Origin: an uncultured delta proteobacterium
GTDB taxonomy: Bacteria > Desulfobacterota > Desulfobaccia > Desulfobaccales > 0-14-0-80-60-11
Reading direction: 5' to 3'
Assembly (NCBI GenBank): GCA_963812015.1
Contig: CAWETI010000005.1
Span: forward strand, 1 to 34,080
Length of the DNA: 34,080 bases
Made by a program: the position numbers and the translations under genes
In this document: positions 1 to 34,080 of the stretch, piece after piece
How positions within the stretch are numbered: the first letter of the stretch is position 1
Layout of the letters: every line of letters starts with the position of its first letter
The notes under the pieces: generated by a model
Seen by the model: the letters and a program-made list of their open reading frames with translations, nothing else
Database searches by the model: none
What the model was told of the DNA's origin: nothing

Positions 1-74
1 TGGTAGTCCCAACGGGAATCGAACCCGTGTCTCCGCCGTGAGAGGGTGCCGTCCTCGGCCTCAACAATGGAGCC
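1..74 (-). tRNA. tRNA-Glu(CUC), 5' half degenerate (pseudo-tRNA or low-quality sequence)
   Basis: Reverse complement is GGCTCCATTGTTGAGGCCGAGGACGGCACCCT-CTC-ACGGCGGAGACACGGGTTCGATTCCCGTTGGGACTACCA. The T-arm (GGTTCGATTCC), CCA end and CTC anticodon (40-42) are intact; acceptor, D and anticodon stems have mismatches. Confidence 0.75.
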
Positions 75-179
75 ACGCCCATTTTTATATCGCAGCGATG
101 AGATGGTGTCAAGAGGGGGAGCCGGGGCCGGCCCGGGAAAAGGTGCGTAGCCGCCCTCAACTCCCAGAGTCGGTCCCGG

Positions 180-833
180 TTATCTCAACCTGGCCGGCAG
201 GGTCTCGCCAGGAATCCCTCCCGGCCAGCCAGGCCTGGCCCGGTTCAGGTCCCCGGGGGTATTGAGGTTAAAAAAACTGCGGCCTTCGGGGTCCAGAGCG
301 GCACCTTCCGTCTCCGAAATAATCTGGGGACGGCACATTTCCAGGAAACGGGTGGGGCGATGGTCGGTCCGGGAAAGTCTTGAAAGCGGGCAGCAGGCGG
401 ACGGCATAGAGCCCGGGAAACGGCTCCAGGCCCCGGGGGACCGACAGACCACCGCCGGGCGGGAGGTGCGGCTGGCCCGGGCCACCAGTTTGGCCAGCAG
501 GGCCGGAACCAGAAAGGGATTATCCACTGCCGCGGCCAGCACCCAGGGGGTTTGGGCAAAGAACAGGGCGGTGAGGAGCCCGCCGGCCGGTCCCTGGAAA
601 GGCCGCAAGTCCGTCAGGAGCGGCAGGCCAAAGGTGAGATGAGCCAGGGGTTGGTTCGTAATGAGCCAGCAGGTGGTGACCAGGGGGGCCAGGGCCGCGT
701 GCACCCGAAGGGCCAGGGGTATCCCGCCCAGGGGCAGCGCCGCCTTGTCTTGCCCCAGGCGGCGGCTGAATCCTCCGGCCAGGATGGCGCCCGTGAGGCG
801 GGGCGCTCCGGCCTTCCCAGTACTTAATTGCAT
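180..833 (-). CDS. mobA: Molybdenum cofactor guanylyltransferase (apparent frameshifts around 370-435; 3' end approximate)
   Basis: Motifs GAILAGGxSRRLGQDKA, FQGPAGGL and FFNLNTPxDL. The expected LEPFPGLY segment lies in another frame. Confidence 0.85.
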   Translation of the reverse strand: MQLSTGKAGAPRLTGAILAGGFSRRLGQDKAALPLGGIPLALRVHAALAPLVTTCWLITNQPLAHLTFGLPLLTDLRPFQGPAGGLLTALFFAQTPWVLAAAVDNPFLVPALLAKLVARASRTSRPAVVCRSPGAWSRFPGSMPSACCPLSRLSRTDHRPTRFLEMCRPQIISETEGAALDPEGRSFFNLNTPGDLNRARPGWPGGIPGETLPARLR

Positions 834-864
834 AAGTCCGCTAATTATTTGGAAGGGGTTTTTA

Positions 865-950
865 TTTCCCCCCTTTCCCAAAGGGGGGTCAGGGGGGATT
901 TTTTTAACGCGTGGAAATCCCCCTAAATCCCCCTTTTTCAAAGGGGGACT
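865..950. repeat. Inverted pair of CCCCCTTT-n3-AAAGGGGG palindromic units
   Basis: CCCCCCTTTCCCAAAGGGGGGTCAGGGGGGATT followed by AATCCCCCTAAATCCCCCTTTTTCAAAGGGGGA. A further unit lies at 5337-5358. Confidence 0.75.
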
Positions 951-1030
951 TTCTGCATCAGTAATCCTTGAGGATTGGATAATAATTTAGGCTGATCTTC
1001 CCAACCGAGCATTCGCCGTCCTTGCCGGCA

Positions 1031-1558
1031 TCATCGGCATCCGAGCTGATCCTGGATAAACCGGCCAATTTCCGCCACTTGCCGGGGATGGAATACCGGC
1101 AGGTCCGTGGTGAGGGGCCAGGAACTGACCCAGGCCACCAGCCCGGGATAGTCCGGCAGCGTGGGGACGGCTTCCAGGGGCGCCAGGCCCACCTTGGGCA
1201 AGTCACTGTCTTTGTAGCCTTCCACCAGGATCAGGTCGGCTGCCGGGGCCAGCTCGGCCAGGATCGTCGTCAGCGCCGGCTCCCCGGCCCCCGAACGGGT
1301 AATTTGCAGCAGTCCCGGGGCTGCCAGGGCCACCAGACCCGCCCCGGCCCGGCGGTAGCGCCCGGTGTCTTTGCCGTCATCGGCCAGATGGAGATGGTGA
1401 GAATGCTTCAGGACCGCCGCCTTGAGCCCCTGGGCCGCGAGCCAGGCCAGCAAACCGCAGATGAGCTCGGTCTTGCCGGAATTGGATGGTCCGACAATGG
1501 CAATGGCTTTAACCCGGGGGGCGGAGGGGGTGTGGACGGCGGGGAGGGGAGGAACGCA
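1031..1558 (-). CDS. mobB: Molybdopterin-guanine dinucleotide biosynthesis protein B (start uncertain)
   Basis: Walker A VGPSNSGKTELI, VLKHSHH, GKDTGRYRRAGA and DLILVEGYK; adjacent to mobA. Confidence 0.85.
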   Translation of the reverse strand, partial: CVPPLPAVHTPSAPRVKAIAIVGPSNSGKTELICGLLAWLAAQGLKAAVLKHSHHLHLADDGKDTGRYRRAGAGLVALAAPGLLQITRSGAGEPALTTILAELAPAADLILVEGYKDSDLPKVGLAPLEAVPTLPDYPGLVAWVSSWPLTTDLPVFHPRQVAEIGRFIQDQLGCR

Positions 1559-1559
1559 A

Positions 1560-2017
1560 TCAAGGTTCAGCCGTATATTTTTGCAGGATTTTTTCTCTTT
1601 TGACCATGCGGTTGAGATAGACGGCGCACCGGGAGCAGGGGCCATCGCACATCGTGCCCCGATACTCCCGCACTTCATAACAGGGCCGCCAGGGGAGCTG
1701 AACCGCGGGCACTCCTCTTTCTTGTCGCAGTCGTAAATATTCCAACAAGGGGCGAGGACCATCAGGTTGCGGAGGCAGGCCAGGGTAAAGCCCCGGTCAT
1801 GGATCAAACTATTGACCTGGTTGATCTGGGCCACATCAAAATTAGAATAGAGCCGGTTGTTGGTGTTCTTCTCCCTTAAGGGTTTAATAAACCCCTCTTT
1901 TTCATATTCACGGATGCGTTTTTGGGAGAGGTTGACCAGCCGGGAGACCTCGTTGATTAAAAAGAGTTCCCCCCCGTCCCCTTCACAACGGATGTATTTG
2001 GCTTTTCCTCGGGGCAT
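1560..2017 (-). CDS. MerR-family regulator with C-terminal Cys-rich domain (frameshift near 1706)
   Basis: MerR HTH INEVSRLVNLSQKRIREYEKEGFIKPLR...RLYS. Joining two frames gives CWNIYDCDKKEECPAVQLPWRPCYEVREYRGTMCDGPCSRCAVY, stop at 1560. Confidence 0.8.
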
Positions 2018-2042
2018 AGTTCATTATATACCAAAATAGGTT

Positions 2043-2076
2043 TAAACAATCTTACATAATAAGCTTGTTTATTCAA
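2043..2076 (-). promoter_or_regulatory. Inverted-repeat operator overlapping the putative merR-mobB promoter
   Basis: TAAACAA-T-CTTA-CATAA-TAAG-C-TTGTTTA (2043-2071); minus-strand TTGAAT-16-TAAGAT. Confidence 0.5.
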
Positions 2077-2371
2077 GGAAAAATTCATAGGCTGAAGCGC
2101 CGGCGGCCTTAAAATTTAGCCAGCCGTCCCTGGAGCCCGACCCCCCGGGGCAGCCGAGGTCCGAGGCGATCAGTTTAAGGGCAAGGAAACGAACCACGAG
2201 GTTGGGGCCGCCAAGACCAGCAGCGCTTCGGGGAGTGGGGGAAAAGAATCAGCCAAGACGTGCTGAACGGCAGGGGCCGCCTGATCCCGGCAGGGGCCAG
2301 GCGGCCGCATCATCTATGGTCATGTCCGGGGAATATCTGACAATTTTTGGCTGCCAGTCCCGGAGGCCGTT

Positions 2372-2399
2372 GCAGGGGCGGTGCCCTCACCGCCCCTAC
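2372..2399 (-). repeat. GTAG-type REP-like hairpin
   Basis: Minus strand GTAGGGGCGGTG-AGGG-CACCGCCCCTGC downstream of cydB. Confidence 0.6.
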
Positions 2400-2473
2400 G
2401 AAGACCTCCCAAATAAGGAGGACTATTTGTTAAAGATTTATCGGGGATACAACACTCTTTCCATCATTTCAGG

Positions 2474-3502
2474 TCAATACTGGTCCTCTTTGGCCAGGTC
2501 TTCGGGCTCCACCTTGTCTCTGAAGAGGAAGTGGACCCAGACCTGGTAGGCAATGACCAGGGGCACGAAGGTCAGGGCCACGCCCAGCATGATCTTCAGG
2601 GTTAGGGGGCTGGAAGCCGAGTTGAATATGGTCAGGCTGTAGGCCGGGTTGAGGCTGGATTTCAGCAGGGCGGGATAGAGGCCCACCACCCCGAACAGGG
2701 TGATGCCCACGATGGCCAGGCTGGAAGCGAACCAGGCCTTCCACCACTGGGCCCGTTTGATGAAGGCCCGGATCATGATGAGGGCCGCCACCGCCACCAC
2801 CGGGATGAGGAGCAGCACCGGGTTGGCGGCGTAATTGTCAAAGAGCCCGGTCCAGCGCTTCGTGGCCAACAGGAAGATCACGGCCATGACCAGAAGAATC
2901 GGCCAGGTTTTGAGCGCCAGGTGCGCCGCCCGCCGGTGCAGCTCCCCGCGGGTTTTGACTGCCAGCCACAAGGAGCCGTGGAGCAGAAACAGCAGCACGA
3001 ACAGGAGGCCCCCGGCCAGGCCGTAGGGATTGAGCAGGGTGAGCAGGTTCCCCTGAAAGATGCCCTCGGCGTCGATGGGGATGCCCTTAAAAAGGTTGGC
3101 AAAGGCTACCCCGAAGAGCAGGGCCGGCAGGAAGCTCCCCAGGAACAGGCCGGTATCCCACAGGCGCCGCCAGCGAGGGTCGTCCACTTCCCCCCGGAAG
3201 GCCAGAGAGACGCCCCTTAAAATCAGGGCGAAGAGAATGAGCATCAGGGCCGAATAGAGGCCGCTGAACATCACGGCGTAGGTGGTGGGGAAGGCCGCAA
3301 AGGTCACGCCCCCCGCGGTGATGAGCCAGACTTCGTTGCCGTCCCAGAACGGCCCCATGGCCCGGTAGATGACCCGTCGCTCGGTATCGTCTTTGGTCAG
3401 AAAGGGCATCAGGGTCCCCAGGCCCAGGTCAAATCCGTCCAGCATGAAGTAAACGGCCCACAAGACACCCCAGAGAATAAACCAGATAGTCGGCAACATC
3501 AT
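2474..3502 (-). CDS. cydB: Cytochrome bd ubiquinol oxidase subunit II
   Basis: YFMLDGFDLG and GPFWDGNEVWLITAGG; ATGA overlap with the cydA stop. Confidence 0.96.
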   Translation of the reverse strand: MMLPTIWFILWGVLWAVYFMLDGFDLGLGTLMPFLTKDDTERRVIYRAMGPFWDGNEVWLITAGGVTFAAFPTTYAVMFSGLYSALMLILFALILRGVSLAFRGEVDDPRWRRLWDTGLFLGSFLPALLFGVAFANLFKGIPIDAEGIFQGNLLTLLNPYGLAGGLLFVLLFLLHGSLWLAVKTRGELHRRAAHLALKTWPILLVMAVIFLLATKRWTGLFDNYAANPVLLLIPVVAVAALIMIRAFIKRAQWWKAWFASSLAIVGITLFGVVGLYPALLKSSLNPAYSLTIFNSASSPLTLKIMLGVALTFVPLVIAYQVWVHFLFRDKVEPEDLAKEDQY

Positions 3503-4833
3503 GAGCCCTCCCCCTGATTGGTGACGGCCGGGGCCGGTGTCGGCCCTTGCTTGGCAAATTTGGCCATGAGGTAAAACGCCACCGCCCCCAACAGCGAGTA
3601 TACCAGGATGAAGGCCACCAGGGTCGTCCACACCTGGGAAGCGGCGATGGGAGATACGGCATCGGAGGTGCGCATCAGGCCGTAGACGATCCAGGGCTGC
3701 CGGCCCACTTCGGCCACCATCCAGCCGGCCTCTAAGGCCAGGTAGGGCAGCGGGATGGCATAGAGCATCACCTTCAAATAGCCCGGGCTCGACTCCAGTT
3801 TGTTCCGCTTGAACCAGCCCACCAGCGTCAGCAGGACAAAGAGAAAGCCCAGGCCCACCATCAGCCGGAAGGAGATAAAGGTCAGGGCCACCGGCGGTCG
3901 GTCACCTTTGGGGAAGTCCTTGAGCCCCTTGACCACGGCCTGGGGGGAGTGGTAGGCCAGCATACTTAAGGCGTCGGGGATGCGGCCGAACTCCACCAGA
4001 TTGCCTTCGTGGTCCTGGTCGGGAATCAGCATCAGCCACATGGGGGCCCCGGCCTGGGTATCCCAGTGGGATTCCATGGCCGCCAGCTTGGTGGGCTGGA
4101 TCTTGGCCACCTCGGCGCCGTGGATGTGCCCCTGGACGACCTCAGCGACGGAGAAGATCAACGCGAAGCCCAGGGCCAGGCGGAAGGACTTGGCGAAAAA
4201 GGTGGTATTTTGCCGCCGCAGCAGGTGGTAGGCGCTGATCCCCATGACCACGAAGCCCGCCAGGATATAGGCGCCGCACACCGTGTGGAGAAACTGCTGG
4301 AAGGCGAAGGGCTGGGTGACCACGGCCATAAAGTCGCTCAGTTCGGCCCGGCCGTTCCTGAGAACATAGCCCACCGGATGCTGCATCCAGGAGTTGGCGA
4401 TGAGGATCCACAGGGCCGAGAGGTTGGAGGCGAAGGCCACCAGCCAGATGCAGGCGCAATGCAAGCGGGGCGAGAGCCGTTTCCAGCCGAAGGCCCAGAC
4501 CGCCAGGAAGGTGGACTCCAGGAAAAAGGCCAGGGTGGCCTCGATGGCCAACAGCGACCCGAAAATATCCCCCACATACCGGGAGTACCGGGACCAGTTG
4601 GCGCCGAACTGAAATTCCAGGGTAATCCCGGTCACCACCCCCACGGCAAAGTTCACCAGGAAGATCTTGCCCCAAAATTTGGCCATGCGCCGGTAATCTT
4701 CGTCGCCGGTTTTGACATAAATAGTCTCCATGATGGCGATGAGGATGGACAGGCCCAGGGTCAGGGGCACAAAAAGAAAATGGAAAAAGATGGCTGCGGC
4801 AAATTGCAGCCGAGACAGCATGAGAACGTCCAT
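3499..4833 (-). CDS. cydA: Cytochrome bd ubiquinol oxidase subunit I
   Basis: SRLQFA..FHFLFVPLTLG, QPTKLAAMES and EVGRQPW. Confidence 0.97.
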   Translation of the reverse strand: MDVLMLSRLQFAAAIFFHFLFVPLTLGLSILIAIMETIYVKTGDEDYRRMAKFWGKIFLVNFAVGVVTGITLEFQFGANWSRYSRYVGDIFGSLLAIEATLAFFLESTFLAVWAFGWKRLSPRLHCACIWLVAFASNLSALWILIANSWMQHPVGYVLRNGRAELSDFMAVVTQPFAFQQFLHTVCGAYILAGFVVMGISAYHLLRRQNTTFFAKSFRLALGFALIFSVAEVVQGHIHGAEVAKIQPTKLAAMESHWDTQAGAPMWLMLIPDQDHEGNLVEFGRIPDALSMLAYHSPQAVVKGLKDFPKGDRPPVALTFISFRLMVGLGFLFVLLTLVGWFKRNKLESSPGYLKVMLYAIPLPYLALEAGWMVAEVGRQPWIVYGLMRTSDAVSPIAASQVWTTLVAFILVYSLLGAVAFYLMAKFAKQGPTPAPAVTNQGEGS

Positions 4834-4939
4834 TAGGTGTCGTTACCTCCTTTCGGCTTGAATCGGTCGCCCAGGACCCGGGGGCCGATCCGCTTTAGCC
4901 CGGCCGCCGGGGAAGTCGCCAATCATCAACGACTACTGA

Positions 4940-4979
4940 ATAGGAATGATTATCATAGCACCGGTTTTTTCTCTGTCAA
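4940..4979 (-). promoter_or_regulatory. sigma70 promoter of cydAB with Fur/PerR-like box over the -10
   Basis: Minus strand TTGACA(4979-4974)-16-TATGAT(4957-4952), overlapping ATGATAATCATTCC. Confidence 0.55.
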
Positions 4980-5021
4980 TGCAATAGGTTTAATGAGCGC
5001 CGCATTTTTTCCGCGCCCATC

Positions 5022-5258
5022 TTACCCTTTGCGGACCTCCACGGCCAGGTGAATGGCCCCCGGGGGGAAGTAGGCGGTCGCTTCGGCCAATATAAAAGCC
5101 CCGGCCCGGACATCCTGGGGGGGCACCTCGTGACTGAGATCCACCAGCACGGCGGCGGGATTGAGGCTCAGAATGACGCCTTTCAGGCTGGCCGCGTAAG
5201 CGTCCCGGGTGCCGAAATCGGTGAGCAGGGTGATGAGGGGGCCGGGGGCGGCGGTCAT
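5022..5258 (-). pseudogene. Truncated DUF62 / SAM hydroxide adenosyltransferase (chlorinase/fluorinase-like) N-terminus
   Basis: ITLLTDFGTRDAY..LKGVI..VDLSHEVPPQDV..YFPPGAIHLAV, then stops where VDPGVG is expected; 78 aa. Confidence 0.8.
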
Positions 5259-5419
5259 GGATGCGTCCTTTTGGCCATGGGCGTCTGACGCTAACTTGCT
5301 TGCTGCAATCAGCGCATAATAATCCGATGCAGTTCTTCCCCCTTTGCAAAAAGGGGGACGTGCAATGGCCCTCGAGGGTTAAGGGGCATAGAATATGGCG
5401 CTCTAAATCTCGCGATCAA

Positions 5420-5800
5420 CTATTCGTGCTTCTCTAGAATTTTTCCCACCTCTTCCCGGATGCGCTCCGGGAGCAGGGCCCCGGCAAACCGCCCCTGGCC
5501 ATTGATGTAAACCATGGGGCTGGGGTAGGACTGGGAGCCGAGGAGGGCGGTTTGGGGCAGACTCGGCCCCCGGGGGTCGGTGAGCACGTTGACATACTCC
5601 ACCCGCACTTTGCCGGGGAAGGCGGCGTCCAGGGTCAGGGCCAGGGCTTTGGCCTGCATCTCCAGGCTGACCCCGGCCAGGGGGTCGTCGTGCTCGCCGC
5701 GTTCTCCGTGGTCATGGTGGCCGCCGCAGCCGCAGGCGCAGCCGGAGGATGGGGCCGCGGGGGCGTCATAAATCACCACCTGCACCGTGTCCGGGGTCAT
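5420..5800 (-). CDS. Small thioredoxin-like hypothetical protein with Cys/His-rich loop
   Basis: 126 aa with an AGGAG RBS; GCACGCGGHHDHGERGEHDD; C-terminal PMVYINGQGRFAG typical of thioredoxin/ArsD-like folds. Confidence 0.65.
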   Translation of the reverse strand: MTPDTVQVVIYDAPAAPSSGCACGCGGHHDHGERGEHDDPLAGVSLEMQAKALALTLDAAFPGKVRVEYVNVLTDPRGPSLPQTALLGSQSYPSPMVYINGQGRFAGALLPERIREEVGKILEKHE

Positions 5801-6044
5801 ACCTTACTCCTTCGCCTTCTCAGGGTTGCGTGCCGGCCTGAGGCCCTGGCCGTTCCGGCCCGCCCGCCGCCTGGGGAAATGCGGCGGACCAGAGCCCAAG
5901 CTTTTCCATAAGTTAAGCCTTGCCGAAGCTTGATGCCAGTCCCCCGGCAAATTTTTTGCCGCTGCCAGGGGCCGATGACAGGATATACCGGAGGCAAGGC
6001 GCGGCGTCAGTCGCGGCCCATGAGGGTCAATGGCAATGAAGTCG

Positions 6045-6073
6045 AAAACGAGGCAGGGCGCCGGGCCCTGCCT
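6045..6073 (-). terminator. Putative terminator hairpin after glcF-like gene
   Basis: Minus strand AGGCAGGGC-CCGGC-GCCCTGCCT followed by CGTTTT. Confidence 0.45.
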
Positions 6074-6099
6074 GCCAAGGTTATTGAGGAGTTGACGAG

Positions 6100-7407
6100 T
6101 TACTGCTTCAAGGCCTCGGCGTAGATCTCCACCGCGTGCTTCACTTGAACCCGCAACCCGGCCTGGGACAGCATGTCGGTGATCTGCAGCATGCAGGCGG
6201 GGCAGCCGGTGGCCACCACCCGGCAGAGGGATTTAGAGATGTTGTCCCGTTTGCGGGCGCCGATGGCCGCCGAGGTCTCGTAGTGCTGGAGATTGAAGCT
6301 GCCGCCGCAGCCGCAGCACCAGTCGGACTCGGGCATCTCCGTAAGGATGTAAGCGGGGTTGGCCTGGAGCAGGGTCCGGGGCTGGGCCGCCACCCCCAGG
6401 GATTTTTTCAGGTGGCAGGGATCGTGGTAGGTTATGGGGATCCGGCCGTCCTCCGGGCCGGCGGCAGAGGGCCCGACCCCCAACGTATCCACCAGGAACT
6501 GGCTGATGTCCAGGGTTTTGGCCGCCAGGGCGCTGATACGCTCCTGTTCTGCCGGCGGGGCATCCTGCATCATGAGGGGCCACAGCTTCTTGATGGTGGA
6601 GCTGCAGGTGGCGCAGGCGGTGACCAGGTAGTCCCAGGAGGCGGCTTTATCCGCAAAAAGCTTGAGATTGTGGCGCACCAGCTGCTGGAAGGTTTGGGTG
6701 TCGCCGCCGGACAGGGCCGGAATGCCGCAGCACCCCTGGCCGGCGGGGAGATAGACCCCCGCCCCGTGGTGCTCCAAAACCGTGAGCACAGCGTCCCCCA
6801 CCTGGGGATAGATCTTGTCGATGAGGCAGCCCACGAAAAAGGCCACCTTGAGGTGAGAGGCGCCGGGGGCGGTGTCTCGCCGGGGAACCTGCCGGTGCCA
6901 GGGGATCGGCGCCAGGGGTTTGAAGTGCCGGTCGGACAACAGCGGCGACATGAACCGGGCGCAAGAGGAGCCCAGGAGATCGTCCACCGGCTTGATAAAA
7001 ACCCCCTGGAACTTGGCGCCCCAGGCCAGGATGCGGTTGAACCAGTCCGGCTGGCTGAGGAGACCCCGGAAGAGGGCCTTTTTCACCGGGGACAGCCCCA
7101 TGTAGCCGGCCAGGATGGCCCGGGCCTTGATAAAGATATCCAGGACCTTGACGCCGCTGGGACAGTTGGCGGCGCAGGAGCCGCACAACAGGCAGCGATT
7201 CAGATGATCCTGGACGCCCTGGGGATTTTTGAGGATTTCCTGGGCCAAGCCGGAAAGGAGGGCCAGCTTGCCCCGGGCCACGTCGGCCTCCCGCCCGGTT
7301 TCGGCGAACAGCGGGCACACCGCCTGGCAGAGGCCGCAGCGCATGCAGGTCACCAGCTGGTCTTCCAGCTCCTTCATGAGGCGGGCCAGCTCCTTGAGGC
7401 TGGACAT
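6100..7407 (-). CDS. glcF: GlcF-like Fe-S subunit of (D-)lactate/glycolate dehydrogenase
   Basis: CMRCGLCQAVCP, CLLCGSCAANCP, two CCG domains (GCCG; YHDPCHL, WCCGCGG); RBS AGGAG before ATG at 7407. Confidence 0.88.
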   Translation of the reverse strand: MSSLKELARLMKELEDQLVTCMRCGLCQAVCPLFAETGREADVARGKLALLSGLAQEILKNPQGVQDHLNRCLLCGSCAANCPSGVKVLDIFIKARAILAGYMGLSPVKKALFRGLLSQPDWFNRILAWGAKFQGVFIKPVDDLLGSSCARFMSPLLSDRHFKPLAPIPWHRQVPRRDTAPGASHLKVAFFVGCLIDKIYPQVGDAVLTVLEHHGAGVYLPAGQGCCGIPALSGGDTQTFQQLVRHNLKLFADKAASWDYLVTACATCSSTIKKLWPLMMQDAPPAEQERISALAAKTLDISQFLVDTLGVGPSAAGPEDGRIPITYHDPCHLKKSLGVAAQPRTLLQANPAYILTEMPESDWCCGCGGSFNLQHYETSAAIGARKRDNISKSLCRVVATGCPACMLQITDMLSQAGLRVQVKHAVEIYAEALKQ

Positions 7408-7434
7408 GGTGATTCTCCTTAAAAGCAGCAAAAG

Positions 7435-7621
7435 CAGCGGTCAGCAGTTAGCAGTTAGCCAAAAAACCTTAGTGCTTGTCATCGTGAACGGACCAACGGA
7501 TTTTATCTATTATCAAGAGCAGGCTTCCTGGTGGCGCTCAGAATGACACGTGAAAATATTTATAAACCATACTTGGCAACCCCTAACCCCTAACTGCTAA
7601 CTGCTAAGAGCTAACTGCTAA
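7435..7621. repeat. Inverted heptamer tandem repeats (GCAGTTA / TAACTGC) enclosing a degenerate TGTCAT...GAATGACA palindromic element
   Basis: GCAGCGGTCAGCAGTTAGCAGTTAG at about 7435-7458; TAACTGCTAACTGCTAAGAGCTAACTGCTA at about 7591-7620; TGTCATCGTGAACG...CGCTCAGAATGACA at 7477-7548. Confidence 0.65.
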
Positions 7622-9004
7622 CAGCTCCCCAATGCTCTTCCCCGGGTTGAGAATATTCTTGGGGTCCAGGGCCTGTTTGATGCGTTGGGAGTAGAGGATG
7701 GTGCCCCGGCCCACCTCCTTTTCCATGAACCGGGACTTGGCGGCTCCGATGCCGTGTTCGCCCGACAGCGTCCCCCCGAATCCCAGGGCCGCCTCAAAGA
7801 TGGCGTCCACCGCGGCCTCCACCCGGCGCCACTCCTGCTCGTTCCGGCGGTCCGTCAGGATGGTGGGGTGGAGATTGCCGTCCCCGGCGTGGCCGAAGGT
7901 GCCGATGGGCAGAGCGAAGCGCCGGCTGATCCCTTCGATGGCCTGGATCATGGCCGGGATTTTGCTCCGGGGGACGGTGGCGTCCTCCAGGACCACGGTG
8001 GGTTTCAACTTGGCCAGGGCCGAAAGGGCCGCCCGCCGGGCGCTCCATATCCGGTCCCGTTCGGCGTCGTCTTTGGCGGCCTGCACGTCGGCGGCCCCGT
8101 GCCGGCGGCAGATGGCCGCCACCCTCTCGGCCTCCTCCGCCACCACCGCGGGGTGGCCGTCCACCTCGATGAGCAGGAGGGCCGCGGCCTCAACCGGCAG
8201 CCCGGCATGGCTGTAATCTTCCACGGCGCGGATGGTGAAGTTGTCCAAAAACTCCAGGGTGGCCGGGACGATACGGTTGGCGATGATGGCGGCCACGGTT
8301 TCCGAGGCCTGGGAGACCTGGTCAAAGGTGGCCAGCATGGCCTTTTTGGCCTGGGGCAGGGGAATGAGCTTGAGGATGATCTCGGAGATGACTCCCAACG
8401 TGCCTTCCGAGCCCACCAGCAGGCCCATGAGATTGTAGCCGGTGACGCACTTGACGGTGCGGGACCCGGTCTTCACCGGCTCTCCCGCGGCGGAGAAAAA
8501 ATTGAGGCCCATGACGTAATCCAGGGTGACGCCGTACTTAAGCCCCCGGAGGCCCCCGGCATTTTCGGCCACGTTGCCCCCCAGGGTGGACACCGCTTGA
8601 CTGCCGGGGTCGGGAGGATAAAACAGCCCCTGGGCTTCCACCGCCTGGGCCAGTTTGGCGGTGATCACCCCGGGCTGGACCACGGCGTAGAGGTCCTCGG
8701 CATTGATCTCCAGGATGCGGTTGAGGGCGTTGGTGAGCACCACCACGCCTCCGGGATGGGGGATGGTGCCGCCGCTCAGGTTGGTGCCGGCGCCTCGCAC
8801 GGTCAACGGCAGGTCGTTATCGTTGCACAGCCGCACCACCTGGCCCAGGAGTTCCGTGGATTTGGGCCTGACCACCAGGGCCGGCAGGACGGGTTCCAAC
8901 ACCGCGGCGTCGTAAGCATAGGTGAGACGGTCGGTTTCCTGGAGGAAGACCTGGTCTTTCCCCAGGAGCCGCTGGAATTCTTTTGCCACGCGGTCACTGA
9001 CCAT
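7604..9004 (-). CDS. glcD: GlcD-like FAD-linked (D-)lactate/glycolate dehydrogenase subunit
   Basis: RGAGTNLSGG, YPPDPGS, GLKYGVT, GSEGTLG, GHAGDGNLHP, SGEHGIG and LDPKNILNPGK. Confidence 0.92.
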   Translation of the reverse strand: MVSDRVAKEFQRLLGKDQVFLQETDRLTYAYDAAVLEPVLPALVVRPKSTELLGQVVRLCNDNDLPLTVRGAGTNLSGGTIPHPGGVVVLTNALNRILEINAEDLYAVVQPGVITAKLAQAVEAQGLFYPPDPGSQAVSTLGGNVAENAGGLRGLKYGVTLDYVMGLNFFSAAGEPVKTGSRTVKCVTGYNLMGLLVGSEGTLGVISEIILKLIPLPQAKKAMLATFDQVSQASETVAAIIANRIVPATLEFLDNFTIRAVEDYSHAGLPVEAAALLLIEVDGHPAVVAEEAERVAAICRRHGAADVQAAKDDAERDRIWSARRAALSALAKLKPTVVLEDATVPRSKIPAMIQAIEGISRRFALPIGTFGHAGDGNLHPTILTDRRNEQEWRRVEAAVDAIFEAALGFGGTLSGEHGIGAAKSRFMEKEVGRGTILYSQRIKQALDPKNILNPGKSIGELLAVSS

Positions 9005-9049
9005 ACCCTTCTCCTTTACCGGTAGGGAACGCTGCTCTTCTTCTCAAAA

Positions 9050-9093
9050 ATCATAGCCTCAGCCGGGGCCGCTGTCAACTGGTATGACCAATT
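9050..9093 (-). promoter_or_regulatory. glcD promoter with FadR/PdhR-type operator
   Basis: TTGACA(9078-9073)-17-TATGAT(9055-9050); operator AACTGGTATGACCAATT at 9077-9093. Confidence 0.75.
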
Positions 9094-9154
9094 TAATTTC
9101 CCGAGAAAATCTCGGCCCGGCCAAACGGTCTGATCTTTCAAGGCAGGGCCACCA

Positions 9155-9925
9155 TTAATGGCTCTCACGCGCCGCCGCGGCCTCCCCCGGCTGCACAGGT
9201 TTCGCCTGCCGGCCCCGGACGAAATCCAGGACAAAGGTGATGTGCCGTTGCATGGCGGCGTAGGCCGCCTCGGGGTCATGGTTCTTGATGCCTTGAAAAA
9301 TCTCGGTATGCTGCCGGCCGATTATTTCCAGGTTGGCGGGGTCTTCATAGAGGTAGTGGAGGTTCTCTTTGATGCCATAGTGGAGCAGGTCGTAAAAGGT
9401 CTTCATGATGTGGACCTGCACCGTGTTCTTGGTGGCAAAGGCAATGGCCATGTGAAAGGATACGTCTTCATCGATCCCCAGGCGGCCCGCCCGGTTTTCC
9501 GCCAGCATATGGGTGAGGGCCTTTTCCAGGACCAAAAGGTCTTCGGCGGTGGCCCGCTGGGCCGCCAGGCTCACTGCCTCGCCCTCCAGGCCCATCCTCA
9601 CCTCCAGGAGTTCCTCCAGGGTGGGGTTGTGCCCTTCGATCATGGCGGCCAGGGGATTGAGTCCTCGCCGGTCATCAATGGAGCGCACGAAGGTGCCCTG
9701 CCCCTGGCGGTGCTCCAGGAGGCCCATGGTCACCAGTTGCTTGATGGCCTCCCGGACCGTGGGGCGGCTCACCCCCAGGGCCTGGGCCAACTCCCGCTCG
9801 GGCATGAGCTGCTCCCCGGGCTTGAGCTGGCCCCGGAAGATGAGGTCGCGGATCTGCTCATAGGCCTGGTCCGACACCCGTTTGACCTTAATGGGCTTCA
9901 GCAACACCGCCATAATTTCCCCCAT
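9155..9925 (-). CDS. GntR/FadR-family regulator (LldR/PdhR/LutR-like)
   Basis: LKPGEQLMPERELAQALGVSRPTVREA...RQGQGTFV; FCD domain with DVSFHMAIA. Confidence 0.92.
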   Translation of the reverse strand: MGEIMAVLLKPIKVKRVSDQAYEQIRDLIFRGQLKPGEQLMPERELAQALGVSRPTVREAIKQLVTMGLLEHRQGQGTFVRSIDDRRGLNPLAAMIEGHNPTLEELLEVRMGLEGEAVSLAAQRATAEDLLVLEKALTHMLAENRAGRLGIDEDVSFHMAIAFATKNTVQVHIMKTFYDLLHYGIKENLHYLYEDPANLEIIGRQHTEIFQGIKNHDPEAAYAAMQRHITFVLDFVRGRQAKPVQPGEAAAARESH

Positions 9926-9959
9926 GCACCCAGAACTTCTGCCCCGGTGAATTTTTCCC

Positions 9960-10055
9960 TTGACAACTATTTAGCGGTTTCATACTATTTTGTCAAGTGG
10001 TAAGACCAATATATAAAGACGCACATTTCGAGCCTAATGACTGCTGGTCTGACCA
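9960..10055 (+). promoter_or_regulatory. Divergent promoter region with two FadR/PdhR-type operators
   Basis: TTGACA(9960)-17-TACTAT; boxes TGGTAAGACCA (9998-10008) and TGGTCTGACCA (10045-10055). Confidence 0.75.
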
Positions 10056-10119
10056 ATTAAGCGAGCGGCCCGGCCGGACCCGCCAGGCTGCCCACCCTTC
10101 ACCCGGAGGCAGGTAAACT

Positions 10120-10674
10120 ATGGGGCCACAGAGTGAGTTGGAGCTCTTTAAGGAAAAGGCCGCGGCCGTCCAGGTAGTGATCGAAGATATCCCGGACATG
10201 CCCGCAGCCTTCGATTATGCCGTCGATCTTACCACAAAGCAGGGGGGCAAGGCCATGGCGGCCTTCGGTTGGCAGGGCAAACCCCGGGGGCTTTTGGAGG
10301 CCGCCTGCGCCCGGGCCGGCGTGAGCCTCGTGGCGGACAACCTGCGGGAGCACGCGGACCTGCACACGGCCCTCACCCTGGCCGACTGGGGCATCGCCGA
10401 GACCGGCAGCCTGGTCTTGGACTCCCGCTCCGAAGACCTGCGACTGGCCACCATGCTGGCGGAAACCCACGTGGCGGTTTTACCCTTATCCCGCCTGCAG
10501 CCCGATTCCCTGGCCCTGGAAGCTGAGATGCGCCGCCGGATGGCCTCGCCCCCCAGTTACCTGGCTTTCATTACCGGGGCCTCCCGCACCGCCGACATCG
10601 AGCGGGTCCTCACCATCGGCGTCCACGGTCCTCAGGAATTGCACGTACTCATTTTAGAGGACCGGAAATCATGA
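10120..10674 (+). CDS. lutC: Lactate utilisation protein C (LUD domain)
   Basis: GIAETGSLV and FITGASRTADIERVLTIGVHGP. Confidence 0.9.
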   Translation: MGPQSELELFKEKAAAVQVVIEDIPDMPAAFDYAVDLTTKQGGKAMAAFGWQGKPRGLLEAACARAGVSLVADNLREHADLHTALTLADWGIAETGSLVLDSRSEDLRLATMLAETHVAVLPLSRLQPDSLALEAEMRRRMASPPSYLAFITGASRTADIERVLTIGVHGPQELHVLILEDRKS

Positions 10675-12842
10675 TCGACACGGCCCAAAATCTCCAGGAA
10701 TACAAAAAGCGTCTGAAGCAGGCCCTGGATAACAAATTTCTGCGCTCGGCCATGGGAACCTTTGCCACCGCTTATAAAGACGCCCAGGCCCGGATCTTCC
10801 AGGGAGTGGACGTCGAGGCCCTGCGCCGGGAAATCGCCCGGGGCAAGGACGAGGCCTTACCTCGCCTGGAAGAGCTGTATGAGACCTTCAAGGCCCGGGC
10901 CGAAGCCGCCGGGGCCAAGGTGCACCTGGCCGCCACCGCGCATGAGGCCAACGCGATCATCGCCGCCATCGCCCAGGAGCACCAGGTGCGCAAGGTGGTC
11001 AAATCCAAGTCCATGACCGCAGAAGAGACCTTCCTCAATCACCACCTGGAGGCCGAAGGCCTGGAGGTGGTGGAAACGGACCTGGGGGAGTGGATCATCC
11101 AACTGCGCCACGAAGGGCCCTCCCACATGGTCATGCCCGCCATCCATCTGTCCCGGCAGGAGGTGGCGGATTTGTTCGCCCAAGTCACCGGCGAGCCCCA
11201 GGAACCCGACATCGGCAACCTGGTGAAGGTGGCCCGCCAGGAGTTGCGCAAGGCCTTCCTGACCGCGGACATGGGGATTTCCGGGGCCAACTTCGCCATC
11301 GCCGAGACCGGCACCCTGGGCATCATCAGCAACGAAGGCAATGCCCGCCTGGTTACCACCCTGCCCCGGGTCCACGTGGCCCTGGTGGGAGTGGACAAAC
11401 TGCTCCCCGATCTGCACGCCGCCCTGCGCATTCTCAAAATTCTGCCTCCCCGGGCCACCGGCCAGACCATCACCTCTTACGTCTCCTGGATCACCGGGGC
11501 CAACGAGTGCCGCCCCGGCCCCGGCGGCAAGAAGGAGATGCACATCGTTTTTCTGGACAACGGCCGCCTGGCCCTGTCCCGGGACCCGGTATTTTCCCAG
11601 GCCCTGCGCTGCGTGCGCTGCGGCTCCTGCGCCAATGTCTGCCCCATCTACGGCCTGGTGGGCGGCCACAACTACGGCCACGTCTACATCGGGGCCATCG
11701 GCCTGATCTTGACTTACTTCTACCATGGGCGGGCCAACGCCCGGGCCATCGTCCAGAACTGTCTCAATTGCCAGGCCTGCAAGGCGGTGTGCCCGGCGGG
11801 CATCGACCTGCCCCGCCTCATCAAGGAAGTGCACGGGGAAATCCTGGCCCAGGAAGGCGCCAAACCCCTGAAAAACCGGCTCCTGGGCCGGGTCCTGCAG
11901 AACCGGCGCCTCTTTCACTTCCTGCTGCGCCGGGCTTCCTTGGCCCAAAAACCCCTGACCCGGGGGGGCGACATGATCCGGCACCTGCCCTTCTTCTTCG
12001 GCAAGGAACACGGCTTCCGGAGCCTGCCCGCCATTGCCCGCATCCCTTTCCGGGACCGCTGGCAGAATTTTTATCAGCCCCCGGCCCATCCCCGTTACCG
12101 GGTGGGGCTCTTCGGCGGCTGCCTGGTGGACTTCGTCTACCCGGAGCAGGGTGAGGCGCTCTTAAAACTCCTCCAGGACCACCAGGTTCAGGTGGACTAC
12201 CCCCAGGGCCAGACCTGCTGCGGCCTGCCCGCCAAGATGATGGGGGAGCCGGAGATCGCCAAAGAGGTGGCCCGCCAGAACCTGGCGGCCCTGGACCCGG
12301 CGGACTACGACTACATCCTGACCCTGTGCGCCTCCTGCGGCTCCCACTTGAAAGAGGCCTATCCCCAACTCCTGGCAAAGGAGGCGGGCCTCGGCGTCAA
12401 GGCCAAACAGTTCGCCACTAAGGTCATTGACTTCAGCTCGTTCATGACCGACGTGCTCAAGGTCAAGCCGGAGCAGTTCCTGGCCGGGGGCCGGAAAGTG
12501 GCCTACCACGCCCCCTGCCACCTGTGCCGGGGTATGGGGGTGATGGCCGCGCCCCGGGACCTGCTCAAGACCGTGGGTCTGGAATACCTGCCGGCCCGGG
12601 ACGAAGACGTGTGCTGCGGCATGGCGGGGAGCTATTCGGTGGACTTCCCCGAGCTTTCGGCGGAGCTGCTCAAGAAAAAGCTGGACGCGGTGGCGGAGAC
12701 CGGGGCCGAGCTCCTGGTGACCGACTGCCCCGGTTGCGTGCTGCAACTGAAGGGCGGCATGGACAAGCGCGGCGGCAAGGTGAAGGTGATGCACATCGCC
12801 GAAGCCGTGGCGGAGGCCAAGAAAGATCCTCAGCAGCATTGA
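10671..12842 (+). CDS. L-lactate dehydrogenase Fe-S large subunit (LutB domain fused to CCG domains, LldH/LdhH-like)
   Basis: VKSKSMTAEE, ETDLGEWIIQL, PSHMVMPAIH, CVRCGSCANVCP, CLNCQACKAVCP and C-terminal CCG domains. Confidence 0.9.
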   Translation: MIDTAQNLQEYKKRLKQALDNKFLRSAMGTFATAYKDAQARIFQGVDVEALRREIARGKDEALPRLEELYETFKARAEAAGAKVHLAATAHEANAIIAAIAQEHQVRKVVKSKSMTAEETFLNHHLEAEGLEVVETDLGEWIIQLRHEGPSHMVMPAIHLSRQEVADLFAQVTGEPQEPDIGNLVKVARQELRKAFLTADMGISGANFAIAETGTLGIISNEGNARLVTTLPRVHVALVGVDKLLPDLHAALRILKILPPRATGQTITSYVSWITGANECRPGPGGKKEMHIVFLDNGRLALSRDPVFSQALRCVRCGSCANVCPIYGLVGGHNYGHVYIGAIGLILTYFYHGRANARAIVQNCLNCQACKAVCPAGIDLPRLIKEVHGEILAQEGAKPLKNRLLGRVLQNRRLFHFLLRRASLAQKPLTRGGDMIRHLPFFFGKEHGFRSLPAIARIPFRDRWQNFYQPPAHPRYRVGLFGGCLVDFVYPEQGEALLKLLQDHQVQVDYPQGQTCCGLPAKMMGEPEIAKEVARQNLAALDPADYDYILTLCASCGSHLKEAYPQLLAKEAGLGVKAKQFATKVIDFSSFMTDVLKVKPEQFLAGGRKVAYHAPCHLCRGMGVMAAPRDLLKTVGLEYLPARDEDVCCGMAGSYSVDFPELSAELLKKKLDAVAETGAELLVTDCPGCVLQLKGGMDKRGGKVKVMHIAEAVAEAKKDPQQH

Positions 12843-12938
12843 GCCGGGCGGGGTGACCCATGGCCACGGGCCGGGTTCGCACCCTTTAGCATATTCATCC
12901 ACCAGAAATACTATTTTCCTTTAACGGAGGGTAAGTTG

Positions 12939-14564
12939 ATGACCTGGTTGCAACATTACAACCCCTTGGGGAGCCTGGGCCTATCCGCCATCGTGGCGGC
13001 CATCCCGCTGTTCATCCTGCTGTATATGCTGGGGATTCGCCGTTCCAAAGGGCACTATGCGGCGTTCTTCGCCACCCTGGCGGCGGTGTTGCTGGCCATC
13101 ATCGTTTGGGGCATGCCGGTGGGCCACGCGGTTTCGGCGACGTTGTATGGGGCGGCCTTCGGCATCTTCCCCATCGTCTGGATCGTGGTCACGGCCATCT
13201 GGGTGTACAACATGACGGTGGAATGCGGCGACTTTGAAATCATTAAAAACTCCCTGGCCTGCGTCACCGATGACCGCCGCCTCCAGGCCCTGTTCATCGC
13301 CTTTGCCTTCGGGTCTTTCATCGAAGGCACCGCCGGGTTCGGCACCCCCGTGGCCATCACCGCGGCCATGCTGGTGGGGCTGGGGTTCAACGCCCGCTAT
13401 GCCGCCGGCGTCTGCCTCATCGCCAACACCGCCCCCGTGGCCTTTGGCGCCATCGGCATTCCCATCGTGGTGGCCGCGGGCGTCACCGGCCTGGACATGA
13501 TGCACATCAGCAAGATCGTCGGGCGGCAGTTGCCCTTCCTCTCCCTGATCGTGCCCCTGTGGCTGTCGGTGACCATGAGCGGCTGGAAGCGGTCCATGGA
13601 AGTTTTGCCCGCCATCATCGTGGCGGGTCTGTGTTTCGCGGTTTCCCAGTTCGTGGTTTCCAACTTCGTGGGCCCTTATCTGCCGGACATCATTTCGGCC
13701 GTGGTCACCATCATCGGCCTGGGAATTTTTCTGCGCCTCTGGAAACCCAAAGCGGTCTTTCACTTTGCCGATGAAAAGCCCACCGGGCCGGTGACCTGTC
13801 AGTTTTCGGCCGGCGAAGTGATCCGAGCCTGGGCGCCTTACGTCATCCTGGCCATCATGGTCTTTTTGTGGGGGCTGGAATCGGTGAAGGATGTTCTCAA
13901 GCCTTTCGGCACCAGTTTCTCCTGGCCCCTGCTCCACAACCTGGTGATCAAGACCGCGCCCATCGTCGCCAAGAATGCCCCCTACCCCGCAGTGTATATG
14001 GTCAACCTCGGCTCCGCCGCCGGCACCGCCATCTTCATCGCCGGCTTGCTCTCGGTCCTGATCATGCCCAAGTACGGCTTCGGCCGGGCCTTTGCCTGCC
14101 TGGGCCGGACCATCTACCTGCTGCGCTTCCCCATCCTCACCATCTCTTTGATTCTGGGCCTGGCCTTCATCATGAACTACTCCGGCATGAGCTCCACCTT
14201 GGGGCTGGCCTTTACCGCCGCCGGCGCCCTGTTCCCCTTCTTCTCGCCCTTTCTGGGTTGGGTGGGCGTTTTCCTCACCGGGTCGGACACCTCCTCCAAC
14301 GCCCTGTTCACCTCCCTGCAAAAGACCACGGCCCAGCAGATCGGGGTGGACCCCAACCTGATGGTGGCCGCCAACTCCAGCGGCGGCGTCACCGGCAAGA
14401 TGATCTCACCCCAATCCATCGCGGTGGCCTGCGCCGCCACCGGCCTGGTGGGCGAAGAAGGGGCCATCTTCCGCTGGACCCTCTTCCACAGCATGGGCAT
14501 GTGCACCATCATTGCCGTGCTTACCCTGCTCCAGGCCTACTGGCTCAAGTTCATGCTGCCGTAA
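12939..14564 (+). CDS. lldP: L-lactate permease
   Basis: Polytopic membrane protein; FIEGTAGFGTPVA, GVFLTGSDTSSNALF and GKMISPQSIAVA. Confidence 0.95.
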   Translation: MTWLQHYNPLGSLGLSAIVAAIPLFILLYMLGIRRSKGHYAAFFATLAAVLLAIIVWGMPVGHAVSATLYGAAFGIFPIVWIVVTAIWVYNMTVECGDFEIIKNSLACVTDDRRLQALFIAFAFGSFIEGTAGFGTPVAITAAMLVGLGFNARYAAGVCLIANTAPVAFGAIGIPIVVAAGVTGLDMMHISKIVGRQLPFLSLIVPLWLSVTMSGWKRSMEVLPAIIVAGLCFAVSQFVVSNFVGPYLPDIISAVVTIIGLGIFLRLWKPKAVFHFADEKPTGPVTCQFSAGEVIRAWAPYVILAIMVFLWGLESVKDVLKPFGTSFSWPLLHNLVIKTAPIVAKNAPYPAVYMVNLGSAAGTAIFIAGLLSVLIMPKYGFGRAFACLGRTIYLLRFPILTISLILGLAFIMNYSGMSSTLGLAFTAAGALFPFFSPFLGWVGVFLTGSDTSSNALFTSLQKTTAQQIGVDPNLMVAANSSGGVTGKMISPQSIAVACAATGLVGEEGAIFRWTLFHSMGMCTIIAVLTLLQAYWLKFMLP

Positions 14565-14574
14565 ACATGATATA

Positions 14575-14696
14575 TTGGGGAGGGGGCTAAGGGCTTTTTC
14601 GTAAGTGCCCTTACCCCCTCCCCAAACCCCACCCCCAATCCCCTACAGGGGTTCAAGGAAAGGGCCACAAAAAATTTCCCCGGCCTTTCCCTCAAA
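14575..14696. mobile_element. Short double-hairpin MITE-like repeat, copy 1
   Basis: Same architecture as 29659-29791: TTGGG..GGGGGC...CCCCCTC.CCAA, then CACCCCCAAyCCCyTACAGGGG, then a second hairpin ending CCCTCAAA. Confidence 0.6.
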
Positions 14697-14720
14697 AGCT
14701 TTTTCAAGAGGAGAACCACC

Positions 14721-15152
14721 ATGAACATCACCGTAACCCCCGGTCGCAAAATCATCGGCAGGCTGGCCAAGGGGGAGGACCTGTTGGCGGCCCTGGAGAA
14801 GGTCGCCCGGGAGCATGGCATCACTTTGGGAGAGGTGCAGGCCATCGGCGCGGTCAGCCAGGCCCGGGTGGGCTACTATAAACAGGCGGAGCGCAAATAT
14901 TACTTCCTCGACCTCACGCGTCCCCTGGAGATTTTGTGCCTTACCGGCAATATTTCCTTAAAGGACGGGAACCCCATGGTCCATGCCCACGTCACCTTGT
15001 CCGATGGCGACGGGCGGGCCTTCGGAGGCCATTTGGCCGAAGGCACCCTGGTCTTTGCCTGCGAATTCGCCATCCAGGAATACCAGTCGGCCACGGCGCT
15101 GGTGCGCCAGATGGATGACCCCACCGGCCTGTTCCTCTGGCCTTATAGGTAA
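14721..15152 (+). CDS. PPC/DUF296 domain protein
   Basis: RLAKGEDLL, AIGAVS, EILCLTGNIS, HAHVTLSD and FGGHL. Confidence 0.88.
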   Translation: MNITVTPGRKIIGRLAKGEDLLAALEKVAREHGITLGEVQAIGAVSQARVGYYKQAERKYYFLDLTRPLEILCLTGNISLKDGNPMVHAHVTLSDGDGRAFGGHLAEGTLVFACEFAIQEYQSATALVRQMDDPTGLFLWPYR

Positions 15153-15236
15153 GCGCGGCTCCGGGAATAAAAGAGTGATCTTAATTTTCCCTCCTTTCGA
15201 TGGGGGAGGGCCAGGGTGCATCAGGAGGAATGATCG

Positions 15237-16256
15237 ATGAACTTGGCGGAATTACGGGAAAACGCTAAAGAAAAACTTAAGGGTTATTGCCGGGTCTGTC
15301 CGATCTGCAACGGCCGGTCCTGTGCCGGCGAAGTGCCGGGCATGGGCGGCGTCGGTACGGGCAGCGCTTTTGCGGCCAATCTGGAAGCCTTGAGCCGGCA
15401 TCGTTTCAATATGCGGGCGATACATGATGTCAAGGCGCCGGATACCTCGTTCGAGCTCTGGGGAGAAAAGCTCTCCATGCCCATTCTGGCCGCGCCGTTG
15501 ACCGGGGTTACCTACAACATGGGCGGGCAAATCTCGGAAGAAAGTTTCATCCAGGAAATCATGGCAGGCTGCCGGCTGGCCGGCACCCTGGGCATGTGCG
15601 GCGATGGCGCCGATCCGGAAATGTATAATGGTGGCCTGAAAGCCGTGGCCGAGCATAACGGCAAGGGCATCCCGGTTGCCAAACCCCGGGAACAGGGGGA
15701 AGCTATCAAACGCCTCAAGGGGGCCGAAGCCGCCGGGGCCCTGGCCGTGGGCATGGATATAGACGGGGCCGGCCTCATTACCATGGCCCTCAAAGGCCAA
15801 CCCGTCGGTCCCAAAAGCTTTGAGGAGATCAAGGAACTGATTGGGGCGACGCGGCTGCCGGTTATCCTCAAGGGGGTCATGACCCCTGAGGAAGCGGACC
15901 TGGCCCTGGCCGCCGGGGCCGCGGCGATCGTGGTCTCCAACCATGGGGGGCGGGTCCTGGATCACACCCCCGGGGCGGCCGAGGTTCTGCCTGACATCGC
16001 GGCTCGAGTCCAGGGCAGATTGCTCATTTTGGCTGACGGCGGGGTGCGTTCCGGCAGCGATGTCCTCAAACTCCTGGCTTTAGGGGCCGACGCGGTTCTC
16101 GTCGGTCGCCCGCTGGTTATCGGGGTCATGGGCGGTGGCCGGGAAGGGGTGGCCTTTTTACTGAATAAATTGAAAAGCGAGCTTATCCAAGCGATGCTCT
16201 TGACCGGCGCTGCGGATGTCAAAACGGTGCCCCGGGCCATTCTCTTTGGCGGTTAA
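15237..16256 (+). CDS. FMN-dependent alpha-hydroxy-acid (L-lactate) dehydrogenase, with N-terminal Cys motif
   Basis: CRVCPICNGRSC, ILKGVMT, VVSNHGGRVLD, DGGVRSGSDV and LVGRP. Confidence 0.9.
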   Translation: MNLAELRENAKEKLKGYCRVCPICNGRSCAGEVPGMGGVGTGSAFAANLEALSRHRFNMRAIHDVKAPDTSFELWGEKLSMPILAAPLTGVTYNMGGQISEESFIQEIMAGCRLAGTLGMCGDGADPEMYNGGLKAVAEHNGKGIPVAKPREQGEAIKRLKGAEAAGALAVGMDIDGAGLITMALKGQPVGPKSFEEIKELIGATRLPVILKGVMTPEEADLALAAGAAAIVVSNHGGRVLDHTPGAAEVLPDIAARVQGRLLILADGGVRSGSDVLKLLALGADAVLVGRPLVIGVMGGGREGVAFLLNKLKSELIQAMLLTGAADVKTVPRAILFGG

Positions 16257-16419
16257 TAAGCGGGCCGGGGAATAAGGAGCCTAATCGTCAGGGCGGGTCT
16301 AACCCCCGCCCTTTCTCGTGCCGAGGTAACCGATTAATTGCCCAGATTAAGCTCTCGTTCCTAAACTCCTGCCGGGGACGCCCCTCGGGCCCTGCCCCGG
16401 GAGAACCGTCTGCTTCCCT

Positions 16420-16782
16420 CTAGGGTAAGGACGTGCCACCGTTTAGCCGAACTGAGCCGGCACCCTCGCCCAAAATCACTTCCCGGACCAGGGGAGCCAC
16501 TTCCCGGCGCACCGCCTCGAGGCTGGCTTGACCCTCGGGGGTAATTTCATAGTATTTGCGCACCCGCCCCTTATAAACCCTGAGACGCGAGGCCAGCAAG
16601 CCCGCCTGCTCCAGCTGATGGAGGAGGGGATAGAGGCTGCCCGGGCTGATGCGGTAGCCTTTCTCCCCCAGGAATTTGCTCAGCCGGCCGCCATACACCG
16701 GCCCCTGGGAGGCCCGGTGCAGGACCACCAGCCGGGTCAGGCCCTGCCAGAACGATTGGCAAATCTGGTTTTTATCCGTCAC
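16420..16782 (-). CDS. PadR-family transcriptional regulator
   Basis: YG..L, ISPGSLYPLLHQLEQAGLL and RKYYEITPEG. Confidence 0.9.
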   Translation of the reverse strand: MTDKNQICQSFWQGLTRLVVLHRASQGPVYGGRLSKFLGEKGYRISPGSLYPLLHQLEQAGLLASRLRVYKGRVRKYYEITPEGQASLEAVRREVAPLVREVILGEGAGSVRLNGGTSLP

Positions 16783-16788
16783 AGATCG

Positions 16789-16806
16789 ATTATAGATATA
16801 TATCGG
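16789..16806 (-). promoter_or_regulatory. Palindromic box CCGATATATATC abutting the padR -10 element
   Basis: Minus strand CCGATATATATC-TATAAT-CGATCT-GTG; the same 12-mer occurs at 19302-19313. Confidence 0.55.
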
Positions 16807-16899
16807 TTAGCTAACCTATAGGCTGCGGTTGATTTTTCGTTATTTTTCACTTAGGTTACGGTTAGCATAAGGTTGTCATCGGGTTAAAGGAGGGATCCC

Positions 16900-17202
16900 A
16901 TGGCTCTGATGGATGATGGTTTGAAAGGCGCCGTGCCCAGCATCCTGGTGGTTTTGGGGGTGGCCATGGCCGCGCCCATAGTCCTGCCGGCGGTGGCGGC
17001 GGTGTCCCGTCCCCTGGCCAAGACTTTGATCAAGGGATATCTGGTGCTGGCCGATACCATTAAGGAGTTTGCCGCGGAAGCCGGGGAGCAGGTGGGTGAC
17101 CTGGTCGCGGAAGTCAAAGCCGAGCGGGCGGCTACGGTTGGCGCGACGGTGGCGGCTGCGGCGGCGGCTGCCAAGGGCACCAAGACCAAGGCATCCGGTT
17201 AA
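16900..17202 (+). CDS. DUF5132-like small membrane protein
   Basis: RBS AGGAGG; hydrophobic ILVVLGVAMAAPIVLPAVA followed by RPLAKTLIKG...EAGEQVGDLVAEVKAE. Confidence 0.75.
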   Translation: MALMDDGLKGAVPSILVVLGVAMAAPIVLPAVAAVSRPLAKTLIKGYLVLADTIKEFAAEAGEQVGDLVAEVKAERAATVGATVAAAAAAAKGTKTKASG

Positions 17203-17455
17203 GCCCCGGGAAGAGCACGCGCCCTGCCGGAGATTCAGGCGGGTTGGGCCAGGCCGTTCACCGGCAGTATCCGGTTAGGCGTGGCCCGGGTGAAGATGTG
17301 GGAGACGGAGGCTTATGTGCCCCGGTCCGGTGGACATCGGTTTGCCCGGAGACTGAGCCTTAGGGGATTGAAAAATCGCAAATATCATCTGACCAGCAAG
17401 AACCACCATGAAGCCAAGTGCTGGTCCATCATTCGCGAAGCGAGCCTGGCTGCCA

Positions 17456-17575
17456 TCAGGGGAACTCTTCGCAGTTTTCCCGCACCCCGCAATCCTGGCA
17501 CCGGGTCTGGCCCCACAGGATAGTCCCCAGACTCCCCAGAACTCCACCCCCCACAAAGAAGATTACATACCACAT
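17456..17575 (-). CDS. 39-aa membrane peptide with Cys-rich tail (below ORF-track cutoff)
   Basis: GAGGAGG RBS 6 nt before ATG; MWYVIFFVGGGVLGSLGTILWGQTRCQDCGVRENCEEFP*. Confidence 0.6.
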   Translation of the reverse strand: MWYVIFFVGGGVLGSLGTILWGQTRCQDCGVRENCEEFP

Positions 17576-17916
17576 ACCCGGCCTCCTCAGGTTACCCTTG
17601 CCGATCACCGCGCCTCAGGGCGCCGCCGTTAAGTCCAGCCCGTGAATCTTATTTTCCCTGCTTATATTTGTAAAAGGACAATATTACCGGTTAATGTCAA
17701 CTTGGTTAATATTTGGTTAATTTTAATCAATGCTGATTCTAACGGTCTCAGGCCCTAAATAATCCCTGAGGAAAATCACTTCCCTTAGCCGGGTGTTTGT
17801 GGCATACTCAAGGACATCAAGCCGGGTAATTTAACGGCGCGTTGTTATTAGACGCGAATCAAGCTTTGGGCTGGCTTTGGGGTTATCCGTAAATGATGAT
17901 TAGAGGATAAAAGCCT

Positions 17917-19218
17917 ATGAGAAAGACGTACATCTTAGATACCAATGTTTTGCTGCACGATCCCGATTCGTTGTTTTCTTTTGAAGATAATGCCATAGTG
18001 TTGCCGCTGTCGGTAGTTGAAGAGTTAGACCGTATTAAAAGAAGAAGTGACGAAGTTGGCAGGAATGCCCGGGAAGTATCCAGAAAATTGGACGAATTGC
18101 GGGTGAGAGGGCGGTTGTCGGAAGGAGTGGAACTGGCCAATGGCGGGTCGGTCCGTATTGAGATTAACGGTAATAAACCGGAGAATCAGCCATACGGCAT
18201 TGATTTAAATATCATTGACAACAGGATTCTGGCCCTGGCCTATGCGCACATGAATAATGGCCAGAGCCCGGTCATCCTGGTCACCAAAGATTTAAACCTG
18301 CGCATCAAGGCGGATGTCTTGGGGTTGGCCGCCGAAGATTTTTACAGCGATAAGGTGGATTATCATCAATTATACAGCGGCGTCAGAGAGTTGTACCTTG
18401 CCCCTGAAGCCATCGACCGGTTTTATCAAGAGGGGTCCCTGGAATATAACGACGGGGATCTGCACCCCCACCAGTTCTGCATCCTGAAACTGGGCGAATC
18501 GTCGTCAAAATCCGCCCTGGCCCGATATGGTCACCGCCGGCTCAATAAGCTGGCCCATGACGGCAAGGCGGTCTATGGCATCAAGGCGTTGAACAAGGAG
18601 CAGAAGTTCGCTCTGGATCTGCTCCTGGATGATGCTGTCCAGGTAGTGACCCTGGTGGGTAAGGCCGGCACCGGCAAGACCATCCTGGCCCTGGCGGCCG
18701 GGCTGGAAAAGGTCCTGGAAGGGGCCGGCAGATACAACCGTATCCTCATCACCCGGCCCATCGTGCCTTTGGGCAACGACATCGGCTACCTGCCCGGCGA
18801 CAAGGAAGATAAGATCAGGCCCTGGATGCAGCCCATTTACGACAACCTGGAATATCTGTGCAACGAACATATTCAACCCAACGGCTGCATCGATTATTTG
18901 ATCGCCAACGGCAAGATCGAACTGGAGGCTTTGACCTATATCCGGGGCCGGAGCATCCCGAAACAGTTTATCATCTGTGATGAGAGCCAAAATTTGAGCC
19001 CCCATGTGATCAAGACCATCCTCACCCGGGTGGGGCGGGGCAGCAAGATCATCTTCACCGGCGACCCGGAGCAGATCGACCATCCCTATCTGGACGCCTC
19101 CTCCAACGGCCTCAGTTACCTGGTGGAGAAAATCAAAGAGGAAGAAATATCCGGGCACATCACCCTGCTCAAGGGCGAGAGGTCCGGGATCGCCGAATTG
19201 GGCGCCAGGTTGCTGTAA
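17917..19218 (+). CDS. PIN-PhoH protein (PhoH2/YlaK type)
   Basis: PIN YILDTNVLLHDP...VVEELD...DNRIL...LVTKDLNLRIKA; PhoH GKAGTGKT, IGYLPG, YIRGRS, DESQN and TGDPEQID. Confidence 0.92.
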   Translation: MRKTYILDTNVLLHDPDSLFSFEDNAIVLPLSVVEELDRIKRRSDEVGRNAREVSRKLDELRVRGRLSEGVELANGGSVRIEINGNKPENQPYGIDLNIIDNRILALAYAHMNNGQSPVILVTKDLNLRIKADVLGLAAEDFYSDKVDYHQLYSGVRELYLAPEAIDRFYQEGSLEYNDGDLHPHQFCILKLGESSSKSALARYGHRRLNKLAHDGKAVYGIKALNKEQKFALDLLLDDAVQVVTLVGKAGTGKTILALAAGLEKVLEGAGRYNRILITRPIVPLGNDIGYLPGDKEDKIRPWMQPIYDNLEYLCNEHIQPNGCIDYLIANGKIELEALTYIRGRSIPKQFIICDESQNLSPHVIKTILTRVGRGSKIIFTGDPEQIDHPYLDASSNGLSYLVEKIKEEEISGHITLLKGERSGIAELGARLL

Positions 19219-19459
19219 GTGCGTCCCAGCGCGGCGCCCCGCCGTTGCCGCCCCTAAAGTGCGTCTGATTGCCCCGGCTATTCAGGGGCAGAGTATTCTT
19301 GCCGATATATATCGTAATCTTTTTATTGGGGTCCGGCCCAAAGTCGAGTATATATAGGGTAACGGCTCCAGAGGATAACTAGTAGTTTTCTATTAGGATT
19401 TGGTTAGCATCGGCTTTAAGGCGATTGCACGGGGCCCAAGGAGAACGCCGACTCTGGTC

Positions 19460-19747
19460 ATGGACGGATTCGAGGTAATGCATTCCCAGCCGGGGCAACT
19501 CAGCCTGGCCGTTGACAAACTCAAAGGCAACGATGACCTGGCCCGGGCCGTCCAGGCCGATTTGGGCGCCATCCGGGGTATCTACTCGGTGGAGGCCGAC
19601 CCTGCCCAGGGCCTGTTGGTGGTTGCCTACGATAAACAGCAGTTAATGTCTCTCATGTCGCTGCTCGCCTTGAAATCCGCCTTTGCCACTTTTTTCCCGG
19701 AAGTAAATGCCATGCAGCTGGCGGCCTGGCTCAGCCAGAGCCTATAA
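19460..19747 (+). CDS. Stand-alone HMA-like (HMA_2-type, no CxxC) domain protein
   Basis: VMHSQPGQLSL...LGAIRGIYSVEADPAQGLLVVAYD aligns by eye with the N-terminal domain of the downstream ATPase. Confidence 0.7.
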   Translation: MDGFEVMHSQPGQLSLAVDKLKGNDDLARAVQADLGAIRGIYSVEADPAQGLLVVAYDKQQLMSLMSLLALKSAFATFFPEVNAMQLAAWLSQSL

Positions 19748-19757
19748 AATGGACTAG

Positions 19758-19946
19758 GTCGTTTCGGGTTCGGGCGTTGAGAAAACTTGCCCCAAGGCCT
19801 TTCCCGGGGTGTTGGTCAGAATGTTTTGGCCCTTTGATGATCCGGCGGCGGCAGTTGGCTCGGAAGCGGAAAAGTTGGCAAAGTTCCGTGAAGTCAGGGA
19901 CCTGATAGAAGAACAAATCAAGTCGTGGTTAAGCAAAGTTACCTAA
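19758..19946 (+). pseudogene. arsC: C-terminal remnant of thioredoxin-coupled arsenate reductase
   Basis: Frame after TAG at 19755 reads ...EKTCPRPFPGVLVRMFWPFDDPAAAVGSEAEKLAKFREVRDLIEEQIKSWL*; the N-terminal CX5R loop is absent. Confidence 0.75.
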
Positions 19947-20041
19947 GCCATGACATTGCCTATTGTTATTGGGTGGCTATAATTAAAACATCTTAAGATT
20001 TACCGTTTGTATCCCGAGATCAGTCTCCGGAGGAAGGAATC

Positions 20042-20770
20042 ATGGCTGAAAAAGAACCGCGTGAAGCGAAAGGGATCGGCGACATGCTGGGCCAGGCCGG
20101 CACCACCGTGAAGGACGGCATCGTGGGCAGCCTCAAGGGGTTGCATGAGATCGAGGGCCAGATCGTCACCGTGGCGAGAGGCGCCGTTACCGACGCCCTG
20201 AAGACCACCGGCGCGGTGGCCACGGAAACCCTCAACGTGACCCGGGATGTTTTCCAGGGGGCGATTAAGGCCGCCGAGGAAGTGGGTTCCGGGCTCATCG
20301 TCAGCACCAAGAACGTGGCCAAGGGCATCATCCTGGGCGTCAGCGACGTGGGGGGGGATGTGGAGGCCGCGGCCAGCGAATTGGTCAAAGGCGCGGTCAA
20401 GGGCGCGGCGCAAATCGGCGGCGACGCCGCCCAGGTGGCCAAGAGTGCAGTCACCGGGGTCATCGAGGGCGCGACGGAGATCGGCGGCAACCTGGGCGGC
20501 ACCGCCAAGGCGGCCATCGGCGGCGCTTTAGAAGCCGCGGGCACCCTGGGCCAGAGCGCGGTCAAGAGCATCAGCGACATCCTGGTGGGGGCCGTGGAAG
20601 GGGTCAAGGAAGTGGCCTGCGCGGCCTGGCCGAAGTCCAAGGCCACTGCCGAGCCCCCGGATGAGACCAAGCCGGTTCCCGAGACTCATGCCGAGCAGAA
20701 AACCTCCCGGAGCAAAGGTGAGCCTGCGGCGGAAAAGCCCGGCAAAGGTGAGAAGTGGACACCGGCCTGA
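20042..20770 (+). CDS. Ala/Gly/Val-rich protein with about eight tandem 22-aa amphipathic repeats
   Basis: RBS GGAGG; e.g. VGSGLIVSTKNVAKGIILGVSD / VGGDVEAAASELVKGAVKGAAQ / IGGDAAQVAKSAVTGVIEGATE / IGGNLGGTAKAAIGGALEAAGT. Confidence 0.8.
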   Translation: MAEKEPREAKGIGDMLGQAGTTVKDGIVGSLKGLHEIEGQIVTVARGAVTDALKTTGAVATETLNVTRDVFQGAIKAAEEVGSGLIVSTKNVAKGIILGVSDVGGDVEAAASELVKGAVKGAAQIGGDAAQVAKSAVTGVIEGATEIGGNLGGTAKAAIGGALEAAGTLGQSAVKSISDILVGAVEGVKEVACAAWPKSKATAEPPDETKPVPETHAEQKTSRSKGEPAAEKPGKGEKWTPA

Positions 20771-20822
20771 AGAGCTGGTCAAAGTTATTCTTCATAGGTT
20801 GAGCCGAGGCTATTAAGACCAG

Positions 20823-23800
20823 ATGGTTCAGGCAATCCATACCGCGGTGGCGGGGCGGGTGAGGTTTAAGGTCGAGGGGCTCTACCGCTCCGAGGCCCTG
20901 AAGCGCACCCTGGAGGCCCATCTGGCGCGGCTCCAGGAGATTTCCCACGTCTCGGCCAACGCCCTGACGGGCAATGTCCTGGTATGCTTTAACTCGGGCA
21001 ACAATCCCCACACCATCGCCTCCCTGATCGAAGAAATCGTTGCAGACTTTCACCGCCATCTCCCCGACGTCGGACCGGAGGAGGCGCGGCCTGCTGCAGC
21101 CGGCCCCTCCCGGGCGGCCGCGGCGCCGCCTTCGCCCATCGCCAGATTAACGGCCCTGTTGTCTTGGACGGAGGCCCAGCCCGAGGGCCCCTGGCATCTT
21201 ATGGAGGCGGACGCGGTGTTGGCCACCCTGAAAACCTCCCAAACGGCAGGTCTGTCCCGCCAGGCGGTCAAGCGCAACAGCCAAAAATACGGCCCCAATG
21301 TCCTGCCCGAGGCCGAGCCCCGCTCCGGCTGGGAGATCTTTTCCCAGCAGTTCAAATCCCTGCCCGTGGCCCTGTTGGGGGCGGCCGCGGGCATTTCGGT
21401 GCTCACCGGGGGCGTCCTGGACGCGGTGCTGATCATGGGCGTGGTCACCATTAACGCCTTCATCGGCTACAAGACCGAAAGCGACGCCGAAAAGACCATC
21501 CGCTCCCTCCAAACCCTGGTCCGGCCCACGGCCCTGGTCATCCGGGCAGGCCGGATGCACGAAATCTCCGCGGCGGACCTCACTTTGGGGGATCTCCTGG
21601 TCCTGCGCCCGGGCAGCTATGTGGCGGCCGACTGCCGGCTGGTGGAGGCCACCCACCTGTCAGTGGATGAATCCGCCCTGACCGGGGAAAGCCTGCCCGT
21701 GGTCAAAACCACCGAGGCCTTGACCACGCCCAATATTCCCCTGGGGGACCGGCGCAACCTGGGTTTCATGGGGACCCTGGTGACCGGCGGGGAAGGGCTG
21801 GCCGTGGTGGTGGCCACGGGAAGTTATACGGAGATCGGCAAGATTCAAACCATGATGGGGGAAGCCACCACCCCGGAGACCCCGATGCAGCGCCAGTTGG
21901 GCCAGGTGGGCGATCAACTGGTGCTGGTGTGTTGCGGAGTATGCGGGGTGGTGTTCCTGGTGGGCTTTGCCCGGGGCCTGGGGCTCCTGGCGATGCTCAG
22001 GACCTCCATCTGCCTGGCGGCCGCGGCGGTGCCGGAAGGACTGCCCATGGTGGCCACCACCACCCTGTCCCTGGGCATCCGGGATATGCGGCGGCACAAG
22101 GTCTTGATCCGTCATCTGGACGCGGTGGAAACTTTGGGGTCCCTCCAGACCATCTGCCTGGACAAGACGGGCACTATCACCCGCAACGAGATGGTCGTCG
22201 TCGAGATCTTTACGGGCATGCGGTCCCTCCGGGTGGAGGGGGAGCGCTTTGTGGCGCCCGCCGGGTTGGTCTCTCCCTCCGCCTGTATGGAACTGCAACG
22301 GCTCCTGATGATGTCGGTGCTGTGCAACGAGACCGAAATTTACCGGGAAGGCGAGGCCTACCGGCTCCAGGGGACCCCCACGGAGGCGGCCCTGGTGCAC
22401 CTGGCCCTCAAGGTGGGCATCGATGTTTTCGCCTTGAGGCAGCAGTATCCGGTGCTGCGGATTAACTACCGCTCGGAAAACCGCCAGTTCATGGGCTCGC
22501 TCCACGATGAGCCGGCGGGGCGGAAGCTCGTGGCCATCAAGGGCAGTCCCCAGGAAGTCCTGGCCATGTGCACCGTGCACCTCAAGGATAACCAGGTGCT
22601 GCCCCTGACCGAGGCAGACCGGCAGGAAATCGAGGCCGAAAATGAACGTATGGCCGGGCAGGCCCAACGGGTCCTGGGAGTGGCCTACTCCGACCGGAAA
22701 GATCTGGTGAATGGCGAGCTGCCCAGCAGCCTGGTGTGGCTGGGCATCGTCGGCATGGCCGACCCCATCCGGGAGGGGGTGCGCGAGGCCATTGCCGCCT
22801 TCCACGGCGCCGGGATCGAGACCATTATGATTACCGGCGACCAAAGCGCCACGGCCTATGCCATCGGCAAGGAATTGAACCTCAGCCAGGCCGACCCGCT
22901 GGAAATCCTGGACTCCACCCACCTGGCCGATATTGATCCGGAAACCCTGCAAGCCCTGGCCAAGCGGGCCCACGTGTTCGCCCGGGTCAGCCCCGCCCAT
23001 AAGCTGCAGATTGTCCAGGTCCTCCAGCAGGCGGGCAAGGTGGTGGCCATGACCGGGGACGGGATCAATGACGGCCCCGCCCTCAAGGCCGCGGATGTGG
23101 GGATCGCCATGGGCAGCACGGGCACGGATATCGCCCGGGAGGTGGCCGACGTGGTGTTGGAAGAAGACAACCTGGACACCATGATCATCGCCATCCGGGA
23201 TGGACGCACCACCTATAATAACATTCGCAAATCCGTCCATTTTTTCCTGGCCACCAATTTGAGCGAGATCATGTTGACCTTCACGGCCCTGGCGGTGGGG
23301 CTGGGGGCTCCCCTGAACGCCATGCAGTTGTTGTGGATCAACCTGATCTCCGACATCTTCCCGGGATTGGCCCTGGCTATGGAGGCGCCGGAGCCGGATA
23401 TCATGACGCGCCCCCCCCGGGATCCCCAGCGGCCGATCTTTAACCGGTCCGACTTCAAGCGGATGAGCTTCGAGGGCGCGGCCATGACCGGCGGGGCCCT
23501 GGGGGCCTTCGGTTACGGGATCATGCGCTACGGCATGGGCGCCCGGGCCAGCACCCTGGCCTTCCACGGCCTCACGACCGGCCAGCTCCTCCACGCCCTC
23601 AGTTGCCGTTCGGAACAGCACAGTCTGCTGGGCCCCGGCAGCCTGCCCCCCAACCGCTACCTGACCCTGGCCCTGGGGGGCTCCCTGGCGGTACAGGCAT
23701 TAACCGCGGTGGTCCCCTGGTTCCGGACCATACTCGGTCTGACCCCCCTCGGCCTGGTGGATGCCCTGGTGGTGGCCGGCGCCGCGGTCCTGCCCCTTTT

Positions 23801-23858
23801 GGTGAATGAGGCCACCAAGCAGCCCCCCGCCGAGGCAGAGGAAGAAGAAATCTCGTGA
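20823..23858 (+). CDS. P2A-type (Ca2+-type) P-type ATPase with N-terminal HMA-like domain
   Basis: DESALTGES, VPEGLP, DKTGT, KGSP, MITGD, GDGINDGPAL, TNLSEI and QLLWINLISD; N-terminus HTAVAGRVRFKV...SANALTGNVLV. Confidence 0.93.
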   Translation: MVQAIHTAVAGRVRFKVEGLYRSEALKRTLEAHLARLQEISHVSANALTGNVLVCFNSGNNPHTIASLIEEIVADFHRHLPDVGPEEARPAAAGPSRAAAAPPSPIARLTALLSWTEAQPEGPWHLMEADAVLATLKTSQTAGLSRQAVKRNSQKYGPNVLPEAEPRSGWEIFSQQFKSLPVALLGAAAGISVLTGGVLDAVLIMGVVTINAFIGYKTESDAEKTIRSLQTLVRPTALVIRAGRMHEISAADLTLGDLLVLRPGSYVAADCRLVEATHLSVDESALTGESLPVVKTTEALTTPNIPLGDRRNLGFMGTLVTGGEGLAVVVATGSYTEIGKIQTMMGEATTPETPMQRQLGQVGDQLVLVCCGVCGVVFLVGFARGLGLLAMLRTSICLAAAAVPEGLPMVATTTLSLGIRDMRRHKVLIRHLDAVETLGSLQTICLDKTGTITRNEMVVVEIFTGMRSLRVEGERFVAPAGLVSPSACMELQRLLMMSVLCNETEIYREGEAYRLQGTPTEAALVHLALKVGIDVFALRQQYPVLRINYRSENRQFMGSLHDEPAGRKLVAIKGSPQEVLAMCTVHLKDNQVLPLTEADRQEIEAENERMAGQAQRVLGVAYSDRKDLVNGELPSSLVWLGIVGMADPIREGVREAIAAFHGAGIETIMITGDQSATAYAIGKELNLSQADPLEILDSTHLADIDPETLQALAKRAHVFARVSPAHKLQIVQVLQQAGKVVAMTGDGINDGPALKAADVGIAMGSTGTDIAREVADVVLEEDNLDTMIIAIRDGRTTYNNIRKSVHFFLATNLSEIMLTFTALAVGLGAPLNAMQLLWINLISDIFPGLALAMEAPEPDIMTRPPRDPQRPIFNRSDFKRMSFEGAAMTGGALGAFGYGIMRYGMGARASTLAFHGLTTGQLLHALSCRSEQHSLLGPGSLPPNRYLTLALGGSLAVQALTAVVPWFRTILGLTPLGLVDALVVAGAAVLPLLVNEATKQPPAEAEEEEIS

Positions 23859-23945
23859 GGCGTTGAAAAACGGTTAGTCACCCTGAGCATGCTTCCTTGG
23901 CCGGGAAGCCACCCCGCATGATGAAAAATTTACAGGATTTTCCTT

Positions 23946-25145
23946 ATGAGAAAAGACTTTGTGTTCAATTCCGAGTCCGTTACCGAGGGGCACCCGGATA
24001 AACTGTGTGATCAGATCAGCGATGCCATCGTGGACCACTTTCTGACCCAGGACCCCTTTGCCCGGGTGCGGGCCGAGTGCGCCATCTCCACCTCGATTCT
24101 GTTCATTGCCGCCCGGTTTGCCTCAGAAATCAAAGCGGATATCCCCAACCTGGCCCGCAAGGTAATCGGGCAGGTAGGCTATGTCCAGCCTGACTTTGAC
24201 GCCCGGACCTGCAGCATCTTGACCAGTCTCCAGGAGTATCCCTCCGACGCCGATCTCTTTTTCCATGAAAACCGGCTGTCGGAAGCCGAGATGGACCGGA
24301 TCCTCGTGCGACAGCAGGCCACGGTCTTCGGCTATGCCTGCCGGCAGACCGAGGTCTTGATGCCCCTGCCCATCTGGTTGGCCCATAAGCTGGCCCGCCA
24401 GTTGATCGCGGCCCGGCTCCAGCACCTGATTCCATACCTGTCCCCCGACGGCAAAACCCAGGTGGGCGTGGAATACCGGAACCGCAAACCCCGCCGGATC
24501 CACAGTATCACCATCATCGCCAGCCGCTCCAAATCCGCCGCGGCTAGCGTCAATATGAAGCAGCTCCATGACGATGTGATGGAAGCGGTGATCCGGCCAA
24601 CCTTTGTCGGCGAAGCCATCCGGCCGGATGACCAGACCATGATATTCATCAATCCGGTGGATAATCTCATGGTCGGGGGCCCGTCAGTGCATTCCGGTCT
24701 CACCGGCCGCAAAACCGACGTGGACCTGTACGGCGATTACGCCCGGCAGGGCGGCAATGCCCTCAGCGGCAAGGACCCCATGCGGATTGATCGGGTGGGA
24801 ACGTATGCGGCCCGCTATGCCGCCAAGAACCTGGTGGCCGCCGGCCTGGCGGAAGAATGTGAGGTGCAGCTCAGCTATTCCATCGGCCAGCCCCGGCCGG
24901 TGAGCATCATGGTGGAGACCTTCGGCACCGGCAAGCTCCCGGATGACGACCTGGCCCATTTGGTGGAGCAACACTTCGATTTTCGTCTGGCCGGCATCCT
25001 CAAGCGCTTTCAGCTCCGGCAGTTGCCGGCCCTCCACAAAGGCAAATTTTACCAGAAACTGGCGGCTTACGGACAGGTGGGGAGGGTGGACCTGAAGCTT
25101 CCCTGGGAAGAAACCGACAAAATCAGCCTGCTCCAAGAGCAATAA
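23946..25145 (+). CDS. metK: Methionine adenosyltransferase-like protein (divergent paralogue)
   Basis: SESVTEGHPDKLCDQISDAI, MPLPIWLAH, PDGKTQV, GLTGRK, SGKDP and AAYG; the GAGDQG motif is replaced. Confidence 0.85.
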   Translation: MRKDFVFNSESVTEGHPDKLCDQISDAIVDHFLTQDPFARVRAECAISTSILFIAARFASEIKADIPNLARKVIGQVGYVQPDFDARTCSILTSLQEYPSDADLFFHENRLSEAEMDRILVRQQATVFGYACRQTEVLMPLPIWLAHKLARQLIAARLQHLIPYLSPDGKTQVGVEYRNRKPRRIHSITIIASRSKSAAASVNMKQLHDDVMEAVIRPTFVGEAIRPDDQTMIFINPVDNLMVGGPSVHSGLTGRKTDVDLYGDYARQGGNALSGKDPMRIDRVGTYAARYAAKNLVAAGLAEECEVQLSYSIGQPRPVSIMVETFGTGKLPDDDLAHLVEQHFDFRLAGILKRFQLRQLPALHKGKFYQKLAAYGQVGRVDLKLPWEETDKISLLQEQ

Positions 25146-25206
25146 CGATGTCCCCGGAAAGTCTTCCGGTAGCGGAGGCGAAGGCTTAGGTGCCCAAGTT
25201 TCACAT

Positions 25207-25236
25207 AAAAAAGGCAACCCGGATTCTGGGTTGCCT
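25207..25236 (-). terminator. Rho-independent terminator of ssrA
   Basis: AGGCAACCC/GGGTTGCCT stem with a U-run on the minus strand. Confidence 0.8.
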
Positions 25237-25264
25237 GGTTAATTGATCAACTTGTTTAAGTAAT

Positions 25265-25611
25265 TGGTGGAGGCGGCGGGAGTCGAACCCGCGTCCGCCA
25301 ATAGTCCCTGGAAGCTTCTACATGCTTAGCCGGTGTTTTAGTTTCGCCCCCGAAGACTTCCACTGGCAGAATTCCCAGAGGCTATCCCGCTTGAGTTTTC
25401 GTCCGCCAACCCGCAGGCCTTATTGGCAGCTTTGCCAGGATGCCGTCATCTGGAGCCCTCTCCCGGCGTCGAGTTCCAGATGCTAGCCTTAAGCGGCTAG
25501 AGCGTAGCCGTAGTTGTCGGCAATTATGGTTTTCCTACCCGTTTAACGAGCGGACAGGACCTCGGCATGCAACTTACAGTTCTCCATTCACGTCGAAGCC
25601 GTTACGCCCCC
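25265..25611 (-). ncRNA. ssrA: tmRNA
   Basis: 5' GGGGGCGTAACGGCTTCGAC; 3' GGTTCGACTCCCGCCGCCTCCACCA; tag frame (A)ADNYGYALAA* at 25521-25489. Confidence 0.97.
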
Positions 25612-25619
25612 GTATTTAA

Positions 25620-25648
25620 ATTATAATCATTACTTGAGGTTTCCGCAA
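25620..25648 (-). promoter_or_regulatory. ssrA sigma70 promoter
   Basis: TTGCGG-17-TATAAT on the minus strand. Confidence 0.7.
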
Positions 25649-25684
25649 GCCCCCCTGCCCGGCGATTAAACGGTACCGGGCGCC

Positions 25685-26323
25685 CTAGCGGTTCGCCTGG
25701 AATTGCCGGGCCGCCCCCATCAAACGGTAGACCGAAGCGCCGGAGAGAGCGGCGATGTCCTCGGTGGGCAAATACCCGGGGATGGTTTCATCGAAGAGGA
25801 TATTGGCCTCGGGGGGAAATTCCTCGTCTCCGCCCCAGAGGATGTGGGTGATGGGCACCTTGGGAAAGGCCAGGAATCGGGCCGCGGCATCCCCCAGGGG
25901 CTGGGGCTCGCCTCCCAGGCTCGCCGCCACCTTGACGTAGAGCGCCAGATCGTGGCCGAAGGTCTCCAGCAAGGGCTTTTTGGCCCGGGAGACGAAGGCG
26001 GACCAGTAAAACCCGCCTTCCGGAACCTGGCGGAAATCGATGCTCCGGCCGGAGGGGGGCTCTCCCGAGGCGTTGAGCAGGTAGTGGAGGATGAGGATTT
26101 GCTCCGGCAGGGAAATCTCGCCGGCGCCGTTGACCGGGGTCACGCCGATCTCGGGCCAGGAGATGCGCCGCGCCTGCCCGAAATAGGGCACGATGAGGCC
26201 CTCGTGGGCCGCTTCGACAAAGTGTTGAGCGCCGGTGCGGTTCTCCAGCCGCTTGGGATTTATCTTCTGCAATTCCGCCACGGCCAGGGCGATGGCTGTC
26301 TTATAATCATCGATGCGGGGCAT
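25685..26323 (-). CDS. DUF3786-like protein
   Basis: QILILHYL, FRQVPEGGFYWSAF, FPKVPI..ILWGGDEEFPPEANILFD and LPTED. Confidence 0.85.
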   Translation of the reverse strand: MPRIDDYKTAIALAVAELQKINPKRLENRTGAQHFVEAAHEGLIVPYFGQARRISWPEIGVTPVNGAGEISLPEQILILHYLLNASGEPPSGRSIDFRQVPEGGFYWSAFVSRAKKPLLETFGHDLALYVKVAASLGGEPQPLGDAAARFLAFPKVPITHILWGGDEEFPPEANILFDETIPGYLPTEDIAALSGASVYRLMGAARQFQANR

Positions 26324-26493
26324 ACCGCCTCCCTTCAGTAATAGGTGCCGGATCGAGGCGGGCGGGTGCGGCAGCCGGCCACAGCCCGGCAGTGGCCCGG
26401 GGGGCGCCTTAATCCCGGTCCGGTCCGAGCTGCCGGTGAGGCACCTTCAGGGAAAAGCATATCATACTTGGCGTTTAGGCCAAAAAATTTCTA

Positions 26494-26522
26494 TTGACAC
26501 GGCGAAGGGAATATTTTAGGCT
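26494..26522 (+). promoter_or_regulatory. sigma70 promoter of the aromatic amino acid operon
   Basis: TTGACA(26494)-17-TAGGCT(26517). Confidence 0.65.
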
Positions 26523-26546
26523 GATTTAAGGTCGAGGGAATCAAAA

Positions 26547-26633
26547 ATGTCATCCTGCTGGGTCCGGTACTTTTATTTTAGCTTTTATTATTATCCGGGC
26601 CAGGAGTGCGCCTCGACTTTTAAAAGAATGTAG
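26547..26633 (+). CDS. Tyr/Phe/Trp-rich attenuator leader peptide
   Basis: MSSCWVRYFYFSFYYYPGQECASTFKRM*, preceded by GAGGG and followed by a terminator. Confidence 0.8.
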   Translation: MSSCWVRYFYFSFYYYPGQECASTFKRM

Positions 26634-26654
26634 GCACAACGAAAAAAATCTTTT

Positions 26655-26693
26655 AAAAGCCGTGGCGCAGGCGAGGCGACCACGGCTTTTTTT
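26655..26693 (+). terminator. Attenuator terminator
   Basis: AAAAGCCGTGG...CCACGGCTTTTTTT upstream of the first structural gene. Confidence 0.85.
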
Positions 26694-26749
26694 ATCCGGC
26701 GGCTGTGGGGTCTCAAAGCCTTTCAGGCGGCGCGGCGAGGGAGGAGCAA

Positions 26750-27547
26750 GTGGTCGGCAAACAGATTCGCATGGAACGCATTATGAACCGGGACACGGGG
26801 CGCACGGTGATCGTGCCCATGGATCACGGCGTCACGGTTGGCCCCATTGAAGGCCTGATCGACATGAAGACCACCGTCAACGCGGTGGCCAGCGGCGGGG
26901 CCAATGCCATTCTGATCCACAAGGGGCTGGTGTCCAGCGGCCATCGCCGCCGGGGCAAGGACGTGGGGTTGATCATTCACCTGTCGGCCTCCACCGCCCT
27001 GTCACCCTACCCCAATGCCAAGACCCTGGTATGCACCGTGGAGGAAGCCATAAAGTTGGGGGCGGACGCCCTCTCCATTCACGTCAACGTGGGGAACGGC
27101 TCCGATCAGGAGATGCTGGCCGACTTGGGCCGGGTGTCCCGGGAAGCCCGGGAATGGGGCATGCCGCTCTTGGCCATGATGTACCCCCGGGGCGAAAAGA
27201 TTAAGGATGAATATGATCCCCAGGCCATCAAGCACGTGGCCCGGTTGGGGGCGGAGCTGGGGGCGGACATCGTCAAGGTGTCATACACCGGTTCGGTGGA
27301 GTCATTCCGCCAGGTGGTGGCCGGCTGTCCGGTGCCGGTGGTCATTGCCGGCGGCGCCAAGATGAATTCGGACCGGGACATCCTGGAGATGGTGCAGGGA
27401 GCCATCGAGGCCGGGGGGGCCGGGGTGTCCATCGGGCGCAATGTCTTCCAACACCGGGACCCCAGCCGGATGGTGGGGGCGATGAGCATGCTGGTGAATG
27501 AAAACTCCGGGGTCGAAGAGGCCCTGTCCTTTCTCCAGGCCGTGTGA
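26750..27547 (+). CDS. 2-amino-3,7-dideoxy-D-threo-hept-6-ulosonate synthase (AroA', class I aldolase family)
   Basis: [28 protein letters not shown] and GRNVFQ; followed by DHQ synthase II. Confidence 0.88.
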
Positions 27548-27561
27548 GCCAGGACGCCGCC

Positions 27562-28554
27562 ATGAAAAAACTATGGGTCAAAATTGATCCCTGGGACAAA
27601 AAGCTCGTGACCACCGCCCTGGAGAGCGGGGTGGACGCGGTGTGGGTTCCCCCGGGCCGGAGCGGCGACGTTAAGGCCCTGGGGCTCATCACCGTGGTGG
27701 CCCCGGATGGCGATCTGGTGCCGGGCCAGGATGTCCATGAAGTCGCCATTCAAAGCACCGCCGACGAAGCCGAAGTCGTCCGTCTGGCCCGTGGCGGGCC
27801 GGTGGTGGTGCGCACTCCGGACTGGACCATCATTCCCCTGGAAAACCTGGTGGCCCAGAGCCGCAATATTTTCGTGGAAGTGGGCGAGGTGGACGAGGCC
27901 CGCACCGCCCTGGGCGTGCTGGAAAAGGGCGTGGACGGCCTGGTGGTCACCAATCCCACCCCGGCCCTGATCAAACAAATCGCCCGCCTGGTGAAAGAGG
28001 CCTCGCCGCCGGTGGAGTTGACCACGGCCCGCATCACCGGCTTGCGGCCCCTGGGCATGGGCGACCGGGTCTGCGTGGATACCTGCAGCAACCTGGGCCT
28101 GGGGGAAGGGATGCTGGTGGGCAACTCTTCCGGGGGCCTGTTTTTGGTGCATGCCGAATCCCTGGAAAACCCTTACGTCGCCCCCCGGCCCTTCCGGGTG
28201 AACGCCGGGCCCGTGCATGCCTACATCCGGGTCACCGGGGATAAGACCAGGTACCTGGGGGAACTGGCGGCCGGGGACGAAGTTCTCGTCGTCAATCACC
28301 AGGGGCGCACCACTGCCGCGGTGGTGGGCCGGGTCAAGGTGGAGCGCCGCCCCTTGATGCTGGTGAATGCTGAGGCCGGCGGCCGGGAGATTGCCACGAT
28401 TTTGCAAAACGCCGAGACGATCCGCCTCACCCGCGCCAGCGGCGAGGCCGTGTCCATCGTCACGCTCAAACCTGGGGATGAGGTGCTGGTGGCCCTGGAA
28501 GAGACGGGCCGCCACTTCGGCCACAAAATCCAGGAAACCATCCTGGAGAAATGA
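27562..28554 (+). CDS. 3-dehydroquinate synthase II (AroB')
   Basis: [32 protein letters not shown] and LQNAETIRL. Confidence 0.92.
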
Positions 28555-29642
28555 CCATGACGGAAAAAGAAGCCATTCGCAATCAGATTGACGCCCTGGA
28601 CCGGGAAATCCTGAAACTGCTGAACCAGCGCCAGACCCAGGCCCAGGCCATCGGCCGCATCAAGAACCAGGAAGGGCGGGGCACCCTGGATTTTCAGCGG
28701 GAAGAAGAAGTCCTGGCCCATCTCATGCATCTGAACCCCGGCCCCTTGAGCCCCTCGGCCCTGCGCAATATTTTTCGGGAGATCATCTCCGCCGCCCGGG
28801 AGGTCCAGATTCCCTTCGGGGTGGCGTTCCTGGGGCCCGAGGCCACCTTCTCCCACCTGGCGGCCTTGAAAAAATTCGGCCGGGCCACCCGCTTCGGCCC
28901 CATGGCCACCATCCAGGAGGTCTTTGCCGAAGTGGAGAAGGGCAAATATCAGTACGGGGTGGTGCCCATCGAGAATTCCACCGAAGGCATCGTGAATATC
29001 TCCTTGGACCTGTTTGCCGAGACCTCGGTGAAGATCTGCGGGGAGATCTACCTGGAGGTCTCCCACGACCTGGTGTCCAAATCCGGGCAGCGGGCCGATA
29101 TCGAGGTCATCTACACCCACCCCCAGGCTTACGCCCAGTGCCGCCGCTGGCTGGGGACGCACCTGGGGGAGATTCCCATCCTGGAGGTGGCCTCCACCGG
29201 GGTGGCGGCCCAGAAGGCGGCCAAAAACCCCAACGCCGCCGCCATTGCCAGCGCCTTCGCGGCGCCCCTCTATGACCTCAGGGTGGTGGAGTCCCGCATC
29301 GAGGATAACCCCGGCAACGTCACCCACTTCTTTGTCATCGGCATGGATGCCCCCGGACCCACCGGCAAGGACAAGACCTCCATCATCTTTGCGGTGGACA
29401 ATATCCCCGGGGCCCTCCATAAGACCCTGCGGCCCCTGGCGGACCGGGACCTCAACATGACCCGGATCATTTCCCGGCCCGCCAAAAACGAGGCCTGGCG
29501 CTACCTCTTCTTCGTGGACGTGGACGGCCACATAACCGAGCCCAAAGTGGGAGAAGCGATGGCGGAAGTGGAGAACATCAGCGCCCACTTCAAGCTCCTG
29601 GGCTCCTTCCCCCGGGCCGCCGGCGTGGAGAATTTGAGTTGA
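28551..29642 (+). CDS. pheA: Chorismate mutase / prephenate dehydratase
   Basis: RNQIDALDREIL, FLGPEATFSH, VPIENSTEG, ACT domain and LGSFP. Confidence 0.95.
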   Translation: MTMTEKEAIRNQIDALDREILKLLNQRQTQAQAIGRIKNQEGRGTLDFQREEEVLAHLMHLNPGPLSPSALRNIFREIISAAREVQIPFGVAFLGPEATFSHLAALKKFGRATRFGPMATIQEVFAEVEKGKYQYGVVPIENSTEGIVNISLDLFAETSVKICGEIYLEVSHDLVSKSGQRADIEVIYTHPQAYAQCRRWLGTHLGEIPILEVASTGVAAQKAAKNPNAAAIASAFAAPLYDLRVVESRIEDNPGNVTHFFVIGMDAPGPTGKDKTSIIFAVDNIPGALHKTLRPLADRDLNMTRIISRPAKNEAWRYLFFVDVDGHITEPKVGEAMAEVENISAHFKLLGSFPRAAGVENLS

Positions 29643-30480
29643 AGGCGAGAGATGATTTTGGGAAAGGGGGCCAGGGGCGGCAAGCCCCTGCCCCCTCTCC
29701 CAAGCCCTCACCCCCAACCCCTTACAGGGGGCTGGGAGGGGAGTTTGAGGGGAGGGCGGGGGACTCGACGTCCCCCGGCTCTCCCCTCAAATCAAAATCG
29801 AAACCCCTCCGCATTTGCGTGCCGGTGGTGGAGGCCACGGTCAACCGGGCCCGGGGCAAATATCAGCGGGCCGCCCGGAAGGGGTTGTGGACCGAGATCC
29901 GCCTGGACTATCTCGAGGAGCCGGCCCCGAATCTGGCGCGCCTGTTTCGGACCCTGCCGGGGCCGGTGATCGCCACCAACCGCCTGGCTGCGGAAGGTGG
30001 CCGCTGGCAAGGGGATGAGCTGGACCGCCTTAACCTCCTTTCGGAGGCCCTGGATCTTGGCGTGACCTGCCTGGACGTGGAGCTGGCCGCGGACCCCGCC
30101 TGGCGCCGTGAGATCGCGGCCCGCCGGGGGGCCACCCGCCTCATCCTGTCCTGGCACGATTTTGCCGGCACCCCGGAGACGGCCCGGCTGGAGGCGGTCC
30201 TGGCGGAAATGCTGAATGCCGAGGCGGACATCGTCAAACTGGTCACCCTGGCCCGGCAGCCGGAAGACAATGTGCGCCTCTTGTCCCTCATCCCCCGGGC
30301 CAAAGCCCAGGGCAAGGAAATCATTGCCTTTTGCATGGGGCCTCTGGGAAAATGGTCCCGGGTGGCGGCGCCCCTGATGGGGAGCTGGCTCAGCTTCGCT
30401 CCTTTCAGTAACACGGGGCCTCGGCCCCGGGCCAGCTCACGGTGAACGACCTCAAGCGGGTGTGGAACACTTTGAAATAG
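29639..30480 (+). CDS. aroD: Type I 3-dehydroquinate dehydratase (frameshift near 30410; repeat-derived N-terminal insert)
   Basis: ICVP, EIRLDYL, IATNR..EGG, ILSWHDF, DIVKL and FCMG; SAPGQ lies in another frame ending TAG at 30480. Confidence 0.88.
29659..29791. mobile_element. Short double-hairpin MITE-like repeat, copy 2
   Basis: Homologous to 14575-14696; lies between the pheA stop and the conserved part of aroD. Confidence 0.6.
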
Positions 30481-30487
30481 CTCCTAT

Positions 30488-30541
30488 GTAGGGCGGGCAC
30501 TGCCCGCCATCCTTTTAATCGTAGGGTGCGCACCGCGCACC
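30488..30541 (+). repeat. Two tandem GTAG-type REP-like palindromes
   Basis: GTAGGGCGGGCACTGCCCGCC and GTAGGGTGCGCACCGCGCACC. Confidence 0.65.
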
Positions 30542-30563
30542 ATAAATATACTGAGCACGCCAA

Positions 30564-31375
30564 ATGACCATCGACGGCCATACCAAAATCTTCGGCATCC
30601 TGGGGCGGCCCGTGACCCATTCCCTGAGCCCCGCCATGCACAACGCCGCCTATCGCCACCTGGGAATCAACGCGGTCTATGTGGCCTTTCCGGTGACCGA
30701 CCTGGCCCCGGCCGTCGCGGGCTTAAGGGGTCTGGGGATCGGCGGGGTGAGCGTCACCATCCCCTTCAAGGAAGAGATCATCCCCCTGCTGGATGACCTG
30801 GACCCCCAAGCCGCTAAAATCGGCGCGGTGAACACCGTGGTCAACCGGGACGGCCGGCTCACCGGCTACAACACCGACTGGATCGGGGCGATGACCGCGC
30901 TCACGGCCAAAATCAGCCTCAAGAGCCGGCACGTCCTCATCCTGGGCGCCGGGGGGGCCTCCCGGGCCATCGCCTACGGCATTTTTCATCAGGGGGGTAA
31001 AGTTACCTTGACGGACATCGATACCGCCCGGGCCGCGGCTATGGCCGGGGACCTGGGGGCCGAGGCCATCCCCCCGGACGCCCTGGACCGCTGCCCCGCC
31101 ACCATCCTGGTGAACGCCACCCCGGTGGGCATGACCCCGACCTGGACGGGATTCCCCTAGACCCGGACCTGCTGGGCCGCTTCGGGGTCGTCATGGACAT
31201 CGTCTACCAGCCCCTGGCCACCCGGTTGCTCAAGGAAGCCCAAGCCCGGGGCGCCGCCACCATCGACGGCCTCCAAATGCTCATCCACCAGGCCACGGCG
31301 CAGTTTGAGCTGTTCACCGGCCAGGAAGCGCCCGCGGAGGTCATGTCCCGGGCGGCGTATGCGGCCCTAGTTTAA
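30564..31375 (+). CDS. aroE: Shikimate dehydrogenase (frameshift near 31140)
   Basis: HSLSPAMHN, VTIPFK, GAVNT, GYNTD, LGAGGA and NATPVGM; then MDIVYQP and DGLQMLIHQA in the next frame. Confidence 0.92.
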
Positions 31376-31413
31376 TGATTTTTGGATCAACAATCTGAGA
31401 GCGGGGCAGTGTT

Positions 31414-32245
31414 ATGGAGCCTATTCCGATTCGTAATTGGATACAATTAATTGAGAACCTGAATGAGTTAAAAAATACAAACGATAATTGGATTTTCCGG
31501 GGACAATCACATTATGATTCTTTAAAAACAAGCCTCGAGCGAGCGCTTGATGACTACGGTATTTGTTTAAATAGAGCCCCGGAGATCGAGGAACAATTAA
31601 TAAGAGACTTTCAGAGAAGGTATCAAGGACCTGATCTTGCCCTCGTCTTAAGTGATACCTTGTATTGTCTCTCCTTAATGCGCCATCATGGTGCTCCAAC
31701 GAGGCTGTTGGACTGGACTTATTCACCATATGCTGCCGCATTCTTTGCATTGGAGGAAGGGTTGAAGCATAAGGGATATATGTGGTGTTTAAATGAAAAA
31801 TGGATAAGTGATAAAGCAAAATCAATAGCAGGAGATGAATTGATAGGGAGGCGTAACCAAGACGTTAATCGTTGTGATAATTCTTTTAGAGAGCTTTACA
31901 TCAATAGGAAAAATAGTAAACCATACCAGATAGTTTTCGCCGAAAATCCATTCATGCTTAACGAACGCTTAATTGTACCAGAAAGGGGGATTTCTCTGTC
32001 CTGGAGATGTATCGGAGAGCTTCGAATATAATTTTAAAACTTTAAGCGAGTGTAATGACAAATCTAGAATAAGAATATTATGTTTTGAGATGCTAAGCGT
32101 AGATCATATTTTTGCAATCGAGCAATTATTATTAATGAATATAAGTCGTGATAGTTTGTTCCCGGGATTAGATGGGTTTGCTCAATCTCTTAAACAAAAA
32201 TTGCCACTCTATACAAAAATGGCAGAAAACCAAGTCGGACAATAA
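31414..32245 (+). CDS. FRG-domain protein, AT-rich (frameshift near 31978)
   Basis: WIFRGQS and MRHHGAPTRLLDWTYSPYAAAFFA; ERLIV then QKGGFL after a frame change; SLFPGLDG. Confidence 0.88.
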
Positions 32246-32282
32246 AAGGGTGCCCATAACGATCTAATTTGCTTACTGTGTT

Positions 32283-33554
32283 ATGATAAAAAAATCGATT
32301 AAAGAAATTTATCCCTTAGTTCAAGTCCAGGCCACTCTCACCCTGCCCGGCTCCAAGAGCTACACCCACCGGGCCCTCATGGCCGCGGCCCTGGCCGCGG
32401 GGGAGAGCGTCCTCACCAATGCCCTCACGGCCGAAGACACCGAGCTCACGGCCCAGGCCCTGGCGCAGTTGACCGCTGCCCTCGACTGGCAGGGCAGCAC
32501 TATCCGGGTGACGGGCCGGGCAGGCCGCTGGCTGCCGGTGCCGTTGCCCTTTTACCTGGGCGAATTACCGGGCGCCTCCATGCGCTTCCTCACGGCCCTG
32601 GCGGCCTTGGGAGAGGGCGAGTACCTCCTCACCGGCACCGGGGGCCTCCTGCCAGCGGCCCCTGGGGGAACTGCTCACCGCCCTGGGACAGATCGGGGTC
32701 GAAGCTGCCTCCGAGAAAGGCGACGGCTGCCCCCCGGTGCGGGTGGTGGGCGGCCTCACCGGCGGCCGGGCGCAGCTCTCCGGCTCCATCAGCAGCCAGT
32801 ACCTCTCGGCCCTACTCTTCATCGGGCCCCTGGCTCCTAAAGGCCTCGAGATCGACATCACCGGCGACCTGGTGTCCCGGCCCTATGTGGACCTGACCCT
32901 GGAGGTCCTCAGCGACTTCGGCATTACGTATTACCGGGAGGGGTACCGGTTTTTTCAGCTCCCCGGCGGCCAGGGTTATCTCCCCCAGGACTACGAGATC
33001 GAGGCCGACGCCTCCAGCGCCTCGTATTTCTGGGCCGCCGCGGCCTTAACGGGGGGCAGGGTCACCATCACTAACCTGAGTCTGGAATCCAGCCAGGGGG
33101 ACGCGGCCTTCCCGAAGGTGCTGGAGCGCCTGGGCTGCGCCATCGGGTCCAGCCCGGCGGGGCTCACCGTGACAGGCGGGCCCTTAAAGGGGGTGACAGT
33201 GGACATGGCGACCATGCCGGAATCTCGTCCCCACCCTGGCGGTGCTGGCCGCCTTGACCAGGGCGACACCGTCATCACCGGGGTGGCTCGCCTGCACCAC
33301 AAGGAGTCGGACCGTCTGGCCGCGGTGGCGGCGAAAACTGCCAAGCTGGGCATCGAGGCCCGGGAGACCGAAGACGGCCTGGTCATCCGGGGCGGGGCGC
33401 CCCGGGGCGCGGTCATTCACACCTATAACGACCACCGCCTCGCCATGAGCTTCGCGGTGGCCGGGCTTAAGGCCGCAGGGATGCGGATCGCCAGCCCGAC
33501 TGCGTGGCCAAGTCCTTCCCGGACTTCTGGGAGTTTTTCGCCCGGCTATATTAG
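32283..33554 (+). CDS. aroA: EPSP synthase (several apparent frameshifts)
   Basis: LPGSKSYTHRAL, ISSQYLSALL, SRPYVDLT, DASSASYF, KESDRL, DHRLAMSF and KSFPDFW across frames. Confidence 0.92.
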
Positions 33555-33600
33555 TTAATTTTGTAAGGATAATATAGAATTGCGCTCGGGGTAATGTGAC

Positions 33601-34080
33601 GTGGAATGGCCGGTAATCTTCGATAAGATTATTTATTCGATCAATCAATATGGTTACGTTGCCATTTTTTGTCTGCTGATGTTCGGTATTGCCGGATTGC
33701 CGTTTCCCGACGAGATCATGTTGACCTTTGTCGGCTACCTGATATTTAAAGGGTTGATACGGCCTTTGCCCGCGCTTATCGTTACCTTTTCGGGAAGCGT
33801 CTGCGGCATTAGTTTAAGTTATTTGCTGGGCGGACCGTAAGGTTAGATCTGATCGAAAAATACGGCAGGGTCATTCGTATTGATATGGATAAAATTCAAA
33901 AGGTTCACGACTGGTTTAACCGTATCGGCAAATGGACCCTGCTTATTGGCTATTTTATACCGGGGGTGAAACATCTCACCGGATTTGTGGCGGGCATGTC
34001 TCGACTGGAGCTGCTGATATTTGCCAGGTATGCTTACATCGGGGCCTTTTGTTGGTGACTCACCTTCCTCTCCATCGGGT
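33601..34080 (+). CDS. DedA-family membrane protein (frameshifted, runs off window end)
   Basis: YGYVAIF..GLPFPDEIML..G; next frame WFNRIGKWTLLIGYFIPGVKHLTGFVAG. Confidence 0.85.

Follow-up and report, generated by a model that had tools for sequence, protein, structure and literature searches.

In Microcystis, genes for DUF5132 and CoBaHMA proteins flank ccyA, a marker of intracellular CaCO3, and are co-expressed with it (10.1101/2024.07.07.602159). The fez clusters of ferrosomes, which are iron-phosphate organelles, share these Pfam families with the ccyA neighbourhood, so that both known neighbourhoods build mineral inclusions. Calcium carbonate granules are described for magnetotactic Nitrospirota in PMC12710302, and PMC13460109 describes plasma-membrane effluxosomes that are made when a scaffold consisting of a transmembrane (TM) segment and a Glu/Ala part binds a Cys-less pump head.

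The window analyzed here, a 34,080-nt stretch of DNA from an uncultured delta proteobacterium, contains a cassette that resembles these systems in part (Table 1). An initial annotation had listed genes for PadR, DUF5132, a GxxxG/Cys peptide, PIN-PhoH, an HMA protein, a repeat protein, an ATPase and a MetK paralogue, all of which are confirmed as present, and had read them as a ferrosome-like storage block. That reading survives in part: co-occurrence, fez homology, the P2A pump, the altered MetK and a link to phosphate are supported, PhoH as a member of the system and the coat are not, and Fe loading is unlikely. The block comprises more than one operon, with padR and the peptide gene on the minus strand. 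In a run of source-like DNA, contigs with 0 differences carry most of the window stretch, and in three wetland metatranscriptomes contigs from relatives include the cassette genes, such contigs giving neither strand, level nor co-transcription. Scans for sigma-70 promoters and terminators gave chance levels only. An island inserted at tmRNA was considered and rejected, there being no att duplication, and tmRNA is absent from every relative's locus.

Table 1. Features of the cassette, with positions in the window.
Feature	Position	Strand	Evidence
PadR-family regulator, divergent	16420..16782	-	PF03551 E 1e-17
12-bp palindrome, probable PadR operator 1	16794..16805	.	2 matches in window vs 0.00 expected
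Pho-box-like 11-bp-period GGTT(A/G) repeats, reading towards padR	16860..16887	-	weak in own genome
DUF5132, FezA/PacL-like scaffold candidate	16900..17202	+	PF17195 E 1e-9
39-aa hydrophobic peptide with GxxxG and CxxC	17456..17575	-	tblastn matches in relatives
Pho-box-like tandem repeat, points at peptide, not phoH	17704..17721	-	score 12.5, p 0.01
PIN-PhoH (PhoH2-like RNase/helicase)	17917..19218	+	best model RNA helicase PhoH2, below cut-off
Perfect palindrome, probable PadR operator 2	19303..19314	.	like operator 1, seen at corresponding positions in relatives with PadR
Stand-alone Cys-less HMA_2 (CoBaHMA-like) protein	19460..19747	+	PF19991 E 9e-9
arsC/LMW-phosphatase 3' remnant (pseudogene)	19779..19946	+	87% to intact L005 ArsC residues 87-141
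22-residue repeat protein, predicted alpha-solenoid	20042..20770	+	lag-22 autocorrelation, AF2 model
P2A (SPCA/LMCA/SERCA-like) ATPase with N-terminal CoBaHMA	20823..23858	+	best PDB match SPCA1 E 2e-148
MetK paralogue, charge-reversed amino-acid pocket	23946..25145	+	MetK comparison, 81 sequences

Related loci span Desulfobaccales, Nitrospirota and Cyanobacteria; locus counts cover the best 80 of 341 MetK-paralogue loci, and layouts were counted where flanking DNA was sufficient (30 non-cyanobacterial and 32 cyanobacterial loci). The related genomes are not independent of one another. A core reading DUF5132, CoBaHMA+TM (FezC-like), in some cases the 22-mer protein, CoBaHMA-headed P2A pump and MetK paralogue is conserved, and the genes co-occur over three phyla in this gene-neighbourhood comparison. 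The pump lies directly upstream of the paralogue in 79/80 loci, the single exception having only 236 bases upstream, and the paralogue directly follows the pump in all three second cyanobacterial copies. DUF5132 is present in 30/30 non-cyanobacterial and 18/32 cyanobacterial loci, the FezC-like gene follows it in 29/30 of the former, and the repeat protein is found in 28/30 and 0/32, respectively. Because 14/32 cyanobacterial loci have no DUF5132 or FezC-like genes in the vicinity, and all 32 are without the repeat protein, the invariant core is reduced to the pump and the MetK paralogue. Of 301 genomes sampled from the phylum without selection, 27 have the paralogue, 28 have DUF5132 and 26 have both, with the two on one contig within ∼10 kb in 24; among the matches listed, 24/25 phylum genomes with a CoBaHMA-headed ORF of at least 1000 aa also hold the paralogue. 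Neither the paralogue nor the pump head was found in the plasmids of PLSDB. Genes for MntP-like proteins lie near the cassette in 10 of the 80 loci and for CorA in 8; such neighbours fit plain cation homeostasis and count against storage.

The window's own copy is rearranged, the kit being split over C2:1034112, C3:2119663 and C3:819727 and PhoH2 being inserted. The FezC-like gene is missing from the window, with no remnant detected at 17191-17916, and is located in the same genome at C2:1034395 beside a second DUF5132 gene. The DUF5132 profile has four matches among 54,162 ORFs of this genome, namely the window gene, two paralogues and one fragment that adjoins a satellite CoBaHMA gene. That the window has no adjacent FezC-like gene counts against storage.

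The ATPase combines an N-terminal HMA_2 domain with the motifs GRVRFK, PEGLP, NLSE and WINLISD, and among characterized bacterial structures it is closest to that of LMCA1, a Ca2+ pump that acts as an exporter. The P2A ligand pattern was found (PEGL in TM4, N/E in TM5, N/T/D in TM6); E405, N812, E815, N840 and D844, which we take to be Ca2+ ligands from the SERCA roles of the TM4, TM5 and TM6 residues, are invariant in 68/68 pumps, in keeping with the original assignment to P2A and not P1B, and a TM8 Glu is replaced by Gln in 66/68. The pump has Ca2+-type sites, from which transport of Ca2+ itself is predicted, and because of these sites the cassette is most probably not a ferrosome. Neither D[Y/F]SCA nor HNxxT, the P1B-6 motifs, occurs in any of the genome's 6 P-type ATPase ORFs, and the Fe loading entertained at first is unlikely for a pump without them. 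The genome encodes a second, ordinary P2A pump that has no head domain, and no Pit transporter was found in it, which weakens the idea that Pit-imported Ca is exported. The head of the cassette pump is predicted to adopt an HMA fold whose core is preceded by one more strand (residues 2-9; pLDDT 92), and in fold searches it comes closest to known HMA domains, with Z 9.3 and rmsd 1.9 over 69. It has the CoBaHMA features of an extra strand beta0, a conserved His and a basic patch (G11, R12 and R14 in 67/68, H6 in 66/68) and no CxxC, which is absent from all 68 pumps. The same HMA_2 family supplies the heads of fez-type pumps L124 and L130, and the 'R-rich' N-terminus of FezB is the same HMA_2/CoBaHMA domain.

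The MetK paralogue is carried besides a normal metK, the product of which (C2:246597) is 40.5% identical to it. The equivalents of H14, D16, K17, E42, D163, K165, R244, K245, K265 and D271, presumably the triphosphate, Mg and K residues of MetK, are invariant in 81/81 paralogues. SAM is contacted in MetK by E55, Q98, R229, F230 and D238 (PMC8727953). This set is not retained in the paralogues: the methionine-contacting acids are replaced in 81/81 (E55>R, D238>H), Q98 and R229 are not kept, and F230 is found in 54/81 and is Leu in the window copy. K269>R (81/81) and D118>N/Q (78/81) are further replacements, and R57, H249 and R280 are invariant in 81/81. The divergence of MetK remarked on initially thus corresponds to a remodelled pocket, and MetK-like proteins of this type, which pass the methionine adenosyltransferase model, probably do something else.

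The DUF5132 protein consists of one hydrophobic segment (KD19 2.56) and a Glu/Ala-rich helix; Gxxx[G/A/S] occurs in 31/32 members and strict GxxxG in 15/32, the window copy having GxxxA, which counts against the ferrosome-like reading. Its profile matches small proteins encoded next to D[YF]xCA/HNxxT-type pumps (L119, L123, L124, L130-L133; E 1e-4 to 1e-2), and hhalign against the small protein beside P1B-6-type pumps gave 92.7%, the comparison being with pump-adjacent proteins of motif-defined fez loci and not with named FezA sequences. By profile comparison, therefore, both DUF5132 and HMA_2/CoBaHMA are homologous to fez-cluster components, as the proposal of Fez-like small proteins had it. 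DUF1490 is not among the Pfam matches listed for any of the 32 DUF5132 members, a listing from which HMMER filters drop weak matches. A complex prediction for the pump head (A3) with DUF5132 residues 1-82 scored 0.10 against a mark of 0.32 and carries no weight either way. The stand-alone HMA protein (likely ATG start 19460; TTG ORF from 19400) contains no Cys and no His/Arg signature of CoBaHMA, and its basic motif is lost (PGQLSL), likewise in the 11 relatives listed, where PG(Q/F/Y/H/E) stands in place of the expected GR. Homologues of the 39-aa peptide were detected by tblastn in L005, L007, L010 and L011 (E<=4e-4), and the peptide is what is left here of the divergent unit, which in relatives includes a free CoBaHMA gene.

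The repeat protein is composed of eight 22-residue amphipathic helices and a Pro/Lys-rich tail, with autocorrelation peaks at lags 22 (1.09) and 44, the peak being reached in 0/1000 shuffles. Its AF2 model is an alpha-solenoid (pLDDT 65) that matches only designed helical repeats in fold searches (best Z 17.0, rmsd 3.0 over 181). Below-cut-off Pfam matches of the homologues are to Senescence (14/33), Phasin_2 (4) and Apolipoprotein (1), matches in the Atlas are to unnamed clusters only, an AT-hook-like tail is present in only 12/33, and a fusion with the DNA-binding MucR domain occurs in some homologues. A coat, the role first suggested, is not supported by a predicted solenoid of this confidence that is absent from 32/32 cyanobacterial loci and is in some homologues joined to MucR. 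Nor does PIN-PhoH appear to be part of the system, as had been supposed: it is modelled as a PhoH2 RNA helicase, lies inside the cassette in 5/80 loci and downstream in 3, and is a lineage-specific local insertion outside the core.

PadR is divergent from DUF5132 in 12/80 loci, and with its palindrome at both operon promoters it is a probable repressor of the cassette. The initial annotation had also linked the cassette with phosphate, and Pho-box-like sites were indeed found at it. They were scored with a rough matrix built from regex-picked half-sites (28 half-sites from 6 pstS promoters; L052, L034 and L060 were left out and L048 gave none), which makes its scores for pstS circular; when 18-mer motifs were sought in the pstS promoters without supervision, the outcome was mixed. 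The boxes are sense to pstS. Upstream of DUF5132 they are significant and antisense in 15/28 regions and sense in 0, the window's own box there not being significant (p 0.12-0.15), and the box at 17704..17721 comes 18th among the 34 sites of the genome that score above 11. Boxes sense to the divergent free CoBaHMA gene occur at a fixed distance in 17/21 upstream copies, compared with 0/15 downstream copies and 4/39 control genes. The boxes hence point away from the pump operon and towards the divergent free CoBaHMA gene, and probably towards padR. We infer that they are PhoB sites whose orientation sets activation.

The best explanation, held tentatively, is that the cassette is a phosphate-gated, ferrosome-like loader of calcium (possibly Mn or Mg) phosphate into membrane bodies that runs while phosphate is abundant and is turned off by starvation. 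DUF5132 together with the FezC-like protein would cluster the pump via its basic CoBaHMA head and bend the membrane into small vesicles, which the pump would fill with Ca2+ for precipitation with Pi/PPi. The MetK paralogue, no longer SAM-making, would bind or cleave ATP or tripolyphosphate at the pump and would supply or sense the phosphate counter-ion, and the 22-mer solenoid may serve, where present, as a scaffold or tether at the surface. Under phosphate shortage PhoB would induce the divergent genes for PadR and the free CoBaHMA protein; PadR would close both operon promoters and the free protein could compete for the scaffold and help to unload the store. We infer the membrane compartment, and plasma-membrane efflux clusters (PacL/Ctp) are built from the same kit too.

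In the phylum sample PPK1 is encoded by 1/27 carriers and 26/274 other genomes (Fisher p 0.49), and with no anticorrelation a mutual exclusion with polyphosphate kinase was rejected. With 26/27 carriers lacking PPK1, and PPK2 absent from 25/26 carriers other than the window's genome and from that genome, most carriers would need another way of banking phosphate. A bolder proposal, which we consider doubtful, would add a third class to the mineral organelles that bacteria encode genetically: a PPK-independent store of Ca-phosphate or pyrophosphate in which the ferrosome membrane kit is joined to a SERCA-like pump, the PPPi/PPi/Pi counter-ion comes from ATP split by a repurposed MetK, the 22-mer solenoid serves as coat or tether, and PhoB flips loading to unloading via PadR and a free CoBaHMA decoy. 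Cultured carriers include Fischerella thermalis PCC 7521 and Chlorogloeopsis fritschii PCC 6912, which has two pump-MetK pairs and shows Ca- and P-rich inclusions and no CaCO3 (PMC8890360); these inclusions may be ordinary PPK-made polyphosphate.

Export is a close rival of Ca-phosphate storage. It is quite possible that the cassette forms an effluxosome-like platform in the plasma (or thylakoid) membrane, where DUF5132, as a PacL-type chaperone, would stabilize and cluster a Ca2+/Mn2+ exporter that keeps cytosolic Ca low at high phosphate against Ca-phosphate precipitation, with no compartment involved. PacL has one TM and Glu/Ala repeats that bind a Cys-less pump head (PMC13460109), as DUF5132 looks; the likeness to LMCA1 and the adjoining MntP-like and CorA genes are in accord with export, and the regulatory geometry fits it equally well. 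However, DUF5132 members have no listed DUF1490 match whereas fez-side proteins match DUF5132, the genome already has its headless P2A pump, no Pit importer was found, and the FezC-like protein, solenoid, enzyme and proposed starvation-induced free CoBaHMA protein exceed the needs of export. It is unlikely that the pump and its MetK-fold partner are a unit in which the paralogue regulates the pump by ligand sensing or ATP/PPPi hydrolysis, or converts an anionic substrate into an adenosyl or phosphate product; in that case the small proteins would be accessory and no mineral would be stored. Theirs is the only invariant link (79/80 loci, 3/3 second copies, 24/25 listed genomes), and the invariant R57, H249 and R280 agree with such a role, but the paralogue is missing from one genome (G080) that does have DUF5132, the FezC-like gene and the pump, and the fez-like membrane kit is left unexplained.

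Two further mineral readings are less probable still. It is very unlikely that the cassette makes intracellular amorphous CaCO3 (iACC), whether alongside calcyanin or in its place. Despite the co-expressed DUF5132 and CoBaHMA neighbours of ccyA and the granules of Nitrospirota mentioned above, neither the 80 loci nor the window's genome yielded a long Gly-zipper protein with a simple (Gxxx)7 pattern, used rather than the published HMMs, the recurring neighbour families that were examined include no bicarbonate transporter or carbonic anhydrase, the control sites resemble those of phosphate regulation, and PCC 6912 carries the cassette yet has no iACC (PMC8890360). A true ferrosome using the P2A pump for Fe2+ is highly improbable; FezA-like and FezC-like families are held in common and the genome lacks a P1B-6 pump, but the cassette pump has oxygen-donor Ca2+ sites instead of D[YF]SCA and HNxxT, and no FeoA/FeoB, Fur or ferritin-like family is among the recurring neighbours examined (20 families scanned).

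If the storage reading were true, the ferrosome kit would be a modular chassis with cargo set by the pump, and bacteria would own a dedicated, regulated Ca-phosphate store, with a bearing on sediment phosphorus cycling and on unexplained Ca-P inclusions of filamentous cyanobacteria. Since cultured carriers exist, the cassette is directly testable. Even as an efflux system it would give a function to DUF5132 and CoBaHMA, and a large protein set passing the methionine adenosyltransferase model would be flagged. No description of the cassette was found in the literature searched, although Gaschignard et al. 2024 may already list CoBaHMA-P2A fusions.

Compared with known systems, the cassette shares with fez a P-type ATPase whose HMA_2 head is R-rich and Cys-less (10.1101/2020.01.10.902569), a small single-TM protein homologous to DUF5132, a FezC-like HMA+TM protein, which in this genome is encoded outside the window, soluble R-rich proteins and mostly anaerobic or filamentous hosts. 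It differs in its P2A pump with Ca2+ ligands, obligatory remodelled MetK, 22-mer solenoid, PadR/Pho-type rather than iron control and lack of feo/fur neighbours among the families examined. The ccyA neighbourhood likewise has a Ca2+ transporter with DUF5132 and CoBaHMA (PF19991) genes next to it (10.1101/2024.07.07.602159; PMC8890360), whereas the cassette has a P2A ATPase in place of a CAX antiporter, a MetK paralogue and, by the simple (Gxxx)7 pattern, no calcyanin. The PacL-Ctp effluxosomes of mycobacteria also pair a small TM and Glu/Ala-rich protein with a P-type ATPase whose head lacks CxxC (PMC13460109); the cassette has, by the Pfam matches listed, DUF5132 rather than DUF1490, and it has P2A rather than P1B and additional CoBaHMA proteins, an enzyme and a repeat protein. 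The pump itself shares with SPCA1, LMCA1 and SERCA the PEGL, TM5 N/E and TM6 N/(S,T)/D ligands and DKTGT, TGES and TGDGIND, and differs in its N-terminal CoBaHMA domain and TM8 Gln, scoring below the NCBIfam PMR1/SERCA equivalog cut-offs. The paralogue has all three Pfam domains of MetK and passes the TIGR01034 cut-off but differs in its charge-reversed amino-acid pocket, the phosphate and metal residues being intact.

The cassette of DUF5132, a FezC-like protein (CoBaHMA plus transmembrane segment), a 22-mer repeat protein, a CoBaHMA-headed P2A pump and a MetK paralogue is real and widely conserved, and no description of it was found in the literature searched. With the MetK paralogue as query, 341 relatives were confirmed in species genomes, and in the best 80 of the 341 loci (36 from cyanobacteria, the other 44 mostly Desulfobacterota-like and Nitrospirota by record title) the pump lies immediately 5′ of the paralogue in 79, the exception having 236 bases upstream; the co-occurrence in other genomes that the initial annotation proposed to check is borne out for this pair. 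Where 7 kb or more of upstream sequence is available, all 30 non-cyanobacterial loci contain DUF5132 and the CoBaHMA pump head, 29 the FezC-like gene and 28 the repeat gene; the 32 cyanobacterial loci with 4.5 kb or more upstream hold the CoBaHMA head (32), a DUF5132-TM fusion (18) and no repeat gene. In 301 genomes sampled evenly across the phylum to avoid selection by query, the paralogue is present in 27, DUF5132 in 28 and both in 26; the two share a contig, ∼10 kb or less apart, in 24 genomes, the other three being at contig breaks. Among the matches listed, 24 of 25 genomes with an HMA_2-headed ORF of at least 1000 aa also hold the paralogue, G080 having such an ORF without the paralogue. 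The paralogue occurs in 16 of 301 genomes in a cyanobacterial sample and is again paired with the pump in three second cyanobacterial copies. Related genomes do not count as independent in these figures, and the sampled genomes may partly coincide with the fetched loci. PhoH, initially assigned to the system, lies within the cassette in only 5 of the 80 loci and is therefore considered a local insertion.

The source genome (G000; 3.96 Mb, completeness 99.86%, contamination 5.72%) carries the window as contig C5, which overlaps the starts of C3 and C4 at >99.5% identity; the window is therefore chromosomal, and a second MetK/ATPase match on C3 represents assembly overlap. All genes initially listed were recovered in the window, and the nearest loci come from Desulfobaccales-type MAGs. 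The window copy is rearranged relative to its relatives: no FezC-like gene or remnant was detected in the window, the gene being found instead on C2, and the free CoBaHMA gene that in relatives lies divergently beside the cassette is on C3. An MntP-like gene follows the paralogue immediately in 7 loci and lies close by in 3 more, and the MntP/YtaF-like region on C3 is probably a detached part of the cassette regulon.

Features of the cassette, its surroundings and related loci
Feature	Location	Strand	Remarks
PadR	window 16420-16782	-	
DUF5132	window 16900-17202	+	
39-aa peptide	window 17456-17575	-	genuine; MWY..GxxxG..CxxC retained in four relatives
PIN-PhoH	window 17917-19218	+	
Stand-alone HMA_2	window 19460-19747	+	
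arsC remnant	window 19779-19946	+	between HMA and repeat-protein genes
Repeat protein	window 20042-20770	+	
P2A pump	window 20823-23858	+	
MetK paralogue	window 23946-25145	+	
tmRNA	window 25265-25611	-	tag ADNYGYALAA; 120 bases 3′ of paralogue; not found beside cassette in relatives; no att duplication
Lactate permease, PCC-domain protein, FMN dehydrogenase	window 12936-16256		5′ of cassette; ordinary
DeoC-family aldolase, dehydroquinate synthase II	window 26705-28554		archaeal-type shikimate entry, 3′ of cassette; ordinary
FezC-like gene	C2:1034112		with second DUF5132
Third DUF5132-like gene	C2:400567-400911 (= L137 5568-5912)		divergent, alone beside lepA
Free CoBaHMA gene	C3:2119663		
MntP/YtaF-like look-alike	C3:819727 (region G000:C3:818923-820670)		next to PhoB-like response regulator; cassette palindrome and GGTTA repeats upstream
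Divergent pyridoxamine-oxidase-like stress protein (20 loci), ChaB (11 loci)	L035-L083, ∼4-6 kb 5′ of paralogue		cyanobacteria
AGA(T/A)ATA(T/A)ATCGCTG site	near -3800, several of L035-L083		conserved
Small Cys-rich proteins without Pfam family, DUF3562, CorA, ArsC-like, pstSCA	around cassette, L018-L080		recurrent; Nitrospirota-type
Methyltransferase (PF13578), phosphatidylserine-decarboxylase-like gene	L007-L017, 7.5-10 kb upstream		beyond padR; ∼8 Desulfobaccales-type loci
Large fez-type clusters	L119, L123, L132, L133		phylum sample; two P1B pumps
22-mer plus ROS/MucR fusions	P0002-P0005, P0008, P0012, P0031		repeat-protein homologues
22-mer plus receiver fusions	P0064, P0067, P0069		repeat-protein homologues

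Both operon promoters of the window carry a 12-bp palindrome, a probable PadR operator, which most relatives with a PadR gene have at the two corresponding positions. Pho-like half-sites, learnt from pstS promoters, read sense to pstS. Upstream of DUF5132 the boxes are antisense (antisense strand stronger in 24/28, significant against dinucleotide shuffles in 15/28, sense-significant in 0/28), and the divergent CoBaHMA gene adjoining the cassette has sense and significant boxes in 17/21, at -94 to -102 in Desulfobaccales-like loci; 0/15 downstream CoBaHMA copies and 4/39 control genes score. In several Nitrospirota loci pstS itself occupies that divergent strand. The relocated CoBaHMA gene of the source genome retains a box at -86 and the peptide one ∼146 bases upstream, the window padR/DUF5132 repeats being suggestive only (p 0.12-0.15). 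A PhoB box usually activates transcription in a single direction, so under phosphate starvation the divergent genes should be switched on and the pump operon silenced via PadR or occlusion.

The pump resembles SPCA1, LMCA1 and SERCA most closely among solved structures. E405, N812, E815, N840 and D844 are invariant in 68 full-length relatives, position 843 is Ser or Thr, 66 of the 68 have Gln at the TM8 position, and a CxxC is found in the head of none; in SERCA numbering, these ligands presumably form a near-complete two-site Ca2+ pocket, and Mn2+ is a possible cargo. The original assignment to P2A rather than P1B thus stands, since the Ca2+-type ligands are invariant in 68/68 and P1B-6 motifs are absent. 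The same absence removes the defining feature of a ferrosome and makes iron storage highly improbable. The MetK paralogue was compared, over 81 sequences, with the housekeeping enzyme of the source genome and three solved MATs. Equivalents of H14, D16, K17, E42, D163, K165, R244, K245, K265 and D271 are invariant in 81/81, and E55 is replaced by Arg and D238 by His in 81/81, as is K269 by Arg, a count that may be biased because one search pattern spanned that site; D118 is Asn or Gln in 78/81, and Q98 and R229 are not retained. Residues E55, Q98, R229, F230 and D238 are among the SAM contacts described for E. coli MAT in PMC8727953. Such invariant exchanges of an acid for a base suggest selection for a new ligand, probably anionic, rather than decay, and phosphate chemistry may still be retained. 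A pump-enzyme unit without mineral is an unlikely account of the cassette.

Storage of calcium phosphate in a compartment is tentatively preferred; the store would be filled in phosphate plenty and tapped in famine. The box orientation is equally consistent with Ca export at high phosphate, and effluxosome-like export is a serious contender, if slightly less favoured. PPK1, PPK2 and Pit were not detected in the source genome, which has one H+-PPase, and PPK is rare in cassette carriers, which do not differ from the phylum in PPK1 (rare there too, 27/301; p 0.49); given this scarcity, any phosphate that these hosts store is unlikely to be polyphosphate made by PPK. The carrier C. fritschii PCC 6912 has Ca-P inclusions and no iACC in the account of its inclusions in PMC8890360, which is compatible with calcium phosphate storage, not probative of it; iACC formation by the cassette is itself quite improbable, even though the Microcystis iACC marker ccyA is flanked by DUF5132 and CoBaHMA (PF19991) genes in the neighbourhood described in 10.1101/2024.07.07.602159. 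The repeat protein, with eight amphipathic 22-mers whose 22-residue period far exceeds shuffles, is predicted with modest confidence as an alpha-solenoid, with fold likeness only to designed helical repeats; a MucR domain occurs in seven of 70 homologues and a receiver domain in three, and the protein may serve as coat, tether or soluble scaffold.

The passages on fez clusters in 10.1101/2020.01.10.902569 mark FezB by D[Y/F]SCA, HNxxT and an N-terminal R-rich motif, accompanied by small GxxxG proteins and FezC. Fez-type loci were assigned by motif, not by named Fez sequences, in 20 phylum-sample regions that carry HMA_2. Among 3,392 ORFs, a profile from 33 DUF5132 proteins matches the small protein beside fez-type pumps (L119, L123, L124, L130-L133; E 1e-4 to 1e-2), in keeping with the similarity to Fez components initially suggested; against 54,162 source-genome ORFs it yields 4 matches, every one cassette-related. 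Pfam assigns these small proteins to DUF6110 or, weakly, to DUF5132, and places the fez-type pump heads in HMA_2; the cassette pump head has a predicted HMA fold plus the CoBaHMA extra strand. Profile-profile comparison gave a probability of 92.7% (E 4e-7, 48 columns), which is confirmation rather than an independent test since the seven templates were chosen from the DUF5132 profile matches. Given these matches and heads and the ccyA flanks, the cassette has its kit in common with fez clusters and the ccyA neighbourhood. Judged by the defining test, the cassette falls outside the ferrosomes and is, in working terms, a putative fez/PacL-type scaffolded pump, similar in build to the PacL-Ctp efflux clusters as outlined in PMC13460109.

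Follow-up and report, generated by a model that had tools for sequence, protein, structure and literature searches.

Why does a bacterium keep, next to the gene for a calcium-type pump, a homolog of the SAM synthetase MetK in which the methionine-binding residues have been exchanged, and what might this protein do there? Bacterial MetK proteins are regarded as a family with one function. Proteins of the kind described here pass the curated metK model and therefore appear in cyanobacteria, Nitrospirota and Thermodesulfobacteriota under the annotation of a second SAM synthetase. The case that we analyzed lies on a contig of an uncultured delta proteobacterium; in the following, the window refers to the whole analyzed stretch of this contig, 34,080 nucleotides in length. 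An original prediction, made from the sequence of the window, had held that the protein is not a housekeeping SAM synthetase, but possibly a (tri/poly)phosphatase, an enzyme with another nucleophile or nucleotide, or a regulatory partner of the pump.

We give a probability of roughly 0.58 to the reading that it is a putative non-SAM-forming, pump-bound subunit with the MAT fold, which would bind and probably hydrolyze a phosphoanhydride and would couple the pump to phosphate status. If this is true, evolution has turned the MAT fold into a dedicated subunit of a P2A pump, and that pump has itself exchanged an ATP-pocket residue that is otherwise strongly conserved. To our knowledge, P2A pumps have no known enzyme-fold subunit.

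A MAT-fold protein with a rebuilt methionine site

The MetK-like paralogue (23946..25145, + strand) is encoded by an uninterrupted ORF of 399 aa, full length as originally predicted, and combines a rebuilt methionine pocket with a retained triphosphate/metal site. All three MetK Pfam domains (PF00438/PF02772/PF02773) are present, and the TIGR01034 score of 371.6 lies above the cut-off of 309.4. An AlphaFold2 model from a 140-row alignment (pLDDT 96.1) retrieves MATs in all matches listed by Foldseek, the best with a TM-score of 0.89 and an rmsd of 1.9 Å (E. coli MAT, 8bb1/7loo). With three MAT domains and the MAT fold, the protein belongs to the MAT/MetK structural superfamily.

According to the texts of three studies (PMC1282579, PMC8727953, PMC7271947), Q98, D238 and E55 of MAT contact methionine, D163, R229, F230 and S99 contact adenosine, and H14 is the acid for C5'-O5' cleavage. 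We aligned the protein with E. coli MetK, whose numbering was taken from an annotated record (L033). The metal and triphosphate ligands H14, D16, E42, K165, R244, K245, K265 and D271 are all present, as H16, D18, E44, K170, R255, K256, K276 and D282, and K17 and D163 (here D168) are kept as well. The methionine ligands E55, Q98, D238 and K269 have become R57, Y98, H249 and R280. The codons of the three basic residues that recur below lie on the + strand at 24114..24116 (R57; E55 is a ligand of the methionine amine), 24690..24692 (H249; D238 is a ligand of the methionine amine and the ribose O3') and 24783..24785 (R280). On the adenosine side, D163 is retained, and R229, F230 and S99 are replaced by N240, L241 and P99; further exchanges are G117 to R122, D118 to Q123 and T227 to V238. 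Every retained residue and every substitution listed in the original prediction is found in this alignment, which adds one change absent from that list, A40 to R42. The protein is a member of the MAT fold family, but judged by its aligned residues it fails the methionine-site test for MetK.

At six methionine-side positions, the net charge changes from -2 in E. coli to +3.5 in this protein, with values between +1.5 and +4 across 77 clade members, and we infer that an anion may now lie where methionine sat. In human MAT, as reported in the text of PMC6850014, D258G and K289N (equivalent to D238 and K269) lower SAM synthesis and leave the phosphatase unaffected, and S114A (equivalent to S99) retains 2.5% of SAM synthesis and keeps the phosphatase. 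These mutants lose synthesis and keep phosphatase activity, and the two half-reactions are therefore separable. By alignment, the residues lost from the MetK-like family are those of the first half-reaction, SAM synthesis.

Another contig of the genome (C2) carries a canonical metK, complete in its ligands and adjoining an ahcY-like gene; the paralogue is hence not the sole metK of the genome. A canonical-type match occurs in all 27 paralogue-carrying relatives (of 61 relatives), and a canonical metK in 5/5 cyanobacterial genomes checked, which supports the prediction that the protein is not a housekeeping SAM synthetase. An apparent duplicate of the MetK-like gene on contig C3 results from an overlap within the assembly (10.7 kb at 99.5%). 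That the protein is a functional SAM synthetase with a compensated pocket, as its database annotation implies, appears very improbable to us. TIGR01034 is matched by 41/41 aligned clade members, the fold is the same, archaeal MATs form SAM despite a diverged site (as described in the text of PMC8727953), and Q113A, equivalent to the loss of Q98 alone, leaves 75% activity in human MAT (in the text of PMC6850014). However, both amine-binding acids are now basic, K269, S99 and D118 are also replaced, and a canonical metK accompanies the paralogue in every genome checked.

Three of the five cyanobacterial genomes checked (G061, G062 and G063; L191-L193) have two MetK-like copies each; in L193, the second copy is accompanied by a pump of its own. 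A MetK that groups with that of E. coli (L190), found on a contig of 15 kb in a cyanobacterial genome (G065:C40), reflects contamination or transfer. Among long MetK matches, 46/81 contain PF14890 and PF14528, which we take to be intein and LAGLIDADG domains.

Conservation and origin of the family

The original prediction would have been weakened by substitutions that vary among orthologs. In the query and its best 120 database matches (n=121, 66-92% identical), the signature E55R/D238H/K269R is instead conserved in 119-121 of 121 proteins: R57 in 121/121, H249 in 120/121 and R280 in 119/121. A broader set comprises the best 80 of 598 GTDB pattern matches, of which the 79 with an ORF >300 aa were used for residue counts; the 80 come from Thermodesulfobacteriota, Nitrospirota, cyanobacteria, Binatota and Gammaproteobacteria. 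Among these 79, D238H occurs in 79, K269R in 78 and E55R in 74; the D238H count is partly selected, as one scan pattern held the His, whereas the count of 120/121 is free of that. R244, K245, K265, D271 and R272 are found in 79/79, and D16, K17 and E42 in 78 plus one truncation. Other positions vary: H14 is kept in 72, K165 in 66, F230 in 46 and D118 in 11. The original claim that H14 and K165 are retained thus holds for this protein, but neither is invariant in the family (72/79 and 66/79); likewise, F230 and D118 are lost here, but not family-wide, with F in 46/79 and D118 kept in 11/79. H14 is Asn in 6 family members, and K165 is replaced by T/W/S/Q/A in 12/77 clade members and by G/Q/H in deep members. 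Also gone in the family are S99, I102, the glycines of the gating motif (GAGDQG) and the S186/Q188/H189 motif.

H14 and K165 of MAT act at the sugar end. Since both are dispensable in some members, the pattern points to binding or hydrolysis of a phosphoanhydride rather than to adenosyl transfer. D163 is D or E in 79/79 of the same GTDB set (79 of the best 80 of 598), which would allow for a nucleotide ligand; together with the mostly kept H14, this fits a nucleoside substrate and counts against our preferred reading. These residues are also the best argument for a nucleosidyl-transferase that uses a new anionic acceptor, or another NTP, and makes a SAM analogue or a signal acting on the pump: beside D163 (D/E in 79/79), H14 (72/79) and F230 (46/79) are frequent, and three near-invariant new residues line the acceptor pocket. 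Yet K165 is repeatedly lost, H14 can be Asn, S99, I102 and the S186/Q188/H189 motif are gone, and the neighborhood contains no conserved tailoring or user enzymes. We therefore regard a transferase as unlikely. The option of another nucleophile, raised in the original prediction, is less likely, as H14 and K165 are the very residues that the family tolerates losing.

Against 13 relatives, dN/dS is 0.12-0.24 for the MetK-like gene and 0.06-0.18 for canonical metK; the former range, which indicates purifying selection, and the new invariant residues rule out a decaying pseudogene. In IQ-TREE trees (quick search, SH-aLRT supports, unrooted), the signature sequences form one side of a branch with a support of 100, and the signature clade joins beside cyanobacterial MetK with supports of 95 and 94 in two trees. 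From the second tree, 35/82 rows had been dropped: 16 clade loci, and 19 others that were mostly long or unusual in composition. A 7-residue C-terminal insert is present in 77/78 clade members and 5/6 cyanobacterial MetK proteins, and at that length in 0/65 other canonical rows. Given this common insert and the tree position, the clade likely arose from a cyanobacterial-type MetK.

Two candidate features of the family were dismissed: an acidic helix before the gating motif, considered as a new Ca- or CoBaHMA-binding feature, already exists in cyanobacterial canonical MetK, and guanine specificity from T227D is not conserved in the present subgroup, which has V238. No clade member was found in 174 plasmid records (all <60% identity, best 47%) or in 11 viral loci.

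A calcium-type pump as fixed neighbor

Upstream of the MetK-like gene lies that of a P2A (SPCA/LMCA1-like) calcium-type P-type ATPase (20823..23858, + strand) with an N-terminal HMA_2/CoBaHMA-type domain. Among the best 80 of 598 GTDB matches, the pump ends <=400 nt upstream of the MetK-like gene in 76/80 loci; on inspection, the two genes are also adjacent at two further loci (L041 and, across a gap of 436 nt, L103), and the contigs of the last two loci are too short, so that the pump is directly upstream in 78/78 informative loci. The pump stop and MetK-like start overlap in 28/77 loci; the gap here is 87 nt. Across 61 relatives, pump and MetK-like gene are present in the same 27, in some of them as split or partial genes, and both are missing from the other 34 with the queries used, although these kin are not independent. 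In cyanobacteria (the phylum of G061), the MetK-like gene occurs in 13 of 151 genomes and the pump in 14; each of the 14 MetK-like copies has a pump next to it. The exception is an apparently intact cassette-type pump in G067 (L214:43-3153), which keeps the Arg and the docking strand described below and lacks a MetK-like gene downstream; the subunit is therefore not strictly obligate. At 91 metagenome and viral loci, a pump accompanies 6/6 signature genes with room upstream versus 0/57 canonical ones. Moreover, pairwise distances of pump and MetK-like protein correlate (Spearman 0.59, permutation maximum 0.29). Fusions of the Rosetta-stone type do not add to this picture: the 5/81 long matches that join pump and MetK-like parts are all singletons with deletions or frameshifts.

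The best PDB matches of the pump are SPCA1 and LMCA1, and its score lies below the TIGR01522 cut-off (636 vs 798). PEGL, N812/E815 of TM5, N840/D844 of TM6, DKTGT and the GDGxND residues are retained in 85/85 cassette pumps. In the N-domain, R550 (codon 22470..22472, + strand) replaces the adenine-stacking Phe, at the position of SERCA F487, where Phe stacks on adenine. This residue is Arg in 85/85 cassette pumps versus Phe in SPCA1 and in 22/23 control pumps, which were drawn mainly from one phylum. The lone control with Arg (L071:7034-10009) is a second, divergent cassette pump, whose N-terminus is HMA-like and whose gene follows directly after a MetK-like gene. TGDQ is likewise found in 85/85 cassette pumps, and both TGDQ and D697/S698 are clade-specific. 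The nucleotide-site residues T520/E521, K573, R616, R721 and K727 are intact in 85/85. At the level of aligned residues, these comparisons show that the nucleotide pocket of the cassette pump has been remodelled.

Cassette genes and Pho-type boxes

In relatives, a wider cassette often includes DUF5132, HMA_2 and Gly/Ala repeat proteins. Here, it includes a DUF5132 small membrane protein (16900..17202, + strand), and a PadR-family regulator (16420..16782, - strand), which is conserved in relatives of family f1, is divergent from the cassette. The segment 17203-19400 lacks the membrane-anchored HMA_2 and minus-strand HMA_2 genes of most relatives; a PIN-PhoH (PhoH2-like) protein (17917..19218, + strand) is inserted instead, as in some of the relatives only. 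It is followed by a stand-alone HMA_2 (CoBaHMA-type) protein (19400..19747, + strand; probable start ATG at 19460) and by a Gly/Ala-rich helical-repeat protein of 242 aa (20042..20770, + strand), which belongs to no Pfam or NCBIfam family and whose cluster occurs in 44/81 loci. A sigma70-like promoter consensus with a 10/12 match (19956..19983, + strand) lies upstream of the run of Gly/Ala, pump and MetK-like genes, in a region where sigma70-like matches in total do not exceed those in shuffles.

For regulatory sites, we built a matrix from 30 pstS promoters of relatives, each with a CTAACA-type double at an 11-bp period. Of all sites in the genome, the two with the highest scores precede the two pstS-like genes, one of which had contributed to the training set. 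Sites scoring >=12 number 44 in the 3.94 Mb genome; the window has one, a Pho-type box of two half-sites at the same 11-bp period (19391..19407, - strand), which scores 16.0 and ties for ranks 6-8 genome-wide. Two further elements with this period lie on the + strand: a perfect double GGTTAA repeat upstream of the PhoH2-like gene (17704..17720) and three GGTTAA-type half-sites between padR and the DUF5132 gene (16860..16887), one of 5 such triples in the genome with <=3 mismatches. Pho-type sites occur in the cassette loci of 16/20 relatives, nearly all of them intergenic, where ~0.2 would be expected per 18 kb. E. coli-type Pho hexamers are weakly enriched across phyla (3-5/62).

The 11-bp-period box is the same as that of pstS promoters, which is the sequence pattern of a Pho regulon. 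Pho-type control of the cassette is likely on this basis, with a regulator that we infer to be of the Pho type from the position of the boxes at pstS. The boxes face forward before the cassette genes in family f2 and are reversed in f1 and here; the reversed ones may serve padR or the minus-strand HMA_2 gene. That the strongest Pho-type box of the window faces away from the cassette counts against our preferred reading. Contigs from RNA runs of four studies span the C. fritschii cassette; they come without DNA control, levels or conditions.

A predicted complex of pump and MetK-like protein

We predicted the complex of a pump N/P fragment (residues 425-806) and the MetK-like monomer from paired alignments. 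The score was 0.61, compared with 0.01 for the best of three controls; the score mark is reached by 116/157 solved versus 2/215 mismatched pairs, counts that are approximate for our own alignments. Between runs, at least 95% of contacts are the same, and the partner has a pLDDT of at least 88. In the model, an edge strand of the MetK-like protein (residues 87-97; 24204..24236, + strand), with the clade-conserved S90, T93, S94 and E97, pairs with a strand of the pump P-domain (residues 692-701; 22896..22925, + strand) beside TGDQ, near Q674 and the N-domain helix before R616.

Clade-specific residues are overrepresented in the predicted contacts of the pump (9/31 vs 33/351, p=0.003), and seven of these nine had been listed before the fold. 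On the MetK side, such an enrichment is not significant (5/23, p=0.11), whereas the conservation gain at the interface is significant (0.36 vs 0.13). These tests are partly dependent on the fold, as they draw on the same alignments and the same conservation signal. The modelled docking surface is the interface between dimers in solved MATs, and it appears that this dimer-dimer face of the MAT tetramer has been reassigned to the pump. The use of a monomer and of paired alignments, and the choice of a surface that already serves as an interface, count against our preferred reading. The prediction supports direct binding of the two proteins. We know of no solved MAT-pump complex and of no MAT-fold subunit of P2A Ca2+-ATPases; a literature search for a MAT-fold subunit of P2A pumps also found none.

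The same cassette could be explained with no contact between the two proteins, by a free-standing tripolyphosphatase or exopolyphosphatase that is co-regulated with the pump and mobilizes Ca-polyphosphate stores under phosphate limitation. The separable half-reaction of MATs (text of PMC6850014), phosphatase ligands that are invariant while H14 and K165 vary, the Pho-type boxes and the nearby PhoH2 and pst genes all agree with such an enzyme. It would, however, leave the conserved new surface on both proteins and the complex prediction unexplained, as well as the fact that the fixed neighbor is the pump and not the other cassette genes, and we consider it improbable. Of the three options in the original prediction, the partner of the pump has gained the strongest support, through co-inheritance and the complex prediction, and the tri/polyphosphatase is compatible with it.

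A candidate mechanism

In the reading that we prefer, the MetK-like protein would derive from MAT and, rather than forming SAM, serve a Pho-regulated P2A calcium-type pump as an accessory subunit. Its former dimer-dimer face would dock on the P-domain strand beside the TGD motif, and a MAT dimer, which has two such faces, could bridge two pumps. The preserved site would bind, and probably hydrolyze, PPPi, short polyphosphate or an NTP, with R57, H249 and R280 holding extra anionic groups at the former methionine position. Acting as a regulator or nucleotide chaperone, the protein might convey this bound state to the pump, and the movement of Ca2+ (or Mn2+/Mg2+) would thereby be tied to the phosphate status of the cell.

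A bolder variant, which we hold to be doubtful, is that the pump is powered or primed by inorganic polyphosphate or another non-ATP donor, with the MetK-like subunit trimming or holding PPPi or polyphosphate and presenting it to the catalytic Asp of the pump, where Arg has taken over the adenine pocket. The loss of adenine-side contacts and the gain of cationic residues in both partners, the predicted docking at Q674 of TGDQ and the N-domain helix, and the Pho-type regulation would fit this idea. It is at odds with the nucleotide-site residues of the pump, which are intact in 85/85 cases, and with the MAT site, which is buried in the dimer; furthermore, Arg can stack on purine, and our literature search found no precedent. 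There is an equally small chance, in our estimate, that the pump, with the MAT-derived subunit docked beside its phosphorylation site, is run on or gated by tri- or polyphosphate from this subunit and that the two, with the DUF5132, CoBaHMA and Gly/Ala proteins, manage a Pho-controlled store of calcium polyphosphate. Should our preferred reading hold, the way in which bacteria couple calcium transport to phosphate or polyphosphate status could be tested directly in cultured cyanobacteria, for example Chlorogloeopsis fritschii PCC 6912, as could the use of a non-ATP donor by a P-type pump.

Relation to known systems

With bacterial MetK, whose nearest branch is cyanobacterial, the MetK-like protein shares the fold, the Mg, K and triphosphate ligands and the cyanobacterial C-terminal insert; it differs in E55R/D238H/K269R, its separate branch, the fixed linkage to a pump and the predicted use of the dimer-dimer face. 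The cassette pump shares ion-site and phosphorylation motifs with SPCA1, LMCA1 and SERCA, and is set apart by the N-terminal HMA_2 domain, Arg for Phe, the TGDQ and LDS motifs and Gln/His in TM8. A functional analogy may be drawn to KdpC, an accessory subunit proposed as nucleotide chaperone of the P-type ATPase KdpB; its fold and pump class are unrelated.

Three further systems resemble the cassette in composition. According to the main text of a preprint (bioRxiv 10.1101/2020.01.10.902569), the ferrosome locus fezABC encodes a P-type ATPase, small GxxxG membrane proteins and HMA-like R-rich proteins, and its granules hold Fe, P and O. A P-type ATPase with small membrane and HMA-like proteins is common to both, the cassette being known here from its genes; yet FezB is a P1B-6 pump, unlike the P2A-like cassette pump, and the term 'adenosyl' is absent from that main text. 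In the PacL/CtpC efflux platform, as its main text describes it (PMC9374683), a P-ATPase likewise needs an operon-encoded binding partner, but PacL is a small membrane scaffold, akin to the DUF5132 gene product rather than to an enzyme-fold subunit, and CtpC is a P1B pump. The neighborhood of ccyA (calcyanin) in Microcystis, in the main text of another preprint (bioRxiv 10.1101/2024.07.07.602159), has DUF5132 and HMA_2/CoBaHMA genes beside a calcium transporter, as found here, although that transporter is a Ca/H exchanger and ours a P2A pump; 'adenosylmethionine' has zero occurrences in this main text. Across the literature searched, mostly open-access main texts without supplements, we found no description of the MetK-like family or of the MetK-like/pump pair.

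Other features of the window

A tmRNA gene (25265-25611, - strand) lies directly downstream of the MetK-like gene, and a tRNA-Glu gene (1-74, - strand) at the contig end. We considered an island at the tmRNA and rejected it, as 0/20 loci of relatives show a tmRNA. Positions 1-11958 and 23367-34080 overlap with contigs C4 (99.8%) and C3 (99.5%, at its start) in alignments that contain numerous small gaps, and indel errors probably account for split ORFs such as the aroA-like one at 32283-33558. Short repeats at 861-951 and 14576-14652 have 89-94% copies elsewhere in the genome. By eye, we take 6100-16256 and 2474-4833 to hold a lactate-utilization cluster (permease, LutABC-like, GlcD-like, GntR) and cytochrome bd genes, and 26705-33558 to hold archaeal-type aromatic pathway genes followed by pheA/aroD/aroE/aroA-like genes, which are interrupted by a presumably FRG-like ORF of lower GC content (31414-32245).
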